In this document: positions 1 through 64,000 of the stretch, piece after piece | Layout: every line of letters begins with the position of its first letter | How positions within the stretch are numbered: the stretch's first letter is position 1 | From: Verrucomicrobiaceae bacterium | Lineage (GTDB): Bacteria > Verrucomicrobiota > Verrucomicrobiia > Verrucomicrobiales > DEV007 | Length of the DNA: 64,000 nt | Direction of reading: 5' to 3' | NCBI GenBank assembly: GCA_024229495.1 | Contig: JAAESJ010000233.1 | Span: 5,144 to 69,143 of the forward strand | Program-made: the position numbers and the translations under genes | Notes under the pieces: generated by a model | Told to the model about the DNA's origin: nothing | The model's database searches: none | What the model saw: only the letters and a program-made list of their open reading frames with translations

Positions 1-1347
1 GGTGCGTTCTCCGTAATAGGCATAGTAGATTGAACTACGCCAGTTTTTCGGAGGGCGGGACGGCTGCTTGAATGCCGGGAGCAGGCTGCGTCCATGCATG
101 TGCGAAGGGATGTCAGCTTTTGCGATGTCGAGGAATGTTGGCCCGTAATCAATGTTCTGGATCAGTGTCTCGGACTCTGTTCCGGCAGGGATCGTCCCCG
201 GCCATCGGATCAGAAATGGCATGGCGAGGGATTCCTCAAACATCCATCGCTTATCATACCAGCCATGCTCGCCGAGGTAGAAGCCCTGGTCAGAGGAATA
301 GATAACGATTGTATTTTTTGCCAATCCCGTATCATCCAGGTATTTGAGCATCCTGCCGACGTTCTCGTCAACGGCACGAATCGTGCGCAGGTAATCCTTG
401 ATGTAGCGCTGGTATTTCCACTTGGTGATATCCTTGCCCTTGAGTTTCCCGCTCTTGATATCTGCAATGAGCTTGTTGTTCTTCGGGGTGTAGGCACTGT
501 CCCACTGTTGTTTTTGCCGCTCGTTCATTCGTTCATACTGGCGGTTGGCGATGCCGCTGAGAAAATGCTCGGGAAAGAGGGATTGCTGGCCGGGGAACTT
601 CATGTCGTGCCCCCAATACATGTGGCTTGCGATACCCATGGCATGGTTCTTGAGGGTCTTTGAGCGGTTGCCGCCGTAGTCATCAAAGAGGCCTGGTGGT
701 TCAGGCATCTGGATATCGTCGAACAGGGTGAGGTGACGGGGTGCAGGCGTCCAGTTGCGGTGAGGAGCCTTGTGCTGGCACATCAGCAGGAAGGGCTTGG
801 AATCGTCGCGTTGCTTTTTCAGCCATTCAAGGGCCCGGTCAGTGATAATGTCGGTGCAATACCCCTCATAACGCTTGCGGGTATTGTCCATCTGGATGAA
901 ATCAGGATTGTAATAGGCTCCCTGACCGGGAAGGATTTCCCAGTAGTCGAATCCGGTGGGGTTACTGACGAGGTGCCACTTGCCGACAATTGCGGTTTGA
1001 TAACCGGTTTTGCGGATAATTTGAGGGAAGGTGGTCTGGGTGCCATCGAAGCGGGAATTGTTATTGTCGAGGAAGCCGTTTGTATGAGAGTGGAGCCCGG
1101 TGAGAATGCAGGCCCGAGAGGGACCGCAGATTGAATTGGCGCAGAAACTGTTGTGAAAGATTGCCCCCTCCTTGGCAATGCGATCCAGGTTGGGAGTTGG
1201 TGCGGTCTTGGCAAGGTGACTACCGTAGGCCGAAATGGCAGCTTCAGCGTGGTCGTCTGAAAAAATGAAAAGAATATTGGGGCGCTCTGCCGCCCGGGAA
1301 AAGCCGCTGGAGATGATCAGTGCTACCGCGAATATCTTAATTCTCAT
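1..1347 (-). CDS. Type I (formylglycine-dependent) sulfatase, C-terminus cut by the window edge
   Basis: Absent from the ORF track because the frame runs off nt 1. The reverse complement from ATG at 1347 reads MRIKIFAVALIISSGFSRAAERPNILFIFSDDHAEAAISAYGSHLAKTA (signal peptide plus the sulfatase N-terminal block). Nt 1140-1102 encode ANSICGPSRACIL, the C-x-P-S-R signature. I checked that the same frame is still open at nt 120-1 (KADIPSHMHGRSLLPAFKQPSRPPKNWRSSIYYAYYGERT). Confidence 0.85.
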   Translation of the reverse strand, partial: MRIKIFAVALIISSGFSRAAERPNILFIFSDDHAEAAISAYGSHLAKTAPTPNLDRIAKEGAIFHNSFCANSICGPSRACILTGLHSHTNGFLDNNNSRFDGTQTTFPQIIRKTGYQTAIVGKWHLVSNPTGFDYWEILPGQGAYYNPDFIQMDNTRKRYEGYCTDIITDRALEWLKKQRDDSKPFLLMCQHKAPHRNWTPAPRHLTLFDDIQMPEPPGLFDDYGGNRSKTLKNHAMGIASHMYWGHDMKFPGQQSLFPEHFLSGIANRQYERMNERQKQQWDSAYTPKNNKLIADIKSGKLKGKDITKWKYQRYIKDYLRTIRAVDENVGRMLKYLDDTGLAKNTIVIYSSDQGFYLGEHGWYDKRWMFEESLAMPFLIRWPGTIPAGTESETLIQNIDYGPTFLDIAKADIPSHMHGRSLLPAFKQPSRPPKNWRSSIYYAYYGERT

Positions 1348-1585
1348 ATCGCACGATATAGGGGAGGAGCGCCCCTGCGAACAAGAATATTCGACACGCC
1401 TTTCATTGTTCCCGGAAGGGGTGAGGATTGCCTTTAAATGTGGCTTTGCAGGGTGTTGAGCGTAAATAACCTCTTGTCTGAGGCTGGAGTATTGATGGTT
1501 ATATCCTCACATGATCAAGACAATTGATTGACGATTGGCCAAAGGCGTGGAAACTGGCGCCCCTTCAGAGAAAGTGGAGCTATTG

Positions 1586-3412
1586 ATGAGTGCAGAGAAA
1601 ATCCGCAATATTGCCATTATTGCCCATGTTGACCATGGCAAGACGACCTTGGTGGACCTGTTGCTTCAGGCCGGGGGGCTTTACCGTGAAAACCAGTCTG
1701 TTGAGGAAAGGGCGATGGACTCGATGGATCAGGAGCGTGAGCGAGGCATTACCATCAAGGCGAAGAACACGGCAATCCTGTGGAATGATTACACGATCAA
1801 CATCGTGGATACTCCCGGGCATGCTGATTTTGGCGGTGAGGTTGAGCGGGTAATGAAGATGGTCGACGGGGTGCTGCTGCTTGTCGACGCAGCCGAGGGA
1901 CCGCAGGCACAGACACGCTTTGTGTTGCGTAAGGCATTGGCGCAGGGATTAACTCCAATTGTGGTCGTCAACAAGGTGGACCGGGAGTTTGCCGATCCCG
2001 CAGCTGTGCATGACAAGGTGCTGGAGCTCTTTCTCGACCTTGAGGCCAGTGAGGAGCAGTTCGAATCGCCGTTTCTTTATGGAAGTGCAAAGGAGGGATA
2101 CTTTGTGAGTCAGCTTGGGGATACCCGGGACGGTGTAATTCCCCTGCTAGAGGCTATCGTGGACAAGATAGCTCCACCATGGATTGATAACGAAGCTCCT
2201 TTCCGGATGCTGGCCAGTAACATTGATTGGGATGACTATGTTGGTCGTGTTGCGATAGGGAAAGTGCTTTCCGGAGAGGTTGCAAAAGGGGACAAGATCT
2301 GGCGCATTGCACGTGACGGCGAGCGGACTGCAATTAAGGTTACCAAGGTTTTCCAGTATACAGGTGTTGGCCGTTCGGAGGATTCGACGGTGGGTGAAGC
2401 GGGTAATATTATCGGCATCTCGGGGTTTGAGGATGTTGACATTGGAGAGACCCTCAGTGCGGATGAGCAGGGGGAAGCTTTGCCTTTTGTGGACATTGAT
2501 CCTCCCACGGTGCAGATGCAGTTTTCCGTCAATGATTCACCATTCAGCGGACGTGAGGGGAAATATGTAACCTCGCGGCAGGTGCGTGATCGCCTAATAA
2601 GGGAGGCAAAGACCAACATCTCCATTGATGTCAGTGACAGTGACCGGGCTGGGATCTTCAATGTTGCCGCGCGTGGCGCCATGCAGATTGCGGTGCTCGT
2701 TGAGGAGATGCGCCGTGAGGATTATGAGGTTTGTGTTTCCCGCCCCCGCGTGATTACAAAGCGCGATGAGAATGATGTGCTGGTTGAGCCTTTTGAGACT
2801 CTTTATGTGGAGATTCCCGAGGAGTATGTGAGCGGGGTAATGAAGGCGTTGGCTTCACGTCGGGCGGAAATTGTCAACATGATGCCCTCCGGTGGAGGTA
2901 GTGTCATAGAGGCCACGATTCCAACCCGGGGCCTGATAGGCTTTGAGTTTGAGTTGCTCAACATGACCAGCGGTCATGGAATAATGTCGCACTTGTTCAA
3001 GGAATACGGCCCACGTGTCGGCGAGATTGCAGGTCGCGCTACCGGCACTCTGGTGTCGATGGAGGACGGTGTCGCCATGGCTTATTCACTGGATGCCCTC
3101 GAGGCGCGGGGAAAACTTTTCATTGCTGCCGGGGAGAATGTCTACGAGGGCCAGATCATCGGTGAGAATCCTCGCAGTGATGACCTTCCGGTGAACCCAA
3201 CAAAGGAGAAGCACTTGACCAATCACCGCTCTTCTGGAGATGGCAAGGGTATCCAGTTGTCACCGCCTTTGAAGTTCTCGCTTGAAAGGGCCATTGAATA
3301 CATCAGTGCGGATGAACTCGTGGAGGCGACTCCACAGAACGTTCGCCTGCGTAAGCGGGTCCTTAGTGCCACCGAGAGAAAGAGGCAGGCACGGAAGGTG
3401 ACCTCGGATTAA
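1586..3412 (+). CDS. typA: Translational GTPase TypA/BipA
   Basis: IRNIAIIAHVDHGKTTLVD (G1), DTPGHADFGGEVER (G3) and NKVD (G4), with an EF-G-like C-terminal half and ~608 aa length. The ORF track starts at TTG 1535, but ATG 1586 (MSAEKIRNIAIIAHVDHGKTT) matches the usual BipA N-terminus. Confidence 0.9.
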   Translation: MSAEKIRNIAIIAHVDHGKTTLVDLLLQAGGLYRENQSVEERAMDSMDQERERGITIKAKNTAILWNDYTINIVDTPGHADFGGEVERVMKMVDGVLLLVDAAEGPQAQTRFVLRKALAQGLTPIVVVNKVDREFADPAAVHDKVLELFLDLEASEEQFESPFLYGSAKEGYFVSQLGDTRDGVIPLLEAIVDKIAPPWIDNEAPFRMLASNIDWDDYVGRVAIGKVLSGEVAKGDKIWRIARDGERTAIKVTKVFQYTGVGRSEDSTVGEAGNIIGISGFEDVDIGETLSADEQGEALPFVDIDPPTVQMQFSVNDSPFSGREGKYVTSRQVRDRLIREAKTNISIDVSDSDRAGIFNVAARGAMQIAVLVEEMRREDYEVCVSRPRVITKRDENDVLVEPFETLYVEIPEEYVSGVMKALASRRAEIVNMMPSGGGSVIEATIPTRGLIGFEFELLNMTSGHGIMSHLFKEYGPRVGEIAGRATGTLVSMEDGVAMAYSLDALEARGKLFIAAGENVYEGQIIGENPRSDDLPVNPTKEKHLTNHRSSGDGKGIQLSPPLKFSLERAIEYISADELVEATPQNVRLRKRVLSATERKRQARKVTSD

Positions 3413-3443
3413 CTTGGTCCGTGATCCTGCGGAGCGTTGGGCA

Positions 3444-4589
3444 TCATGATGGACACGGTGTTGTTTTGGCAGTGGGTTCTAAAGCGCGATTACGCGCCCG
3501 GACCTGCCAGGTTTCACCGGTTGCATTGCCATTAGAGATGACGTTGGCGTCGGCATGCAGGGCAACGGTCGGGCAGATGTGCCGGGGAAATCCAAGGAGG
3601 GCGTCCCCGGGTGAGAATTGAGTAGCCTTTGTGCTTTTTATGACGAGGTGTTCCTCACTATGAGTCAATGTCTTGGCGTCAGCGATTCCCTGGAGTGAAA
3701 CGCGGCGCTCGAGCGGATTTTCCGCGGCAACCGCCTTGTGGCCCAGGTCCAGGCAGATGTTCATTTCGCCAGGTGTGCTGATGACACGTGTGAGCAGGCA
3801 GGCGGCGATCTCGAAATCGAGTTCAGGAAAAGATTGCGCGTAACCGATGTCCCAGAGGAGGGTTGTCCCGGGACTGCACTGCCAGTCTGTTGTGTCTGCC
3901 CAAAGGTTGAAGGTTGGCGAACCGCTGACGATGATAGCGGGCACGGGATCGGCGGCAACATAATCGCCAAGTGCAGATTTGATGGAGGCGACTTCCTCTT
4001 TACGGGTTTCAAGGGAAGGTTGGTGAAGATGACCATCGTAGGCATGAAGTCCGGCAAAGTTCACGCCGTATTGTTTTTCTATCCAGCGTCGGAGTGAATG
4101 CATCTTTTCACCCAGGGCAATTCCCGTGCGGTGCATTCCGCAATCAATGTCGATAAAGAGTCGGAAAGGATTCCTGTCATTACCCAGTTGGTCAGCAATG
4201 TGCCTTGCGCAATCCATGTTGTCGGTGATTGCGGAAAATGATGTTCCTGGGAATCGTTCAATTAAGCAGGCAAGGCGTTTAATGTTGGGGCCTACAGGCT
4301 GGTAGGCCAACAGCACGTCCTCGGCTCCGGATTCTGCAGCCATCTCCAACTCCGCGATGGTGGCGGCTTTGAACTGATGAATCCCCCTGTCTATCTGCAG
4401 TTTGGTGACTTCACTCATCTTGTGGCTCTTTACGTGGGGCCGCAGTCGGTGGATTTTGTCACTGCCGACGGTGGAGATCATCCTGTCGATGTTGCGGGCG
4501 ACTTTTCCCGGATCAATGAGCAGTCCCGGAGAGGGAATGTTCTCAGGATTGGTCAGGGGTGTCCATTCCATGGAGGTTTTTTGGTGCAC
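3444..4589 (-). CDS. D-threonine aldolase / DSD1-type D-serine dehydratase family PLP enzyme (alanine racemase N-terminal fold)
   Basis: 381-aa ORF. PSPGLLID...NIDRM...LRPHVKSHKMSEV carries the RPHxKxHK PLP-lysine block typical of this family, and length and layout fit. Confidence 0.7.
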   Translation of the reverse strand: MHQKTSMEWTPLTNPENIPSPGLLIDPGKVARNIDRMISTVGSDKIHRLRPHVKSHKMSEVTKLQIDRGIHQFKAATIAELEMAAESGAEDVLLAYQPVGPNIKRLACLIERFPGTSFSAITDNMDCARHIADQLGNDRNPFRLFIDIDCGMHRTGIALGEKMHSLRRWIEKQYGVNFAGLHAYDGHLHQPSLETRKEEVASIKSALGDYVAADPVPAIIVSGSPTFNLWADTTDWQCSPGTTLLWDIGYAQSFPELDFEIAACLLTRVISTPGEMNICLDLGHKAVAAENPLERRVSLQGIADAKTLTHSEEHLVIKSTKATQFSPGDALLGFPRHICPTVALHADANVISNGNATGETWQVRARNRALEPTAKTTPCPS

Positions 4590-4672
4590 GCAGGAAATGC
4601 CAATTCCCTTATCAGGATGGCTGAAATGAGTTTGATGACTAAAGTCCCCGGGAAGGGGAGATTGCCCGAATT

Positions 4673-5410
4673 CTATTCGGGACGTCCGTTTTTCGCCGGG
4701 GATTTCCCTGTAATGAGTGCTTTCGCCTGCCGTGCATAGCGCCGTCCCAGTAGCTCGTAACCTTCCTGGGTGTAGTGGAGGTCATTGCGCTTTACGCCAT
4801 TTTTGTCCTTGTCATTGAGGTCGTCACAGTCAACCCAGGATCCGCGAGGGTCTGAATTGGCGACGTTCACCTGTGAGGTGCGAACACTTTCCCATGACTT
4901 GTCAGTGCTGCAGTCGGATAACCTGCCAATGACAAAATTCATTTCAGGTTGTTTCAGGTCCCTGCGCAGGTTGGCAATGAGCTGTTTCATGGCATCGGTG
5001 TAGGCGGCGCTGAGTTGTTCCTTGGCATCACGTTCTCCCTGCATCCAGCAGAAGGTAACTGAGGTGATCTTTGGATGATCTTTAGTGAGCTTTGCGAACT
5101 GCTCAAGGATTGGCTTGTAATAGCTGGTGCCATTGATCTTTGCCTTGAGGTTATGCTTTTCGGCAATCTGGTTCCACTCCTCGACCCAGAGGCGTATGGG
5201 TTGACCTCCCCGGGCTACCTTGAAGTAGATTACCTCGGCATCAGCAAAGAGCTTTTTTGTCTCGGGAACAAAGCCAGTGGCCGGTTTCATGCCTGCCATG
5301 TTGGATTGTCCTGAGAGGATAAAGACATGGACTGGTTTCTCTGCGCATGGCCCGTAGGCTACAGTGAGTATAAAAGTAATGAAAATCAGGATAGTGGTGG
5401 ATGGCTTCAT
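4673..5410 (-). CDS. Secreted SGNH-type carbohydrate esterase (sialate O-acetylesterase/DUF303-like)
   Basis: 245 aa with an N-terminal signal peptide (MKPSTTILIFITFILTVAYG) and the VFILSGQSNMAGM catalytic-serine block characteristic of this esterase family. Confidence 0.65.
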   Translation of the reverse strand: MKPSTTILIFITFILTVAYGPCAEKPVHVFILSGQSNMAGMKPATGFVPETKKLFADAEVIYFKVARGGQPIRLWVEEWNQIAEKHNLKAKINGTSYYKPILEQFAKLTKDHPKITSVTFCWMQGERDAKEQLSAAYTDAMKQLIANLRRDLKQPEMNFVIGRLSDCSTDKSWESVRTSQVNVANSDPRGSWVDCDDLNDKDKNGVKRNDLHYTQEGYELLGRRYARQAKALITGKSPAKNGRPE

Positions 5411-5485
5411 GGTGTCTGGGAAATAAAAAATGCTGGTTTTTCAGTGAATGTTGAGGCAAGAAGGCTTCGCCGGAAAGGCAATATC

Positions 5486-6427
5486 ATGAAAGTTATCAGT
5501 GCAGAAGAAGTTCACCAAGCCCTTAGTTTCCCCGCCCTTGTAGATGCGCTACAGGAAGCATACTCGGGAGATTACTCAATGCCTCCCAGACAGGTATTCC
5601 TTCTGGATGAGGAGGGAGGCCATGATGCTTTCGCGGTTCTTCCCTCATGGAGTGAGCAGTTGATTGCAGTAAAGGCATTTACCTATTTCCCGGAGGCAAA
5701 GGCCCCGTATAAATCCCTGTATTCGAAGGTGATGCTTTTTGACAGAGAGCATGGTGAACCCTTGGCTCTGGTGGACGGAACCACTGTAACGTTCTGGAGA
5801 ACTGCCGGTATCTCCGGCCTGGCAACCAGACTCCTTTCCAGGGAGAATGCAGAGACAATGCTCCTGCTCGGAACAGGAAACCTTGCGCCGTATATTATCA
5901 GGGCCAATGCAAGCGTGCGGAACCTTAAAAAAATCATGGTCTGGGGAAGAACCCGCTCAAAGGCGGAGCAGGTTGCGGAAAAGATGGCGGTGGAATTTCC
6001 CGAGATTGACATCCTGGCAGTTGATGACCGGCAGTCGGCTTGTGCCGAATCGGATATTGTCGTGGCGGCGACAGGTTCGCATGAACCAGTGGTCCTAGGG
6101 GAATGGATACAGCCGGGAACCCACACCGATTTCATCGGCAACCATCATGCCGGCAAACGGGAATGCGACACCGATTTGATCCTGAAGTCGAAGGTCTACG
6201 CAGACAGCAGGGTCAATGCTTTCAAGGAGGCGGGAGAGATTCTTGTGCCCATTGAGGAAGGGGCGTTTTCAAAGGACGGCGTTGTCGCTGAACTGGCCGA
6301 GATGTGCCGGGGTAGTGCCACGTTGAGGGAGTCCGATGAGGAGATTACCCTCTTCAAGTCAATCGGGATGGCAATGAGTGATCTGGTGGGAGCGGGCCTT
6401 GCCTACCGCACGGTCAGTGGGAGCTAG
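5486..6427 (+). CDS. Ornithine cyclodeaminase / mu-crystallin family protein
   Basis: MKVISAEEVHQALSFPALVDALQEAY..., the Rossmann block LLLGTGNLAPYII and ~313 aa length. The track ORF starts at 5327 inside the divergent upstream gene; ATG 5486 removes that overlap. Confidence 0.75.
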   Translation: MKVISAEEVHQALSFPALVDALQEAYSGDYSMPPRQVFLLDEEGGHDAFAVLPSWSEQLIAVKAFTYFPEAKAPYKSLYSKVMLFDREHGEPLALVDGTTVTFWRTAGISGLATRLLSRENAETMLLLGTGNLAPYIIRANASVRNLKKIMVWGRTRSKAEQVAEKMAVEFPEIDILAVDDRQSACAESDIVVAATGSHEPVVLGEWIQPGTHTDFIGNHHAGKRECDTDLILKSKVYADSRVNAFKEAGEILVPIEEGAFSKDGVVAELAEMCRGSATLRESDEEITLFKSIGMAMSDLVGAGLAYRTVSGS

Positions 6428-6445
6428 GATTTAAGCTTCAACCCC

Positions 6446-7345
6446 TCAGGACGGCCTTGTGGCGGCGGATTCCCTGATGATCTTCAGGGCATCCTCACGT
6501 TGTTGGCCTGAAAGGGGCAATCTTGGGGCACGCACGGTTTCCGTTCCGTATCCCATTTCAGAACAGGCCAGCTTGATATACTGGACGAGTTTCGGGTGAC
6601 TGTCGAAGTGCAGCATCGGCATGTACCAACGATAGATTTCAAGGCCGCGTTGCCAGTCACCGGCGATGGCGGCATCCCACATCATGCGGTTTTCACGGGG
6701 AAAGGCATCGACAAGCCCTGATATCCATCCACTGCATCCCAGCATGATGCTCTCCAGGGCCACATCATCAAGACCTGAGAAGATGATATAGCGCTCGCCG
6801 AGCCTGTTAAAGAGGTCGGTAATGCGCCTGGTGTCCCCGGCAGCCTCCTTGATGCAGACAATGGTTTCCACATCGGCAAGGTCCTCAAACATTTCAGGCG
6901 TGATGTCCACCCGGTAGACCGGAGGGTTGTTATAGCACATGATCGGCAGGTCAGTGGCGGCCGCCACGGTACGGAAGTGATTGACCGTTTCGCGGCGGTC
7001 GGAGTTGTAGACCATAGCCGGCATGAGCATGAAGCCGTCAACGCCTGCATTGGCTGCAGCCTGCGCGGTCAGGCAGGCGTTGGCAGTAGTGAACTCAGCG
7101 ATGCCGTTGAGCAGCGGAACGCTGTCTTTACAGACTTCCTTGGTGGCCTTGAGAACCTGAATCTTTTCCTCAAGGGATAGTGAGCAGTTCTCGCCAATGG
7201 TGCCGAGCATTATCAGGCCATGAATTCCCTCACTGAGAAGCGCCTCGACGTGCTTTTGCGTCGCGGGAATATCGAGTGAGAAATCGTCCTTGAATTGGGT
7301 GGGAATCGCGGGGAAAACACCGCTCCAGTCTACTTTCAATGCCAT
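6446..7345 (-). CDS. Dihydrodipicolinate synthase / N-acetylneuraminate lyase family (class I aldolase)
   Basis: GVFPAIPTQF...GIHGLIMLGTIGENCSLSLEEK, the Schiff-base lysine context VCIKEAAGD and ~300 aa length. The track start 7366 is TTG; the first ATG is at 7345. Confidence 0.75.
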   Translation of the reverse strand: MALKVDWSGVFPAIPTQFKDDFSLDIPATQKHVEALLSEGIHGLIMLGTIGENCSLSLEEKIQVLKATKEVCKDSVPLLNGIAEFTTANACLTAQAAANAGVDGFMLMPAMVYNSDRRETVNHFRTVAAATDLPIMCYNNPPVYRVDITPEMFEDLADVETIVCIKEAAGDTRRITDLFNRLGERYIIFSGLDDVALESIMLGCSGWISGLVDAFPRENRMMWDAAIAGDWQRGLEIYRWYMPMLHFDSHPKLVQYIKLACSEMGYGTETVRAPRLPLSGQQREDALKIIRESAATRPS

Positions 7346-7390
7346 ATATCCGGAGTGTGAGTCCAATAAGGGACATTTGCAAACCGTAAG

Positions 7391-8614
7391 CTACACGAGC
7401 AGTGAATAATCCACCGGCTTGTGATGATCGAGGGTGTCATTAACGGCGGGCATCGGGTATTTCAGGCCGGTGGCGCAATTGAAGAGCACCGCGCTTTCCT
7501 GGGTGGTAACCCGACCGCTTTTCAGTTCCTTGAGATACGCCGCGTAGGTTGCGGCACCCTCCGGGCAGAGCAGTATGCCCTCGAGTTCGGCAGCTTTTCG
7601 TCTCGCTTCATCTATCGCCCCGTCATCGACGGCAGTGGCAAATCCACCGGTTTCCCTGATGCCCTGAAGGATTAGGAAATCTCCAATCGCTGCCGGCACT
7701 CTGATTCCCGCGGCCACTGTGTGGGCATCTTTCCAGAATTCGGCATGGTCAGCTCCTGACTCGAATGCTTTCACAATTGGTGCACAACCGCTTGCCTGGA
7801 CGGCGACCATTCGTGGACGGTGGCCGTCGATCCATCCGATTTGCTCAAGTTCGTCGAATGCCTTGACCATGCCGATCAAACCGGTTCCTCCTCCGGTGGG
7901 GTAAAAAATGACGTCAGGCAGTTGCCAGTTGAACTGCTCGGCAAGTTCAAGTCCCATGGTTTTTTTCCCCTCTATGCGGTAGGGTTCCTTCAGTGTGGAT
8001 ACATCAAACCACCCGACCGGCTCTGTTCCGTTGCGCACGATCTTGCCGCAGTCGGTAATGAGGCCGTTGACTCCCCATACCTTCGCTCCCTGGAGGGCAA
8101 TTTCGCGCATGTTTGTTTCAGGGGTGTCATCGGGGCAGAAGACAAAGGCTTCCATACCTGCACGACGGGCATAGGCCGCCATTGCAGCTCCGGCATTACC
8201 GTTTGTGGGGATAGCGAGCCTGGAGATGCCGAGCTCCTTAGCCATTGATACAGCCATGCACAGGCCACGTGCCTTGAATGATCCTGTGGGAAGACGACCC
8301 TCGTCCTTGATAAAGACATTTTTTCCGCCCAGGCGGGATGAGGGCAGGAGAGGGGTCATTGTTTCACCTAGACTGACAATATTTTCCGGGTTACCCACCG
8401 GTAGCATTTCCCGATATCGCCAGAGGTCCGGGGAGCGGGCTTCCAGGTGCTTTTTCTGCAATGATTGCGAGAGTGCCGCAAGGTCGTAGCGTACCAGCAG
8501 TGGAGCCCCTGCTTTTGAAAGCCCATGTATTTGTCCGGCTTCATAGTGTTCTTTGGTTTTCGAGCACTCGAGGTGGGTCACAAAGGTTGGGTTAGGGGAT
8601 ACTTGTGGATCCAT
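7391..8614 (-). CDS. Threonine synthase-like fold-type II PLP enzyme
   Basis: LPTGSFKARG PLP-lysine motif, the glycine loop YPTGGGTGLIG and an N-terminal THLECSKT...PLLVRYDL segment as in ThrC-type proteins. The start is ambiguous (ATG 8683 or ATG 8614). Specificity (ThrC versus a related lyase) cannot be decided from sequence. Confidence 0.6.
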   Translation of the reverse strand: MDPQVSPNPTFVTHLECSKTKEHYEAGQIHGLSKAGAPLLVRYDLAALSQSLQKKHLEARSPDLWRYREMLPVGNPENIVSLGETMTPLLPSSRLGGKNVFIKDEGRLPTGSFKARGLCMAVSMAKELGISRLAIPTNGNAGAAMAAYARRAGMEAFVFCPDDTPETNMREIALQGAKVWGVNGLITDCGKIVRNGTEPVGWFDVSTLKEPYRIEGKKTMGLELAEQFNWQLPDVIFYPTGGGTGLIGMVKAFDELEQIGWIDGHRPRMVAVQASGCAPIVKAFESGADHAEFWKDAHTVAAGIRVPAAIGDFLILQGIRETGGFATAVDDGAIDEARRKAAELEGILLCPEGAATYAAYLKELKSGRVTTQESAVLFNCATGLKYPMPAVNDTLDHHKPVDYSLLV

Positions 8615-8734
8615 GTTGTATTTATCGTCGACTGAGTGGGAGATGACTGCAAGCCGGCAGATGAGACACTGTGGAATAGCCATTAAGCGATGGGGTTTGC
8701 CTAACTGCCGTAATAGGGTCTAAGTTGCGTTGCA

Positions 8735-10342
8735 GTGGATACATTTCCCAGCATATTCAATGATGTCTTGGGTCCGGTAATGCGGGGACCTTCCAGCTCT
8801 CACAGCGCGGCAGCTTTACGGATCGGCCGAATGGCGCGTGACCTTATGGCAGGTGAGCTTTCCCGAGTGGTGGTGGATTATGACCCGAACGGCGCGCTGG
8901 TAACGACTCATGAACCTCAGGGGTCAGACTTGGGGCTTTTTGGTGGATTGATGGGGTGGGAAACTGATGATGCTCGCTTACCTGATTTCCGTGAGGAAAT
9001 CCGCAAGGCGGGGATCGATGTGGAGATCCGCTATCTTTCCTATGGGGCGGTGCATCCGAATACCTATCGGCTTACTCTTGGTAATGCCCATGAAGAACAG
9101 GAGATGACCGCGATATCAACCGGTGGCGGGATGATTGAGATTCAGGAAATTAACGGGGCGAAGGTGAGCATGTTAGGTGATTATTTTGAGCTGCTGGTTT
9201 TTGTATCGGAAGGAGAGGAGGGGCTCTCGATGTGGTTGCGTTCGAACTTTGCTTTTGAGCAAGTGACCACTATTGAAGGTGGTGATGCGGTTTTGATAGA
9301 GGCCAAGAGCCGGGTGATGCCTGATGAGGGGCTTCTTGAGGAGTTACGTGCCAATGACTCCGTCCTGTCACTCCGCGTGATCGAGCCGGTATTGCCTGTC
9401 CTGGCGCGTGGTGACATGAGCGTGCCATTCATTAATGGAACGCAGATGAACCGTTATCGCGAGGAACAAGGGGGGGAGATGAGCCTAGGGCAACTCGGAG
9501 CACTCTACGAGGCTCAGAGAGGGGGGATTAGCGAGGAAGAGGTGCGTGTAAGGATGGCTCAGCTTGTTGAGGTCATGGAGGATTCGATAAAGGTCGGGCT
9601 GGCAGGTACGGAATATGCGGATCGGATCCTTCCCTGCCAATCGGTGAATTTCGAGGAGAAGATGGATGACGGGGAGCTGGTTCCCGGGGATGTGCTGAAC
9701 AGGGTGATTCTTTATGTTACCGCAATGATGGAGATGAAGAGCTCCATGGGAGTTATTGTTGCAGCTCCGACAGCAGGGTCCTGCGGGGCATTGCCTGGTG
9801 GGGTTCTGGGAGTTGCTGATGCCCTGGGAAAGGATAAAGATGAGCGTGTCGAGGCAATGCTTGCAGCGGGAATGATAGGGGTGTTCATCGCTGAGAGCTC
9901 AACATTTGCAGCGGAGGAGGCGGGCTGCATGGCAGAGTGTGGCTCGGGCGCCAGTATGGGAGCAGCCGCTATCGTTGCGTTGGCAGGCGGCAGCTATGAT
10001 CAACAGATGGGGGCTGCCTCAATGGCGTTGCAGAATTCCCTGGGAATGACATGTGATACACTTGCCAACCGGGTTGAGGCACCCTGTCTCGGCCGTAATG
10101 TTGCCGCGGCTTCCAATGCGCTCTCAAGTGCAAATATGGCCCTTGCTGACTTCGAGCATCTGGTGCCGATTGATCAGGTCATTGAAGCGATGCGTGAGGT
10201 TGGCGAGCTAATGCCACGTGAGCTCTGCTGCACCGGGCTCGGGGGACTTGCGGTGACACCCGTATCAGGTGAAATTGCTGAAAGGTTGAAGGCGGGGAAC
10301 CGGAAGGCAAGCGGCAAGGAGGGGGAGATTCAGGCCAAATAG
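8735..10342 (+). CDS. Iron-sulfur L-serine dehydratase family protein (fused beta + alpha domains)
   Basis: N-terminal SIFNDVLGPVMRGPSSSHSAAALRIG block. The alpha domain carries the cysteines AAPTAGSCGALPG / CMAECGSGASMG / APCLGRN, consistent with a 4Fe-4S site. GTG start. Confidence 0.8.
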   Translation: MDTFPSIFNDVLGPVMRGPSSSHSAAALRIGRMARDLMAGELSRVVVDYDPNGALVTTHEPQGSDLGLFGGLMGWETDDARLPDFREEIRKAGIDVEIRYLSYGAVHPNTYRLTLGNAHEEQEMTAISTGGGMIEIQEINGAKVSMLGDYFELLVFVSEGEEGLSMWLRSNFAFEQVTTIEGGDAVLIEAKSRVMPDEGLLEELRANDSVLSLRVIEPVLPVLARGDMSVPFINGTQMNRYREEQGGEMSLGQLGALYEAQRGGISEEEVRVRMAQLVEVMEDSIKVGLAGTEYADRILPCQSVNFEEKMDDGELVPGDVLNRVILYVTAMMEMKSSMGVIVAAPTAGSCGALPGGVLGVADALGKDKDERVEAMLAAGMIGVFIAESSTFAAEEAGCMAECGSGASMGAAAIVALAGGSYDQQMGAASMALQNSLGMTCDTLANRVEAPCLGRNVAAASNALSSANMALADFEHLVPIDQVIEAMREVGELMPRELCCTGLGGLAVTPVSGEIAERLKAGNRKASGKEGEIQAK

Positions 10343-10381
10343 GATTGGAGCTTGGTTTCAGCCACAGCGTCAATTCCCTTT

Positions 10382-13300
10382 TTATTTGACGACCATGGTG
10401 CCTTTCATGATGACCCAGTGACCGGGGAAAGTGCAAAGGTAGGGATAGGATCCCGGCTTCTTTGGGGCATGAAAACGCAGGACGTGGCTGGTGTTTTGCT
10501 TGAGTTGTGGGGTTGACCAGAGGACTTCCTGGAGATTTGGGATGTAGTTTTTCTTCAGCCCATTGGGATCCTTGGCCATTTCATTCCCTGCGCTACCGAC
10601 TTTCTCGAGAGATCCAGGCGTGGCGATTACAAGGTTGTGCATGGTAATATCCGGATTGGAAAGAACCAGCTTTATCGGTTGCCCGGGCTTGACGTTGAAT
10701 TTGGTCGTGTCATAAATCATGCGTTCCGGGATGCAGTTGATGGTGACGGCCTTGAGGCCTTTCTGGTTATCAAAGTTTGCTTCACTGGCGCTTTTCGTGG
10801 ATTTTCCAGCGTTGAGCTGGTTGATTTTTGCCGCATTGGCCAGGAAGGCTTTTACGTCGCTGTTGCCGTCCTGCCATTTTGGCAGCATTGACTTGGATCC
10901 CAGTGCAGTTTGCACCGCGTAGTTCAGGTGTTTTCCCATTGGAGACTCGGTCACTGCTAAGAGTGCCTGGAATGCCCAGTCGGTTCCAATCCACGAACTG
11001 GCGATTGCCGCTTCCAGCCGCACAAGCGGGTCCGCATCCCTGGCGCATTTCATCAACAGGTCTTTTGCATCCGCTCCCAGGGACGAGCTCCAGTAACGCA
11101 GCTGCCGGGTTGCGGCGGCTCTGGCTTGCGGAACATCGCAGTTTAGTAGTTCCTTGATCAAGGAGGTGTTAACGGCATCAATATTGCGATACATCCATAG
11201 CGCTTCAGTTTGATGATGGGCAAATCGAGGATCATCCCGATCCAGTTTATCAAGCCATTTATCAAGGGCTGACTTCACCTGTGCTGCATCCGCAGCGCGC
11301 AATTCGCGCTTGGTCCAGTAGCGAATCCGGTATTCCTTTCGTTTAAGGTTCTCAAGAAGCTCGGCGATTGACATGCCGGCGATTTTCACGGCAGGTGCAA
11401 GGGGCTTGTCTTTGGCAGTGATGCGCCAGATCCTGCCGGAATGGCGGTCCCGGCGTTCATCGCGCAGTGAGTATTGCGCATGTCCCTTGATGGGGTTGTA
11501 CCAGTCACAAACATAAAGGGCACCGCGGGGGCCGAAGCGGACGTCGACAGGAATGAAACTGAGATTTTTCGAGAAGATAATGTCCCCGGAATATTTCTCC
11601 TCCATGTGGTCACCCGCGTTGATCCATTGGTGAAACTCAACCCGGTTGGTGGGCTTGTAGCGTACCTTGACAAAACCGCCCTGCATTTCAGCCGGGAAAG
11701 TATCCCAGTCGATGAATTCCTGACCGCACGTTCCTGAGTAGGCCTGAAATCCCGATGGGCGTGGATGTTGTCGCGGGTAGGGTGGACTGACGGCGTGAAA
11801 GGTTGAGGCAAATACGGGATGACTGGCAACATGGTGCCCCCAGTCGTCAAAGGTTACTCCCCATGGGTTGGTGTTAGGGTAACTGCCGAAGGTGGTCAAC
11901 CTGTGCGTCCGTGGCCTGAAGCGGAACCATCCCGAGTTCTTGACGCGGATGGGGCCATAGGCGGTCTCAACCTGAGAATTAAGGAAAATCGAATCGCGAA
12001 AAAGCAGATCACCATCAGGGGTCCATACAAAATCATGCAGGGCATGGTGTGAGTCCTCACAACCAAAGCCGGTCAATGCCTGGCGGCGGAAGTCTGCCTT
12101 GCCGTCTCCGTCAGTGTCTTTAAGGAAAGTGAAGGCAGGTTCTTCAGAGACGTAGATGCCACCGTTACCAAACTCAAAACTCAGGGGAATATGTACATCG
12201 TCTGCCCATACGGTGGATTTGTCCGCAATGCCGTCCTTGTCGGTATCCTCAAGGATGACGATCTTGTCATTGGGTTCCTGTCCCGGGTAAACATGTGGGT
12301 AGGTGGTGGAACAGGCTACCCATAGCCTTCCCTGCGCATCCCAACGCATCTGGATCGGGCAGGCAATGTCCGGAAAATTTTCCTCCGAGGCAAAGCAGTT
12401 GACCTTGAATCTTGGGTCGATCTTGAAGGCTTTAAGCTCGTCGGCGGCGCTCATCCATTTGTTTCCGCCACGGCTTTCCGGTGTTTCCGGAATCTCGGGG
12501 ATCATGGAATCATCAATCTCCACCTTTTGGCTCTTTCCGCTGGCGATGTTCCAGATGAGCTTGTCCCGGTTTTCGGTCATTAGCTCGAAATTGCGCATTG
12601 CGGGCAGGAAATCCAGATAGCCATACCTGCCCTTGCGACCGCCTGTGTAGTAGAAGGTGTTCAGCGGTCGATAGCGTCGAAAATATTGCCTGTTCTTCTC
12701 AATGACGATTTTGCGAAGTGCCTCGTTGAGCGGCACCGGGCTTTCCCCGAAGCAACCTCGGTAAAGATTAAGGGCAAATGCCTCGTAGCCTTTTTCAACC
12801 AAGTGCACCCCATTGAAGGTGGAGCCTTCCGGAAGCCCGGGGGAAAATACATCAACGAAGCCAACATTTTCCTCGGCGGCCACCTCCTTCATCGCTTTCG
12901 TGTAGGCTGCTATCCGCCCATTGTTCAGTTTTGCGGCGGCAACGCCCTCAACATTCAGGTTTGGTGTTGGGGAAATCAGCACGATGCGGGGACCGGTTTT
13001 ACCGTTGTAAGCGCGGCTTTTTGTGTGATTGAGGAAAGCGGAAAGGCGTTGCTTGAATTCCGGAATCGCGCTATTCCCGGAGAAGGATTCATTGAAACCG
13101 AACGCGGCAAAAATGATGTCGGTCCTGTGATGGAGAAGATGTTGGTCGAGAGTGCCGAAATTGTCAGGGCGGGGCATGAGGTCAATCTCGTCTGCCGACC
13201 AGGAAAAATTGCGCACTACGAGCTGCTCCTTTGCAAAACGCTGGTGAAGCATGGTCTCGAAATGGCCGAAGAGCCTGGCGCGATCAAGCAGGGTATTGCC

Positions 13301-13630
13301 GATGTAGGCCACATGCTCACCATTTGCCGGCTTCAGGGGCAGTTGGGTCTGCATTGCCTCTGTTGCTGAGGGCTTAGGTGATTGATTGGCAAAGATTGCG
13401 TATTTCTGGAATTCGCTGTTCTGCTCTTTATTTGATTTTGATTGCGGTTTTTTTCTTGTGGTGTTGCCGCGTTTCTTTTTGTTGGTTTTTTTTGGTGCGG
13501 TGCCCTGCGGATCCACGGCCACGGCATTAACCGGAACCAGGATCGAGGAACCTGTGTCTGGCGCCTTGTCGGCACCGGAATTAATGAGCAGGATGGCGGA
13601 GATAAGGAAGACGGTAATCGTGTGGGACAT
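10382..13630 (-). CDS. PVC-type giant secreted protein: SGNH-like domain + 'membrane-bound dehydrogenase' beta-propeller + HEAT repeats + C-terminal azurin-like cupredoxin
   Basis: 1082 aa with a signal peptide. Contains an SGNH-like block (VAYIGNTLLDR...DIIFAAFGFNESF), a propeller block (IQMRWDAQGRLWVACSTTYPH...DTDKDGIADK...DTDGDGKAD) and a helical HEAT-like region. The C-terminal YLCTFPGHWVIMKG (nt 10441-10400) is the azurin Cys-His-Met copper-ligand motif. Confidence 0.7.
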   Translation of the reverse strand: MSHTITVFLISAILLINSGADKAPDTGSSILVPVNAVAVDPQGTAPKKTNKKKRGNTTRKKPQSKSNKEQNSEFQKYAIFANQSPKPSATEAMQTQLPLKPANGEHVAYIGNTLLDRARLFGHFETMLHQRFAKEQLVVRNFSWSADEIDLMPRPDNFGTLDQHLLHHRTDIIFAAFGFNESFSGNSAIPEFKQRLSAFLNHTKSRAYNGKTGPRIVLISPTPNLNVEGVAAAKLNNGRIAAYTKAMKEVAAEENVGFVDVFSPGLPEGSTFNGVHLVEKGYEAFALNLYRGCFGESPVPLNEALRKIVIEKNRQYFRRYRPLNTFYYTGGRKGRYGYLDFLPAMRNFELMTENRDKLIWNIASGKSQKVEIDDSMIPEIPETPESRGGNKWMSAADELKAFKIDPRFKVNCFASEENFPDIACPIQMRWDAQGRLWVACSTTYPHVYPGQEPNDKIVILEDTDKDGIADKSTVWADDVHIPLSFEFGNGGIYVSEEPAFTFLKDTDGDGKADFRRQALTGFGCEDSHHALHDFVWTPDGDLLFRDSIFLNSQVETAYGPIRVKNSGWFRFRPRTHRLTTFGSYPNTNPWGVTFDDWGHHVASHPVFASTFHAVSPPYPRQHPRPSGFQAYSGTCGQEFIDWDTFPAEMQGGFVKVRYKPTNRVEFHQWINAGDHMEEKYSGDIIFSKNLSFIPVDVRFGPRGALYVCDWYNPIKGHAQYSLRDERRDRHSGRIWRITAKDKPLAPAVKIAGMSIAELLENLKRKEYRIRYWTKRELRAADAAQVKSALDKWLDKLDRDDPRFAHHQTEALWMYRNIDAVNTSLIKELLNCDVPQARAAATRQLRYWSSSLGADAKDLLMKCARDADPLVRLEAAIASSWIGTDWAFQALLAVTESPMGKHLNYAVQTALGSKSMLPKWQDGNSDVKAFLANAAKINQLNAGKSTKSASEANFDNQKGLKAVTINCIPERMIYDTTKFNVKPGQPIKLVLSNPDITMHNLVIATPGSLEKVGSAGNEMAKDPNGLKKNYIPNLQEVLWSTPQLKQNTSHVLRFHAPKKPGSYPYLCTFPGHWVIMKGTMVVK

Positions 13631-13815
13631 TGGATCGCTTGGTATTGGTCGTGGCAGAGAGTTAATGGCGCAAGGCCTTCAGGAGGAAGGATGCCTTACG
13701 CATCAATTTTGGCTCCCGTGCAATCAATCCGCCGGTGGTCGCTGGTCGGTTTTCCCAATGGGAATGTGCCTGTGGCGCTGAAGCGGTATACGGATGGTTC
13801 AAGGCTGAGTGATGG

Positions 13816-14754
13816 CTAGGCAGCCTTTTTCTTTGCCGATGGAGAGCTCTCCTTGGTTTCTTGGGCAGAAGGTTTCTTTATGGTCCATGCAGGATGCCAG
13901 ATTGCCTTGCCGCGTTTAAAGCCGAGATCATCACGCAGGCGCTTGTCAAAGTCGGGAAGGTGGGCAGCACCATAGAAGATCCCCATTTTCTTTTTGCCTT
14001 TCTTGCGCTCACGTTCCAATACCTTGAGGGCTGTGATGTTGCGTTCCGCGACCAGCACTGACCCGTCTGGTCCCTCAATGCCTGCGATGATTGACTCAAC
14101 ATCCTGAAATTGACGCCCCAGTTCGATTTTCATTTCTGTAGGGTCATTCTTAAGGAGGAGCTTGAGGATTGCAGAGAGGTTCAGGTTTTGCTTCTTGCCG
14201 TTGGTGGCCTGACTTTGAGCCTTGAGCATCATGGAGAGCAGGTTTTCACCCTTGGCCTTTTGGCGCTTGGTGAAGGTTTCATAACTCATGTCAGCATGAA
14301 CGAAATTTTTGGCAGCGTAGTCAATATGATCGAGTTGAAAGTCGAGTTTCATCATTCGCCCAAAGCTTGACTGCAGGGTTCGCATCAGGTTGTTCTTATT
14401 GCTCTGGAGATCCTCCTTTGAGGGCGGGTTCTCGGGATCGCCGCCCACCATTTCATAGAGCAGGGCATCATATTTCTTGAACTGATCGTTCAGGGTCTTG
14501 TAGTAGGGCTTGTCGGCGATGTGCACGGCGCCGATCAGTTCTACCGTAGTGCCGTCGGGATGAGTATATTTCACGGACGCTGTTTCCAGAAGAGCCTGAC
14601 TGTCCGTTTCACTGAAGCGCAGGTATTTGGCGTCCTCAGTGGAAACCGATGTCTTTTCCTCATCAGCGAAGGCTGAGATACTGAGCAGGGAGGTGAGGAA
14701 GATGCTGAAAAGTGAAGTGCTATGGGGCATTTGGGATGGTCGAGGCGGGATCAT
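13816..14754 (-). CDS. Secreted protein, possibly TraB/GumN family
   Basis: 312 aa with a signal peptide (alternative start ATG 14730). VELIGAVHIADKPYYKTLNDQFKKYDALLYEMVGG resembles the G-x-x-H-x-x-D N-terminal block of TraB/GumN proteins. The assignment is weak. Confidence 0.4.
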   Translation of the reverse strand: MIPPRPSQMPHSTSLFSIFLTSLLSISAFADEEKTSVSTEDAKYLRFSETDSQALLETASVKYTHPDGTTVELIGAVHIADKPYYKTLNDQFKKYDALLYEMVGGDPENPPSKEDLQSNKNNLMRTLQSSFGRMMKLDFQLDHIDYAAKNFVHADMSYETFTKRQKAKGENLLSMMLKAQSQATNGKKQNLNLSAILKLLLKNDPTEMKIELGRQFQDVESIIAGIEGPDGSVLVAERNITALKVLERERKKGKKKMGIFYGAAHLPDFDKRLRDDLGFKRGKAIWHPAWTIKKPSAQETKESSPSAKKKAA

Positions 14755-14875
14755 GGGCTGTCAACTGACCCGTGGTGCAGTGCGTGATACCATGACGCTT
14801 TTCGCTTGGATGTTTCAGTGATCTTTAGTAATAAATAATATTAAACGTTAATAAAACTAAGGTTTCACAACATTA

Positions 14876-16315
14876 ATGGAAACTCCCGAAACTGCTGAGA
14901 GCTCAAAGGATTCAGGAGGATCATGCCCTGGGGAGGCACTCAAGTTTGGTTCATTGGCGATCACGGGACTTGTTGGGGGACTGATTTTGAGTCGTGTCAT
15001 TGCAGGCTTTGTACGAATGAGCCTGCCCTCGATTGTCCCTGTTGTATTCTATCAGGTGTTGCGTAAACCGGCCGGTAGCCGGAAAGTTCTATCCGAGCGG
15101 ACCGTCGGGGAGGGGTTTCAGGATTCTCCGCTTGCCGGTGCTGAAACACCGGAACCATTTGCGCCGAAGGTTTCGGGTGATGCCGAACCCGATTTCAATA
15201 CAGGGGGGCAGACAGGGTTTCCGGTCTTTCTGGATCAGGAACCCATTGATCCTCTTTCTGTGGACGGGAATGTCGATCCAGGGCCCTTCCCATCAATTGA
15301 AGCGGGGCGTGAGATTGCCGTGAGAACGGGGCACTCATCTCTGAGTTCTGAAGAGTGGGCGGCCAGTGTGCTCGACGAGATTGAGGGCAGCCTGTCGTTC
15401 ACTAGTCAATGTGATGGTCAAGTCATCCCCGGCCCGGAGGAACAGATAAAGCTTACCGAGGGTAGGCTGGATGAGGACACGACCGTGTTGAGTGACTTGG
15501 ATCCTGCTGCATGGAGGAGCGGCGTGGAACAGGTGACGGATTCAGGAGAAACGCCGCCGGCAAGGCAATCTGATGTGGGGCTTGATCTTGAGGAGGCTGG
15601 AATTGAGCGCATTGAGAATCATTTTGATCCATCCCCGGTGGAGATGGATCGAGAGATTCCCGCGCAGATGGTAACGGATTCTAAACCGGTACGCTCTGCC
15701 GGGGAAGACGTCGGGTTTCGGGTAACGCCACGGGCATCGGGGGAAAAAGAAAAACCCTCTTACCGCCGTATTCCGATGGATGCAAACCTTGTTCCGCTTG
15801 CTGTGGCCAAGGTGGGCGGGAAGATGCATCGATTAGCTGAGGAGGAGGGCCATGACGCTTTTGCCGTGCCTTTTTCTGGTTGTGCGGTTGCGGGGGTGGA
15901 AGCGGTTGAGAATCCCTTTGCAAGGGAGGAAAATGCAGACGGGGGCAGGGATAATACCGGAGCTCTCGCATCCGTTCTTCTTCAGGACAAAAGCAAACTC
16001 GGGAAGAGGGGTGGGAGTGAAAATCCAGTGTTTCGCAGAGTGTGCATTTTTTTCATTATTGGTATTGTACTTGGTTGTGGGGTGTTGCTTGCTTGGAAGG
16101 CATTGAGGGGGACCGGTGAGGATGTTCCTGAACAAGCGTTAATGATTACGCCGGAAGCCATCGAGGCCCCGGGGCGAGGTTTATCGTTGCTTGGTGACAA
16201 TGCTTCCTCTGGGGAGGTCCATGATTTTCCGGCAGATGTGGGGGTGACAAACTCCACCTCTAGTGAGAAGGTGATTCATGATGAGGATTTACCCAGTTTC
16301 AGATCCTTGGAGTGA
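14876..16315 (+). CDS. Hypothetical acidic, Pro/Glu/Ser-rich membrane protein
   Basis: 479-aa ORF after an AT-rich divergent intergenic region. It has two hydrophobic segments (LAITGLVGGLILSRVIAGFV near the N-terminus and VCIFFIIGIVLGCGVLLAW near the C-terminus). No family motif recognised. Confidence 0.5.
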   Translation: METPETAESSKDSGGSCPGEALKFGSLAITGLVGGLILSRVIAGFVRMSLPSIVPVVFYQVLRKPAGSRKVLSERTVGEGFQDSPLAGAETPEPFAPKVSGDAEPDFNTGGQTGFPVFLDQEPIDPLSVDGNVDPGPFPSIEAGREIAVRTGHSSLSSEEWAASVLDEIEGSLSFTSQCDGQVIPGPEEQIKLTEGRLDEDTTVLSDLDPAAWRSGVEQVTDSGETPPARQSDVGLDLEEAGIERIENHFDPSPVEMDREIPAQMVTDSKPVRSAGEDVGFRVTPRASGEKEKPSYRRIPMDANLVPLAVAKVGGKMHRLAEEEGHDAFAVPFSGCAVAGVEAVENPFAREENADGGRDNTGALASVLLQDKSKLGKRGGSENPVFRRVCIFFIIGIVLGCGVLLAWKALRGTGEDVPEQALMITPEAIEAPGRGLSLLGDNASSGEVHDFPADVGVTNSTSSEKVIHDEDLPSFRSLE

Positions 16316-16325
16316 ATCATCTTTG

Positions 16326-18284
16326 ATGAGGTCTATGGTGAAAAGATTAGCGTTGGTTGCGGTGTTCTTTTTGGCCGCAAAGTTACCTGCTGTTGAACTG
16401 GTCCTTGTCGATGAGCAATCTGATGCCCGGGCTCTGGTGCCCTCCGCTGAAAACGGAGGGAGTGTGCTTGGCGAGAGCTGGAGAAATGTCACAGGGCCAG
16501 ATAACATTGTAGGCTGGCTGTCTGGGGTTACCGGGATCGGATATGATACCTCCAGCAGTGATCGCTACCGACCACTGATCGGAATAGATGTTGAGCAGAT
16601 GCGCTCGCAATCAGGTTCGGTTTTTATCCGGATTCCTTTCCGGGTTGAAGCGCCGGACTTGGTGAGGATTAATGCATTGACTCTTAGGATGAAATACGAT
16701 GACGGGTTTGTTGCCTGGATTAACGGGGTGAGGGTTGCCGGGAGCAATTCTCCTGCTGGATCTCCTGACTGGAACGCGTTGGCTTCCGCGGGTCACAGTG
16801 ATGATGCCGCGGAGGTTTTTGAATCTTTTGACCTGAGTAACTCGATTGGGTTGCTCGTTGAGGGTGAGAACATGCTTGCTATCCAGGGATTAAACGAGGG
16901 ATTGAGCAGCAGTGACCTGATTATTATGCCGCAGCTTGTTGCTGATGATACTCAGTGGCCGGGGTTACGGGTGGAGACCGTCGCAAATGGCCTGGATCGG
17001 CCTGTTGATATCCAGCATTGCGGGGATGGTAGCGGGAGGTTGTTTATCTTGGAGAAACCAGGCAGGGTAAGAATCCTTAAGGAGGGGGTATTGCTTGCTG
17101 CCCCGTTTCTCGACATTGAATCAAGGGTTGATGACTCAAGCAATGAGGAGGGCTTGCTGGGCATTGCATTTCCTCCCGGGTTCGGCACCGATCCTGACCC
17201 GCATTTTTACCTGTGCTATACCGGTTCCCTGGGGTCCACGCTGTCACGGTTCATGGTTGATAAGGATAACCCTGACCGTGCACTGCAGGCTTCGGAGGAG
17301 GTGATCATGACCCAGAGCCAGCCGTTCAGTAATCACAACGGCGGACAGATCCAGTTTGCCCGCGACGGTTACCTGTACGTGGCACTGGGAGACGGTGGCA
17401 GTGGTAACGATCCGGGAGACCGGGCGCAGAACCGGAACTTGCGATTGGGCAAGATATTGCGCCTTGACGTTGAGGGCATACCGGATCCCGGGAAGAGTTA
17501 TGCCATCCCGATTGATAACCCTTTCGTTGGAGATGCATCGACGCTTGATGAGATATGGGCGCTCGGGTTGCGCAATCCCTGGAGGTTTTCCTTTGACCGG
17601 GATACGGGCGACCTGTGGATTGCGGATGTGGGGCAGGGAGCCCTTGAGGAGATTAATTTTCAGCAGGCATCCAGCACAGGAGGCGAGAATTACGGCTGGC
17701 GGTTTTTTGAGGGTGAGCGCGAGAATGTCACCTCAGGAATTATTCCCGGGGCACCGGTTGATCCGGTGCACCAATACGGCCGGAGTTTTGGTAGATCGGT
17801 TACCGGCGGTTATGTGTATCGGGGTACCAAGTATCCGCGTATGCAGGGAGTGTATTTCTATGTTGATTATTATACCGGTGATCTCACCGGTGTCCGCCCA
17901 AACGGGCCACAGGATTGGCAGGTGCAGTCGTTGCTCTCAGGATTTACGAGGGTCACGACATTTGGTGAGGATGAGGATGGGGAGCTCTATTTCGCAACCG
18001 ATTCCTCAGGATCGAGCCCGAATCGTATTTTCCGAATTTCTGATGTCCGGGATACAAGCTACCTGAAGGTGCTTTCCGTTGAAATTGAGGCCGATGGACG
18101 GCTGAGCCTGGTTTTTGGCAGCGAGATTGGTGTTAGTTACCAGTTGCAGGTTTCAGGGGACCTTTCTGAATGGAATTCAGTGGGGATTGCCCAGCAGGCA
18201 ACCGGCTATAGCCTTCGAGTGACTGAACCAACGGGTAATGTTCCCGGTTTAGAGCGGTTTCTGCGGGTGGTGCCACTGGATTGA
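16326..18284 (+). CDS. PQQ-dependent sugar (glucose/sorbosone) dehydrogenase family beta-propeller protein with extra N- and C-terminal domains
   Basis: HNGGQIQFARDGYLYVALGDGGSGNDP, LGKILRLDV and WALGLRNPWRFSFD are the hallmark SGDH blocks. The signal peptide begins at ATG 16326 (MRSMVKRLALVAVFFLAA), and this start removes the overlap with the upstream gene. Confidence 0.75.
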   Translation: MRSMVKRLALVAVFFLAAKLPAVELVLVDEQSDARALVPSAENGGSVLGESWRNVTGPDNIVGWLSGVTGIGYDTSSSDRYRPLIGIDVEQMRSQSGSVFIRIPFRVEAPDLVRINALTLRMKYDDGFVAWINGVRVAGSNSPAGSPDWNALASAGHSDDAAEVFESFDLSNSIGLLVEGENMLAIQGLNEGLSSSDLIIMPQLVADDTQWPGLRVETVANGLDRPVDIQHCGDGSGRLFILEKPGRVRILKEGVLLAAPFLDIESRVDDSSNEEGLLGIAFPPGFGTDPDPHFYLCYTGSLGSTLSRFMVDKDNPDRALQASEEVIMTQSQPFSNHNGGQIQFARDGYLYVALGDGGSGNDPGDRAQNRNLRLGKILRLDVEGIPDPGKSYAIPIDNPFVGDASTLDEIWALGLRNPWRFSFDRDTGDLWIADVGQGALEEINFQQASSTGGENYGWRFFEGERENVTSGIIPGAPVDPVHQYGRSFGRSVTGGYVYRGTKYPRMQGVYFYVDYYTGDLTGVRPNGPQDWQVQSLLSGFTRVTTFGEDEDGELYFATDSSGSSPNRIFRISDVRDTSYLKVLSVEIEADGRLSLVFGSEIGVSYQLQVSGDLSEWNSVGIAQQATGYSLRVTEPTGNVPGLERFLRVVPLD

Positions 18285-18434
18285 ACGATACTTGCCGCTT
18301 TGGGCTGCAGCGTTTAGACTCTGCGGCTATAATGAACTCTGAGGTTGCCCTTGCCGCGGCTCTATTCATTGACCTGCCATTGTGCAGAATGGCGCGGGGA
18401 AGTGGCGAAGCCGTTGATGCAGAGTTTTCCATTC

Positions 18435-20669
18435 ATGATGAAAACCAAGTTCCTTAACAATGCAGTAACCACCGTATTGGCGTCTGTGGTTGTCCTTATG
18501 TCAGCCTGTGAGAAAAATAATGATGCGTCCTCGCCGGCTACCACCGAACCTGCACCCGAGCCCGTCCCAGAAGCTAAAGTTAATCCAAGTGCCGAAAAAA
18601 AATCTGAAGTGAGTAAGGAAAAGCATCAATTTACCAATCGCCTGATTAACGAGAAATCACCGTATCTCCTGCAACATGCGCATAACCCGGTGGACTGGTA
18701 TCCATGGGGGGACGAGGCATTTGAGCGAGCGAAGAAGGAGGATAAACCGATCTTGTTGAGCGTGGGTTACTCGACCTGTCACTGGTGCCACGTGATGGAA
18801 CGTGAGTCTTTTGAGAATGAGGAGATCGCGAAGATCATGAATGAGCACTTCGTGTGCATCAAGCTGGACCGTGAAGAGCGACCGGACGTTGACAAGATTT
18901 ACATGACGGCGGTCCAAGCTTTAGTAGGTGGGGGAGGATGGCCACTTAACGTGTTTCTCACTGCGGACAGGAAGCCGTTTTTTGGCGGCACTTACTTTCC
19001 ACCGAAAGCGGCACCTGGGAGGCCCTCATGGCCGGATTTGCTGCAAAACATCGCCAAGGTCTGGACGGAGAAGCGTGAGGCGGTCATTAAGGATGCCGAC
19101 AATATCGCACAAAAACTCTCGGAGTATGTGGATGAGGGCAAGGGTGAGGGGGGCGTTCTGGCCGAGGCGGATTTGCTTAAGGCACTGCAACAATTCAAGG
19201 AGGGGTATGATCCCCAGTTTGGTGGATGGGGGCGCGCTCCCAAGTTTCCCAGGCCCAGTCAACCGGCTTTCATGCTGCAGCTGGGTTCCCGCTTGGGGGA
19301 CAAGGAGGCAATTGACCAGGTGGTGTTTACCTGTGAAAAGATGGCTGCCGGTGGCATGTATGACCAGATAGGGGGCGGGTTCAGTCGTTACTCGGTGGAT
19401 GAGCGTTGGTTAGTGCCGCATTTTGAAAAAATGCTCTACGATAATGCGCAACTTCTGCAACTCTATCTGGATGCTTACCTGATTACAGGCAAAGAGCATC
19501 ATGCGGATGTCGCCCGGGATATCCTGCGCTATGTGCTGCGTGACATGACACATCCAAAGGGCGGGTTTTATTCGGCGGAGGACGCGGACAGTGAAGGCAA
19601 GGAGGGGAAGTTCTACTGCTGGACCAAGGCAGAACTGGAGAAGATTTTATCCGCCGAGGAAATGGGGGTGGTTATCCGTTATTATGGAGTGACCCGGTCG
19701 GGTAACTTTGAGGACCACAGTGACCCTGACCCGTTGAAGGAGCAGAATGTGTTGAGCGTGGTTGATGCCAAGCTTGCCGAGGGGGAAGCTGCCCTGTTGG
19801 CCTCGGCGAGGAAGAAAATGTCTGAAGTTCGCTCGAAGCGTGTGCGTCCCGGGCTGGACGACAAGATCCTGACATCCTGGAATGGATTGATGCTTGAGGC
19901 CATTTCTCGGGCTGCTGCCGTCCTTGGTGATGAGTCTTACCTGGCTGCAGCTGAGAAGAATCTGGAGTTTATCCGTGCAGAGCTCTGGGATGAGAAGCAG
20001 CAGCGATTGTATCATCGCTGGCGTGACGGGGCGCGCGACAGTGCCCAGATCTTTGATACTCATGCCTATCTCTTGAGCGGCATTGTCGGCCTTTACGAAG
20101 TTACGCTGAACCCAAGTTACCTGGAGTTTGCCGTGACCATTGCCGGGAGGATGATTGAGGGGTTCTATGACCCGAAAGCCGGAGGCTTTTTCCAAAGCAG
20201 CGGGGCAAAAGACCTTATCCTGCGACTTAAAGAGGACTACGATGGTGCTGAGCCGTCCGGCAATTCAGTGGCTGTGCTTGCCCTGCTCAAACTTGCGGCC
20301 ATTACCGGGAATAAAAGTTACCGGGAGGTTGCCGACAAGACGCTGTCTTATTTTTCCGGGAGAATGAAGACTGTCTCGGTGGGAGTCCCTTACATGTTGA
20401 GGGCGGCGGATTTTGCCTTACGGGAACCGAATCGCGTGGTGATTGCCGGCGATTGTGGGTCGGATGCTGCAAGGGGCCTGTTGCGAGCGGCGCACTCAGT
20501 TTATCAGCCGCACAAGGTGGTGATGGGAACCACCGGCCCGATTGAGGAGTTTGCCAAGACGCTGGCAAAGGGGGATGAGGTGCAGGTTTACCTGTGCAAG
20601 GGCAAACACTGCGAATTACCCACCACTGAGGGAAAGAAGGTTCGCCAGTTGCTGTTGAAGAAGGAATAA
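18435..20669 (+). CDS. Thioredoxin-domain protein, DUF255/YyaL (SPATA20-like) family
   Basis: [52 protein letters not shown] followed by an (alpha/alpha)6-barrel-like region. The signal anchor begins at ATG 18435 ([11 protein letters not shown]...). Confidence 0.8.
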
Positions 20670-20837
20670 ACCTTTCAGCCCTTCTGTTGAAGGGAAGCAT
20701 TGCATTGATGGTTTCGCTAATGCCCTCGGGCAGCGCTTTTACCATCGGCTTTGATGACACCGATAATGAGGGTGTTTGTTTAGCGGGAAAACTGTATCCG
20801 AAGAGCGAGTCAAGGAGCCCGCTGTTGCCAATATACT

Positions 20838-20872
20838 AAAAAACCGACGGCGTCACCGCCGTCGGTTTTTTT
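20838..20872. terminator. Bidirectional rho-independent terminator between convergent genes
   Basis: aaaaaa-CCGACGGCG-tcac-CGCCGTCGG-ttttttt: a perfect 9-bp GC-rich stem and 4-nt loop, with an A-tract on the left and a T-tract on the right. Confidence 0.85.
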
Positions 20873-20900
20873 AGAGTTATTCAACCTGTATAGGCGGCGA

Positions 20901-21566
20901 TTATTTGCCGTAGACTTCGATTTCCACGTAGTGGTTCATTTCATTGGCGGTATTGCCATTGGACCACAGGCGCACATAGCGCGCCTTCTTGCCCTCGACA
21001 TCAAAGATCCTGCCGTGGTTGGTCTCGATCCAGGCGAGATCTTTACCGACACCGGCCTTGGAAGAGTTGTCGTGGTCGTTGTTGAAAACGGTGACCACGC
21101 CTGTCTTGAACTCGGGGTCGTTGGAAACCTGTGCGACAACATCGATGTAAGCGCGGGCATTCTTGTGGAAGTGCCAGACAACGATGCCGTAAATAGTGGC
21201 TTCCTCCTCAAGATCGACCTGGACCCACTGCTTGCCGGGTCCGAGCTCGGTATAGGAGCCGTCGGCGCCGTCCTTGTCTCCATCACAGATCATGTCGAGA
21301 TCCCCGATGATGGGTTCCGGATCACTGGAGGTGACCTCCATGTCGAGGGCGAGGTTCTCGCTTCCCGCCGGTGCCTTGAGAACCAGCCGCGGTTTCTTAC
21401 TCTTGTCGAGATTGGGCAGCTTGGCGGCTACCGGCGTGCCGACAAACATGGGCTTCGGGAAATCAATCTCCATGTCCTTCCACTTGCTCTTGTCTGTATC
21501 CTGCGCGGTTACCGTGAAGATAGCCGGGGTAATGAGTGATATTGCCAGAATGAATGTTTTTTTCAT
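20901..21566 (-). CDS. Secreted discoidin (F5/8 type C) domain protein
   Basis: 221 aa with a signal peptide (MKKTFILAISLITPAIFTVTA). The segment GPGKQWVQVDLEEEATIYGIVVWHFH...RYVRLWSNGN resembles the carbohydrate-binding discoidin fold pattern. Confidence 0.6.
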   Translation of the reverse strand: MKKTFILAISLITPAIFTVTAQDTDKSKWKDMEIDFPKPMFVGTPVAAKLPNLDKSKKPRLVLKAPAGSENLALDMEVTSSDPEPIIGDLDMICDGDKDGADGSYTELGPGKQWVQVDLEEEATIYGIVVWHFHKNARAYIDVVAQVSNDPEFKTGVVTVFNNDHDNSSKAGVGKDLAWIETNHGRIFDVEGKKARYVRLWSNGNTANEMNHYVEIEVYGK

Positions 21567-21612
21567 GGTTTTATGGGTCTGTTTTTCAATATTTGCTACA
21601 GAAAGTCGCTAT

Positions 21613-23322
21613 CTATACGACGAAATCCTCAGGTTTAAATTCGATTTTTTCGCCTTTCTCGATCGCCTCGTGGATTTTCATGCAGGTGACCGTGGTCTTG
21701 AAGCCCTCGATAGCCGGGCAGTTCAGGTCGTCCTGGCTGCCGTTATTGCGCACTGCATCAAAGAAGTTGCGCAGGTGCGGGGCGTGCGGGCGTTCCTTGA
21801 ACTGGACGTGGGAGGGTAATTCCCAGGGATCGAGTCCCTTGGAGACCCGTGCATCGGCCACTCCGGAATTTTTGATTTCCTCGGGGAGATCTGCGTTCCA
21901 TTTACCTGGTTCCGTTTTCGCTGCACGCCAGGGTGCCTTTTTTTCCCAGAACTTGTGATAGATTTCCTCTTGGGAGATATCTTTCTCAATGAGCGGTTTG
22001 GCCCCGAGCCCATATTCTTCCCAGCTCCTGGCGTGGGCTTCACGGTAGATCTGGTTATACTCGGTAAGCTCGGAGATGGACATTGTGCCGTCCTCGCCCA
22101 TGAACTTCTCGAAGAATTTCTGGGAGCTTGAAGTGGTAAGCACCTGGTAATAGGCCCTGGTCTTCAGGATATCTCCTGTGCCTCCCTTGGTGCCCCACTT
22201 AGCGCGGGGTGTGTCATACTCGAAAAAGGCCATGACGTTGTCGGCATGCTCATAGCCGTCCTTGACCTGGCTGACGATTTCCAGCTCGGCTTGAAGCTTG
22301 GCCTTGCGCTTTGAGGACTTGGTTTTTTCAAGGGCCTCCTCGACCTCACTGGTCAAGAGGTCATTGAGGAACTCCCCGGTGTAGTAATCAGTACCTCCCT
22401 GGGCAAAGATCGAGTTCGGGGTGGTATCCAGCAGCCAGTTGAAGATATCAATCTGGTGGGCGCCGAGGTCGGAGATAATGCCGCCGCCGAATTTCTTGTA
22501 CATGCGCCAGTTGCGGAACTCAAACATCCCCATGGCTCCGCCGTTATAACCGTTGTCCTTCAACACCTGATCATCGAGCGCATCCTTGCCCTGTGGAATC
22601 TCGCGGGGCACCGAGCCGCCGCGTGAGCGGTTCCATTGCGCACTCATGTGGGTGATCCATCCGAGCAGGTTGTTCTTTTGGTTGAGGATCTCGTTTTTTA
22701 CATGCAGGTAACGCGGGTTACTGCGGCGCTGGTGGCCGATCTGCAGGAGTTTATTGGTTGCCCGTTGGGTCTTGACCATGGCACGTGCCTTCTCGATGTC
22801 ATTGGACATCAACTTCTCGCAGTAAACATCCAGCCCTGCCTCAAGGCCCATGATGGAATACTTGTCGTGGACAAAGTCCGGGGTGGCGACAATGATGCAG
22901 TCAAGATCATTCTCCTTCTTGATCATTTCCTCGGCATCGGCGTATGGGGTGCAGGTCTTGCCATCTTGTCCGCCGCCCTGGCCAGAGGCGGCAATTTGGC
23001 CGACACCTTTTCTCAGGTTGCGACCCCAGATGTCACTAACGGCAACAAAACGGACATTGAGTTCTCCCTTACTGTCCCTGAGGACTTTGCTTGAATCTTT
23101 CAAGGCCTCGCCCTCGTCGCCATAGCCGATGATGCCGCAGCGGACAACGCCCTCCTTGGTGGCCTTCTGCCCGAGGGCAGTCTTGCTGGTGACAATCAGG
23201 CCAATGCCGACGCCGGCCGATGAACCGTTGCGCAGGAAGTTGCGCCGGGACAGGGAGGATTTCTCTTCCGCAGAGCCTTGCTTGTTTGCAGCGTTTTTCT
23301 TGCCGATGTGTTTAAACTTCAT
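21613..23322 (-). CDS. TAT-exported Gfo/Idh/MocA family oxidoreductase
   Basis: Twin-arginine signal SRRNFLRNGSSAGVGIGL, a Rossmann block VRCGIIGYGDEG and the EKLM consensus (VYCEKLMSN). Confidence 0.8.
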   Translation of the reverse strand: MKFKHIGKKNAANKQGSAEEKSSLSRRNFLRNGSSAGVGIGLIVTSKTALGQKATKEGVVRCGIIGYGDEGEALKDSSKVLRDSKGELNVRFVAVSDIWGRNLRKGVGQIAASGQGGGQDGKTCTPYADAEEMIKKENDLDCIIVATPDFVHDKYSIMGLEAGLDVYCEKLMSNDIEKARAMVKTQRATNKLLQIGHQRRSNPRYLHVKNEILNQKNNLLGWITHMSAQWNRSRGGSVPREIPQGKDALDDQVLKDNGYNGGAMGMFEFRNWRMYKKFGGGIISDLGAHQIDIFNWLLDTTPNSIFAQGGTDYYTGEFLNDLLTSEVEEALEKTKSSKRKAKLQAELEIVSQVKDGYEHADNVMAFFEYDTPRAKWGTKGGTGDILKTRAYYQVLTTSSSQKFFEKFMGEDGTMSISELTEYNQIYREAHARSWEEYGLGAKPLIEKDISQEEIYHKFWEKKAPWRAAKTEPGKWNADLPEEIKNSGVADARVSKGLDPWELPSHVQFKERPHAPHLRNFFDAVRNNGSQDDLNCPAIEGFKTTVTCMKIHEAIEKGEKIEFKPEDFVV

Positions 23323-23367
23323 GGGATCAGGTATGGTGATTATTCTATTTTTTCCTGCAGGCAGGGC

Positions 23368-23877
23368 TTAGTCTTTTTCCTCAGGGAACTCATCACTTTT
23401 GCCGATGGCCAAGTCCACGATGTTATCAACAGCGAGGATGTTGTGCTTCACGGTCATAAGCGCGAGGGCGATGACGATGAGTTCCACCCCGCGGCGGACG
23501 GTATCAATATCGTCAGGAAGCAGCATCAGGCCCAGGCTCAGTGAGAGAATGATGCCACTGGCGGCAATCAGGGAGATGCGCGTGAAGAGGCCGATGATGA
23601 CCCATATCCCGGTAATGACCAGTGCCCAGGGGAGGAATTTGGCGTAGAGCCCCAGCATGCCTTCAGGGATCGGGGTGAATTCTTTCATTACCGTGATGAT
23701 TGGTTCCATGGAATCCGGGCCGTAGGAGGGGGAAAACTCAGACAGTCCCGTTGCCTCATTTTTGCCTTTCCACTTGGTTAAGCCGGCAAACAGCAGGCGC
23801 ATCCCGATCCACATCCTCAGGAAAAAGCAGGCCCAGGCTTCTCCGCGGAACATTCGATTACAGCATTTCTCAGACAT
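23368..23877 (-). CDS. Small polytopic membrane protein, possibly DoxX family
   Basis: Three to four hydrophobic helices. FFLRMWIGMRLLFAGLTKW resembles the DoxX N-terminal helix. Start ambiguous (ATG 23976 or ATG 23877). Confidence 0.4.
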   Translation of the reverse strand: MSEKCCNRMFRGEAWACFFLRMWIGMRLLFAGLTKWKGKNEATGLSEFSPSYGPDSMEPIITVMKEFTPIPEGMLGLYAKFLPWALVITGIWVIIGLFTRISLIAASGIILSLSLGLMLLPDDIDTVRRGVELIVIALALMTVKHNILAVDNIVDLAIGKSDEFPEEKD

Positions 23878-24038
23878 GATTGATTTGGATGGTGATTTAT
23901 TGGATTTTGATAGCTTTTTTATTCCCGTGTTCGGGATGATTCGAAAAGGATTAAACGAATTCGGAGACAATTGCAATAGCGGGAGGACTCTTCGGCATAT
24001 CCGTTTGACGGCAGGGCACGCCCCGTTGATCTTGTATT

Positions 24039-24449
24039 ATGTCCATTATTATAGGAGAAACCCCGTCTACCGGCAACGACTACAAGGAGACAGCCAAGGA
24101 CTTGTGCCGGGCATTGCTTGAGGATGAGAAATTAAAAGGGGTTTTTACCTCTATTGATGCGTTTATGGAAAATGACGTATCAAAAGAGCTTTTCAGCCAG
24201 ATGCAGACCAAGAGCGAAGAGTTGCAGAACAAGCAGCAGGCTGGAATTGAACTGACTGCCGGTGAGGTGGAGGAATACAACAAACTGAGGGAGAAAATGC
24301 TTGATGATCCGGCGGCCAAGGCCTTTGTCGAGGCGCAGGAGTCCATTCAGAGTGTTCACCAGACGATCGGCAGTTGGGTGTCGTTGGTTTTTGAGAATGG
24401 TCGCATGCCAACCGAAGAGGAGTTTGAGGGGCATTGTGGCCCGGGATGA
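24039..24449 (+). CDS. YlbF/YmcA/YheA (UPF0342)-like helical protein
   Basis: 136 aa and all-helical. The pattern ...FMENDVSKELFSQMQTKSEELQNKQQAGIELTAGEVEEYNKLREKMLDDPAAKAFVEAQESIQSVHQTI matches the layout of this family. Confidence 0.55.
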   Translation: MSIIIGETPSTGNDYKETAKDLCRALLEDEKLKGVFTSIDAFMENDVSKELFSQMQTKSEELQNKQQAGIELTAGEVEEYNKLREKMLDDPAAKAFVEAQESIQSVHQTIGSWVSLVFENGRMPTEEEFEGHCGPG

Positions 24450-24584
24450 GGATGTCACTAGCCGCTCGTTGAGGGGCTTTTAAGGGACGAGACTTCCAAA
24501 ATGAGCAGAGAGGGATTCAAAGGATGGAGCACCCTTTCTTGGAAAGATGATCTTTCGGGTTATGGCAGATAGAGGTGATGTTTC

Positions 24585-26963
24585 ATGAGGAAGGGCAGTA
24601 TATTCATTGCATTGAATGCCTTTGCCATAGAAGGAAGATTGAACCGGCAGTTAAGTCGCTGCTTATCGGCGCTAAGTGCTCTTTGCGGAACCTTGCCGTG
24701 GTTGCTTGCAATGCCGGTTGATTGCCCGGCGAAAGACCTTTCTTACCAGAAGGAGGTATTGCCCATTCTTGAGCAATACTGCTTTGACTGTCATGGTGAC
24801 GGAACGGAGAAGGGCGGGCTTTCACTGGACAGCTGGAAATCCCCTGCGGAGCGGGTGGCTGATCTTCATGTATGGAAGGAAGTCCTACGCAATGTTTCCC
24901 TCAAGGTCATGCCGCCGCCAAAACGCAAGGTGCAACCCTCGGAGGCAGAGCGCGCGGTGATAGAGGGTTGGATTGAGCAGAGGGTTTTCCGGTATGATCC
25001 CGACAATCCCGATCCCGGTCGGGTGACCATCAGGAGGCTGAACCGGCAGGAATACAACAATACCGTGCGTGACCTGTTGCATGTAAACTTCAAGCCGGGT
25101 GAGGATTTTCCCCCCGATGACACCGGGTATGGCTTTGATACCATTGGTGATGTCTTGACCCTCTCCCCGGTATTGCTGGAGAAATACATGAGTGCTGCCG
25201 GACGCGTGATGGATGCGGCAATGCGCACCACGGCACCGCAGGGGAAAAAGCAGCAATACCCGGCACAATCTTTGAAGGGTGGACAAATGCATTCCGGTTC
25301 ACGCATTCTTTCCACAATAGGGAGCGTGTCGCTAAAGCATCATTTTCCCCAGGATGGTGAATATATCATCAGGATTCGTGCGGCAGCGCACCAGGCCGGT
25401 GACGAGGCGGCAAAGATGACGATCAATGTCAACGGCAGGGACCTTCACACCTTTGAGGTGGGTAACGAGCCGGAAGAGTTGAAGAATTTTGAGCGACGCG
25501 TCAGGATGAAGGCCGGCAGTCATGAGGTGACCATCAAGTTTATCAATGATTATTATAACCCGAAGGAACGCGACCGCAGGAGGCGTGACCGCAACTTGCT
25601 GGTCGACGGTCTGGAGGTAGAGAAAACCGGGGCGGTGGTCCTGCCTCTGCCGGAATTTCATCGCAGGATACTGGGCAGCGAGAAAATCACACCGGCTAAC
25701 CGGTTGGCTGTGGCGAAGAAAGTCCTGCACGAGTTCCTGTGCAGGGCTTATCGGCGCAGAGTGCCCCAGGCGGAGGTGGAGCGCCTGATGCGTTTTGTGA
25801 AAATGGGCTTTGATGAGGGTGGGCCATTCGCTTTTGAGAAGGGAATCAAGTTGGCCTGCCAGGCGGTTCTGGTTTCACCGTTTTTTCTCTACCGCGGGGA
25901 GGTGCAGAAGAATCCTGATGATCCCGAGACAGTTTCCAGAATCGATGATTACGCACTGGCTTCACGGCTTTCCTACTTCATCTGGTCCAGTATGCCCGAC
26001 GATGAACTTTTTTTGCAGGCCGGCCGGGGTGATCTACGCAAAAATCTGAACGCGCAGGTCATTCGGATGCTTAAGGATCCAAAGGCCCGGGCGCTGACGG
26101 AGAACTTCGCAGGGCAATGGTTGCAACTCCGGAATATGGACCTGGTAAGCCCCGATCCGGGGCAATACCGTGAATTTGATGACAAGTTGCGCCGATTAAT
26201 GCGCATGGAGACCGAGGCGCTCTTTGAGCATGTCATGCGCAATGACCTGCCGATCACTGAGTTTCTTGATGCAGATTACTCGTTTATCAACGCCAGGCTT
26301 GCCCGGCATTATGGGATCAAGGGGGTGTCCGGAGACGCATTACAGAAGGTGTCTCTTGCAGGCAGTCACCGACGAGGCATCCTGACTCACGGGAGCATTC
26401 TCACTATCACTTCAAACCCGACGAGAACCTCACCGGTTAAACGGGGTAAGTGGATCCTCGATAATATCCTGGGAACGCCTCCGCCGGATCCGCCACCGGG
26501 GGTAGGGCAACTAGAGGACAATAGCAAACTGGAAGGCACCTTCCGGCAGCGTCTGGAGCAGCACCGGAAAGATCCCAATTGCGCTGCCTGCCATGCACTG
26601 ATGGATCCTTTGGGCATTGCCTTTGAGAATTTTGACGGTGTCGGAAGGTGGCGTGATGATGAAGGCGGGCAGCGCATTGACTCCAGTGGCGAACTCGTCA
26701 GCGGTGAGCGCTTTGAGACTCATGAGCAGTTTCAGGAGGTTCTCTCCACCAGCAAACGCGGTGATTACCTGCGTTGCGTCAGCGAAATGATGCTGACATT
26801 TGCCCTTGGTAGGGGATTGGAATTCTATGATAAACCCGCGGTGAGTTCCGTGGTCAAGAGGTTGCAGGACGGGAAGTTGTCTTTTTCCCGGGCCGTTCTT
26901 GGGGTGGTTGATTCGGTGCCGTTTCAGTATCGTCGCGGAGATGGCAGGCGAATTTATGATTAA
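24585..26963 (+). CDS. DUF1592/DUF1588/DUF1585-type protein with N-terminal c-type haem motif (planctomycete cytochrome C type)
   Basis: 792 aa. CFDCHG (CxxCH) sits near the N-terminus and CAACH near the C-terminus. Blocks such as FAGQWLQLRN, RRGILTHGSILT and SPVKRGKWI are typical of this PVC family. It is followed by its usual DUF1552 partner. Confidence 0.8.
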   Translation: MRKGSIFIALNAFAIEGRLNRQLSRCLSALSALCGTLPWLLAMPVDCPAKDLSYQKEVLPILEQYCFDCHGDGTEKGGLSLDSWKSPAERVADLHVWKEVLRNVSLKVMPPPKRKVQPSEAERAVIEGWIEQRVFRYDPDNPDPGRVTIRRLNRQEYNNTVRDLLHVNFKPGEDFPPDDTGYGFDTIGDVLTLSPVLLEKYMSAAGRVMDAAMRTTAPQGKKQQYPAQSLKGGQMHSGSRILSTIGSVSLKHHFPQDGEYIIRIRAAAHQAGDEAAKMTINVNGRDLHTFEVGNEPEELKNFERRVRMKAGSHEVTIKFINDYYNPKERDRRRRDRNLLVDGLEVEKTGAVVLPLPEFHRRILGSEKITPANRLAVAKKVLHEFLCRAYRRRVPQAEVERLMRFVKMGFDEGGPFAFEKGIKLACQAVLVSPFFLYRGEVQKNPDDPETVSRIDDYALASRLSYFIWSSMPDDELFLQAGRGDLRKNLNAQVIRMLKDPKARALTENFAGQWLQLRNMDLVSPDPGQYREFDDKLRRLMRMETEALFEHVMRNDLPITEFLDADYSFINARLARHYGIKGVSGDALQKVSLAGSHRRGILTHGSILTITSNPTRTSPVKRGKWILDNILGTPPPDPPPGVGQLEDNSKLEGTFRQRLEQHRKDPNCAACHALMDPLGIAFENFDGVGRWRDDEGGQRIDSSGELVSGERFETHEQFQEVLSTSKRGDYLRCVSEMMLTFALGRGLEFYDKPAVSSVVKRLQDGKLSFSRAVLGVVDSVPFQYRRGDGRRIYD

Positions 26964-27018
26964 TTGTGGATTTCAGGGTGATTTTTTGCCGGGAAAGGGA
27001 GTAATTTTGTAGTGTCCC

Positions 27019-28398
27019 TTGGAGGGATTAGCATTATATTTAAACGTGTCAGAGCAACGAAATCATCAGGTTTCCCGTCGGACTGCACTGCGTGGTCTTG
27101 GAGTGTGCATGGTTTTACCACCCCTGGAGGCGATGGTTTCAAGCTCGTCAGCGGCGAAGACAAATGCGGGTGCTGCACCCAAGCGCATGGCTTTTGTTTA
27201 TGCGCCAAACGGCAAGAACATGGAGAAGTGGCGTCCCAAGGGAGAGGGGAGCAATTACACCTTGTCGCCCACTCTGGAGCCGCTGGCTGCCCTGAAGGGG
27301 GACTTCCAGGTTCTCAGTGGCCTTGATCATAGGAATGCAACAAATGGTGGTGATGGGGCAGGCGATCATGCCAGGGCGAACGCCACGTTCCTGACGGGAA
27401 TGCGGGCAAAGAAAACTGCCGGGGCTGACATCAGTCTGGGGATCTCTGTTGATCAGGTTGCAGCTCAACAGGCGGGTAAACTGACAAGGTTACCCTCGCT
27501 GGAACTGAGTTGTGATGCAGCCCGTCGCAGCGGCAAGTGTGATTCCGGATATAGTTGTGCTTACCAGTTTAATATTTCCTGGAGGGACAGGAAGGTGCCG
27601 ATGCCGCCTGAGGCTAACCCCCGACTTGTTTTTGAGCGCTTGTTCGGTAAGGACACCAGCGGTGGAGGCAATAAGGCAGAACGCTTGCGTCAGGCCAGGA
27701 GGAACAAAAGTATCCTGGACTTTGTCATGGAGGATGCAAAACGCCTTCAGTCCCGCCTTGGAGGTAATGACCGGCAGAAACTCGATGAATATTTCACGGC
27801 TGTGCGTGAAACTGAGCGGCGGGTTGAGAACGCAGAGAAATTTGCCGCAGCATCACCGGACATGAAAAAGCCCAGCGGTATTCCGGGCAGCTATAAAGAG
27901 CATATCCGTCTGCTTTATGACCTCAGTGCGCTGGCTTTCCAGAGTGACACGACTCGGGTTAGCACCTTCATGATGGCTCATGACGGGAGCAATCGCAATT
28001 TCCGTGAGATTGGCGTCCCGGATGGGCATCATAGTATTTCCCACCATGGAAGGAACCGGGAAAAGCTTGAGAAGATTGCCAAAATTGACCGTTTTTATAT
28101 CGAGCAGTTTTCCTATTTTCTCAATAAGCTCAAGGGCATGAAGGATGTTGATGGGCGCAGCGTGCTTGATAACTCAATGATTGTGTATGGGTGCGGGATT
28201 GCGGATGGTGACCGCCATGATCATCATGACCTGCCGGTGCTTCTTGCCGGTGGAGGAGGTGGAACCCTGGAAAGGGGACGCCACCTTGATTTCCGGGGTG
28301 AGGTGCCCTTGTCCAACCTTTATGTCACGATGCTCGACAAGTTGGGACTTGAGGTGTCAAAGCTTGGTGACAGTACCGGGGCGTTGCCGAGAGTCTGA
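27019..28398 (+). CDS. DUF1552 domain protein (TAT signal)
   Basis: SRRTALRGLGVCMVLP twin-arginine signal, plus HHSISHHG and HDHHDLPVLLAGGG blocks typical of DUF1552. TTG start. Confidence 0.85.
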   Translation: MEGLALYLNVSEQRNHQVSRRTALRGLGVCMVLPPLEAMVSSSSAAKTNAGAAPKRMAFVYAPNGKNMEKWRPKGEGSNYTLSPTLEPLAALKGDFQVLSGLDHRNATNGGDGAGDHARANATFLTGMRAKKTAGADISLGISVDQVAAQQAGKLTRLPSLELSCDAARRSGKCDSGYSCAYQFNISWRDRKVPMPPEANPRLVFERLFGKDTSGGGNKAERLRQARRNKSILDFVMEDAKRLQSRLGGNDRQKLDEYFTAVRETERRVENAEKFAAASPDMKKPSGIPGSYKEHIRLLYDLSALAFQSDTTRVSTFMMAHDGSNRNFREIGVPDGHHSISHHGRNREKLEKIAKIDRFYIEQFSYFLNKLKGMKDVDGRSVLDNSMIVYGCGIADGDRHDHHDLPVLLAGGGGGTLERGRHLDFRGEVPLSNLYVTMLDKLGLEVSKLGDSTGALPRV

Positions 28399-28408
28399 AA
28401 AATTACAT

Positions 28409-29332
28409 TCAGCCTGTCTGCAGTATTTGTTCAATAGCCTCCTGAGTTGGTAACCTTCCGCGTCCTCCCAGAGCAGAGGCATTCAATGCCCCCGCGGCAC
28501 TGGCGATTCTTGCTGCTTGCTTCAGTTCCAGTCCGGAGTCCATGGCGTGCAGGAAGGCTCCGTGATAAACATCGCCACAACCTGTTGTATCCACTGGATG
28601 TGCAACAGGGAAGGCGGGTTGGTGGAAATGCTTGGCGTCCCGAGGGTATATCCAGCTACCGTTACCGCCGTCGGTAATGCCGATGAGCTGTGCCTGCGGA
28701 CAGAGGTTTAGCAGTTTTTCAGCTGCATCTTCCGGAGATTTTTCGGCAGTTGCTGTAAGCGCAAACTCGAGGGCAACAATGGCAATGTCGGCTGACGCCA
28801 TCAGCGGGATCAGTTCATCCCTGTAGCGGTTGGCTCCCCCATCAAAGGAAAGCCGGGTTTTCCGGCCGGAATTGCTACAGATTTCCGCTGCCTGCATACA
28901 GGCCTCCAGATGCCGACCGTTACAGTGCACGAAGCGGTGTGATGTGACCAGATCAGGACGGATTTCCCGCGCGGGTATTGCGCGTGTTGTACTGCGAACA
29001 AAGCGCACGGCACGGGCACCATCTTTGGCGCGGACCAATATGGAGGCCAGTGAAGCCTGCGCTCCTTGTTCTATTTTAATTTGCTCACAGCCGACACCCT
29101 GAGTTTCAAGTTGTTCAAGGATCATACTGGATTTCCAGTCATCACCCAAATGGTCCAGCATGGTGGTTCTGGTTCCCAATGCTGCGGCTGCAGCAAGTGC
29201 CGTTGCAACTGGTCCGCCTCCCATTACCAGCGCCTCATTGGCCTCCTCTACATCCCCGGTCGCTGGAAATGTCGAGGTATGTGTCAGGATATCGAGGGTG
29301 CAGACTCCGATTCCGAGGATGCCGTTGGACAT
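28409..29332 (-). CDS. PfkB family carbohydrate kinase
   Basis: ILGIGVCTLDIL N-terminus and the DTTGCGDVYHGAFL ATP/anion-hole motif. The track start 29359 overlaps the upstream regulator; ATG 29332 (MSNGILGIG) leaves a 10-nt gap. Confidence 0.75.
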   Translation of the reverse strand: MSNGILGIGVCTLDILTHTSTFPATGDVEEANEALVMGGGPVATALAAAAALGTRTTMLDHLGDDWKSSMILEQLETQGVGCEQIKIEQGAQASLASILVRAKDGARAVRFVRSTTRAIPAREIRPDLVTSHRFVHCNGRHLEACMQAAEICSNSGRKTRLSFDGGANRYRDELIPLMASADIAIVALEFALTATAEKSPEDAAEKLLNLCPQAQLIGITDGGNGSWIYPRDAKHFHQPAFPVAHPVDTTGCGDVYHGAFLHAMDSGLELKQAARIASAAGALNASALGGRGRLPTQEAIEQILQTG

Positions 29333-29342
29333 ATGCAGAAGG

Positions 29343-29789
29343 TTAGGCGCAGCCCGCAATTTTTTTCTTTACCCTCTCAAGCAGTGCCGGTTGCCGTTCA
29401 AGTTCCCCGGTGAGTGCCTGGATTGCGGCAAGAATAGGTTGGCTCATGTGGTGTTCAATCCCCTCGATGTCATCGTAAATGGAATGTTCATCGAGTCCGA
29501 ATAGTGCGAAAAATTCCACGAGGCTCTCGTGTCGCCTGACAATCTCCCGAGCGATCTCCTCACCCGCCTCGGTAAGGATAACTCCGCGGTATTTCTCATA
29601 GGCAACAAGGCCGTCGGCATCCATGCGCTGGATCATGCCTGTCACGCTGGCTTGAGCGATGCCGAGGTTGTGCGCGATATCAACGACCCTGGCGTAACCC
29701 TTATTCTCGATAAGCGTGAGGATTTGCTCGAGGTAGTCCTCCTGCGCTCGCGTTCCGCGAAGTGTGGGGGTGATGGCTTTTGACATCAA
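29343..29789 (-). CDS. DtxR/MntR family metal-dependent transcriptional repressor (stand-alone, no SH3 domain)
   Basis: 148 aa. EDYLEQILTLIENKGYARVVDIAHNLGIAQASVTGMIQRMDADGLV (wHTH) followed by RRHESLVEFF...IEHHMS (metal-binding/dimerisation). Divergent from the metal ABC operon. Confidence 0.8.
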   Translation of the reverse strand: MMSKAITPTLRGTRAQEDYLEQILTLIENKGYARVVDIAHNLGIAQASVTGMIQRMDADGLVAYEKYRGVILTEAGEEIAREIVRRHESLVEFFALFGLDEHSIYDDIEGIEHHMSQPILAAIQALTGELERQPALLERVKKKIAGCA

Positions 29790-29832
29790 TGGAATATGGC
29801 ATGGCTAAAAATAATTGGCAATATAAATAAAG

Positions 29833-29846
29833 ATTGTTTAAACAAT
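29833..29846. promoter_or_regulatory. Candidate MntR/DtxR operator: perfect 14-bp palindrome ATTGTTTAAACAAT
   Basis: Lies in the AT-rich 117-nt divergent intergenic region between the repressor gene (29789) and the ABC operon (29907). The palindrome was verified by eye. Confidence 0.45.
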
Positions 29847-29906
29847 ATAAGTTAGTTGAGACTATATTTTGATTGACCGCATCATTCGTCTTGTTAGTTT
29901 CCTTTT

Positions 29907-30851
29907 ATGGTTAGGTTCCGGAAAGCTGCACATGCCTTAATGTGCTTGAGTGTAGCGCTGTGTTTTTCCATCGTCGTAATTTCCTGCAGTGATCCCGGTG
30001 ATGACCGTGGCGGCGACACCAGGTTATTTGTGGTGACGACCACCACGATGATTACTGACCTTGTGAAGGATGTTGCGGGGGACAAGATCAGGATCAAGGG
30101 TTTGATGGGTCCAGGGGTTGACCCGCACCTTTACGAGCCGGTACCCGATGATGCGATTGCCCTCAGGCAGGCGGATTTGGTTTTTTATAATGGCTTGCTG
30201 CTTGAGGGGCAGATGACGGGGATCCTTGAGGCGAAGGGGAAAAAGGCGATTTCCCTCGGGGCATCAGTTCCTGAAGATAAACTTAAGGGTGATGATAGGC
30301 ATCCTGACCCGCATATATGGGGGAACGCCCTGCTTTGGAGAGGATGTGTTCCCGTTGTGGTGAATGCCCTCTCTGAAGTTGATCCAGATAATGCCCAGTC
30401 ATACAGGAAACGCGGGGCTGATGTGAGCAAGAGGCTGGAGCAACTCCATCAATGGGCAGTGCAACGGGTTGCCGAGGTGCCGGAGCGGGCGAGGGTATTG
30501 ATTACCAGCCATGATGCGTTTGAGTATTTTGGTGATGCTTATGGATTACAGGTGATTGGGTTGCAGGGGATTTCCACTGTGACCGAGGCGGGTATTTCCC
30601 AGCGGGTGAAACTGGTCGATTTCATCAGGCAGAATTCCGTGAAGGCAATTTTTGTTGAATCGAGTGTTTCACCAGCGGCAATTGAAAGTATTGCGGAGGA
30701 TGCCGGGGTGAAGATTGGTGGGGAATTGTTTTCTGATGCCATGGGGCAACCCGGGGTGATTGAGCATTCGGGAGAGGATGAATATGATCTGGGAACCTAC
30801 AGCGGAATGTTGAAGCACAATGTCAACACGACGGTAAATGCCTTGAAATAA
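29907..30851 (+). CDS. Metal (Mn/Zn/Fe) ABC transporter substrate-binding protein, cluster A-I (TroA/ZnuA/YtgA type)
   Basis: VVTTTTMITDLVKDVAGD...DPHLYEP...DPHIW...ITSHDAFEYF are the canonical blocks of this SBP family. First gene of a four-gene operon. Confidence 0.85.
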   Translation: MVRFRKAAHALMCLSVALCFSIVVISCSDPGDDRGGDTRLFVVTTTTMITDLVKDVAGDKIRIKGLMGPGVDPHLYEPVPDDAIALRQADLVFYNGLLLEGQMTGILEAKGKKAISLGASVPEDKLKGDDRHPDPHIWGNALLWRGCVPVVVNALSEVDPDNAQSYRKRGADVSKRLEQLHQWAVQRVAEVPERARVLITSHDAFEYFGDAYGLQVIGLQGISTVTEAGISQRVKLVDFIRQNSVKAIFVESSVSPAAIESIAEDAGVKIGGELFSDAMGQPGVIEHSGEDEYDLGTYSGMLKHNVNTTVNALK

Positions 30852-30859
30852 TTGACGGG

Positions 30860-31636
30860 ATGTCTAATGCAAGCGGCGATGAACCGGCACTTGAGGTGCA
30901 TGATCTGACGGTTTCCTACTTGAGGCGACCTGTCCTGTATGGAGTGGATTTCGCCGTTGCTCAGGGAAGTTTGGTCGGCATCATTGGTCCCAACGGTGCG
31001 GGGAAATCGACACTCATCAAGTCAATCATGGGTCTGGTCCCGGTATCGGGTGGATGGGCCAGGGTTTTCGGGGGGGCGGTCAAGGAGCAGATCACGAAAG
31101 TGGGTTATGTGCCACAACGTGAATCGGTGGATTGGGACTTTCCGGTAAACGTAATGGACGTTGTGCTTATGGGGTGTTACGGACGGATTGGCTTGATTCG
31201 CCGCACTGGCGGTGAGGAGAGGGTCAGGGCTTGTGCGGCATTGGAGAAGGTTGGTATGTTGGCCTATGCAGACCGGCAGATATCCAATCTGAGTGGAGGG
31301 CAGCAGCAGAGGGTATTCATTGCGCGCGCATTGGCTCAGGAAAGTGAAATTTATTTGATGGATGAGCCTTTTGCCGGCGTGGATGCGGCAACTGAGGTCG
31401 CGCTCATTACCCTGATGAAGGAGATGCGTGATGCGGGGAAGACTCTCATCGTGGTGCACCATGACCTTGCAAGCGCCCGTGAATATTTTGACATGCTGTT
31501 ATTGCTGAACATGAGAGTGGTTGCTTTTGGGGAGACCGGAGAGGTGTTTACCGGCGAACTCCTGCAGCAGACTTATGGAGGGCGGCTTACCGTGCTCTCT
31601 GAGATCGCCGACAAGGTGGCCAAGGGGGAGGGTTAA
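30860..31636 (+). CDS. Metal ABC transporter ATP-binding protein
   Basis: Walker A GPNGAGKST, signature LSGGQQQR, Walker B IYLMDEP and H-loop VVHHD. Confidence 0.9.
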   Translation: MSNASGDEPALEVHDLTVSYLRRPVLYGVDFAVAQGSLVGIIGPNGAGKSTLIKSIMGLVPVSGGWARVFGGAVKEQITKVGYVPQRESVDWDFPVNVMDVVLMGCYGRIGLIRRTGGEERVRACAALEKVGMLAYADRQISNLSGGQQQRVFIARALAQESEIYLMDEPFAGVDAATEVALITLMKEMRDAGKTLIVVHHDLASAREYFDMLLLLNMRVVAFGETGEVFTGELLQQTYGGRLTVLSEIADKVAKGEG

Positions 31637-31648
31637 TTTCTTGTTCCT

Positions 31649-33070
31649 GTGATTGCCCGTAATATCAATCAACCTCTTGCGGTATTTCTCTTGTTAGTGC
31701 TTGTCACTGATGTTTCGGCAGCACGGATAGGTGAAATCATTGAAAATGACCCCTGGGAGCAGGCGCGTCGATTTTTCACGTTTTCCGACCCCGGTCTGCG
31801 GATCGGCCTGAGCGGGGCCCTGCTTTTCGGGGCGACATGTGGCCTTTTGGGAAGTTTTATCGTGGTGAGGAAAATGGCGCTCATCGGGGATGCCATTTCT
31901 CATGCGGTGTTGCCGGGTGTTGCCATGGGATTCCTGTGGTCAATGGAGAAGGATCCAATGGCTATTCTCGCCGGGGCAACAGTAGCCGGGTTGATGGGTT
32001 CATTGGTTGTTGAGCTCATCAAACGAACAACGAAAATTAAGCAGGATGCAGCGCTGGGCATTGTTCTCGCTTCATTTTTTGCCGTCGGGTTGTGCATGAT
32101 CAGGATGATCCAGAATAATGACGGCGCATCGAGGATCACGGGATTGAAGAGCTATTTGTTCGGTGACGTTGCTGTGCTTGATCGCCAGGACGTTGTTACC
32201 ATGACCGGGGTAGTGACGGTTACCGTAATGTTGGTTATCTTACTTTACCGTCCGTTGTTGATCATTGGCTTTGATCGTGAGTTTGCTCATTCGATTGGTC
32301 TTCCGGTGAGATTGCTTGACGGTCTTTTCCAGTTATTCCTTACCTTTGCCATTGTGGTTGCCCTGCAGGCGGTTGGCGTGGTACTGGTGTCGGCATTATT
32401 AATTACGCCGGCGGCGGCGGCATACCTTCTGGTTAACCGCATGCATCACATGCTCTGGGTGGCTGCTGCCATAGGAATGCTTTCTGCGGTAATTGGAGTA
32501 TTTTTCTCCTTTCTTGGGAGTAATCTTCCAACCGGGCCGTTCATGGTTCTTGGTGCCAGCAGTGTATTCCTTGTTGCTTATTTGTTTGCGCCCCGGCACG
32601 GGCGTGTAACGCGCTGGTTCCGTCATCGCTCAAGACGCCGTGATGTCAGTAATGAGAATACGCTTAAGTCCATTTACAGGATCATTGAGAAGGGCTCTGC
32701 TGACAATGATGCCGGGAGTGTGGTAAAAATTGAGAGTTTGGCGGGGGAGAGGAGGGTTTCCAAGGTAGACCTGTTTGCCGATTTGCGCCGGCTGCGCAGG
32801 GTCGGAGCCGTGGAATTTGTCGATCAGGGAGGGGATGTGATGTTGACCGAAATAGGAATACAACAGGCGCGACAGGTGGTGCGCAACCACCGGTTATGGG
32901 AGCTTTACCTGACCAACGAGGCTGACTATGCCTCAAGCCATGTGCATGATGATGCCGAGAAGATCGAGCATTTCCTCAGTGAGGAAAAGGTGGCAGAGAT
33001 TGAGCGACAGCTCGATTATCCTGTGGTTGATCCCCATGGCCAACCGATTCCGGGGAGGGGAGAGGCATGA
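31649..33070 (+). CDS. Metal ABC transporter permease (ABC-3 family) fused to a C-terminal DtxR-like repressor domain (YtgC-YtgR-like)
   Basis: Residues 1-320 form an ABC-3 permease (ALIGDAISHAVLPGVA, LITPAAAAY). Residues ~334-468 (nt 32648-33052) read ...LRRLRRVGAVEFVDQGGDVMLTEIGIQQARQVVRNHRLWELYL...DAEKIEHFLS...DPHGQPIP, which is a DtxR-type wHTH plus metal-binding/dimerisation region. Confidence 0.85.
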   Translation: MIARNINQPLAVFLLLVLVTDVSAARIGEIIENDPWEQARRFFTFSDPGLRIGLSGALLFGATCGLLGSFIVVRKMALIGDAISHAVLPGVAMGFLWSMEKDPMAILAGATVAGLMGSLVVELIKRTTKIKQDAALGIVLASFFAVGLCMIRMIQNNDGASRITGLKSYLFGDVAVLDRQDVVTMTGVVTVTVMLVILLYRPLLIIGFDREFAHSIGLPVRLLDGLFQLFLTFAIVVALQAVGVVLVSALLITPAAAAYLLVNRMHHMLWVAAAIGMLSAVIGVFFSFLGSNLPTGPFMVLGASSVFLVAYLFAPRHGRVTRWFRHRSRRRDVSNENTLKSIYRIIEKGSADNDAGSVVKIESLAGERRVSKVDLFADLRRLRRVGAVEFVDQGGDVMLTEIGIQQARQVVRNHRLWELYLTNEADYASSHVHDDAEKIEHFLSEEKVAEIERQLDYPVVDPHGQPIPGRGEA

Positions 33071-33990
33071 ATTTTCACAGGATTTTCGTTGAGCCTTGGC
33101 AGAGCCATGCAGCTCATTACTGGCCGGTGTTCGCAATGGCTCTTTTTGTTACCGTTGCCTGTGCATTGATCGGAAACTATCTCGTGTTAAGGCGTATCTC
33201 ACTGATTGGCGACGCGATTAGTCACAGCGTTTTGCCCGGTATTGCCATTGCCTTCATGATGACGGGAAGTCGCTCCGGTGCGCCGATGTTTGTCGGTGCG
33301 CTTGTCGCGGGAGTCGTGGCTACGGTAATCATTGAGGTCCTGCATTCTCGTAGTCGCCTGAAGCAGGACGCAGCCATTGGTATTACCTTTTCAACTTTTT
33401 TTGCCGTAGGGGTAATTTTGATCTCCATTCACGGTGCCCACACGGACCTTGACCTTGACTGTGTGTTGTTTGGGAAAATGGATTTTCTGCCTGGCCGGGA
33501 ACCGGTTTTTCTGGGGCTTCCCGGTGTTACTGTGACTATGGCTGCGCTTGCCCTGTGCGTGGGATTGTTGATCATCATCTTCTACAAGGAGCTGTTGTTG
33601 AGTTCATTTGACCCGGCCCTGGCTGCCTCGATGGGTATTAACCCCAGGCTGGTTCACTATTTACTCATGGCTGTTCTCTCGGTGGTTGTGGTAGGTGCCT
33701 TTACCTCGGTGGGTGCAATACTGGTCATTGCGATGTTAATTTTACCTGCTGCGACTTCGTGCATGTTGAGTGACCGACTATGGGTCATGCTGATCCTGAG
33801 TGTGTTGCATGCATTTATCAGCTCTTTGGGAGGGGTGCACATTGCCGTGGCCCTGCAGGTGCCGACCGCACCGGCATCGGTGGTGGCGGGTGCTGGAATT
33901 TTCGCAATTGTGTGGATTGTTAGTCCACGACAGGGCTTAATCAGCCTTTGGTTGCGCAATCGGCGTTCCGATCAGGTGGCGGAGGCTTAA
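33067..33990 (+). CDS. Metal ABC transporter permease (ABC-3 family), second subunit
   Basis: SLIGDAISHSVLPGIA and LILPAATS blocks. The start overlaps the upstream stop (ATGA at 33067-33070). Confidence 0.85.
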   Translation: MNFHRIFVEPWQSHAAHYWPVFAMALFVTVACALIGNYLVLRRISLIGDAISHSVLPGIAIAFMMTGSRSGAPMFVGALVAGVVATVIIEVLHSRSRLKQDAAIGITFSTFFAVGVILISIHGAHTDLDLDCVLFGKMDFLPGREPVFLGLPGVTVTMAALALCVGLLIIIFYKELLLSSFDPALAASMGINPRLVHYLLMAVLSVVVVGAFTSVGAILVIAMLILPAATSCMLSDRLWVMLILSVLHAFISSLGGVHIAVALQVPTAPASVVAGAGIFAIVWIVSPRQGLISLWLRNRRSDQVAEA

Positions 33991-34222
33991 TCGTCTGGAA
34001 GGCGACCTGAGAAGTGGCTAGAGGCTTCCTGAAGCTACAGATGGGTGATTTGCCAAGCAAACTGCAAGGGCTTACAAGAATTTCGCAATTTTGTAATGGC
34101 TAAAGCCGCTGCGGGGAAGCATTTTACCCGATAACGGGAATGCTGTCCGGTAAGACAATAGGGATTGACGAACCGAGCACTTAGGTGTCAACATTTCCCT
34201 CCCTGATTTGATCATTAAAGCC

Positions 34223-36367
34223 ATGAAAACCTACCTCAACTCTCCCAACAAACTCCACGTTTTCTCCCTGTTCGCCTGCATAGGACTGGCCTGCGCACAA
34301 TTACCTGCCGCTTCCGCAGCTGAGGGTCAGGGTAGCAAGGCCTTCGGGTTTGCCGCCAAGCTATCGCCGGATACAGAGGCAGTCTTTGCATTGCGTAACC
34401 TTGCGAAGTTTGCTGACGGGATTGGCAAGAGCAATACCTGGGAGAGGGTGAGCGGGTTGATAATGGAAGCCAGCGGGCTCGACGTTAATGAGGCCTCAGA
34501 GCCGTTCAATGAAGTGATGAACTTCGTCGGGGAGGACGCCTTCATTGCACTTGGTAAAGGAGCTGAAGGGGAGATCAGCCGATTGATGGATTTCTATGGG
34601 GCTTATTACAGCATTTATCCCAAGTTTATGGAGTTAATGATCCAACAGCAGTTTGGCGGAGACCTCGGTGAGATGGAGGCGGAAATGACCCAACTTATCG
34701 AGGAGACCCTTAACGCGGACGATGGCAAGGTATTAAAGTCCCTGCTAAAGGTGCAGGTGCCGCCACTGATTATCGGTTGCCGTCCTCCTGAAGGGGCAGT
34801 TGACCAATTGGTTGCGCAACTTGCCGCTTTTGAGGAGGACCTTCCTCCGATCGTCCTTACTTCTGAGTTTGATGTAGCCGGTGCCGGGAAGTTCCATTCC
34901 TGGACAATCGCCGCCAAGGATGCCTTCGACGACGCTTCCCGCGAGGAGATGCGCGCGGAAATCGATAATGAAAAGCTCGCCGGCCACATTGAGAGAATTA
35001 TTGACAGCAAGAAGGTGGAATTCTCCTTTGGCGCCGTAGATGGCTGCATGGTTTTGGCCATTGGCCCGGATCATAGTCACCTGAAATTCGCGGCGGAAAG
35101 CGGCGAATCCCTGATCGCGCAGAAGGGTTTCAAATTCATGCATGGTTATGCCGACAAGCAGCTTCTTGCCTATGGTTACGCGGCCAAGGAGTTACTGCAG
35201 GCCCTGAACAGCCTTGGCAGTATGGAAGGTTGGGCAGATATGGTAACAGGTGCGCTTGAACCGGCAGAGGAGCTCGGTTTCGACGTGTCCAAGGTTACGC
35301 CGCTGATTAAGAAACTGGGTAAGCAACTCGCTGCCCTGACCAAGAGCGAGGCGGATACCAGTGCCGGAGTGATTTATGTCGAGGACGGGCTTAAAGGAGC
35401 ATCCATTGGTGGTTTCAGCACGCCAGGGCTTGACGGAGGAAAGGCCTTGAAGCTTGCCGGGGCAATACCCGATGATGCGTTCCTTGCCATCAACATGGCG
35501 GCTACTGAAAAACACAAAGCCAACAGCATTGATTTCATGGAGACCTTTGCGCAGCTTGTCTACCAGGGGGCATTCAGCTTTGCCAGGAGCGATGAGGCTC
35601 CGGCCGAGATGGCGGAAATCCTTGGCATGGTCGACCAGGAGTTTGTGCCGAAAATGCTTAAGGGCTGGGGTATCATGAAGAACAAGGTGTTCAAGGGGCT
35701 TGGTAGCGAGGCCGGGGTGGTCATTGATCTGAAGGGAAGCATGCCAAAAATTCCCATTGATCATCCGGCGGCTGCTGTTGCCGTCAAGAAAGGCAAGCTT
35801 CCCCGTATCGCGATGTTTAATAGCGTTAATGAGCGGAAACTACTGACCGAGGCATGGGAAGAGATGGTGCCGTTACTCAACGACATTGCCAAGGGGATCC
35901 CCGGTCAGGAGCCAGGCCAGGAGTTTGAGGTGCCCGATCCGTTGAGCAGTGACGGGAAAAATGTAAAGACCCACTTCTTCGGGTTGCCGTTCGTGAGCAA
36001 TGATTTCCTGCCTTCATTGTCCATCAGTGATGAAATGTTCTTCCTGAGCACCTCAAAGAACTACACGGAGGAGTTGGCGGCAAAGATCGCGGCCGGTGAT
36101 GGACCAAAGCTTACCGGTGCCGTGATGCATCTGCGCTTTAGTCCCCTGCATGCATACGCTGTCCAATGGCTGGACCTGGTGCTTGCCAATTCCGAGGCAT
36201 TTTTTGCAGGCAATGAGTTTGCAGAAGAGGACTTTAAGGACAATTCAGATCAGATCCGCATGGCACTGGACCTGATCAAAGGTATCAAGGGATTGAATTT
36301 CCATCGCTACAAGGACAAACGCTGGCGCAGTGACTGGCACCTGGAGATTACCGATATTGAAGGGTAA
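34223..36367 (+). CDS. Hypothetical secreted protein (~714 aa), no recognised domain
   Basis: Long ORF with a signal peptide (MKTYLNSPNKLHVFSLFACIGLACAQLPAASAAEG). The track start is TTG 34208; the first ATG is at 34223. No motif recognised. Confidence 0.55.
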   Translation: MKTYLNSPNKLHVFSLFACIGLACAQLPAASAAEGQGSKAFGFAAKLSPDTEAVFALRNLAKFADGIGKSNTWERVSGLIMEASGLDVNEASEPFNEVMNFVGEDAFIALGKGAEGEISRLMDFYGAYYSIYPKFMELMIQQQFGGDLGEMEAEMTQLIEETLNADDGKVLKSLLKVQVPPLIIGCRPPEGAVDQLVAQLAAFEEDLPPIVLTSEFDVAGAGKFHSWTIAAKDAFDDASREEMRAEIDNEKLAGHIERIIDSKKVEFSFGAVDGCMVLAIGPDHSHLKFAAESGESLIAQKGFKFMHGYADKQLLAYGYAAKELLQALNSLGSMEGWADMVTGALEPAEELGFDVSKVTPLIKKLGKQLAALTKSEADTSAGVIYVEDGLKGASIGGFSTPGLDGGKALKLAGAIPDDAFLAINMAATEKHKANSIDFMETFAQLVYQGAFSFARSDEAPAEMAEILGMVDQEFVPKMLKGWGIMKNKVFKGLGSEAGVVIDLKGSMPKIPIDHPAAAVAVKKGKLPRIAMFNSVNERKLLTEAWEEMVPLLNDIAKGIPGQEPGQEFEVPDPLSSDGKNVKTHFFGLPFVSNDFLPSLSISDEMFFLSTSKNYTEELAAKIAAGDGPKLTGAVMHLRFSPLHAYAVQWLDLVLANSEAFFAGNEFAEEDFKDNSDQIRMALDLIKGIKGLNFHRYKDKRWRSDWHLEITDIEG

Positions 36368-36465
36368 GGTGCGTGATCTACGCAGTCATGGCTGCATGGT
36401 GGCGAATAAATTTGTGTTTCCAAAGGTTCATCATGCATGGTGGATTTAATTAACCACCTTGATTG

Positions 36466-37122
36466 ATGGCGGATATTGATTTGGTGATCTTTGATCTCGA
36501 CGGCACCCTGCTCGACACGATAGAGGACTTGGGGGACTCGGTGAATGAGGTTCTGAGAAGTCGACAGTTGCCTGAGCATTCCTACAACGATTACCGGGAG
36601 TATATTGGTGATGGCATGGAGATGCTGATCCGCAGGGCGCTGCCTACTGAGTTTGCATCCGATCCCGAGGTGTTTTCGGCAGTCCTCGAGGATTATCAGG
36701 CTGCCTATGGCAGGAACTGGAATAACAAGAGTGGTCCATATGAAGGAATTCCGGAGTGTCTTGAGAGCCTCAGCCGGCAGGGAGTGAAACTTGCGGTCCT
36801 GTCCAATAAACCGCACCATTTCACCAGGCTTTGTGTTTCTGAATTGTTGCCCGGGATTGCCTTTGCAGAGGTGTGCGGGGATCGGGAGGGAATTGCCCGC
36901 AAGCCTGATCCCGGCGGCGCACTGGCCATTGCCGATGAACTTGGGGCCGCTTCCGACCGGACACTCTTTGCGGGGGATACGGATGTGGATATTTTCACGG
37001 CTGTTGGGGCAGGGATGGTGCCGGTGGGTGTGCTTTGGGGGTTTCGGAGTGAGAATGAGCTAAGGGAGGCGGGGGCCCGTCATCTGGTCGCTCATCCCGA
37101 TGAGATTGTAAGCCTGACCTGA
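36466..37122 (+). CDS. HAD-superfamily hydrolase, phosphoglycolate phosphatase-like
   Basis: Motif I DLVIFDLDGTLLDT, motif II VLSNK and motif IV FAGDTDVDI. Confidence 0.8.
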   Translation: MADIDLVIFDLDGTLLDTIEDLGDSVNEVLRSRQLPEHSYNDYREYIGDGMEMLIRRALPTEFASDPEVFSAVLEDYQAAYGRNWNNKSGPYEGIPECLESLSRQGVKLAVLSNKPHHFTRLCVSELLPGIAFAEVCGDREGIARKPDPGGALAIADELGAASDRTLFAGDTDVDIFTAVGAGMVPVGVLWGFRSENELREAGARHLVAHPDEIVSLT

Positions 37123-37143
37123 ATGCCCCGGCTTCATCACGCG

Positions 37144-37854
37144 TTATAGGCTGGTTACTGCGGGAGGTTGGGACAGAACAGTGGCCGGGGCGCAGAGCAT
37201 CGCCTGGTAGCCGGGAGATGTTGGAATTTCTTTTGCCAGCAAGGAGGCTGAGGCAGTAACTTTCTCACAAAGGAATGTTCCGGGCTGCTCATGATTTCCA
37301 GGCAGGAAGGCCTCAATGGATGAAGGGTCGAGCGAGAATCCCCGTCCGGTGGCCTTCATGAAGGCCTCCTTGGCGGTCCAGAGCCGGAAGAATTCTCTGC
37401 GTTTTTCGCTGTCTTCCAGCGGCATAAGCATATCCTGTTCCCGGCGAGTAAATACTTTTCCCGACACTCCGTCGATATCCGCATCACGTTGAGTATATTC
37501 AATATCAATGCCAATCTCCTCATTCTTGCAGAGGGCGAGGATTGCATACCCTCTGGTGTGAGAGATATTGAATTGCAAGTTGCCTGCTGGAGTGAGGAAG
37601 GGTTTGCCATTTTTCCCAAGTCGGAATTCCACCTCTTTTGGGAGAATGTCTATCCAGGAAGCAATGACTCTGCGCAGCAGGTATCGGCATTTGGCAAAGC
37701 GTAGGCGGTCCGCGTCATACTTATACCGATGGGTGCGTGCCTGTTCATCTCCGGGCAACTCGCTACAGCATGCCTGCCACCCTGCACCACTGGTATCCAG
37801 TTCGATGATGATGATAAGGACCTGCTGATCGCCGGGTGGTGGTGGTATTAACAC
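37144..37854 (-). CDS. Sfp-type 4'-phosphopantetheinyl transferase
   Basis: GKNGKPFL, FNISHTRGYAILAL, IGIDIE and WTAKEAFMKATG motifs. The track start 37950 overlaps the upstream gene; GTG 37854 lies 31 nt after that gene's stop and gives ~236 aa. Confidence 0.7.
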   Translation of the reverse strand: MLIPPPPGDQQVLIIIIELDTSGAGWQACCSELPGDEQARTHRYKYDADRLRFAKCRYLLRRVIASWIDILPKEVEFRLGKNGKPFLTPAGNLQFNISHTRGYAILALCKNEEIGIDIEYTQRDADIDGVSGKVFTRREQDMLMPLEDSEKRREFFRLWTAKEAFMKATGRGFSLDPSSIEAFLPGNHEQPGTFLCEKVTASASLLAKEIPTSPGYQAMLCAPATVLSQPPAVTSL

Positions 37855-37885
37855 TGGTTTTGTCCTGTTGGTTATGGATGAGGTT

Positions 37886-38713
37886 TCATCTCCCCTTTGT
37901 GACCGGCAGGGATGCATCATGGCGTATATCTTCAAGGGCGGGAAACTCACGTCGCCATGATCGGAGGTCTTTCAGATCAATAGCAACCGAGGTGACCCCG
38001 GCTTTGTCGCCCGCGTCGGCGATTATTTTTCCGTGAGGGTCGACAACAAGGCTTCGTCCCGGGTAGTGATTATCAGGATCTTCCCCGACCCGGTTGACGC
38101 CGGCTACGTAGCACTGGTTTTCTATGGCTCTAGCCTTGAGCAATGTCACCCAGTGGTTGATTCTTCGGCGTGGCCAGTTGGCGATGTTCACCAACAGCTC
38201 TGCTCCGCCTAATGCCAATGACCTGTAGATTTCCGGGAAACGAAGGTCATAACAGATCGTTAATCCCACGCACCATTGTTGCCAGTCCAGGACCATGAGC
38301 TCGTCGCCGGCGCTAAAGATTTCGGACTCGCCTCCGGCGGTGAATGGTTGATGTTTTTTGTAACGGCTTGTTCCTCCATCCGGAAAGGCTGCAATAGCCT
38401 CGTTGTGGAAACGCGTTGCTGATTTTGTTGCAACGCCACCAATGATGCAGCAACCGGTGGTGCGGGCGTTTTGCATGAGGAAATCCGTATTGGGCTGATT
38501 CCCTCCTGGTTCTTCTGCCGTCTTATGCACGTCCATGCTGAACCCGGTGGCATACATTTCAGGGAGTATTAAAAGATCACCGGGGGCTGGCTGTAACTGC
38601 TCGATTCCGGTAGCCAGCCAATCCCTGTTAGCTTCCGGGTTTTCCCAGTGGATATCGGTCTGGAAGAGGTGAAGTTGCATGGAGGATGTTGGCGTAACAA
38701 TGAGCTGAGACAT
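37886..38713 (-). CDS. Carbon-nitrogen hydrolase family (omega-amidase/YafV-like)
   Basis: Catalytic E-K-C context: LILPEMYATGF, YKKHQPF and LTICYDLRFPE. Alternative start ATG 38680. Confidence 0.8.
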   Translation of the reverse strand: MSQLIVTPTSSMQLHLFQTDIHWENPEANRDWLATGIEQLQPAPGDLLILPEMYATGFSMDVHKTAEEPGGNQPNTDFLMQNARTTGCCIIGGVATKSATRFHNEAIAAFPDGGTSRYKKHQPFTAGGESEIFSAGDELMVLDWQQWCVGLTICYDLRFPEIYRSLALGGAELLVNIANWPRRRINHWVTLLKARAIENQCYVAGVNRVGEDPDNHYPGRSLVVDPHGKIIADAGDKAGVTSVAIDLKDLRSWRREFPALEDIRHDASLPVTKGR

Positions 38714-38847
38714 TACGTCCCTAGGAGTTTCTCGGCAACGCTTCTGCCGGAGAAATGCTGTGTATTTAAGGATGCCGGGCAGGGATAAGTGAAATAGGGA
38801 TTAAAATTACCATAGATTTTAACAAAAATTAAAGGTATCATTGCAAG

Positions 38848-40956
38848 GTGTCCAGACGATGCGTGAGGGTGAGAGAAAGCTGTAGGAATCTTTCCCGGAG
38901 AGGGAGGACTGAGTTGACTGTGCGTTTTCGGTCACTGATTCTCACCTGTGCCTTGCTGACGTTATGTAATAATGCCGGGGCTTTGACGTTTTACGTTTCC
39001 CCGGCAGGCAATGATACCATGCAGGGCACGCGGGAAAAGCCATTGGCTTCTCTGGATGAGGCACTATCGCGACTGCGGGGAACACATGAGGAACGAGAGA
39101 TTGTGTTACTCTCCGGAACGCATTTGGTGCGAAAGGCCGTGCAGTTAAGTGCTAGGGATTCCGGATTGCCCGGACGTCCGCTAAGGATCCGGGGTGAAGG
39201 TGGAAATGTTGTCCTCTCCGGATACCTGTCCCTTCCTGCGGCTGGCTGGCGCAAGGTGACCGATAGTGAGGACCTGCAGCGAATCAAGAGCAGCCGGGTT
39301 GGCGACCGTCTGAGGCAGTTCCGTTTCCATGATGTTGATCGTCCGAAGCTGGGAGCCTTGAGTCATCGCGGGGTTGCCGCCGATGGTGGGGGGAAGAAAC
39401 CGCCGGCAATGCTTTACCTCGCCGATAAGCGGATGAGCCTTGCGAGGTGGCCCAATGTCGGGTTCATCAGGGGGTTCGATCTTGGGGAACCGGCTGTCGT
39501 GGTGGGCAGTGGTGAACATCGCCGTTCCAGTGCCGGCGAGAGCATTGTGCGTATTAAGTCACGTCGTCCTGGGGGATGGAAGAACTCCGTGGATATTTGG
39601 TTAAGCGGCGCCCTTGGCAACGATAAGGAGTGGGGGTCTACCCGGGTAGAGAAGATCAGTGACGACGGCCATGAGATTGAGGTTAACTCTGCAGGGCTGC
39701 GTGGTGAGGGGAGCGAACGGGAGCACCTTCCGGAATTCTTTTTCGAGAACGTGTTCGAGGAACTTGATGAGCCTAATGAGTATTTTATTGATGCTTCCCG
39801 TGGGTTGCTGTATTTCCTGCCACCGCCAAATAATCCCGACTGGGCTTCAACTGCCAGGTTGTTATGGAGTGAGGAGCCGATACTCAGGATTAATGGAGGC
39901 AGATATATTGAGTTGTCCGGTTTCCGGGTGGAAGGCACGCGTGCTGATGGGATCGTGGTGAACGACGGCCTGGATGTTGCAATCAAAGGCCTCACGGTGA
40001 GGCAGTGCGGTGGTGACGGAGTGGTCCTGAGCGGTCGTGACATCAGGGTAAAGGGGGTAATCGCTGAGGATATTGGCGGGCGTGGTATGGTGTTGAGTGG
40101 GGGGGACCCTGTCAGCTTGAAGTCCTCGGGGAACATGGTGATTGGCTCGAAGTTTGTCGGCACCGGATGGTGGAACCCGTCATGGCACTCCGCTATCGAG
40201 CTCGTCGGAGTGGGGCATCAGGTGCGTGATTGCGTTTTCAGTGACTTACCGGATATGGCAGTACAGTTCAGGGGTAATGATTTCCTGATCGAAGGGTGCT
40301 GGTTTCACCGCGTTTGCCGGGCCCCCCAGAAAATGGGGGCGATCTATGCTCGTCTTGGGAATCATCCGCACATGCGTGGGACCGTCATTCGCGGTAATCT
40401 TTTCCAGAATATCGGGCGCAGGGACCAAGAGCCCGGCGCAGCAATCTGTCTTGCCGACGGCACCATGGGGGTAAGGATTTCTGACAATGTCTTTCACCGC
40501 GTGGGTTCCGGAAAGGCAAGCCGGACAATTCTCATCGATGGCGGTGCGCATGTCACGGTGGAGAATAATACCTTTATTGATTGTCCCGTTCCCTTTGGCC
40601 TTCAGTTTACGCCATTGGTTACCGGTTCCAGCGAACGCATGGATGCATGGCGCAACTTACTGACTTCAGACTCGACCCGGAAACACCGTGTTCGTTATCG
40701 GGCACTGGCAGAATTTTTCAAGGAAGACCGGGAATTCCCGGACACCAATTCATTTTCAGGCAACCGGATTGCAAACGGCAGGATGGAGTTGTTGGCCGGC
40801 AATGGCTATATTGTTTCCGGTGGTCCTGAGGAAAAATTAAACACATCGGGGAACGTGATTGAGGGTGCGCTCAGGGGAATTAGCTTTGATTCAGGCGGCA
40901 GGCCGATCATTCCGGGGAGGCGCCCCTGGCGTCCCATGACAGCCAGTAACCATTAA
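38848..40956 (+). CDS. Secreted right-handed parallel beta-helix repeat protein (pectate-lyase-fold)
   Basis: FYVSPAGNDTMQGTREKPLASLDEAL N-terminal block and repeated G-x-x-V/I-x-G strands (DGIVVNDG..., GDGVVLSG..., GRGMVLSGG). The start is uncertain (GTG 38848). Confidence 0.6.
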   Translation: MSRRCVRVRESCRNLSRRGRTELTVRFRSLILTCALLTLCNNAGALTFYVSPAGNDTMQGTREKPLASLDEALSRLRGTHEEREIVLLSGTHLVRKAVQLSARDSGLPGRPLRIRGEGGNVVLSGYLSLPAAGWRKVTDSEDLQRIKSSRVGDRLRQFRFHDVDRPKLGALSHRGVAADGGGKKPPAMLYLADKRMSLARWPNVGFIRGFDLGEPAVVVGSGEHRRSSAGESIVRIKSRRPGGWKNSVDIWLSGALGNDKEWGSTRVEKISDDGHEIEVNSAGLRGEGSEREHLPEFFFENVFEELDEPNEYFIDASRGLLYFLPPPNNPDWASTARLLWSEEPILRINGGRYIELSGFRVEGTRADGIVVNDGLDVAIKGLTVRQCGGDGVVLSGRDIRVKGVIAEDIGGRGMVLSGGDPVSLKSSGNMVIGSKFVGTGWWNPSWHSAIELVGVGHQVRDCVFSDLPDMAVQFRGNDFLIEGCWFHRVCRAPQKMGAIYARLGNHPHMRGTVIRGNLFQNIGRRDQEPGAAICLADGTMGVRISDNVFHRVGSGKASRTILIDGGAHVTVENNTFIDCPVPFGLQFTPLVTGSSERMDAWRNLLTSDSTRKHRVRYRALAEFFKEDREFPDTNSFSGNRIANGRMELLAGNGYIVSGGPEEKLNTSGNVIEGALRGISFDSGGRPIIPGRRPWRPMTASNH

Positions 40957-40981
40957 GCGCCGGGGTAATTCCAGAGCTTTA

Positions 40982-41329
40982 CTAGAGCTCGGTGTATTTT
41001 CGGTTTGAACCGCGCGCTTTCTCTATCGGGTATTTCTCGGCGTTTTTTTGCATCTTGGCCAGAATAACGTCCCCGAGTTGCAGTCCTAGGTTGTCAGCAA
41101 GCTCGAAGAGGTAAACGGCAATGTCCGCTATTTCATCGGCAATTGCGCCGGGTTTGTCGAGAACGGTGGACTCACTGGCGGGATAGTCTTTCCAGAGGAA
41201 TATTTCCTGTAGCTCGGCTGACTCGATGGCGATTGCCGCGGCAAGTTCCTTGGGATTGTGGAACTGCATCCAGTCGCGTTCGTCCCGGAATTCCTTGATT
41301 TTACCGGTAATTTCTTTGATTGAGTCCAT
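40982..41329 (-). CDS. MazG-like nucleotide pyrophosphohydrolase
   Basis: 115 aa. FRDERDWMQFHNPKELAAAIAIESAELQEIFLWK...EIADIAVYL is the typical all-alpha NTP-PPase pattern. Confidence 0.75.
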   Translation of the reverse strand: MDSIKEITGKIKEFRDERDWMQFHNPKELAAAIAIESAELQEIFLWKDYPASESTVLDKPGAIADEIADIAVYLFELADNLGLQLGDVILAKMQKNAEKYPIEKARGSNRKYTEL

Positions 41330-41374
41330 AGCAGTTTCTTGCAGTTAATTGGGTTGGCCTTAGACTGCCATAGC

Positions 41375-41677
41375 ATGAGCAAGGCGAACCGACAACAGGA
41401 TGAACAGGATAAACGTCGCCGGATCGGACCGTTTTGGCTGGGCATATTGACTGGCCTGCTGATTACCGCGGTCGTTTTCCACCGTGATGTCCTTGAGTTG
41501 CTCGTTGATGCCTCCGACAGCGTCCTTCCGGTGATTACCATGCCGGGCCTGTTGGAATTAACCTTGGGGCTCATTGGATTTGGAATCGTGCTTTTCGTCA
41601 ATCACCTGTTGCGTCGCGAGCAGCGTGACGAGTGGGTTTTCCTGGAGGAGGAGGATTCCCAGGAAGGGGACAGCTAG
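41375..41677 (+). CDS. Hypothetical small membrane protein
   Basis: ORF with two hydrophobic segments (FWLGILTGLLITAVVF and LTLGLIGFGIVLFV). No family motif. Coding status uncertain. Confidence 0.35.
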   Translation: MSKANRQQDEQDKRRRIGPFWLGILTGLLITAVVFHRDVLELLVDASDSVLPVITMPGLLELTLGLIGFGIVLFVNHLLRREQRDEWVFLEEEDSQEGDS

Positions 41678-41701
41678 GGTGTAAGGAGGTTGCCGGAAAG
41701 C

Positions 41702-42004
41702 CTAGTTGACCGGGTTGAGTTCCCTGAGTAACTCATAACTAAAGATGCCCGTATTGTGTCCGTCACTGAATGTGAATTGTATTGCGTACCCGCCGATAAT
41801 TTCCCATCCAGTCACGCGAATTCCGGTAAAATCGGTCTGATCGCTTCCGCCCATGCGGTTGCCCAGCAGGTCAGTTTCCCCTTTGTTCTCTGCGCTCGGT
41901 GAATTGGCGCGCAGAAATTCCATCGGGTGGTAGCTCTCGCTCCCGTCATCCCAGCGGATGGCGATTTCTCCGCCGATGGCCTGAATCGTTTCCGGGGCGA
42001 TCAC
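41702..42004 (-). CDS. DUF971 (gamma-butyrobetaine hydroxylase-like N-terminal domain) protein
   Basis: IAIRWDDGSESYHPMEFLRANSPS...YAIQFTFSDGHNTGIFSYELLREL matches the DUF971 layout. The track ORF (to 42166) overlaps msrB; in-frame GTG 42004 sits 4 nt after the msrB stop. Confidence 0.55.
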   Translation of the reverse strand: MIAPETIQAIGGEIAIRWDDGSESYHPMEFLRANSPSAENKGETDLLGNRMGGSDQTDFTGIRVTGWEIIGGYAIQFTFSDGHNTGIFSYELLRELNPVN

Positions 42005-42008
42005 CAGT

Positions 42009-43076
42009 TTACTCGGGTGTTTCTTTTTTTCCTGCAAATAGGTGCAGGTATTCACCGTATCCCTCCTCGACGAGCTTGGACTTGGGGATAAAGTGCAGTG
42101 AGGCTGAGTTGATGCAGTAGCGTTGACCACCTTTTTCCGGGGGGCCGTCATTGAATACATGGCCAAGGTGGGAATTGCCGGTCTTGGCCCGCACCTCGGT
42201 TCGCGCGTAGCCGATCTTGAAGTCGGTTTTAGTCTCGATTTCCCCCTTGTCTATCGGTTTGGTGAATGCCGGCCAGCCGCAACCGGAATCATACTTGTCT
42301 TTTGAGGAGAAAAGGGCTTCCCCGGAAATGATGCACACATAGATTCCTTCATCGAAGTGTTTGTCATACTTGTTGGTCCAGGCGCGCTCGGTGGCTTCAT
42401 GTTGGGTAACCTGGTATTGAAGGGGGGTGAGCGTCTTGCGGAGTTCTTCATCAGAGAGAGGCTTGTAGGTTTCGCGTTTTGGCATTGGCTTAATGCTTTT
42501 ATCTGGTGAGGATTGGCTGGAGGCAGTTTTTTCGGGAGAAGTTGCGGGTGCGGGATTGTTTTGCTTGGGTGCGGGATCGGTTCCCTTGATGGGTTGCATA
42601 TCAGTTCCTTTTTTCTGTATCATGAGCTGATACTGGGTTTCATCAATTTGTAGGCCTGAGCCGTCGTCCAAGACCACAGCGCGCGTATTGTTGTACACCC
42701 AAGGACTGGCGAGCATGATTTTTTGCTCCAAAGAGAGATTGCCATGCAGTCGGTTGTATAACACATGACGGATTTCGCCGGTTTGAGGATGCTTGAAGCG
42801 AGTCAGGGTATAATTTGATCCCTCTTTCTCATTCTTGTTTTCAAATGCAGCGTTAGAGATGGCTTCTTCCAGATTCTCTGCCGGGAACTTGTTTCCAAAT
42901 GCACTAAAGATTAAGCCGTGGATGCCTTTTAGCTTCTGTATCTCTTTGGACTGCGTTGCCGCAGTTCGCATGTCCTTACAGGCAGTTGTTGAGAGAGCCC
43001 ATGTGATCAGCGTAGCGAAGAGGATATGGGTCGGAGCTTTGGCTTTATTGATTGTCATATGAGCTATTTGTATCAT
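42009..43076 (-). CDS. msrB: Exported peptide-methionine (R)-S-oxide reductase MsrB fused to an unknown ~200-aa N-terminal domain
   Basis: C-terminal [18 protein letters not shown]...[32 protein letters not shown]...GHVFNDGP...RYCINSASL is MsrB. The N-terminus has a signal/lipobox-like segment [16 protein letters not shown]. Alternative start ATG 43058. Confidence 0.8.
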
Positions 43077-43422
43077 CGTCTGGCGAAATGAGGTGTTACA
43101 AAATACGGCACAAATTGTAATGACCTTAATTACTGTAAGCGGAGTAAAATTGTATAGGTATAAGTCTTCAATTTTTACTGGGTGTTTGTTGGAAATGCCA
43201 AAAGTTCAATAAGGAAGATTCCAACCCCTATCCATACAGCCTGTTACCTGAGGGTTGGAGCGTTAGCTGTGGGTTTGCGTTCGCATGAGCAGGCAAGGAA
43301 AAAGGTGCTCAAACCAAAGAGCAGGGACAGGGCAAATTTCATGGCAATTCGTGTATTTTGTTGCATTGCGGGTCTTTAGGAAGTCTATAGGATTATTGCC
43401 CTTTGTGCAATAGGAGTGCTCA

Positions 43423-43438
43423 AGGCTTCATGAAGCCT
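43423..43438. promoter_or_regulatory. Perfect 16-bp palindrome AGGCTTCATGAAGCCT upstream of the Fur-family gene (candidate operator or hairpin)
   Basis: Verified by eye. It lies ~55 nt upstream of the fur-family start. A second inverted repeat, ATTGC-N7-GCAAT, is at 43395-43411. Confidence 0.35.
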
Positions 43439-43492
43439 GAGAGCAGGGTTGATATTCCAAATTTCACAAGGTATTAAAGGGGTGAGATCGTG

Positions 43493-43939
43493 ATGGCAGA
43501 GGCAGAAACAACCAAAGAACGTCTGGAGTGGGCCATTGCTGTCTGCAGGGAACGCGGATTGAGGCGAACCAGGGCAATGGAGGAACTGTTACTTGCACTG
43601 ATTGCGGCGGATCGTCCCCGGACACTGGCCGAACTGTGCGGGTTGGAATCTCTTTCCGAGCAGTGTGATAAGGCCACTGTGTATCGACTGCTGGGAAGAT
43701 TACAGGAGAAGGGGGTCATTCGAAGGCTTGGGTTGCATGAACGCGCGGCTTACTACGCCTTTGCCTATCCCGGTGAGCATTTTGATTATCTGGTGTGCAC
43801 GGATTGCGGGAAGATTGAAGCGCTGGACCTGGAGTGCCCGGTTGAGACCCTCGAGAAGGAAGTCATGAATAGGACCGGCTTCTCGGGGCTCTATCATGAG
43901 TTGGAATTTTTCGGCAGTTGCCCTCAGTGCGTGGGTTGA
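43493..43939 (+). CDS. Fur family transcriptional regulator (Fur/PerR/Zur type not resolvable)
   Basis: ~148 aa. A wHTH region (RTRAMEELLLALIAADRPRTLAEL...ATVYRLLGRLQEKGVI) is followed by CTDCG...CPQC structural-Zn cysteine pairs. Confidence 0.8.
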   Translation: MAEAETTKERLEWAIAVCRERGLRRTRAMEELLLALIAADRPRTLAELCGLESLSEQCDKATVYRLLGRLQEKGVIRRLGLHERAAYYAFAYPGEHFDYLVCTDCGKIEALDLECPVETLEKEVMNRTGFSGLYHELEFFGSCPQCVG

Positions 43940-44029
43940 TGGCAGGGATTGTGTTGCCTGGAAGTTTGGCAATTACCTCCCTTGACAGCATCCAGAATTT
44001 CACTGAAGTAGATCAATCGTAATGAAAAG

Positions 44030-44112
44030 GCCAGGGTGGCGAAACTGGTAGACGCGCCAGATTTAGGATCTGGTGTCCTTCGGACGTGCAGGTTCGATTC
44101 CTGTCCCTGGTA
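44030..44112 (+). tRNA. tRNA-Leu (anticodon TAG), type II with long variable arm
   Basis: GCCAGGG acceptor stem / GTGGCGAAACTGGTAGACGC D-arm / CCAGA-TTTAGGA-TCTGG anticodon arm (TAG at 44064-44066) / GTGTCCTTCGGACGT variable arm / GCAGGTTCGATTCCTGT T-arm / CCCTGGT-A. CCA is not encoded. The overall pattern is close to enterobacterial tRNA-Leu. Confidence 0.9.
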
Positions 44113-44219
44113 TTGATTTCATTGCTGATTAGTAATCCTTTGTGCGCAGGGGAGGAAGTTCATTATCCCTGGAAGGGGCAATGTTGACAATCTTATGGGC
44201 AGGGGGCATTTTATGAGAC

Positions 44220-44813
44220 ATGAGGTTTCGAGGCATGGCATTAATGACAATGTGCGTGGCAGGCCTGTTACTGGTTCCTGCATGGCAGCTACGGGCTGAT
44301 CTTCATCGCTTTGAAAATGCCGATGGAAGCAAGTCCTTCTATGCGGAGTTGCTTCGCGTTGATAACAAGAAGCAACTGGTGACGGTTCGTATGGTCAGTG
44401 GCAGGGAAATGCACTTCCCGGTTTCCATTCTCAGTAAAAAAGACCAGGAATGGGTTGATGTTCAGAAAGAGATTCTTGCAGCGGGTCGCTGGCTACGGCT
44501 GAAACTTACCGGAGAGTGGGGCAAGAGGACAGTGACCAAGGCGGAGTCATCAAAGACGATTCTCAGTGAGCGGCTTTACTACTCCGAATTGTCCAATTTC
44601 GGCTCCTTGCCACTCAAGGACCTGGAGATCACCTACAATATTCACCTTTTCCGGGATGATGGTAAGAGCGGTAGCCGCTCTGTACGCACGCACACTGAGA
44701 AAGTCAGCTATCTGAGTTCCGTTCCGCGCAGGGACGGGTTGGAGCCTGTCGTGCTCTCCCAGACCATGCCCCTGAGCAGGGTGAGCGGGAGTAGCGCTCC
44801 CGGAGGAGGGTGA
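44220..44813 (+). CDS. Secreted SHD1 (SLA1 homology domain 1)-containing protein
   Basis: Signal peptide MALMTMCVAGLLLVPA. DGSKSFYAELLRVDNKKQLVTVRMVSGREMHFPVSILSKKDQEWV matches the SHD1 pattern common in PVC bacteria. It ends at TGA 44811-44813, but the same frame stays open for 46 more codons (see findings). Confidence 0.6.
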   Translation: MRFRGMALMTMCVAGLLLVPAWQLRADLHRFENADGSKSFYAELLRVDNKKQLVTVRMVSGREMHFPVSILSKKDQEWVDVQKEILAAGRWLRLKLTGEWGKRTVTKAESSKTILSERLYYSELSNFGSLPLKDLEITYNIHLFRDDGKSGSRSVRTHTEKVSYLSSVPRRDGLEPVVLSQTMPLSRVSGSSAPGGG

Positions 44814-45088
44814 TGTCTCTCCCCAAGATCGGTGAGTTCACCGAGGAGTTCAGGTCCCAAGGTTGACTACAAGCGCGATGCCGTGGAGAAGATCGTGGTG
44901 ACGGTTAGCAAGTCGGGGCAAGAGGTCTTTCGCTACTCCACGGGCGACTAACTAGAAGCAATATTGCAGGAAAGTGGGCTTGCGTTGCCGGAATTAATTA
45001 GGAAGTATTGACTTTTTTTCCTATATAAATCGACTTACTGCGGGTTTTCCTAATTCCAAACAGTACGCTAGGATATGCGTCTAATTTA

Positions 45089-46948
45089 TTGGATAAATTT
45101 ACCATGGCATTTGCACACAAGACGGACATCGCTGTAATTGACTGTATAGGTGGCACCTTCGCGCAGGCGGTCAATTCACCCTTCATCATTGGCTCGGGAC
45201 CGGAGTGTCACCTTAGGGTGGATGATGACCGGGTCCTTGATCAGCACTGCTTGATTGAGAAGACAAAGAAGGGGATTCAGATCAGGGCAGTGCAACCGGA
45301 CCACCCAAGTGGGGAAATGGTGATCAACGGCTCATCAGCCAACCTTTCTCCGCTCAAGCGCCCCCAAGAGTATTCACTACAGATTGGCAGAAGCTTCCTG
45401 ATCATTGGTGCGGCTAAGGCGACCAAGGCGGAGGTTCTTCAGCGTTGGGGAATGGAGATCAGAAATACGGGTTGGATTATCAACAAGTCCAATGCAGCAA
45501 GTGCTTCACGTCCGCTGGCGTTACAGGAGGTATTCGCGGCCCGGGACGCCATGGCGTTGGACCCGGACTCAACACCGGTATTCAAGGGGGGAAGTCAGGT
45601 GGGGTTTTACCTGCGACAATTAATGATACGTGAGGATGCTTCGCATGTGGCGGCGCCGATGGCAGTGGTTGAGGATGCGGTAGATGCTCCGGTGGCAACA
45701 CGAGTTGAGGAGGGTGATGTGCGCCCGCCAGATGTAACTCGATTTGTTGACAGCGAAATTGGCGATTTTGGATGTCCGACATGCTGGTTGCGATTCGACA
45801 GCGGTGACGTCATGCACGTTGCCGTTCATGAGTCACTCTTTGGAGATCCGCTCCTGGGCGAGGAGCACATGAGACGATTTGAGGCTACCCGGTTCAATGA
45901 CCGGGGGCAGGCCCTTGATGAGCAGGGGGTGCCATGCACGGAGATTGCCTGTCCGCATTGTCGACGAACTCTGCCTCCAGGATTTTTTGATGATCCGCAT
46001 CGTATCTTCTCCATTGTCGGTGCACCGCAGTCCGGTAAGTCCTATTACCTTACCGTGTTGATCAAGCTGTTGCAGACTACGCTATTCAAGAAGTTTGGCA
46101 TTGTCTTCCGTGATGCCGACCCGACCGGTAACGCTCCGCTTAACGAGATGAAGAGTCATCTGTTCAGTGCGCAATCTCCCGCTCAGGCATTTCTCACCAA
46201 GACCCAGCTTGAGGGAGAGATGTATGAGCGATTGCCGCGGTATGACAAGATGGTTACTCTGCCCAAACCCTTCATTTTCTCTCTTTCCGGCGCTGATACA
46301 GATGAGGGCGCGTGTTCGGTTGTGTTTTATGACAATGCCGGCGAGCATTTTCAACCCGGGCAGGATTCAGCCAATTCCCCGGGGGCACAGCACATCGCCG
46401 CCTCTGATGCGATCTTTTTCCTTTTCGACCCGACAATCAACCCTGACTTCAGGGCCTGCATTACCGGGGCGGATGATCCGCAGCTTTCCTCACACGTCTC
46501 CGATCAACAGGATGTTATCCTTGCCGAGACCGAGGTGCGCATGAAGAAGCTTTTAGGCTATGGCAGGCGGGAACGAGTCGATACGCCATTTGCGGTGATT
46601 GTAGGCAAGTGTGATGCCTGGATCGATAAAATTGGGGTTGATAAATTCCGTGATCCTATCGCTGACGGACGCATTGACCTTGGTGCCATTGAGGAAAACT
46701 CTGCCCATGTGCGTGCATTAATGGAGGAATACTGTCCCTACATCGTTGCCAACGCGGAGACCATTTCCTCCGACGTTACTTATTTTGCGTCAAGTGCCTT
46801 CGGTCATACCCCGGTCACCTTTGAGGATGACAAGGGGATTACCCGCATTGGTCCGGATCCCACAAAGATCAACCCCATGTTTGTCGAGGTGCCGACCTTA
46901 TGGGCGTTGTCAAGAATTCAGCCGGAGCTTGTTCCCTCGTTCCGCTGA
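45089..46948 (+). CDS. FHA-like domain + split zinc ribbon + TRAFAC-type P-loop GTPase (gene 1 of a three-gene operon)
   Basis: 619 aa. The FHA-like region is FIIGSGPECHLRVDDDRVLDQHCLIEK...MVINGSS...YSLQIGRSFLII (aa ~17-107). The zinc ribbon is C229PTC232 ... C288PHC291. GTPase motifs are G1 GAPQSGKS (nt 46019-46042), G3 DNAGE (46331-46345) and G4 GKCD (46604-46615). No TM segment. The start is TTG 45089 or ATG 45104. Confidence 0.75.
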   Translation: MDKFTMAFAHKTDIAVIDCIGGTFAQAVNSPFIIGSGPECHLRVDDDRVLDQHCLIEKTKKGIQIRAVQPDHPSGEMVINGSSANLSPLKRPQEYSLQIGRSFLIIGAAKATKAEVLQRWGMEIRNTGWIINKSNAASASRPLALQEVFAARDAMALDPDSTPVFKGGSQVGFYLRQLMIREDASHVAAPMAVVEDAVDAPVATRVEEGDVRPPDVTRFVDSEIGDFGCPTCWLRFDSGDVMHVAVHESLFGDPLLGEEHMRRFEATRFNDRGQALDEQGVPCTEIACPHCRRTLPPGFFDDPHRIFSIVGAPQSGKSYYLTVLIKLLQTTLFKKFGIVFRDADPTGNAPLNEMKSHLFSAQSPAQAFLTKTQLEGEMYERLPRYDKMVTLPKPFIFSLSGADTDEGACSVVFYDNAGEHFQPGQDSANSPGAQHIAASDAIFFLFDPTINPDFRACITGADDPQLSSHVSDQQDVILAETEVRMKKLLGYGRRERVDTPFAVIVGKCDAWIDKIGVDKFRDPIADGRIDLGAIEENSAHVRALMEEYCPYIVANAETISSDVTYFASSAFGHTPVTFEDDKGITRIGPDPTKINPMFVEVPTLWALSRIQPELVPSFR

Positions 46949-46979
46949 ATGGGTTTGAAGGCTTGTTGATAGAAAGTCC

Positions 46980-49900
46980 ATGGCATACCAACTCATCTAC
47001 ACCAGTGTTAGCCGGGGACTGATTCCCGGTCGCAGCGGATATACCGTTGCGGCAAGGCACCGGCAGATCCGTGATCGGCTGGTATCCGACATTGAGCGCA
47101 TCAGCGGGTATACATTTGCCACCTCCGGTGTTTCTCCGGTGATCTACGCACACCGCAGAATTTCCTGCTCGGGCAAGGAGTATCATGTCCTGACAAGGAA
47201 CAAGGATGCGGGTTCGGATTATACCGGGCGCACCAATCACCTGGCGCATCACCTAGTCTGTGAAGCTGATGAGCTTTCCGATTGCGGGGCCTCGCCGGCG
47301 GAAATTCTGCATGGTTTCGATTGGCTGGAGAGCTATGAGGATGACCCGCGTTATCTTGAGGACAATGAGATCATCGACCTTGGGAAATTTTCAGGGACCT
47401 TCAGTCTGCCGGCAAGGAACTGGCAGGCGGTGCGAGGTGAGGCGGGGGATGCAGCCCTGCTTATGGATGAGAAGGGCAAGCCCGATAGTGCATTCGTTGT
47501 GGCTTCTTCCGGCGATGATGCTGAGGCAAGAAAACTCCTCTCTTTGTATGCCGAGTCCCTGCAACTGGCGCAGTCATCAGATGATACCCCGGCAATGTGG
47601 GAGGCTACATTCACCACGTATCTGCAACAGGTTGACACTCTTGCTGACTTTGATTGGGCCGGGTGCACGGAAGAGCAGGCCTTGTTACAGCGCCCGGGCA
47701 ATCGCATGGTATTGAACCTTGCTGCGATCGACGCGCCAACACCCGGATCAAAGCTGGCAAAGCTTGCGGCAACCGGCCGGGCTGAGCCGCCGCCACCAAC
47801 TCACAGAGCACCGGTAAGCTTGCCGCAGCCTGATGCCTTGCAGCAACAGGCTTCAGATGTCGGGCAATCCGACTTTGGCGAGCAGGACTTACAGAAGGGA
47901 GGCCAGTCGCGCCGGGTAACCTTCACTCCTGTTGATTCTCAGGGAGAGGTGAAGAGGCGGGGACCCTTGAAGTTGCGGAGTCCAAGTCCGGTTCAAGCGC
48001 CATCGGTTTCCATGCAGTCATCGGGGGAGGGGAAACTCGATTTTTTGAAGCGCCCGGAAAATCTTCGCTTTGTCATAGGAGGCGGTGCTGCTGCCGTATT
48101 GGCGCTTGGGCTTTTATGCTATTACCTCTTCAGTGTTCATCCCCGTCAGGATTTTGAGGCTGAGGTTAAGGGGAATATCGCCAATGATTATTGGCAGGGA
48201 GCCATGGACCTCATCGATAAGGAGAAGGAGAACATGGACGTAGAGTTGGTCGAGGAGCTTCGCCGTGAGGTGATAAGGGCGATGCTTCTTCAGGCTGAGG
48301 AGATTAATGAGAGGTATGCCACGGAAAATGATGAAAAGGTGAAGGAACTTCAGGAAGAGGTGTCGGCAAAGCTGGAGAAGTTGCAGCGATTTGAGGAGAA
48401 ATACGATCTTCGAAATGAGGATATTGAAAACCTTGTGGCAAGCTTCGAGAGGATTAAGAAGACCAAGATCAATAAGGAATTATTGAATCCCGCGAGCCCG
48501 GGAGTTGCCTCTTCCGGTAATAAGCCATCCCCGGGGGATACTCCTGATCCCAAGGAGCAATCGTCGGGCAAGGAGGTGGTTGACGGTGGCAATAAGGATG
48601 TCACGTCGGGTGAACCTGTTGAGAAGGAGACAAGGGAGGGGGTGTTACCTAACTCTGTTTACCTGTTTCTCAATGATCAAACTGTGGCACTGGAGAAAGT
48701 CCAATACAGTGAATCCTGGGCGGGGTTGCAGAATGGAAAGGAGGGCCAGAGAAAGGTGCTCATGCGTCATTACGGATTGAGGCCCGACAACCTGCTGTTG
48801 TTAGATCCATCATCCGGGGATCAATACAGTTATAAGTTTCCGGAAAGCGCTGAAGAGGAATCATCCGATGGGTATTTTCCTCTTGATGGTGATTTGAACG
48901 TTAAGGTGATGTTCAAAGGGAGTGAGACAGTGTTGTTGAAAAGGGGTTCCGCCGGAGATGAAGCGAATAATGCCTGGGATACGGCATTGAGCAACCTCTT
49001 TGCTTTTGAGGGACAGGGTAACAGGTTTCAGGTGTTACTCTGGAGTGGGGTACCCTTCAAGGTTACCAGGGTCAAGCCTTTTACCATGAGTGGAAAGGTT
49101 GTTGGGGTGACCGATGGTTTCGGGAGATACCTTGCTTCATTCAAGGCGGGAGATTCTTTTGGGGCTAAAGCCGATCCAACGGAAATTTTCATGCGTTACG
49201 TTTCCGGGAACTCTTCAGCAGGAGAGAAGTTATCCTTTGAAAGTGACCGTTTCAAGTTGCCCTTGGAGGACGGTTACAGGCAGCTTACGATTGATTTTAG
49301 TTCCAATGGGGACAAAAGCAGGGGTGATATTGCGGATCTTGGGAAGAAAGTGGATGAGGCAAAGGCAAGTCTTGGTAATTATGAAAGTTACCGAAGGTGG
49401 TTTGCTTATCGCGAGTCACTGAAAAAGGATTTGGGGCAGATGGGTAGGGATTATATAACAAGATTCAAGGAAAAGGATTACCCCCAGATTTGTGATCCGG
49501 GAAATTTTTCCAAGGAGGATGATGTTCGTGAGCAAATCCTTGAGTTCGCGGAGGACATGGTGGACGGGTTTCCTGATGCACTGGAAGAGCAGGGAGTTGG
49601 TGATTCGGATGTCAGGAGAGTTACATTTTCCCTGTCTTCCAGCAAATTCAGTGAACTGAGCTTTGCGTCCACTGTTGCCAAATTCAAAATGGTAATGGAT
49701 GCGTTTGCAGAGTCTTGCCGTGGCCTTGCGAAATCATCTTACAGGGATGACGATGACGACCGTGTTTATCGCATAAGGGACAGGGATGCGCGTGAAGAGA
49801 TTGAGAAATTTGCCGAGCGCTGGGAGGATTTTTTCGGCGGTGAAAAAGGTGGGCGACTATGGCATATCGTTGAGGCTAAACCTAGAGTGCCAAACATGAC

Positions 49901-50102
49901 AGAAAAGGAATATAGTCGGATGAAGCGTCGCCTTAATGAGCTAGTAAAGCGCAAGGCTGCTGCGGATAAGGCTAACAAGAGGTTTAATTATCTCAATACG
50001 AGCGGGATGCCTCCGGGAATTTATGAGATCGTGTTCGTGTTCGGGGGAGATAAACAGATGCCGTTCGTGATCTGGAGCAAGGAGGGGAAAAGCGGAAGAT
50101 GA
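46980..50102 (+). CDS. Large single-pass membrane protein with a possible GAP1-like (GTPase-associated protein 1) N-terminal domain (gene 2 of the operon)
   Basis: 1040 aa. The N-terminus reads MAYQLIYTSVSRGLIPGRSGYTVAARHRQI. A Pro-rich linker covers aa ~250-350 and a TM helix FVIGGGAAAVLALGLLCYYLF covers aa ~363-385, nt 48066-48134. A charged coiled-coil-like stretch covers aa ~405-500 and a P/S/G-rich spacer aa ~503-550. A ~490-aa C-terminal region has no recognised motif. Confidence 0.7.
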   Translation: MAYQLIYTSVSRGLIPGRSGYTVAARHRQIRDRLVSDIERISGYTFATSGVSPVIYAHRRISCSGKEYHVLTRNKDAGSDYTGRTNHLAHHLVCEADELSDCGASPAEILHGFDWLESYEDDPRYLEDNEIIDLGKFSGTFSLPARNWQAVRGEAGDAALLMDEKGKPDSAFVVASSGDDAEARKLLSLYAESLQLAQSSDDTPAMWEATFTTYLQQVDTLADFDWAGCTEEQALLQRPGNRMVLNLAAIDAPTPGSKLAKLAATGRAEPPPPTHRAPVSLPQPDALQQQASDVGQSDFGEQDLQKGGQSRRVTFTPVDSQGEVKRRGPLKLRSPSPVQAPSVSMQSSGEGKLDFLKRPENLRFVIGGGAAAVLALGLLCYYLFSVHPRQDFEAEVKGNIANDYWQGAMDLIDKEKENMDVELVEELRREVIRAMLLQAEEINERYATENDEKVKELQEEVSAKLEKLQRFEEKYDLRNEDIENLVASFERIKKTKINKELLNPASPGVASSGNKPSPGDTPDPKEQSSGKEVVDGGNKDVTSGEPVEKETREGVLPNSVYLFLNDQTVALEKVQYSESWAGLQNGKEGQRKVLMRHYGLRPDNLLLLDPSSGDQYSYKFPESAEEESSDGYFPLDGDLNVKVMFKGSETVLLKRGSAGDEANNAWDTALSNLFAFEGQGNRFQVLLWSGVPFKVTRVKPFTMSGKVVGVTDGFGRYLASFKAGDSFGAKADPTEIFMRYVSGNSSAGEKLSFESDRFKLPLEDGYRQLTIDFSSNGDKSRGDIADLGKKVDEAKASLGNYESYRRWFAYRESLKKDLGQMGRDYITRFKEKDYPQICDPGNFSKEDDVREQILEFAEDMVDGFPDALEEQGVGDSDVRRVTFSLSSSKFSELSFASTVAKFKMVMDAFAESCRGLAKSSYRDDDDDRVYRIRDRDAREEIEKFAERWEDFFGGEKGGRLWHIVEAKPRVPNMTEKEYSRMKRRLNELVKRKAAADKANKRFNYLNTSGMPPGIYEIVFVFGGDKQMPFVIWSKEGKSGR

Positions 50103-53100
50103 AGACGGCGACCCAGGTTCTGACAGGTGCTATCTGGAAAGTCCTTTCCGGAAAGGATGAGAATCATGATGTAGAGCAAACCGCGAGGGAGTTTGTCGAC
50201 CTGTGCAGTGATGTTGCTGAGCGGTTGGAAGGTTGCCGGGATTTTAAGGTGGAAGGGGAAGAGGAGAAGGCGGTGGATTTGGCCGAGAAGGAACCACCAC
50301 TCATGGAGGCGCTTGAGACACTGGCGAAGTTTCGCCAGAGGCAGGCTTGGGCGGATTATTGCAGGAAACATTCATTGCCGGTGGCGCCTGAAATCGACAG
50401 GGAAGGAGCTGACTGGGTTTTAGGGCTCTATAAGCAATGGGAAGGGACATCCAAGCTGCTGTGGAAAAAATACCGCGATGCGGTTATTCGCAAGGATCAG
50501 CAGGTGATGATCTCCGTAATTCACCGGATCATCAAGCTGGATCCTTCAGATCGCTCAGCCCTGGATGAGAACAACCGTATTATGCGGCGCTATTTCCGGG
50601 AACAGAAGACGGAACTGGAGAAGCTTGTTGATGCCGGTGAGCAGGACAAGGCACTGGAGCTTGCCGATGGGCTTGACCGACTTCCCTTTGACAAGCTGAA
50701 GAGGGGCAGGGCATGGGAAACGGCGATCAAGTGGCGCAACGCGCTCAAGCGCGAGAGCGATGAGAAGAAGCTGGATGACTTGATTGCCGAGCTGCCTGGC
50801 CAGTGTGAATCCCGGGAGCTGGAAAGTGTCAGGGAGAGTGTTGCTGAGTCGCGCACCCTGCTCAGGATTCACAAGTTTGATCTGGAAGGTGAAGAGAAGG
50901 GAAGGCTTGATGATGCAGAGGCCTGGATTCCTGCGGAGGAGGACAGGTTGAAGAAGGAGGGGCTTTCCAAGGAGGCTGTTGAGCGTTGCATGAAGGAGCT
51001 TACCAGGATAGAGGGCAACTGGGCGGTTGTTTCCAAGGGTTCGGTTGGGTCCGCCAGTGAGGAGCGCAGAAAATTGAGTAACAGTTGGCGGGAGGTAGAG
51101 AAGATTGGCAGTGGAATCGGCCATGAGTTTTCCGGAAGGGTGAGTGCTGCCAGGCAGAAGCTTGATGTTATTGTTGCCAATCTCAAGAAGAAGAGAATGC
51201 GGAAAATTCGCACGGTTGCTGCCGTGCTGAGCATGATTGGCCTTGCGGTGAGTTACTACTTCTATGCTCAGTGGCGCAGCACGTGGATGATCGAGAAGTT
51301 TGCCGTCTACAAGGGCAAGGGCTTGGCTTTGCCATTGAGGAAGCTTGTGGATAGCACCAATACCTATCGCAAGCCGATCGAGCTACTCGCGCATAAGCCC
51401 TTCGCAAGCAGGCTGAAGAGTGCGCGAGCCTGGCTTGAGCGGGAGGAAGCCCATATGGAGGGGGTGAAAGAGACCATTCGGTCCATTGACAAGGAGACGG
51501 CGAAGCAATTTACCCGTCCCATTGATGACTACTACGCGGAGGTTGAGGCGATAGAGGGCAGGATAGCGGATGCTGTTACCGATCTCTCGGAGTTGCTTGC
51601 CCGGGAAATGGGACCTTTCAAGAAACGTTGGCTGGCTCATGTGGACGCTTACGTCAACGGACAGAACGAGCGGCGAAACAAGGCAATTAGCGAGATGGCC
51701 GATGTTCTGCAATCGGCACCTGCATTGCAGGTTGCCGCACGTGATGATGCCCTTTTCGAGCAGGTTAATGCCCTTGTCGTGGAGGTGCGCGATGCCATGC
51801 AGACGATCATTCCTCCATCAAAACCACTTGAGGGGGCGAGTAAGCAGGTCAAGGACCTTGGTCCTCAATTAACGGATCTTTCCAAGCGCATGGAATTGTT
51901 CCGCGGTGCGCTGGAGGCGGCCAACAAGGCTGCCAGCCTGGCCGATTATAATTTGGCAATGAAACGGTTCCAGGAGGGACCCTTCGAGAACACTCCTGAA
52001 CGTGCTGCGGCGATCGAAGTCCTGGGCTTTGAGAAGACGATTACCCAGGTGACGGGAGAGATCATTGCCCCGGGTGATCCCAGGGCATGGGCCTTTTTCC
52101 AGGCCAACCGTAACAAGGTTGACCTTTATCCCAAGGTGATTGAGGAGAGCGAGCGGGTTGTTCTTGAGCAGCTGAGTAAAGATGAGAAGCTTGAGGAGCT
52201 TTACCGGTGCGCTTTCAGGGAGGTGCCCAGCGGGAAGATCTTTGTGCGTTATTGTGCCGGGCCGGTTGAATTGCGCAAGCGCAGGGTCGGCCCTGTTGAG
52301 ATCGTGGAGAGATTGGGTGACTTCTTTCAGGGGGGGCGGTTTGGAATCGTGAAGTATGAGTTCAAGAGTGTTCCCGCAGCAACGATCAACTGGGTTGGCA
52401 CGGATTTGACCAGCGAGGAAATTAGCACAGAGACCAACTTGTTCAGGAAGATCCGGCCCAACGAGACACTGATGAGCCAAAGTCAGCAGTATTACCGTTC
52501 GGGGGTATTGTCCGTCTTCGATGATATTTTATCAGCCACTGATGTGCACCCTCTTTTCAAGGCCTACATGCAGGTGGAGTTGAGTAAGGTGATCATGCGG
52601 CGGGCACACGAATGGGGAACCTTGTTTGCACCCAGTGTAGTGAGTGACTTTCAGGAGATTAAAGCCATTGTTCCCGCTCTACTTGGCAGGCATGACTGGC
52701 TGTGGACAGACAAGTATCCCGAGCAAGAAAAGGCCATAGCAGACTTCTACGCCAAGCGAGGTGACTACAGCTATGTGAAGGAGTCGAAGGTTAACCGCAA
52801 CCTGATCGAGGAGGCAATTAAATCCGGATTTGGCCTGGCGGGCTACATGGACATTGATAGACAACCTGTTCTCCTTCCGGAGGCGGAGCAGGCAAGCAAG
52901 ATTTACGGATCGTTGACGCCCAATGTGCCGGCAACCACTGTCTTGCAACGCACCGGGGATGAGCAATGGCAAAAGGTGGGGAATGCCGCACCATTCACAC
53001 CGCTCTTTTTCTTTAAAGGTGACAGTGGAAAGATCATGGAGGAGGTTGCCGATAAGGAAGGTGAGGATGTTGACCGTATCCGGACGATGTCTCTACCATT

Positions 53101-53110
53101 TTTCCGATGA
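50099..53110 (+). CDS. Large single-pass membrane protein, helical N-terminal region, unknown function (gene 3 of the operon)
   Basis: 1003 aa. The start overlaps the gene 2 stop (ATGA 50099-50102). The ~365-aa charged helical N-terminal part ends in NLKKKRMRKIR. A TM helix TVAAVLSMIGLAVSYYFYA covers aa ~370-390, nt 51206-51268. It is followed by a ~610-aa C-terminal region with no recognised motif. Confidence 0.7.
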   Translation: MKTATQVLTGAIWKVLSGKDENHDVEQTAREFVDLCSDVAERLEGCRDFKVEGEEEKAVDLAEKEPPLMEALETLAKFRQRQAWADYCRKHSLPVAPEIDREGADWVLGLYKQWEGTSKLLWKKYRDAVIRKDQQVMISVIHRIIKLDPSDRSALDENNRIMRRYFREQKTELEKLVDAGEQDKALELADGLDRLPFDKLKRGRAWETAIKWRNALKRESDEKKLDDLIAELPGQCESRELESVRESVAESRTLLRIHKFDLEGEEKGRLDDAEAWIPAEEDRLKKEGLSKEAVERCMKELTRIEGNWAVVSKGSVGSASEERRKLSNSWREVEKIGSGIGHEFSGRVSAARQKLDVIVANLKKKRMRKIRTVAAVLSMIGLAVSYYFYAQWRSTWMIEKFAVYKGKGLALPLRKLVDSTNTYRKPIELLAHKPFASRLKSARAWLEREEAHMEGVKETIRSIDKETAKQFTRPIDDYYAEVEAIEGRIADAVTDLSELLAREMGPFKKRWLAHVDAYVNGQNERRNKAISEMADVLQSAPALQVAARDDALFEQVNALVVEVRDAMQTIIPPSKPLEGASKQVKDLGPQLTDLSKRMELFRGALEAANKAASLADYNLAMKRFQEGPFENTPERAAAIEVLGFEKTITQVTGEIIAPGDPRAWAFFQANRNKVDLYPKVIEESERVVLEQLSKDEKLEELYRCAFREVPSGKIFVRYCAGPVELRKRRVGPVEIVERLGDFFQGGRFGIVKYEFKSVPAATINWVGTDLTSEEISTETNLFRKIRPNETLMSQSQQYYRSGVLSVFDDILSATDVHPLFKAYMQVELSKVIMRRAHEWGTLFAPSVVSDFQEIKAIVPALLGRHDWLWTDKYPEQEKAIADFYAKRGDYSYVKESKVNRNLIEEAIKSGFGLAGYMDIDRQPVLLPEAEQASKIYGSLTPNVPATTVLQRTGDEQWQKVGNAAPFTPLFFFKGDSGKIMEEVADKEGEDVDRIRTMSLPFFR

Positions 53111-53140
53111 TAGGTTAAGTGACTCGGGCTCGATGCGAAT

Positions 53141-53893
53141 TTAATTCCAGGGTAAAGGGCGCCCGAGCAATGATTCCAACCCTGAGTTTTGGGCGTAGAG
53201 TTGTTCGCTGAGGTAGGCGCGCAGAGCTTCGGGAATCGGTGAGGGGGGGCGTGTGTTCTCAGGCTGAGCGGCCAGTTGCGGATGAATTCCCTTGTCGGGG
53301 TTCACTCCAAGGAAAATGAAGAGTTCCCGAAGCAGGGCTTCCGGATCAGTTGCCGCCTGTTCAAGGAAGCCGCACCACAATTGTGATGAATTATAGTATT
53401 CAAGCCAAGTTTTCAGGCAACCGAGGTAGTCGCCACGCATGGCGACCTGAGGCAGTTTCATGAATTCATGTAGTTCATCAATTTTCGCTTCCTCAACGGG
53501 CTTATTGTGGAACTGAGGGAAATCTTTGCGGGCATGGGACCATGCCCGCTCAACCGGGTCGCGCATGATAAAGAGTAACTTGAGATCAGGCATCCAGGAG
53601 CGAGCCACGGAAATTCTTCCTGATTCAAGGATGGCGTAGGCTGGAGTGACCTCGCCGGCAATCATTGACTCGGGAGCGCCGGAGAAATGACGGGCATAGT
53701 CGTCCTGGGAGTCTATGAAGTGACGATCAAAGAAATGCAACTCCTTTGGTGAGCTTGTCCAGATTTCCGGGTGCCGATTGAGCTGTTTGGTCAACCAGGA
53801 TGTCCCGGAACGCATTGCGCCGATGCCAATAAAATCGGGCAGGCGGATGTTGCTGGAAGCATGATTCATATAGGATATGAGCGGAATGTTCAA
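53141..53893 (-). CDS. Sulfotransferase domain protein (PAPS-dependent)
   Basis: 250 aa. FIGIGAMRSGTSWL (5'-PSB loop) and FIMRDPVERAWS (3'-PB region). Confidence 0.75.
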   Translation of the reverse strand: MNIPLISYMNHASSNIRLPDFIGIGAMRSGTSWLTKQLNRHPEIWTSSPKELHFFDRHFIDSQDDYARHFSGAPESMIAGEVTPAYAILESGRISVARSWMPDLKLLFIMRDPVERAWSHARKDFPQFHNKPVEEAKIDELHEFMKLPQVAMRGDYLGCLKTWLEYYNSSQLWCGFLEQAATDPEALLRELFIFLGVNPDKGIHPQLAAQPENTRPPSPIPEALRAYLSEQLYAQNSGLESLLGRPLPWN

Positions 53894-53953
53894 CCGGATC
53901 GACTTAATGAACAGGATTTTGTTTTTTCCCAGTAATGCTCCAAGTTGTTACTA

Positions 53954-55438
53954 ATGTCGACGTCAGCTTATAAGAATCTTGTGGAACGGTGCAGTGAGAT
54001 TGCCTTGTATAACAGCACTTCTGCCCTGCTGGGATGGGATCAGGAGACCTGTTTGCCGAAGAAGGGTGTTGCTTACCGTGCTGAACAGTGTGCCTTGATG
54101 AAGGGGAGGTCTCACCGCTTGTTTTGTGCTCCTGAGGTTGGTGGATGGATCAGTGAATGTGAGGATGGTGATGTTGGTGAGGATCCGGCGCGATTGGCAA
54201 ATGTGCGTGATTGGCGATGGGCATATGACCGTGCGACAAAGTTACCGGAGGAACTCGTCGAGACATCCGAGCGCGTAAGGGCTCATGCCATGTCGGCATG
54301 GGCTAGTGCAAGGAAGGAGGATGATTTCAGTAAGTTCAGGCCGCACCTTGAGACTATTATTGATATCAGTCGGCAGAAGGCAGAGTGCTTTGGCTATAAT
54401 GAAACTCCTTATGATGCGCTCATTGAAGATTACGAGCGTGGCACATCCACAGCGGATGTGGCTGAATTGTTTGAGGAGCTAAAGCCGCAACTGCGTGAGA
54501 TTGGATTGGCTGCCGCGCGACGATCGGAGACGGTTTCCGAAGAGATGCTCAACGGTCATTATCCTCAGGAAGCGCAGTGTGCTTTCAACGAGAAGGTGGC
54601 AAGGGCATTTGGGTTCGATTTTGAAGCAGGGCGCATTGACACGGCTGTTCATCCGTTTTGCTCAGGCCTTGCGCCTGGCGACACGCGATTGACAACCCGG
54701 TATGATGAGAAGGATTTCTGCAGTTCCCTTTATGGGGTGCTCCATGAGACCGGGCATGGCCTATATGAGCAGGGGCTTCCCGCGGAGCATCATGGCACAC
54801 CGGTTGGCAATTCGGTTTCCCTTGGCATTCATGAATCTCAGTCGCGGCTCTGGGAGAACCACGTCGGTCGGCAACCGGCCTTTTGGGAGCATTGGTTTCC
54901 TGTCGCAAAGGAAGTCTTTGGCCCGTTATCTTCTCGGAGAGTGGACGAGGTTATTGCCTTTACCACGCGGTCCCGACCATCACTGATCAGAGTTGAGGCT
55001 GATGAGGCCACTTATGACCTGCACATTGTTTTGCGCTTTGAGATAGAACGCGACTTGATTGCGGGTGATTTGGCCGTGGCGGATCTTCCTGAGGCATGGA
55101 ATACCAAGTTCGAGGAGTTTTTCGGGCTTAGTGTTCCCAATGATACCGAAGGGTGCCTGCAGGACATTCACTGGAGCATGGGGGCACTTGGTTATTTTCC
55201 CACATATACCATCGGTAACCTCGGGGCTGCTCAGTTGTTTGCCAAGGCTCATGAGCACCTCCCTGGTATTGATGGGGAACTTGCCTCGGGGAATTATGCC
55301 AGATTGCTGGAGTGGTTGCGGTGCAAGATTCATGAGCCGGGAGGGCAAATGCTGCCTTCGGATTTAATGCGTGTGGCGACTGGGGAGGAACTTTCACCAA
55401 GTTATCATCTTGAGCACCTTCGCAGTCGTTACCTGTAG
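53954..55438 (+). CDS. M32 family carboxypeptidase (Taq-type)
   Basis: HETGHGLYEQG (HExxH zinc site), IHESQSRLWEN and DIHWS blocks, ~495 aa. The track start is TTG 53945; the first ATG is at 53954. Confidence 0.85.
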   Translation: MSTSAYKNLVERCSEIALYNSTSALLGWDQETCLPKKGVAYRAEQCALMKGRSHRLFCAPEVGGWISECEDGDVGEDPARLANVRDWRWAYDRATKLPEELVETSERVRAHAMSAWASARKEDDFSKFRPHLETIIDISRQKAECFGYNETPYDALIEDYERGTSTADVAELFEELKPQLREIGLAAARRSETVSEEMLNGHYPQEAQCAFNEKVARAFGFDFEAGRIDTAVHPFCSGLAPGDTRLTTRYDEKDFCSSLYGVLHETGHGLYEQGLPAEHHGTPVGNSVSLGIHESQSRLWENHVGRQPAFWEHWFPVAKEVFGPLSSRRVDEVIAFTTRSRPSLIRVEADEATYDLHIVLRFEIERDLIAGDLAVADLPEAWNTKFEEFFGLSVPNDTEGCLQDIHWSMGALGYFPTYTIGNLGAAQLFAKAHEHLPGIDGELASGNYARLLEWLRCKIHEPGGQMLPSDLMRVATGEELSPSYHLEHLRSRYL

Positions 55439-55504
55439 CGGGCATGAACATAAATTTTCTTGTGCCAGCCGTTACTCAGGCATAGGTGGAGACAGAAAGT
55501 ATTC

Positions 55505-56230
55505 ATGATCAGTTATCTCGTATGCGCCACCCACCGTAGCGGCAGCAATTTGCTATGCCAGTCCTTGTGGCATACGGAATTATGTGGGTATCCGCAGGAG
55601 TTTTTTTCACCAACCCGAGCATCTAAAATTGCGGAGGAATATGGTCTGGTTGCCGACCCTCAACTTGATTATCCAGGATATGTATCCGAATTGGTGAGCA
55701 AGAGGGTTTCCTCAAACGGGGTTTTTGGCGCCAAGATCATGTGGTCTCACCTGGAACCATTCCTGACAGGATTGGGGCAGGATTCCATGGCAGATACCGA
55801 CCTGCTTGGCACGATTTTTCCCAACATCCGCTATCTCTGGATACGCAGGGACGACAAGTTGCGGCAGGCGATTTCGATGTGGAAGGCCAAGCAGACGAAG
55901 GTGTATAATTCCCTGCAGACCGAAGGAGGTGCTCATTTAGCAGCTGAGGCGATATATGATTTTAATGAAATAGAGAAAATTAAGCGGCGATTTGAGGATG
56001 AGGACAAGGCATGGGGGGACTTCTTCACTAAGAACAGTATTACGCCGGTGCAAATCCACTATGAGGACTTTGCTGTTCATCATGAAGCGAGGACACTGGA
56101 GATTCTCAGGGAACTGGCCATTGATGTGGGGAAGGCATTTAAGGTTAAGCCCCTGACCTACAAACCGCTTGCAGACTCAACTAATGAAGAATGGCGTGAG
56201 CGATATCTACGTGAGGAAGAAACCAGGTGA
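55505..56230 (+). CDS. Stf0-type sulfotransferase family protein
   Basis: MISYLVCATHRSGSNLLCQSL... (P-loop-like PAPS site) and YLWIRRDDKLRQAISMWKA fit the Stf0/trehalose-2-sulfotransferase family pattern. ATG at 55505. Confidence 0.7.
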   Translation: MISYLVCATHRSGSNLLCQSLWHTELCGYPQEFFSPTRASKIAEEYGLVADPQLDYPGYVSELVSKRVSSNGVFGAKIMWSHLEPFLTGLGQDSMADTDLLGTIFPNIRYLWIRRDDKLRQAISMWKAKQTKVYNSLQTEGGAHLAAEAIYDFNEIEKIKRRFEDEDKAWGDFFTKNSITPVQIHYEDFAVHHEARTLEILRELAIDVGKAFKVKPLTYKPLADSTNEEWRERYLREEETR

Positions 56231-58308
56231 GTGCTAGAATGCAAATGGATCGACTAAATTCGCTAATACTTGTTTGCGCGTTGACATTGTGTTGCTCCTG
56301 CGGTGGAGACAAGGATCCCGGGGTGGATAACTCAGGAGGTGATTCAAAGCCTGCGGGGAGCAGGGGGGGCGGCTTAGGACAGTTTGCCGGTGCGCATGCA
56401 CGGGCGGTCTGGGTGGGGCAGCAGAAATCCGGAAAGATTGATCAGCATGCGGCAGGAAATAACCTGAAGCTCATGGGCTTGGATAGTATGGATAGCCGAG
56501 GTGAACGCGCTATCCTTGATAAAGTGGGCAGCTATGCCCGGCCGTTGTTCACTCCGGATGGGGGACGGGTGGTGTTTAGTAATAAGGGGATTACGAAATC
56601 AGAGAACGGGATCCGTAGCTATAATCCACGTTGTTTTGTGGTGAATTTTGATGGCACAGGACTGGTTGAACTTGGGGAGGGATATGCTGAAGCGATCTGG
56701 CGTGATCCCTCTAGTGGCGAGTTATGGGTTTTTGTGAGTACGGAATTTCAAGATGATGAACGGGTGGTGATGGAGGGTAAGCGCCTGGAGAGGTTCAGGC
56801 TGGAAGCTCCCGAGCAGCGTGAGCTTCTGTGGGACAAGACGCCGGTGGGTGGTGATAGTTTCCGAGTCAGTCGTGACGGACAGAAAATGGTGGGTCAGTT
56901 CCCGTGGCCGGAGTCGGGGGTTGTTGACTTGAAAACCGGTGACTTCAAGCGAATTGGCAATGGATGCTGGACCTCCCTTGCACCAGACAACAGCGGGATT
57001 TCATGGGTGTTTGACGGACCTCACCGTAATGTGAGCATTTATGACAGTAGTGGGAGAATTCTCAACTCGATAGCGATGAATACGCATCCCGACTTGAAGG
57101 GGCAGCGTGTATATCATCCGCGCTGGACCAACCACCCCCATTTTGCAGTAGTCAGTGGTCCTTATATTAATGACAAGAAAAAAGGTGCAGACAGGATTGA
57201 GATTTACCTCGGCAGGTTTGCTGCTGACATGAGTAAGGTCGAACAATGGTATCAGGTGAGCGAAAATGATCGAGCTGATCTTTATGCGGATGTCTGGATT
57301 GAGGGTGGTGATGAGGCATCATTGACGATTCGGGAACGGGAACCGGTGGAGGTTCATGCGGAACATTGGCCGCCGGAGAGTGGGCAATTGTTTTTTGCTT
57401 GGAAGAACAATCGTGAGAATATCGAGACGGGAGGCAGAATTATCCGGGTGCGCGCAGAGGGTGCTGCGCGGTATGGGAAACGGTTTGACCTGGCTCCCGG
57501 GAAAGGTCTTTTTCGAGCGGATGGTATTGATGCTAAGCTCATTAATGGAATGAAATGGTTGATTGTTGATGCAATCATTACTCCTGATAAACACGACGGG
57601 ACAGTGATGGAATTCGGCAACTACCGCCTTTCCCAGAAGGGTAGTGAATTCCGGGTCAATATACGATCCGGTGGAGGTGAGCGTTCAATTCGTTTTGGAA
57701 AACCTGTTTCAGGGCAGCCGTTATATTTACGTTTGCAGTTTGATCAGGAAGGTATGGAGGCGGTAATTAATGGCAAGGTGCAGGAGATCTGGACCTCGCC
57801 GCTTGATGCCAGCAGTAATTGGAAGGATGCCGGAATTGTGTTTGGAGGAGGATGGGACGGAAGGTTGGAACAGGTGGCTTTTTACGGGAGTGTATCAGAT
57901 GAGGTTAGCGTTCCTCAATTGGCGGGGCTTTACGGGATTAAGGCTGTTAGCGGTGAAGACCGGCTCAAGATCCGGGGTAAACTCCTTGAGGTGACACCGC
58001 GGCCGGCCATTGATGAATTGGGAGCATATACCCGCGCTCTGGTCTATCACCTCTATGAGATTGATGATGTTTTGGCAGGAGAATTCAATGCAAAGCGCAT
58101 GGTGGTTGCTCACTGGTCCCTGCTTGATCGTAAGCCCACTGAAGAGGTTCCTTCCCGGGTTGGTGAGGTCTATGAAATGGAAGTAGAGCCATTGGGAAAG
58201 AATCCTCAGCTGAAGAGTGAGCGTACTTTTGATGATACTTCTGACCTTGATGCAGCGATTTATTTCGACATTTCGACACCCCTAATTCAAGAATCAGAGA
58301 ATCCATGA
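56227..58308 (+). CDS. Lipoprotein with TolB-like (PD40) beta-propeller segment and C-terminal LamG/concanavalin-A-like domain
   Basis: Lipobox-like LILVCALTLCCSCGG. The PD40-like segment is YARPLFTPDGGRVVFSNKG. The C-terminal segment TVMEFGNYRLSQKGSEFRVNIRSGGGERSIRFG...GIVFGGGWDGRLEQVAFYG is LamG-like. The start (GTG 56227) overlaps the upstream stop; an alternative ATG is at 56239. Confidence 0.55.
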   Translation: MSARMQMDRLNSLILVCALTLCCSCGGDKDPGVDNSGGDSKPAGSRGGGLGQFAGAHARAVWVGQQKSGKIDQHAAGNNLKLMGLDSMDSRGERAILDKVGSYARPLFTPDGGRVVFSNKGITKSENGIRSYNPRCFVVNFDGTGLVELGEGYAEAIWRDPSSGELWVFVSTEFQDDERVVMEGKRLERFRLEAPEQRELLWDKTPVGGDSFRVSRDGQKMVGQFPWPESGVVDLKTGDFKRIGNGCWTSLAPDNSGISWVFDGPHRNVSIYDSSGRILNSIAMNTHPDLKGQRVYHPRWTNHPHFAVVSGPYINDKKKGADRIEIYLGRFAADMSKVEQWYQVSENDRADLYADVWIEGGDEASLTIREREPVEVHAEHWPPESGQLFFAWKNNRENIETGGRIIRVRAEGAARYGKRFDLAPGKGLFRADGIDAKLINGMKWLIVDAIITPDKHDGTVMEFGNYRLSQKGSEFRVNIRSGGGERSIRFGKPVSGQPLYLRLQFDQEGMEAVINGKVQEIWTSPLDASSNWKDAGIVFGGGWDGRLEQVAFYGSVSDEVSVPQLAGLYGIKAVSGEDRLKIRGKLLEVTPRPAIDELGAYTRALVYHLYEIDDVLAGEFNAKRMVVAHWSLLDRKPTEEVPSRVGEVYEMEVEPLGKNPQLKSERTFDDTSDLDAAIYFDISTPLIQESENP

Positions 58309-59354
58309 CGAATTACAGGCTCCTTGTCCCAGCAGTTTATTTCCTGGTTTCCGTCTTCGCGTCAGCGGAGGAAAAATCCCCTGACGCCTTTGCCAGGGAC
58401 TGTGCTGCGGCCGGCGATGTAGCCGCTACGCGGACGGTTAGAGGGGTGAATAAGCAGTGGTTGTTTTTGAAGTCTGAACTCGAACACTTGGGCACCGGTG
58501 CTTTTTGGACCAAGGACTGGAAGGAAGTAAGCAAATCGGGAGTTGACCCCGTCCCGGTATTTCTGGCCCTGAATGAGAAGTTAAGCGCCCTGGGTGTGAA
58601 ATTTATTTTTGTTCCGATTCCGGCCAAAGCTTCCATCTACCCGGAGAAGTTCACCGATGGGATCAAGATGAAGGCGAAAGTGCCCGCTGATGATGCAGTT
58701 ACCCCTATATCGGATTTCCTTGAAAGGATGAGAAGTGGCGGAATTGCCGTCATTGACATTGAGTCGGACCTGAAAGCGAACAGGGCCAGTGGAGGTGAGC
58801 GCAGTTACTGCATGACAGATTCTCACCCTGCGCCATGGACCTGCGAGTTGATTGCCAAACGCGTGGCCGGGATTCTCTCCGGTCAAGCGTGGGCGAAGCA
58901 GGCTGCGGAAGATTCGAAGTTGAGCTTCGTGAGGGGTGATCCCGGAACGCAGGCCATTAAGGGTGACTTGATTCCAGAGGATCAACGTGACACCTGGGAG
59001 GCAGAGGAAGTAACAGTGCGCAAGGCAGGCATCAGGAAGGGGGGGGGAATTACCAGCGCCCTTCCTGATGATGAATCAAGCCCGGTGATTTTGCTTGGTG
59101 ACAGCCATACTCTCATCTTTCATGAGGGTGGCGATATGCTCATGAGTGGTGCGGGTGTTCCTGATCACCTGCAGGCCGAACTGGGCTTCAAGGTATACCT
59201 TGCCGCCAGTCGAGGCTCAAGCAGCCAGGCGCAACGACAAATCTACAAGGGCAAGGATTTCTGGGAGGGAAAGAAAGCCCTGGTATGGGTTTCTTCGGTG
59301 CGTGAATTCACGCAGGAAAGGAAATGGCTGAAATTGCCAAGGTTGCCAAAGTGA
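58305..59354 (+). CDS. AlgX/AlgJ (DHHW)-like SGNH-fold protein, putative glycan O-acetylation component
   Basis: Signal peptide. FIFVPIPAKASIYPEKF, MTDSHPAPW (position of the D-x-H-W block) and LLGDSHTLIF. The start overlaps the upstream stop (ATGA 58305-58308). Confidence 0.55.
   Translation: MTNYRLLVPAVYFLVSVFASAEEKSPDAFARDCAAAGDVAATRTVRGVNKQWLFLKSELEHLGTGAFWTKDWKEVSKSGVDPVPVFLALNEKLSALGVKFIFVPIPAKASIYPEKFTDGIKMKAKVPADDAVTPISDFLERMRSGGIAVIDIESDLKANRASGGERSYCMTDSHPAPWTCELIAKRVAGILSGQAWAKQAAEDSKLSFVRGDPGTQAIKGDLIPEDQRDTWEAEEVTVRKAGIRKGGGITSALPDDESSPVILLGDSHTLIFHEGGDMLMSGAGVPDHLQAELGFKVYLAASRGSSSQAQRQIYKGKDFWEGKKALVWVSSVREFTQERKWLKLPRLPK
59039..59047 (+). repeat. G9 homopolymer inside the AlgJ-like CDS
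   Basis: atcaggaaGGGGGGGGGaatt, counted directly; it encodes K-G-G-G. It is the longest G/C run I noticed in the window. Confidence 0.9.
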
Positions 59355-59373
59355 ACGGGCAATAATTCTGTTG

Positions 59374-60327
59374 CTAGGGAACCTCCTCAAGTGACCCGGT
59401 ATATACCCATGCCTCAACCTTGTCGTTGCGAATGAGAGCCATGGCTTCCGTGTCGAAGGTTCCGAAAAGGCTGTTGGTTTTATAGTTCACAGTGCCTGTC
59501 CAGTAGGGTTGACGATCCACCAGTTCGTATCGGACAGGACCCCAGTGAGAGATTTCGTTGAGGTTGATCTCGGTAACATCGCCCTGCTCGATGCTTTTTA
59601 CCATCAGGGCAACCCGGCCCCGCCCATCCCTCTCAGGCATCTTGCCTATCTTGTTTTCATATTCATTAAGAACAGTCTTTGGTAATTTGGAGGCGGTTGC
59701 CACGGTGACCGATGTAACCGGCTCGCTGGTTTGTGGTAGGGTTTGTCGTTCTTCACTGGCAGCGATTGCACGGGCACGTTCTCTTTGTGCCCTGACCAGC
59801 TTCCGCTTACGTTCCTTGTATTTCTCGTATTCTCCGTTCAGCACTTCCTTGTAGTTGGTGTCTTCGATAGCAACCTTTGCTCTCAATATTGAGCTCTTGT
59901 GCGGAGTGATGACGAGTTGACCGTTGCTGATTGAGAGAGCGGTATTCTTGCTTCCTGTCGGGCGGGTTGTGCTGCCAACATTGTCTCCGATGATGAAGCT
60001 TGCCTTTGCCTTGAGGGTGACCTCACGTGGGAAGGCTGAAGCCGGCACTTTTTGCCAGTTGTCGACATACTCCTCAAGTGGCTTGAAATCCGGCATCGGA
60101 TACTTCAATGCGATCGGGTCAGCTACCTCGGCAGGGGGATCGGGTCGATTATTTCCTTCAGGAGGGGTTTCCGGTTCGGGTTGAGCAACTGGATCATTGC
60201 CTGTGGATTTGCCCGGGATTGGCTTATCGCTGCCCATTTCACTGACAAACCGCACGATTTCCTCCTTGAATCGTAATCCTGCGAAAACAAGGCCACCTAT
60301 GACAATCAGGAAAATAAACCACTTCAT
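59374..60327 (-). CDS. Hypothetical membrane-anchored protein
   Basis: N-terminal anchor MKWFIFLIVIGGLVFAGL (ATG 60327; the track start is 60354), a Pro/Glu-rich linker, then two globular-looking halves separated by a basic helix (KYKERKRKLVRAQRERARA). No motif recognised. Confidence 0.5.
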   Translation of the reverse strand: MKWFIFLIVIGGLVFAGLRFKEEIVRFVSEMGSDKPIPGKSTGNDPVAQPEPETPPEGNNRPDPPAEVADPIALKYPMPDFKPLEEYVDNWQKVPASAFPREVTLKAKASFIIGDNVGSTTRPTGSKNTALSISNGQLVITPHKSSILRAKVAIEDTNYKEVLNGEYEKYKERKRKLVRAQRERARAIAASEERQTLPQTSEPVTSVTVATASKLPKTVLNEYENKIGKMPERDGRGRVALMVKSIEQGDVTEINLNEISHWGPVRYELVDRQPYWTGTVNYKTNSLFGTFDTEAMALIRNDKVEAWVYTGSLEEVP

Positions 60328-60432
60328 AGTGTGACGATGGGGGTGGCATTGCACAATTTCAAGGAGCGAGTCATAGAAGAATTAGCTTTTGTGGGAGCGC
60401 AAACTGTTATCGACTAGAGGTAACAAAAAAAA

Positions 60433-63210
60433 ATGGCAAAAAGACTTTTTCTTCTCGATGGCATGGCACTGGTTTATCGTGCCCATTTTGCCTTGATTCG
60501 CAGCCCTATTTACACCTCAAAGGGAGTGAATACCTCAGCTATATACGGGTTTGCGAATACCCTTGTTGATCTCCTTGGCAGCCAGAGCCCCACGCATCTT
60601 GCGGTAGTTTTTGACACTCCCGAACCCACTGAGCGCCACACTATTTTCCCGGAATACAAAGCAAACCGCGATGCGATGCCGGAGGATCTTGCGCAAGCTA
60701 TTCCCGAGGTAAAGCGCCTTATCCAGGCCTTTAACATCCCTGTCATTGAGAAGGCCGGGTTTGAAGCGGACGATATTATTGGCACTCTCGCCGGTCGGGC
60801 ATCCAGAGAGGAAGGGTGTGAGGTTTTCATGGTGACTCCTGATAAGGATTTTGCCCAGTTGGTTGATGAGAGGGTGACAATGTTCAAGCCTGGGCGAGGA
60901 GGGGGAGAACCGGAACTCATAGGCCTTGAGGAGGTGAAGGAGAATTGGCAGGTGGAAAATCCATCCCAGGTCATAGACATTCTTGGACTGTGGGGTGATG
61001 CCAGCGACAATATTCCCGGCGTTCCGGGTATTGGCGAGAAGACAGCAAAGAAACTGGTGGGCCGGTTTGGAGGCATTAAGGAGTTGCTTGAGAACACTGA
61101 CCAGTTAAAGGGCAAGCAGAAGGAGAATGTGGAGAATTTCCGTGAACAGGCACTTCTTTCCAGGAAGCTTGCCACCATCATCCTTGATGTTCCCGTGGAA
61201 CTGGATTGGGCTGCGCTGAAACTGGGGGAAATGAATCGTGATGCACTCACGGGTTTACTGGTTGAGTTCGAATTCAATGCACTTGGCAAGCGCCTGATGG
61301 GTGATGAGTTTGTTGCCGGAAGGGGGTTTGACACCAGCGGCGGGGATGGTGAGGCATTGGTCGCGGAATTAACATCCATCACTGATGTTGCTCATGAATA
61401 CCAGCTGGTATCTGCTGGTGACAAGGTGACAAGGAAGGAGGCGATTGAGGTGCTTCGGGGAGCAAAGCAGTTCTGTTTCGACACGGAAACGACGGGCAAG
61501 GACCCAATGAATGATGACTTGCTGGGAATTTCTTTTTCTGTTGCTGCCGGGGAGGCATTTTATTTTGAAATTCCGCAGGAGGCAGGGGCAAGATCGAAGT
61601 TACTCTCCGAATTTGAGTCTCTGATGAGAGCGGATGAGGTCGAGAAGATCGGGCATAACCTCAAGTTTGACCTGGCCGTCCTGCGTTGGGCAGGGTTGGA
61701 GGTTTCCGGCCCTTTCTTTGATACAATGCTGGCTCATGTCCTTGTAGAGCCTGAGCAGAAGCATACCATGGACTATTTGTCCGAGTCCTTGCTTGGCTAT
61801 ACCCCGATTTCCCTGAAAAGCCTCCTGGGTGAAGGGGAGGAGAAAGGAGGGCAGATGAGCCTTATTGGTACGACGATGGTGGATATTGAGCTGGATAAAC
61901 TTGCCGAGTATGCGGCTGAAGATGCTGACGTGACATTCCAGTTGGCGGAAAAACTACGTCCGATGCTTGAGGAAAAGGGACAGACCAGGGTGTTCTACGA
62001 AATTGAATGTCCACTGGTGCCTGTTTTAGCGGCAATGGAATCGGAAGGCATCACGCTTGATCCCGGGGTGCTTGATGGAATACGTGCGGATTTGGAAGTG
62101 GAGATTAACTCACTGGGAGCGGAGATTACGAAGTTGGCCGGCCGGGATTTCAATCTAAACTCGCCCAAGCAACTTGGTGAGGTTCTCTTTGATGACCTTA
62201 AACTGGTTGAGAAACCCAAGAAAACAAAGACAGGGCAGTATAAGACAGATGAGGCGGTTTTGGCATCACTTGCACCAAAACACCGTATCGTTGAGGCAAT
62301 CCTCGAATATCGTGAATCGGCAAAGCTTAAGGGCACGTATGTGGATGCGCTGCCTGCCTCAGTTGCCAAACGTACCGGAAGGGTGCACAGCAGTTTCGGG
62401 CAACTGGTAACCGCAACGGGGCGTCTGGCATCCAATAACCCGAACCTGCAGAATATTCCTGTGCGCACTTCACAGGGGCGCGAGATTCGCAAGGCGTTTA
62501 TTGCCAGACAGAGCGAATTCATCCTGATGGCGGCGGATTATTCTCAGGTTGAATTGCGCGTGATGGCGTCAATCAGCGGGGATGAGGGGATGCAGCAGGC
62601 GTTTGTAGATGAACTGGACATCCATTCAGCAACGGCGGCAAACGTTTACGATGTTGCCCTTGATGATGTCACCGACGAGATGCGGCGTTGTGCGAAGATG
62701 GTGAACTTCGGTATCATTTACGGGATTTCAGCTTTTGGTTTGTCCCAGCGCCTTGGAATATCACGCGGGGATGCGGCAGGAATAATCGAGGCTTATTTCG
62801 AGCAGTATCCCGGAGTGAAGCACTACATGGAAAACACCGTTTCCCTGGCGAGGGAAAAAGGCTACGTTGAAACCTTGGCAGGAAGGCGTCGCTATATCAG
62901 GGACATTGACTCGTCAAATGCCATGGTTCGCGGCGCGGCTGAACGCACAGCCATCAACACCCCGATTCAGGGCACTGCGGCCGACATGATCAAACTGGCA
63001 ATGACCGGCGTGGATGTTTCCCTTCGTGAGCAGCAATTACAATCCAGGATGATCCTGCAGGTGCATGATGAACTGATTATTGACGTGCAGCGTGACGAGG
63101 AGGATGCAGTGCGGGAATTGGTTTCCGGGCAGATGCAGGATGCATTGCCTCTCAAGGTTCCAATCGTCGTTGATATTGGTACTGGGGAGAATTGGCTGGA
63201 GGCGCACTGA
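60433..63210 (+). CDS. polA: DNA polymerase I
   Basis: 925 aa. It has a 5'-nuclease N-terminus (LFLLDGMALVYRAHFA), a 3'-5' exonuclease-like region (FCFDTETTG), and polymerase motif A (DYSQVELRVMA), motif B (RRCAKMVNFGIIYG) and motif C (LQVHDEL). Confidence 0.95.
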   Translation: MAKRLFLLDGMALVYRAHFALIRSPIYTSKGVNTSAIYGFANTLVDLLGSQSPTHLAVVFDTPEPTERHTIFPEYKANRDAMPEDLAQAIPEVKRLIQAFNIPVIEKAGFEADDIIGTLAGRASREEGCEVFMVTPDKDFAQLVDERVTMFKPGRGGGEPELIGLEEVKENWQVENPSQVIDILGLWGDASDNIPGVPGIGEKTAKKLVGRFGGIKELLENTDQLKGKQKENVENFREQALLSRKLATIILDVPVELDWAALKLGEMNRDALTGLLVEFEFNALGKRLMGDEFVAGRGFDTSGGDGEALVAELTSITDVAHEYQLVSAGDKVTRKEAIEVLRGAKQFCFDTETTGKDPMNDDLLGISFSVAAGEAFYFEIPQEAGARSKLLSEFESLMRADEVEKIGHNLKFDLAVLRWAGLEVSGPFFDTMLAHVLVEPEQKHTMDYLSESLLGYTPISLKSLLGEGEEKGGQMSLIGTTMVDIELDKLAEYAAEDADVTFQLAEKLRPMLEEKGQTRVFYEIECPLVPVLAAMESEGITLDPGVLDGIRADLEVEINSLGAEITKLAGRDFNLNSPKQLGEVLFDDLKLVEKPKKTKTGQYKTDEAVLASLAPKHRIVEAILEYRESAKLKGTYVDALPASVAKRTGRVHSSFGQLVTATGRLASNNPNLQNIPVRTSQGREIRKAFIARQSEFILMAADYSQVELRVMASISGDEGMQQAFVDELDIHSATAANVYDVALDDVTDEMRRCAKMVNFGIIYGISAFGLSQRLGISRGDAAGIIEAYFEQYPGVKHYMENTVSLAREKGYVETLAGRRRYIRDIDSSNAMVRGAAERTAINTPIQGTAADMIKLAMTGVDVSLREQQLQSRMILQVHDELIIDVQRDEEDAVRELVSGQMQDALPLKVPIVVDIGTGENWLEAH

Positions 63211-63530
63211 TTGCGTGGCAACAACTTCTTCAAGGGATGATCAGTCACTGTTGTGAAGGGGGTAAGGGCTACATTTGAGCTCACCATCCGGAGGATTGAG
63301 CATCACATCCCAAGTGCTGACCCTGTTCCGCTATATCCAAGTGTAATTTGTTGTAAATCAATGAGATGAGGGGGTAATTGAGTTAGTCCCTGTTCTCCCC
63401 GAGGAGATCAGGGAAATCAGCAGTAATGCCAATATCGGGTGTTCCGGTTGAGATTTTCTCCTGTCAGGGTGAGGATTACCCTCGATTCCTACTGCTTTCC
63501 CTGAAAAAACAGAAATCCTGCGCCCGGAGA

Positions 63531-64000
63531 ATGAATTTTATGCGACTAATCCCGTCTAACAGGGCAAATGAGTTGCCTGATGGCGGTGGAGGTGATGATG
63601 AAATCCCTGCCAGCGAGCGGGACAGAAAACTCGTTGAACTCTGTAAAGCTGGTGATAATCAAGCCTTTGATGAACTTGTGACTCTCTATAGAGGGAAGGT
63701 GTATGCTATGATTTTAAACATGATCCACAATGACGCTGACGCCTGGGACTTATCTCAGGATGTGTTTGTCAAGGCGTGGAAGGCCTTATCAAAGTTCGAG
63801 TCACGTTCGGCTTTCTACACCTGGCTTTACCGAATTACCCACAATGTCACCTACGACTGGATCAGGAAACGCAAACGGGTGGTATCCGGGGAATTTGAAG
63901 ATTCATTAGTCGAGGAGGCGGAACCCGGCGCTCTGACGGCACCCAAGTCGATAGATCTCCCGGATGCAGCCATGGAACGATCGGAGCTGCGTGGCAGGAT
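63531..64000 (+). CDS. RNA polymerase sigma-70 family (ECF-like) factor, 3'-truncated by the window edge
   Basis: Not in the ORF track (no stop in the window). Hand translation from ATG 63531 gives MNFMRLIPSNRANE...LVELCKAGDNQAFDELVTLYRGKVYAMILNMIHNDADAWDLSQDVFVKAWKALSKFESRSAFYTWLYRITHNVTYDWIRKRKR, which is sigma region 2 (DLSQDVFVKAW, FYTWLYRIT). The start could also be ATG 63540. Confidence 0.75.
   Translation, partial: MNFMRLIPSNRANELPDGGGGDDEIPASERDRKLVELCKAGDNQAFDELVTLYRGKVYAMILNMIHNDADAWDLSQDVFVKAWKALSKFESRSAFYTWLYRITHNVTYDWIRKRKRVVSGEFEDSLVEEAEPGALTAPKSIDLPDAAMERSELRGR

Follow-up and report, generated by a model that had tools for sequence, protein, structure and literature searches.

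The window, a 64 kb stretch of DNA, contains a block of three genes read from the plus strand. As open reading frames they span 45089-46948 (gene 1, 619 amino acids when counted from a TTG codon), 46980-50102 (gene 2, 1040 amino acids) and 50099-53110 (gene 3, 1003 amino acids). The true start of gene 1 is likely to be an ATG at 45104, which is preferred because the resulting N-terminus, MAFAHK, resembles that of the homologue from locus L004. Between the stop of gene 1 (46948) and the start of gene 2 (46980) there is a gap of 31 nt, and genes 2 and 3 overlap by the four letters ATGA (50099-50102). A sulfotransferase gene on the minus strand (53141-53893) lies directly after the block and is convergent with it. 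This layout, including the AT-rich gap upstream of gene 1, had been described in the original prediction and was borne out in full.

44951-45088, no strand assigned: AT-rich spacer, presumed promoter region (GC 0.377, against 0.528 for the window)
45104-46948, plus strand: gene 1, soluble FHA-like, zinc-ribbon and DO-GTPase2 protein, 614 amino acids (alternative TTG start at 45089)
46980-50102, plus strand: gene 2, bitopic GAP1-N2 protein, 1040 amino acids
50099-53110, plus strand: gene 3, bitopic protein of about 1000 amino acids, founder of an unannotated family

A promoter presumably lies within the spacer, where a consensus scan of the plus strand detected no sigma-70-like site. Purifying selection acts on each of the three genes, the dN/dS values being 0.04 for gene 1, 0.18 for gene 2 and 0.13 for gene 3, which indicates that they are functional.

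Domain composition of the three proteins

The following features were delineated in gene 1, all on the plus strand.

45128-45433, plus strand: FHA-like N-terminal domain, residues ~9-110 (Pfam FHA below threshold; matches in homologues)
45749-46003, plus strand: zinc ribbon with a conserved insert of ~55 residues, residues ~216-300 (CPTC at 224-227, CPHC at 283-286)
46004-46945, plus strand: TRAFAC-type GTPase domain (DO-GTPase2), in which the three GTPase motifs are invariant

Gene 1 had been predicted to encode a soluble protein with G1, G3 and G4 motifs. Indeed, no hydrophobic segment was found in it, and the motifs read GAPQSGKS (residues 306-313), YDNAGE (409-414) and GKCD (501-504). The Pfam DO-GTPase2 model is passed marginally (27.7 bits against a GA cut-off of 27) and is matched by all 20 of the homologues compared at E ≤ 0.1 (best 2.7e-7). 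In these 20 proteins K502, D504 and the four cysteines C224, C227, C283 and C286 are invariant, and GAPxSGKS, YDNAGE and KxD are invariant across the homologues of the family. A profile search of the PDB detected no solved structure for the GTPase domain by sequence. The zinc-ribbon stretch is conserved, with an identity of 65-82% over windows of 50 in comparison with the far marine clade and a dN of 0.005 in comparison with locus L013.

The N-terminal domain scored 18.8 bits with Pfam FHA, below the GA value of 20.7, and 17.4 bits with Yop-YscD_cpl. Among the 20 homologues FHA is matched by ten (best 7e-6) and Yop-YscD_cpl by eight. Moreover, the family profile retrieved only FHA structures from the PDB over positions 13-83, each of them at a non-significant E of 0.15-1.3. 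Canonical FHA domains bind phosphothreonine through a conserved arginine (in the motif GR) and a serine and histidine (SxxH). At the aligned positions gene 1 reads IGSG, which is also the family consensus, and LDQH; as judged from this alignment, its FHA-like domain is without the canonical phosphothreonine-binding residues.

Gene 2 comprises a cytoplasmic N-terminal part, a membrane helix and a large predicted outer domain.

46980-47774, plus strand: two-lobed cytoplasmic GAP1 module, residues 1-265 (AF2 pLDDT ~90)
47775-48032, plus strand: disordered cytoplasmic linker rich in P, Q and S, residues 266-351 (pLDDT < 50 for residues 269-351)
48063-48131, plus strand: single TM helix, residues 362-384 (hydropathy peak 2.02; inside the AF2 helix 359-401)
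48548-50059, plus strand: variable cassette encoding the C-terminal domain, predicted to be periplasmic, codons ~523-1027 (blastn, identity drop)

The Pfam GAP1-N2 model (cut-off 24 bits) covers residues 1-124 with a score of 76.6 bits, and it was matched in 49 of 49 homologues of gene 2; the claim that neither gene 2 nor gene 3 can be assigned to a family is thereby overturned for gene 2. In the AF2 model of the protein (mean pLDDT 68.6) the GAP1-N2 domain has the order strand-strand-helix-strand-strand-strand-helix and is adjoined by a second alpha/beta lobe. Residues E39, S42, D80, R84, N86, A89 and H91 are among those that are invariant in the module. The second confident lobe (residues 125-265) could be a divergent GAP1-M domain on the evidence of the model; the GAP1-M profile itself was not detected in gene 2 of the window and was matched in 4 of the 49 homologues.

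A Foldseek search with the N-terminal module gave the TagF structure 9t0n as the top PDB match (E = 6.4e-3, probability 0.97, 313 columns). This match spans both TagF domains, with a TM-score of 0.33 on the target, and it is followed by weaker matches to TagF 6iz8, FLCN/FNIP and GATOR1. TagF was not found when the PDB was searched with the sequence profile of the module. On the strength of this marginal structural match, the modelled GAP1 module looks like a longin/TagF-type fold.

The linker is poorly conserved (11-21% identity to the far marine clade over windows of 50), and homologues of gene 2 have a TM helix at the equivalent place. An N-in/C-out topology is predicted from hydropathy and flanking charges, the charge bias being ambiguous.

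Three features were delineated in gene 3.

50099-51118, plus strand: all-helical, TPR-like cytoplasmic N-terminal domain, residues 1-340 (AF2)
51212-51274, plus strand: TM helix, residues ~372-392, after KKKRMRKIR (flanking charges; TM helix of homologues)
51275-53107, plus strand: predicted periplasmic part, residues 393-1003, comprising a helical bundle and, after it, a mixed domain (low-confidence AF2)

No match to gene 3 was obtained in Pfam, NCBIfam or PADLOC. The protein nevertheless belongs to a sizeable family of 997 cluster representatives at E ≤ 1e-3; among the 150 matches listed, nearly all are 970-1050 residues long and colinear. A Brevifollis protein, for example, is colinear with gene 3 at 21% identity (E = 2e-54). 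Paralogy between genes 2 and 3 was not detectable (BLASTP E = 2.3). The AF2 model is made up of helices throughout residues 1-300, with block-mean pLDDT values mostly of 66-87, and falls below 65 beyond. Foldseek returned weak TPR/alpha-solenoid matches only (E ≥ 5e-3), which would be consistent, at low confidence, with a TPR-like domain.

The original prediction placed one TM helix in each of genes 2 and 3, and this holds for both. In gene 3 of the window the segment is below the hydropathy threshold, yet it lies inside a long AF2 helix, and homologues show it distinctly, at 369-387. Its N-terminal flank contains seven K/R and no D/E residues, which supports an N-in topology; for this protein, too, the orientation is predicted from hydropathy and flanking charges, here with a clear charge bias. 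When the family profile was compared with the PDB, the periplasmic part gave generic helical-bundle matches only. The conserved residues of gene 3 include F748, W839, G840, W867, G915 and P968.

A GAP1-N2-type system with a conserved gene order

GAP1-N2 GTPase-centric systems were predicted computationally by Kaur, Burroughs, Iyer & Aravind (2020, eLife; PMC7159879), so that the family itself is already known in this form. Theirs is the only description found in the literature, and no experimental study of any member was found. In their account (PMC7159879) GAP1 is encoded directly downstream of a ZnR-GTPase, has a C-terminal TM segment and is present in Verrucomicrobia; the GTPase carries a Walker-B glutamate and N-terminal zinc ribbons, 'usually two', GAP1 is made up of three globular domains (N, M and C), and an associated protein has rapidly evolving FNIII repeats. 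Because of the Pfam matches, the invariant P-loop, DxxGE, KxD and four-cysteine motifs and the fit to this description, the three genes are shown, at the level of sequence, to be the conserved core of a Verrucomicrobia-type GAP1-N2/DO-GTPase2 system. The first option of the original prediction, a GTPase paired with GAP1, was therefore right as a classification.

The window shares with these systems a TRAFAC GTPase with the Walker-B glutamate (seen in YDNAGE) and a zinc ribbon N-terminal to it, a GAP1-N2 gene that follows the GTPase gene at a distance of 31 nt and encodes a TM segment, and a part that differs between close relatives, which here is the GAP1 outer domain itself. GYF-domain membrane proteins, another shared trait, occur in PVC relatives. 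In contrast to the 'two ZnR' architecture, gene 1 has one four-cysteine site, and the FHA-like domain occupies the place of the first ribbon; the distant relative L009 retains a CPxC...CxxC ribbon at this place. The C-terminal part of gene 2 consists of the TM helix and outer domain in place of the globular C domain described for the family. Moreover, the window has only a single GTPase, and the GAP1 cassette, rather than a detectable FNIII-repeat protein, is the rapidly evolving part: no fn3-type Pfam match was obtained in genes 2 and 3, nor in 49 gene 2 and 15 gene 3 homologues. The main text of Kaur et al. (2020) mentions neither the conserved third bitopic protein of ~1000 residues nor the TolQ/ExbB and two-TolR-like module described below.

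Conserved synteny, the check proposed with the original prediction, was found across Verrucomicrobiota. Relatives are present in 409 of 185,579 species representatives. In a sample of 80 genome loci plus further loci, judged where the sequence sufficed, every locus with enough sequence has the full trio in the order GTPase-GAP1-gene 3, gene 3 always following GAP1. In 40 of 55 decidable loci the trio is followed by four genes, encoding a GYF/DUF4190 membrane protein, a MotA/ExbB/TolQ channel (Pfam MotA_ExbB, 33-37 bits) and two TolR/ExbD-like proteins. The latter two are paralogues of each other, each with one TM helix that bears a conserved Asp at its cytoplasmic end. Six further loci without the motor genes retain gene 4. 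The marine clade of the window has the trio alone at the locus, and tblastn detected no MotA/ExbB, TolR-like or GYF gene in the operon of the window or in all 64 kb. Within this clade the trio adjoins Peptidase_M32/ALGX/PolA down to 72% GTPase identity.

Cassette exchange of the predicted GAP1 outer domain

Alignment by blastn with loci L023, L012 and L005 showed 76-78% identity over the entire region, the cassette excepted, and the borders of the exception are sharp. Between allele groups the cassette has 26-28% amino acid identity, compared with 82-87% for the GAP1 N-terminus and 77-84% for gene 3; these groups lie within a clade of GTPases that are at least 90% identical, and a cassette identity of ~26% was seen between genomes whose GTPases share 92%. 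The cassette has a pN of 0.48 and a lower GC content than the rest of gene 2 (GC 0.481 and GC3 0.515, against 0.545 and 0.59). Gene 3, directly downstream, does not co-vary with it, and the window contains no silent cassette copies. Together, the sequence comparisons indicate that the outer domain of GAP1 is swapped as a 1.5-kb cassette between close relatives. A beta-rich stretch at residues 560-770, modelled by AF2 with low confidence, is possibly a cryptic beta-sandwich. Because the cassette is sharp-bordered, divergent and lower in GC, with gene 3 not co-varying, the outer domain is read here as a contact or sensing surface.

Possible working of the trio

We tentatively favour the reading that the system is a GTPase-gated trans-envelope sensor or coupler. 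GAP1 would be an N-in/C-out membrane receptor whose large outer domain, the exchanged cassette, contacts a variable partner. Its two-lobed, longin/TagF-like N-module would serve as a GTPase platform, docking gene 1 and setting its nucleotide state; this role is proposed because of the longin-type order in the AF2 model, the TagF, FLCN/FNIP and GATOR1 matches, the known service of longin/roadblock domains as GTPase platforms (PMC3747258) and the binding of an FHA protein by the TagF N-domain (bioRxiv 10.64898/2025.12.08.692957). The GTPase may then engage the TPR-like cytoplasmic domain of gene 3, possibly via its FHA-like domain, and gene 3 would transmit the altered state back through the inner membrane. 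A GTPase acting on the cytoplasmic N-domains of two N-in/C-out bitopic proteins, as originally envisaged, would fit this anatomy. The second original option, a PVC-type trans-envelope module, is strengthened because MotA/ExbB, TolR-like and GYF genes follow the trio in most relatives.

In most relatives the trio would be wired to the GYF-domain membrane adaptor and the TolQ/ExbB channel with its two TolR/ExbD-like subunits. The complete system may thus be a GTPase-gated, proton-motive-force-driven trans-envelope coupler, with part types such as those of Tol/Ton systems or of Agl-Glt, the focal-adhesion (gliding) machinery of Myxococcus xanthus. The marine clade would retain only the sensor-switch-scaffold trio at the locus, and since the operon and the 64 kb of the window are without motor genes, the motor part of the model is not directly applicable to the window.

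The Agl-Glt part set, which goes with the MglA/MglB switch, comprises FHA, ZnR, GYF and TPR domains, a GTPase, a GTPase regulator and a TolQ-like protein with two TolR-like proteins (PMC11135422; PMC11761067). The full verrucomicrobial cluster likewise combines a GTPase and a platform-type regulator with cytoplasmic modules of the ZnR, FHA, GYF and TPR-like kinds, with bitopic proteins that reach far into the periplasm, and with a TolQ-like channel whose two TolR-like subunits differ from each other. However, sequence homology was shown only for the generic MotA/ExbB component, a DO-GTPase2 takes the place of MglA, and the domains are spread differently among the proteins. A TonB-C domain and outer-membrane components were not found, and the operon of the window is without motor and GYF genes. 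Genes 2 and 3 gave no TonB_C or TolA Pfam match, and a weak TolA_bind_tri match in 1 of 15 gene 3 homologues was the only one of this kind. The resemblance to Agl-Glt is an analogy, a likeness in possible working and not membership.

A somewhat less likely alternative is that the operon serves in conflict (immunity), against phages or otherwise. The GAP1 outer domain would then sense an invader at the envelope, GTPase and GAP1 would form a threshold switch, and the output would be damage to the membrane or an arrest of growth. Kaur et al. (2020; PMC7159879) propose such a role for the whole family, reading it as a constant core with components that vary between close relatives, a pattern that the GAP1 cassette matches exactly; the same authors, however, see most GAP1-N2 neighbourhoods as pointing to cytoskeleton-like complexes and not to toxins. 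The output would come from gene 3 and, in relatives, from the MotA/ExbB-type channel, as in Zorya, where ZorA/ZorB form a MotAB-like stator. As in Zorya, the channel of the relatives is encoded in an operon with large uncharacterised proteins, and ZorA models are weakly matched by their gene 5, with E values near 1e-5 to 1e-6, but these matches reflect the common MotA/ExbB fold only; equivalents of ZorB, ZorC and ZorD were not found, and the window is without any channel gene.

The restricted distribution of the family is also consistent with a conflict role, as are two related loci adjoining integrase/NERD/HTH_17 or HipA genes and, in the close clade, a tRNA-Leu gene 1 kb upstream of the trio. 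Near this tRNA gene, however, no att-like repeat or integrase was found, and the constant position beside Peptidase_M32/ALGX/PolA in the marine clade suggests that the trio is inherited vertically among housekeeping genes. Moreover, no toxin, nuclease, protease, TIR domain, pore former or other effector could be recognised in any gene of the trio or the seven-gene set, and no known defence model was found there. PADLOC-DB 2.0 gave no family-specific match for genes 1-3 of the window and of Brevifollis, only coiled-coil noise at E > 0.008.

It is improbable that the trio regulates an envelope machine encoded elsewhere, with the GAP1 N-module retaining gene 1 by its FHA-like domain until a signal arrives, in the manner of the post-translational checkpoint that TagF and Fha form in type VI secretion (PMC5995506; PDB 9t0n, 6iz8). 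The two-domain alpha+beta / alpha/beta module of TagF, the top structural match, corresponds in both domains to GAP1 residues 1-~300, and the N-domain of TagF binds the FHA protein Fha (bioRxiv 10.64898/2025.12.08.692957), just as the presumed GAP1 partner bears an FHA-type domain. Against this, the structural match is marginal and sequence similarity to TagF is absent, the FHA-like domain is without phosphothreonine-binding residues, and no T6SS or other secretion genes were found in the neighbourhood of the window or in related loci. GAP1 also differs from TagF in being membrane-anchored, in its length of ~1000 residues and in having a GTPase as partner.

Finally, that the three-gene version is a decaying, non-working remnant of the seven-gene system, as the lack of genes 4-7 in the marine clade might suggest, is highly improbable because of the selection data (dN/dS 0.04-0.18), and in addition the GTPase motifs are invariant, the six loci that are without the motor genes yet keep gene 4 stand against it, and at least nine species-level loci of the clade carry intact copies of the whole trio.

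The operon and its three proteins

ORF calling bore out the layout put forward in the original prediction: three ORFs lie on one strand at window 45089-53110, with a gap of 31 nt between genes 1 and 2 and an ATGA overlap between genes 2 and 3. The AT-rich gap described before the block was also recovered (spacer GC 0.377, compared with 0.528 for the window), and the convergent gene on its 3' side is a sulfotransferase gene. The ATG at 45104, which would give a protein of 614 aa, is the most likely start of gene 1, since the same N-terminus is found in its homologues. Scans for sigma-70 promoters and terminators returned no more sites than shuffled sequences, and none 5' of gene 1.

The gene 1 product scores 27.7 bits against Pfam DO-GTPase2 (threshold 27), a family that is matched by all 20 of the homologues scanned. 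Its GTPase motifs, which had been read from the sequence, are intact: the P-loop GAPxSGKS, the DxxGE Walker B motif (YDNAGE) and KxD are invariant on comparison with homologues, as are four cysteines. Matches to FHA and YscD-type FHA-like domains at aa 27-63 fall below the Pfam threshold; among the same 20 homologues, FHA was matched in 10 (best E = 7e-6) and Yop-YscD_cpl in eight. Moreover, when a GTPase-family profile was compared with PDB sequences, positions 13-83 matched FHA domains alone, each of them non-significantly, and no solved relative of the GTPase domain was found. Measured against the canonical FHA motif, the residues that bind phosphothreonine are missing from gene 1, which has IGSG and LDQH instead.

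Gene 2 encodes a clear GAP1-N2 protein (76.6 bits against a Pfam threshold of 24), and the same match was obtained for 49/49 homologues; an exact-sequence look-up found no record of the sequence itself. In an AF2 model of GAP1 (49 sequences) a two-lobed module at aa 1-265 is confidently predicted (pLDDT about 90). From there the model runs through a disordered linker, the TM helix and a coiled coil into a beta-rich stretch that is poorly modelled, and it ends in a helical C-terminal domain of good confidence. As modelled, the first lobe would have the order strand-strand-helix-strand-strand-strand-helix, as in longin domains; these consist of a five-stranded meander flanked by helices on either face and act as GTPase platforms (PMC3747258). 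The N-terminal module of GAP1 may likewise be a GTPase platform. The top Foldseek match of the model in the PDB was Acinetobacter baylyi TagF (E = 6.4e-3, probability 0.97, 313/324 residues), with weaker matches to P. aeruginosa TagF, FLCN/FNIP and GATOR1. The conserved N-domain of TagF binds the FHA protein Fha (bioRxiv 10.64898/2025.12.08.692957), a suggestive parallel to the FHA-like domain of gene 1. A profile of the GAP1 N-terminal module, however, matched nothing among PDB sequences, so the link to TagF is without sequence support and stays a lead. A Foldseek search of the gene 2 model against viral structures also returned nothing.

Gene 3 gave no match in Pfam, NCBIfam or PADLOC. A Pfam scan of a 15-member set of its homologues gave no match of use for family placement, and neither NCBIfam nor PADLOC yielded anything useful for any of the three proteins. 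The family is large: a profile compared with 1.84 billion cluster representatives matched 997 of them at E <= 1e-3, and of the 150 matches listed almost all are colinear and 970-1050 aa long. In a word-index homologue search, the 15-sequence alignment and the single sequence both retrieved the same seven proteins. The AF2 model (7 sequences, a shallow alignment) is poor (pLDDT 55), its N-terminal ~300 residues being all-helical and moderately confident. Foldseek matches of this helical region to TPR/solenoid structures were weak and non-significant, and the gene 3-family profile matched only generic coiled coils and helical bundles among PDB sequences. The single TM helix expected in each of the two large proteins was confirmed. 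Ahead of this helix gene 3 shows a strong charge bias and GAP1 an ambiguous one; both proteins are probably oriented N-in/C-out. Paralogy of genes 2 and 3 was not detectable (BLASTP, E = 2.3) and was rejected. Gene 3 may serve as a scaffold or as the output of the system.

Related loci and the variable domain of GAP1

The GTPase has 409 relatives among GTDB species representatives, and 78 of the best 80 are labelled Verrucomicrobiota, the other two being otherwise labelled. ORF calling and BLASTP on the loci showed the order GTPase, GAP1, third protein wherever sequence suffices, in agreement with the proposed synteny. In 40 of the 55 decidable loci this trio is followed by four further genes:

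Gene 4, a GYF/DUF4190 membrane protein
Gene 5, a MotA/ExbB/TolQ-family protein (Pfam, 33-37 bits)
Genes 6 and 7, two paralogous single-TM coiled-coil proteins with a conserved aspartate at the cytoplasmic TM end (FQDIIT, LLLDTLCN)

The position of that aspartate is the hallmark of TolR, ExbD and MotB. The window belongs to a marine clade of nine loci, with GTPases 70-94% identical, that carry the trio only, and tblastn detected none of genes 4-7 in the 64-kb window. Within this clade the trio adjoins M32 peptidase, ALGX and PolA genes even where GTPase identity has dropped to 72%.

Purifying selection acts on all three genes, with dN/dS values against the related locus L013 of 0.04, 0.18 and 0.13 for genes 1, 2 and 3, respectively. 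The three have diverged at very different rates: against the clade of L004, identity is 72% for the GTPase, 32% for GAP1 and 38% for gene 3. Among the closest relatives, nucleotide similarity is 76-78% across the whole region except at window 48548-50059 (GAP1 codons ~523-1027), a cassette that encodes the predicted periplasmic domain. Here blastn found nothing in L023, L012 or L005, whereas L013 aligns throughout. At least four allele groups can be told apart in the cassette protein, with 26-28% identity to the window group, whereas in the same comparisons the GAP1 N-terminus is 82-87% and gene 3 77-84% identical. Both GC and GC3 are lower in the cassette than in the remainder of gene 2.

The best explanation for this mosaic with sharp borders is that recombination among old alleles has replaced the outer domain. 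Cassette dN/dS is 0.12-0.30 inside the window's allele group. Positive selection by point mutation is not demonstrable, because dS is saturated between allele groups, and recombinational replacement or old allelic lineages fit the cassette better. Antigenic variation from silent cassettes was rejected, as the window holds no second, silent copy of any GAP1 C-terminal allele. The sharply bounded cassette would mark a surface under diversifying pressure, and the variable outer domain of GAP1 may be a contact or sensing surface.

In the work of Kaur, Burroughs, Iyer and Aravind (eLife 2020, PMC7159879), DO-GTPases and GAP1 are the core that stays constant in a class of conflict systems termed "GTPase-centric". 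Features reported for these systems are ZnR-GTPases, a GAP1 that often carries fused TM segments at its C-terminus, a protein with FNIII repeats, and accessory genes specific to particular lineages. These systems are widespread, those with GAP1-N2 having been counted in 904 organisms (PMC7159879), and a literature search found no bench study of any DO-GTPase/GAP1 member. The suggestion that the operon is a divergent member of this family is right as a classification, as the DO-GTPase2 and GAP1-N2 matches place it in the family as Kaur et al. defined it. The kind of system is already known, from computation alone, but six points set the locus apart from the published description. In gene 1 the site of the first zinc ribbon is taken by an FHA-like domain; an FNIII protein is not detectable at this locus; a conserved third bitopic family is present; the variable element is the outer domain of GAP1; relatives of the locus have a TolQ/TolR-like module; and the window operon is without that module. 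The link to a TolQ/TolR-like motor is unreported so far, the main text of Kaur et al. (PMC7159879) making no mention of MotA/ExbB.

Possible functions of the system

The absence of an effector domain from the genes and their stable chromosomal position favour a GTPase-gated trans-envelope sensor/coupler, a tentative reading given somewhat less than an even chance, over a conventional immune system. The latter, which appears rather unlikely, is favoured by the cassette pattern, by the family's original interpretation as conflict systems and by the few loci that adjoin integrase, NERD or HipA genes. The two readings are not exclusive, since the exposed parts of Tol/Ton-type machines are themselves conflict targets.

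The full seven-gene cluster has the same kinds of parts as the Agl-Glt system of Myxococcus, a likeness that is an analogy of design and not demonstrated homology. Agl-Glt comprises the GTPase MglA with its roadblock regulator MglB, GltJ (ZnR-linker-GYF-TM), GltG (FHA-TM with a long periplasmic arm), the TPR scaffold GltI, which binds the FHA domain, and the TolQ-like AglR with two TolR-like subunits (PMC11135422, PMC11761067). A more specific and doubtful extension of the sensor/coupler reading is that the verrucomicrobial DO-GTPase2/GAP1-N2 cluster is a non-immune, unrecognised trans-envelope machine, GTPase-gated and PMF-powered, and functionally analogous to Tol/Ton or to the focal adhesion built by Agl-Glt. 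In such a machine the cassette-swapped outer domain of GAP1 would make contact with a substrate or partner, GAP1-N2 with its longin/TagF-like shape would provide a GTPase platform in bacteria, and the three genes of the marine clade would amount to a minimal sensor-switch-scaffold, which either borrows a motor or does without one.

Should the system prove to be a GTPase-gated envelope machine, it would carry the MglA/Agl-Glt principle, with an unrelated GTPase, into a further phylum; should it prove to be a defence system, it would represent a new mechanism of immunity that is based at the membrane and has no conventional effector. The locus and its relatives offer a minimal three-gene form for study, and Brevifollis gellanilyticus and Prosthecobacter fluviatilis are culturable carriers of the full seven-gene form. 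The model-based proposal that GAP1-N2 may be a longin/TagF-like GTPase platform is a testable idea.

Chromosomal setting and outlying loci

The window comes from a marine Verrucomicrobiaceae MAG, and the genes around the operon are of ordinary chromosomal kinds. They encode a Fur-family regulator, MsrB, an M32 carboxypeptidase and sulfotransferases, together with ALGX and PolA as judged by synteny with L002. The following features were also recorded in the window:

29907-33990 (+), a tight run of four same-strand ORFs (314, 258, 473 and 307 aa)
42009-43076 (-), an MsrB (SelR) ORF of 355 aa, with the domain at aa 215-330
44030-44112 (+), tRNA-Leu (anticodon TAG), ~1 kb upstream of gene 1
44220-44813 (+), a 197-aa ORF without a Pfam match, located between the tRNA and gene 1 and starting with a hydrophobic, signal-like N-terminal segment
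53141-53893 (-) and 55460-56230 (Stf0-type), two sulfotransferase genes flanking the M32 carboxypeptidase gene

The position of the tRNA-Leu is conserved in L002, L005 and L023, which are close relatives. As evidence of mobility in a test for a genomic island, the tRNA was rejected: no att-like direct repeat was found near it, there is no integrase among the neighbouring genes, and syntenic loci at a greater distance do not have the tRNA. Homologues of the 197-aa ORF were found in the closest relatives only (L002, L005/L011 and L023). The MsrB homologues of L002 and L005 are 217-220 aa long, and the listed start of the window ORF is probably too far upstream. On the 3' side of the sulfotransferase and M32 genes lie a 693-aa protein without a Pfam match and then the ALGX-domain gene (by synteny with L002); window 53141-59354 is possibly a polysaccharide sulfation/acetylation cluster.

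Several related loci differ in detail. Upstream of the seven-gene cluster, L008 has phage-integrase, HTH_17 and NERD genes (1-2200) and L007 has HipA and Amidoligase_2 genes (1-2000), a mobile- or defence-like context unlike that of the window. Typical verrucomicrobial seven-gene clusters occur in MAGs labelled Candidatus Baltobacteraceae (L071) and Saccharimonadales (L081), which probably reflects mis-binning rather than true occurrence. In the Prosthecobacter-type loci L044, L045 and L062, GAP1 and the third gene are separated by about 2 kb (~14600-16550 in each), which leaves room for an extra gene. L050 has the MotA/ExbB gene and two TolR-like genes 3' of the trio on the opposite strand (9422-12108 (-)), and its third protein is 1356 aa long. 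In L009, the most divergent cluster (GTPase 32% identical), an additional gene of 326 aa lies upstream (6160-7140 (+)) and the motor genes are followed by a VWA_2 gene (18220-19272 (+)). In the L009 GTPase a true second zinc ribbon replaces the FHA-like domain and there is a ~70-aa C-terminal extension, and an MreB gene lies 2.5 kb upstream.

Follow-up and report, generated by a model that had tools for sequence, protein, structure and literature searches.

GTPase-centric systems of the GAP1-N2 type have been catalogued computationally by Kaur, Burroughs, Iyer & Aravind (2020, eLife 9:e52696; PMC7159879), and PF20013, PF20014 and PF19993 are the Pfam entries cited for such DO-GTPase/GAP1 systems. 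The catalogue covers Verrucomicrobia, GTPases with zinc ribbons and GAP1 proteins fused to membrane helices (PMC7159879). GAP1-N is treated there as a non-enzymatic constant element; GAP1-C and a separate, rapidly evolving FNIII-repeat protein belong to the description, and two paralogous GTPases, an optional feature, are found in 38% of systems (PMC7159879).

We analyzed a window of 64,000 nucleotides, the whole stretch of DNA under study, from a Verrucomicrobiaceae bacterium (contig JAAESJ010000233.1). Judged by sequence, a three-gene cassette in it is an ordinary member of this already published, computationally defined system type. Like the systems of Kaur et al., it encodes an N-terminal GAP1-N2 domain in a gene directly downstream of a DO-GTPase2-type GTPase, and the GTPase has a zinc ribbon and a conserved Glu that follows the glycine of Walker B (DNAGE). 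Also shared are a GAP1 protein with a C-terminal transmembrane (TM) helix and predicted beta-sandwiches outside, another TM component, and the occurrence in Verrucomicrobia. Unlike those systems, the cassette has one GTPase rather than a paralogous pair, and this GTPase carries an N-terminal FHA-like domain, unmentioned for them, and a single split ribbon, CxxC...CxxC, where they have two. GAP1-M is only transitively detectable and GAP1-C was not detected, a conserved ~1000-aa bitopic helical third protein takes the place of the separate FNIII-repeat protein, and there are no theme genes for tubulin, HSP70 or a kinase. The original prediction had proposed a divergent variant whose TM fusion and FHA/zinc-ribbon decoration were not textbook. 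That stands for the FHA-like domain, which Kaur et al. do not mention, whereas the TM fusion and the zinc ribbon are published. Because only the FHA-like domain and the ~1000-aa third protein go unmentioned by Kaur et al., the cassette belongs to a large verrucomicrobial subgroup as a typical, not a divergent, member.

The GAP1 head and its partner GTPase

Gene 2 is the open reading frame at 46980-50102 (+), which starts with ATG and encodes 1040 aa beginning MAYQLIYTS. The translation of 46980-47729 is identical to the N-terminal sequence quoted originally, MAYQLIYTSVSRGLIPGRSGYTVAARHRQIRDRLVSDIERISGYTF..., and the resemblance to GAP1 first noticed in that motif is borne out by Pfam. GAP1-N2 (PF20013) matches aa 1-124 (46980-47351, +) at E 2.5e-21, its 76.6 bits lying above the cut-off of 24, and all 40 aligned homologues match it as well. 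In a 20-sequence alignment, with members down to 29% identity to the query, M1, L5, S9, G17, G20, E39, S42, G78, D80, R84, N86, A89, H90, H91, W148, E192, F211 and T213 are invariant. Searching with a profile of the 262-residue head gave, at E <= 0.001, 3504 clusters formed at 50% identity, and in most of the best 150 the module begins at residue 1. That the GAP1 resemblance is a chance or compositional match has a negligible probability. Only the absence of NCBIfam matches speaks for it, and the Pfam E-value, the 40 of 40 homologues and the fixed linkage to DO-GTPases rule it out. The NCBIfam comparison that had been suggested as a check gave no match of any model to genes 1-3 or to the head; in release 20 the 'GAP1-related' model is either absent or does not reach the gene 2 protein.

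A second conserved alpha/beta domain follows at aa 125-250 (47352-47729, +). Pfam GAP1-M has no direct match in the gene 2 protein at E <= 1. The GAP1-M match of a relative, P0048 (aa 158-241), aligns with gene 2 aa 154-239, four of the 20 aligned relatives match GAP1-M at that position, and AlphaFold gives a folded alpha/beta domain there. By this transitive alignment, aa ~140-245 correspond to the GAP1-M of relatives and are probably a divergent copy of it. Besides GAP1-N2 and GAP1-M no Pfam family was found in the gene 2 protein or 40 relatives, the presence of a GAP1-C model in the library being unconfirmed. Directly after aa 250 the protein continues into a Pro-rich linker and then a TM helix, and the C-terminal part of GAP1 appears to be replaced in this clade by a membrane anchor and an ectodomain.

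The gene upstream (45089-46948, +) encodes, as originally proposed, a TRAFAC-type GTPase, with an FHA-like domain, a split zinc ribbon and a GTPase domain of the DO-GTPase2 type as assigned by Pfam and alignment. Its longest open reading frame has 619 aa; the true start is probably the ATG at 45104, giving 614 aa with the N-terminus MAFAHK, because close orthologues begin MAFA. Pfam DO-GTPase2 matches aa 307-448, passing its cut-off of 27 with 27.7 bits; FHA, at aa 33-68, reaches 18.8 bits and stays below its cut-off of 20.7. Among 26 aligned orthologues, DO-GTPase2 is matched in all 26, FHA in six (best 3e-9) and the FHA-like Yop-YscD_cpl in eight. Invariant residues include C229, C232, C288 and C291, the P-loop residues G311, G316, K317 and S318, and Y414-D-N-A-G-E419. 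The cysteine pairs C229-P-T-C232 and C288-P-H-C291 form one split ribbon, not two. No paralogous second GTPase is encoded in the cassette or the whole genome, which has a single GTPase homologue. The type of the GTPase, DO-GTPase2, corresponds to the N2 type of the GAP1 domain, and 31 nt separate genes 1 and 2.

To determine how constant this pairing is, we counted neighbours of GAP1-N2 genes in a 301-genome sample of the phylum. A homologue of the window GTPase lies directly upstream on the same strand in 34 of 36 GAP1-N2 matches (those above cut-off, with this genome left out). Among 80 named Verrucomicrobiota loci, the GTPase is directly upstream of GAP1 in 77 and a gene 3 homologue directly downstream in 63. 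The linkage to GTPase genes that had been expected is thus recurrent, and the three-gene cassette of GTPase, GAP1 and gene 3 recurs across Verrucomicrobiota. Carriers include Prosthecobacter, Brevifollis, Luteolibacter, some Akkermansia, Chthoniobacter and marine Verrucomicrobiales. GAP1-N2 is encoded in 32 of the 301 genomes (11%), with one or two copies per genome. The cassette is present in all five other genomes of the same genus; gene 2 is matched in only four of 44 genera among relatives, and a full-length homologue occurs in only one of ~31 other genera of the family.

The cassette of non-marine relatives is extended by a MotA/ExbB-type gene cluster. In Brevifollis, genes for DUF4190 and MotA_ExbB come after gene 3, and the corresponding clusters of open reading frames are found at 43 and 29 loci, respectively. 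Around the cassette, the window encodes housekeeping proteins (Fur, MsrB/SelR, M32 peptidase, sulfotransferases). Synteny of the flanks extends to genomes of the same genus and to more distant marine ones, with Fur, SelR and a 197-aa gene upstream and M32 peptidase and ALGX downstream, and a defence-island setting was rejected on these two grounds. Sulfotransferase and AlgJ-like surface-polymer genes adjoin the cassette. PADLOC-DB 2.0 gave only coiled-coil noise for genes 0-3 (E 0.009-0.06), and no effector enzyme, integrase or mobile-element gene was seen at the locus. Promoter and terminator scans over 44700-53400 gave counts not above those of shuffled sequence and so provide no evidence on operon limits.

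Predicted fold and structural neighbours of the head

The AlphaFold model of the head has a pLDDT of 92.5 and a pTM of 0.91. It places strands at residues 2-10, 20-27, 55-63, 66-79 and 85-95 and helices at 32-41, 96-99 and 106-112. The first domain is predicted to have the longin topology (beta-beta-alpha-beta-beta-beta-alpha) with an alpha/beta domain after it. The order of its secondary-structure elements agrees with that of longin modules, in which a five-stranded antiparallel sheet is arranged as beta-beta-alpha-beta-beta-beta-alpha-alpha.

The best Foldseek neighbour is TagF (9t0n; E 1.1e-3, probability 0.95, TM 0.35). Others are FLCN-FNIP2 (6ulg), DENND10 (8p0v; TMq 0.41), the Lst4 longin domain (4zy8), TagF (2qnu and 6iz8) and a GATOR1-KICSTOR chain (9v0j), with E-values from 7e-3 to 0.17 for the FLCN-FNIP2, DENND10, Lst4 and GATOR1 matches. 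TM-scores of the head run from 0.2 to 0.4, and similar scores go to PAS/LOV domains, whose general fold is the same. All matches that extend over two domains are to GTPase-regulator or TagF modules. These neighbours of the model are weak but thematically consistent. No longin, DENN or TagF family was matched by 20 head sequences in Pfam at E <= 10, and sequence searches of the PDB with the profile of the full-length family, with gene 3 and, at E <= 10, with the head profile returned nothing useful. Pfam TagF_N had no match in the 301 phylum genomes; control genomes were likewise without a match, so this count is uninformative.

TagF is an accessory repressor of type VI secretion that acts by binding the FHA-domain protein Fha (PMC5995506). 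Like TagF, its best structural neighbour, the two-domain head has a partner with a domain of the FHA kind, here the FHA-like domain of the GTPase. Unlike in TagF systems, no type VI secretion genes are encoded here, the head does not match Pfam TagF_N, and the TM-scores are 0.31-0.35. The longin and longin-DENN regulators (FLCN-FNIP, Lst4, DENND10, GATOR1 Nprl2/3, C9orf72-SMCR8) and bacterial MglB share with the head the topology of domain 1, the alpha/beta domain after it and the genetic pairing with a P-loop GTPase, and are among the top Foldseek matches. This likeness is one of predicted structure with weak statistics; the partner here is a TRAFAC DO-GTPase, not a small GTPase of the Ras superfamily, and the head is TM-tethered. 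DENN modules were described in 2012 as not known outside the tripartite DENN module (PMC3521125). Our literature search found no paper linking the GAP1-N2 head to longin-DENN or TagF modules and none containing both 'TagF' and 'DENN'; Kaur et al. 2020 was the sole paper found with 'GAP1-N2', and it mentions none of longin, DENN and TagF.

It is a tentative idea, to which we give slightly less than even odds, that the GAP1-N2 plus GAP1-M head is a genuine bacterial regulator of the longin-DENN/TagF type. DO-GTPase/GAP1 pairs would then be membrane-tethered prokaryotic counterparts of Rag/FLCN-FNIP and Rab/DENN. The head of this verrucomicrobial clade may also engage the FHA-like domain of the GTPase as TagF does Fha, coupling a swappable periplasmic Ig-like sensor to the cytoplasmic GTP switch.

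Membrane anchor, hypervariable tail and gene 3

Past the head, aa 251-362 (47730-48065, +) form the Pro-rich linker noted originally, a poorly conserved cytoplasmic tether rich in Pro (13.4%), Ser (10.7%) and Gln (9.8%), with few conserved columns in the alignment. A single TM helix at aa 363-385 (48066-48134, +) has a Kyte-Doolittle 19-residue maximum of 2.02. It is predicted to be oriented N-in, a call based on a small charge bias (three K/R in the N-flank versus one in the C-flank). Nearly all full-length orthologues have a single TM helix at aa ~295-390. A charged helical stalk (19% Glu, 10% Lys) and then a P/S/G-rich spacer occupy aa 386-545 (48135-48614, +), with only weak noise of the coiled-coil type in Pfam for the stalk.

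The rest of the protein, aa 546-1040 (48615-50102 with the stop codon, +), is a predicted periplasmic tail. Its AlphaFold model (pLDDT 77.7) has two tandem Ig/FNIII-like beta-sandwiches at aa ~559-772, a long helix and helical bundle at aa ~774-1006 and a terminal beta-hairpin at aa ~1013-1034. In Foldseek comparisons with the PDB and BFVD, the tail weakly matched Ig ectodomains of two domains (E 3e-3 to 6e-3). The cassette encodes no separate FNIII-repeat protein and has no Pfam fn3 match.

Sequence comparison within the genus marks the tail as hypervariable among close relatives, with identities of 95% for the GTPase core, 83% for the head, 74-80% for gene 3 and 25-29% for the gene 2 tail. 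Between the window and its closest relative of the same tail type, dN/dS is 0.13-0.18, suggesting that the tails are functional alleles and not decaying sequence. Continuous positive selection for tail divergence was rejected on the same values; divergent alleles maintained by purifying selection are the better fit. Purifying selection acts on each of the three genes (dN/dS 0.04-0.29).

Gene 3 (50099-53110, +) encodes a 1003-aa single-pass membrane protein, and its start shares 4 nt (ATGA) with the stop of gene 2. The TM helix is at aa 372-390 (51212-51268), with seven K/R before and three after it, a positive-inside bias as in gene 2. Comparison with Pfam, NCBIfam, PADLOC and the PDB gave no match for the protein; with its Brevifollis homologue it aligns collinearly over 976 aa (E 2e-54). 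The idea that genes 2 and 3 mirror each other as paralogues was discarded, BLASTP finding no similarity between them (best E 2.3).

A possible transmembrane GTP switch

We propose, with a probability of roughly 0.6, that gene 2 aa 1-250 are the cytoplasmic GAP1-N2 and divergent GAP1-M head of a membrane-anchored GAP1 that is part of a transmembrane GTP switch. While the identity of the head and its gene pairing are established by the data above, the mechanism of the switch is inferred. The head would dock on the FHA/zinc-ribbon/DO-GTPase encoded just upstream and set its nucleotide state as GAP or GEF. Two loop arginines given as invariant, R18 (beta1-beta2) and R84 (beta4-beta5), are candidate catalytic or contact residues. 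The flexible Pro-rich tether and the TM helix would join the head to the periplasmic stalk with its Ig-like beta-sandwiches and helical bundle, the divergent outer part probably being the sensor or ligand-binding part. Gene 3, translationally coupled and of the same topology, probably provides a constant membrane partner. An event outside would thus be turned into a GTP-dependent switch inside the cell, and in non-marine relatives the output probably involves the linked MotA/ExbB-type proton channel cluster.

The most likely role of such a switch, at about an even chance, is the one proposed for the family, envelope surveillance or conflict. The same proteins could instead be a lineage-specific envelope housekeeping machine that handles surface polysaccharide or the cell wall or transduces energy in a motility-like way, with GTPase and GAP1 as its assembly or activity switch. 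Copy number, the gene order and housekeeping flanks kept both within the genus and in more distant marine relatives, and the purifying selection on all three genes are consistent with this reading. So are the lack of an effector enzyme, PADLOC match, integrase or mobile-element gene, the MotA/ExbB-type cluster linked in many relatives and the surface-polymer genes next door. The patchy distribution, in 11% of phylum genomes and one of ~31 other family genera, argues against it, as does a tail only 29% identical where the GTPases are 95% identical, as is typical of molecules with an outside partner that evolves. On balance we regard it as the less likely of the two.

A quite different function, in which the head is an enzyme or small-ligand binding domain regulated by the GTPase, would make E39, S42, D80, R84, N86, H90, H91 and E192 an active or binding site. 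These invariant residues are polar, of catalytic type and unusually well conserved, and PAS/LOV ligand-binding domains, which share the general fold, appear among the Foldseek matches. However, no enzyme family was matched by sequence or fold, the two-domain matches are all to GTPase-regulator or TagF modules, and the published analysis holds GAP1-N to be non-enzymatic (PMC7159879). This function is improbable, and a regulator of the upstream GTPase is the reading we prefer.

Beyond the published catalogue, the head fold model, the hypervariability of a tail with predicted Ig-like sandwiches and the MotA/ExbB-type cluster in non-marine relatives are new here. Three genes annotated as 'hypothetical' can be named as a DO-GTPase2/GAP1-N2 cassette, a three-gene unit across Verrucomicrobiota whose cultured carriers include Brevifollis gellanilyticus and Prosthecobacter fluviatilis. 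The predicted longin/TagF-like head offers a concrete GAP/GEF hypothesis with named arginines, and the contrast of a hypervariable Ig-like tail with a head and GTPase that hardly vary indicates the site of specificity. The longin/DENN relationship, if true, would be relevant to the prokaryotic roots of the GTPase regulators of eukaryotes.

Gene 2 and its published family

The cassette consists of three ORFs on the same strand: gene 1 (45089-46948, 619 aa) encodes a GTPase, gene 2 (46980-50102, 1040 aa) a GAP1 membrane protein, and gene 3 (50099-53110, 1003 aa) a further membrane protein whose start overlaps the gene 2 stop as ATGA. The original prediction was that gene 2 begins with a GAP1-like domain. 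The motif it quoted, MAYQLIYTS...GRSGYTVAA at 46980-47729, matches the translation exactly, and Pfam GAP1-N2 (PF20013) is found on aa 1-124 with 76.6 bits (E 2.5e-21), against a curated cut-off of 24 bits. Neither NCBIfam nor PADLOC gave a match in this region. The Pro-rich linker proposed to follow is also present, as a Pro/Ser/Gln-rich stretch (aa 251-362) ahead of a single hydrophobic helix (aa 363-385).

We retrieved 48 relatives of gene 2 in a protein search, all with PF20013. Nineteen are full-length Verrucomicrobia proteins (~1020 aa) and the remainder are alike over the first ~250 residues only. When 20 heads, with members down to 29% identity to gene 2, were aligned, M1, L5, S9, G17, G20, A25, E39, S42, G78, D80, R84, N86, A89, H90, H91, W148, E192, F211, and T213 were invariant. 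As these columns span ~250 residues, the conserved unit is of that length rather than 124. Residues ~140-245 have no direct Pfam match in the window protein. They align column for column with the GAP1-M match of a relative, P0048, and GAP1-M is matched at the corresponding position in four of the 20 aligned relatives; we read the segment as a divergent GAP1-M. GAP1-C, the third domain, was not detected in gene 2 or its aligned relatives. A head profile found 3504 clusters at the 50% identity level. Among the best 150, most are 850-1100 aa long and carry the module at residue 1; a long protein of this layout is a common architecture, not an exceptional one.

Gene 2 is a member of a published family. 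The GTPase-centric systems were defined computationally (Kaur, Burroughs, Iyer, and Aravind, eLife 2020, PMC7159879). In that description a DO-GTPase bears zinc ribbons at its N terminus and a conserved glutamate in Walker B, and GAP1, made up of N, M, and C domains, is encoded downstream of it; further members are an FNIII-repeat protein that evolves rapidly and other variable components containing TM segments. Most features of the cassette originally regarded as not textbook, fusion of GAP1 to a TM helix and the zinc ribbon among them, are already in that description; the FHA-like domain on the GTPase is absent from it, as had been supposed. It does not mention the conserved ~1000-aa bitopic third protein either. 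In the literature searched, no other paper used the term GAP1-N2.

Pairing with the GTPase and distribution

Gene 1 scores 27.7 bits with Pfam DO-GTPase2, barely above the cut-off of 27, and has a sub-threshold match to Pfam FHA. Among 26 aligned orthologues, DO-GTPase2 is found in all 26, FHA in six (best 3e-9), and the FHA-like Yop-YscD_cpl in eight. Both CxxC knuckles, the P-loop, and a YDNAGE motif are invariant. The longest ORF opens with a TTG at 45089 (MDKFTMAFA..., 45089-45106). Close orthologues begin at MAFA, so the ATG at 45104 is the likelier start and the protein is probably 614 aa.

The expected recurrent linkage to a GTPase gene was borne out. In a 301-genome phylum sample, coordinates place a gene 1 homologue directly upstream, on the same strand, of 34 of the 36 above-cut-off GAP1-N2 matches that lie outside the window's own genome. 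We also used the head profile to fetch 80 named Verrucomicrobiota loci, of which 77 have the GTPase upstream of GAP1 and 63 a gene 3 homologue downstream; those without the expected neighbor mostly end at a contig edge. Gene 2 belongs to the GAP1-N2 family and its pairing with the GTPase is obligatory. In the Brevifollis cassette the GTPase is 43% identical over its full length and 976 residues of gene 3 align collinearly (E 2e-54), with likeness of GAP1 confined to the head.

The cassette is patchily distributed despite syntenic flanks. Gene 2 is matched in each of the five other genomes of its genus, in four of them along all or most of the protein, but among about 31 other genera in the family just one has a homologue of full length. 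GAP1-N2 occurs in 32 of the 301 sampled genomes. Five genomes of another genus in the order (G102, G129, G201, G240, and G261) encode a clear GTPase homologue (E 1e-75 to 1e-107) with no GAP1-N2 match in a six-frame Pfam search; their GAP1 is either too divergent or lost. Short GAP1-N2 ORFs of 310-375 aa, with room for the head alone, are found in G223 (C74:46898-47290), G154 (C71:27963-28346), G163 (C1:5067262-5067645), and G277 (C9:446684-447067), and the first three each have a gene 3-like ORF (1026-1281 aa) after it. The anchor in the membrane may thus be unnecessary, or be provided in trans.

A constant core and a variable tail

Lys and Arg residues around the single TM helix show a modest bias in gene 2 (3 versus 1) and a clear one in gene 3 (7 versus 3). 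The gene 2 head is predicted to lie inside the cell and the last ~650 residues outside. A tail model (aa 545-1040, pLDDT 77.7) has an all-beta region at aa ~559-772, followed by a helix of 50 residues, then a bundle of helices and, at the end, a hairpin. Weak structural neighbors of the beta region in PDB and viral libraries are two-domain Ig/FNIII-type ectodomains. Gene 3 has no family detected by Pfam and PDB searches and no similarity to gene 2.

Conservation forms a gradient across the cassette. Relative to the same-genus locus L015, identity is 95% in the GTPase core, 83% in the GAP1 head, 74-80% in gene 3, and 20-35% in GAP1 residues ~520-1000. The divergent tail maps to 48540-50000 in the window against L015:7001-10189 and L016:7001-10192. 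Across six relatives, heads are 50-87% identical and tails from 26% to 79%. Compared with L014, which shares the window's tail type, dN/dS is 0.04-0.29 across parts (tail 0.13-0.18) and every part is under purifying selection. The tail is thus present as functional alleles that differ strongly, beside a constant core, and the variation looks like exchange of such alleles rather than steady fast evolution. The published analysis tied this constant-core, variable-module pattern to sensing (PMC7159879). Some Prosthecobacter-type loci (L046:9775-11753, also L048, L051, and L057) have ~2 kb of additional sequence separating GAP1 from gene 3; L046 was the one examined, and there the insertion is an open frame of 659 codons without a Pfam match.

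Head fold, surroundings, and possible role

AlphaFold2 modeled the head confidently (aa 1-270, 40-sequence alignment, pLDDT 92.5, pTM 0.91). Domain 1 runs beta(2-10), beta(20-27), alpha(32-41), beta(55-63), beta(66-79), beta(85-95), alpha, alpha, in the model the element order of a longin (profilin-like) domain; domain 2 is alpha/beta. The beta1-beta2 and beta4-beta5 loops contain the invariant motifs PGRSG and GSDYTGRTN, respectively. Foldseek against the PDB gave no strong match, yet a consistent theme: TagF (9t0n, E 1.1e-3, probability 0.95, 327 aligned columns), TagF of P. aeruginosa (2qnu, 6iz8), FLCN-FNIP2 (6ulg), DENND10 (8p0v, TMq 0.41), the Lst4 longin (4zy8), and one chain of the GATOR1-KICSTOR complex (9v0j). 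PAS/LOV domains, of the same general fold, are also among the matches. Sequence-profile searches with the head made no connection to longin, DENN, or TagF families, and PMC7159879 states nothing on the GAP1-N fold and never refers to longin, DENN, roadblock, TagF, or MglB. We regard a longin/TagF-like fold as a lead rather than a result, with odds near even. TagF works through binding the FHA protein Fha (PMC5995506), which is suggestive because the gene 1 GTPase carries an FHA-like domain.

Housekeeping genes, syntenic in relatives, lie on both sides of the cassette. Those upstream encode a beta-helix protein, MsrB/SelR, Fur, and a 197-aa secreted protein; those downstream encode sulfotransferases and an M32 peptidase. 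The window shows no sign of mobile elements or of a defence island around the cassette. The 197-aa protein (44220-44813, 275 nt upstream of gene 1) has an N-terminal hydrophobic signal-like segment and no Pfam family; the same-genus contig L002 has such a gene at the equivalent position and the more distant contig of the relative P0013 does not. In non-marine clades (Prosthecobacter, Brevifollis, Chthoniobacter, and others) extra conserved genes follow gene 3, coding for a DUF4190 membrane protein with, by eye, a GYF-like N-terminal part (43 loci), a MotA/ExbB-family channel (29 loci), and two more unassigned proteins (Brevifollis gellanilyticus L003:13678-17038; ORF clusters 4, 6, and 15 in L027-L091). 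The window's marine clade has the three-gene core alone, without the DUF4190 and MotA/ExbB genes.

We give conflict or envelope surveillance about a 50% chance of being the role of the cassette. A housekeeping envelope function is distinctly less probable. In the proposed mechanism, the head would act like a longin-type platform that docks and regulates the GTPase, R18 and R84 being candidates for contact or finger residues. The tail would sense something outside the cell, and gene 3 would be the constant membrane partner. Output may run via the MotA/ExbB-type cluster where present. The family of gene 2 is published and experimentally untouched; what merits pursuit in this member is the lead on the head fold, together with the hypervariable tail.
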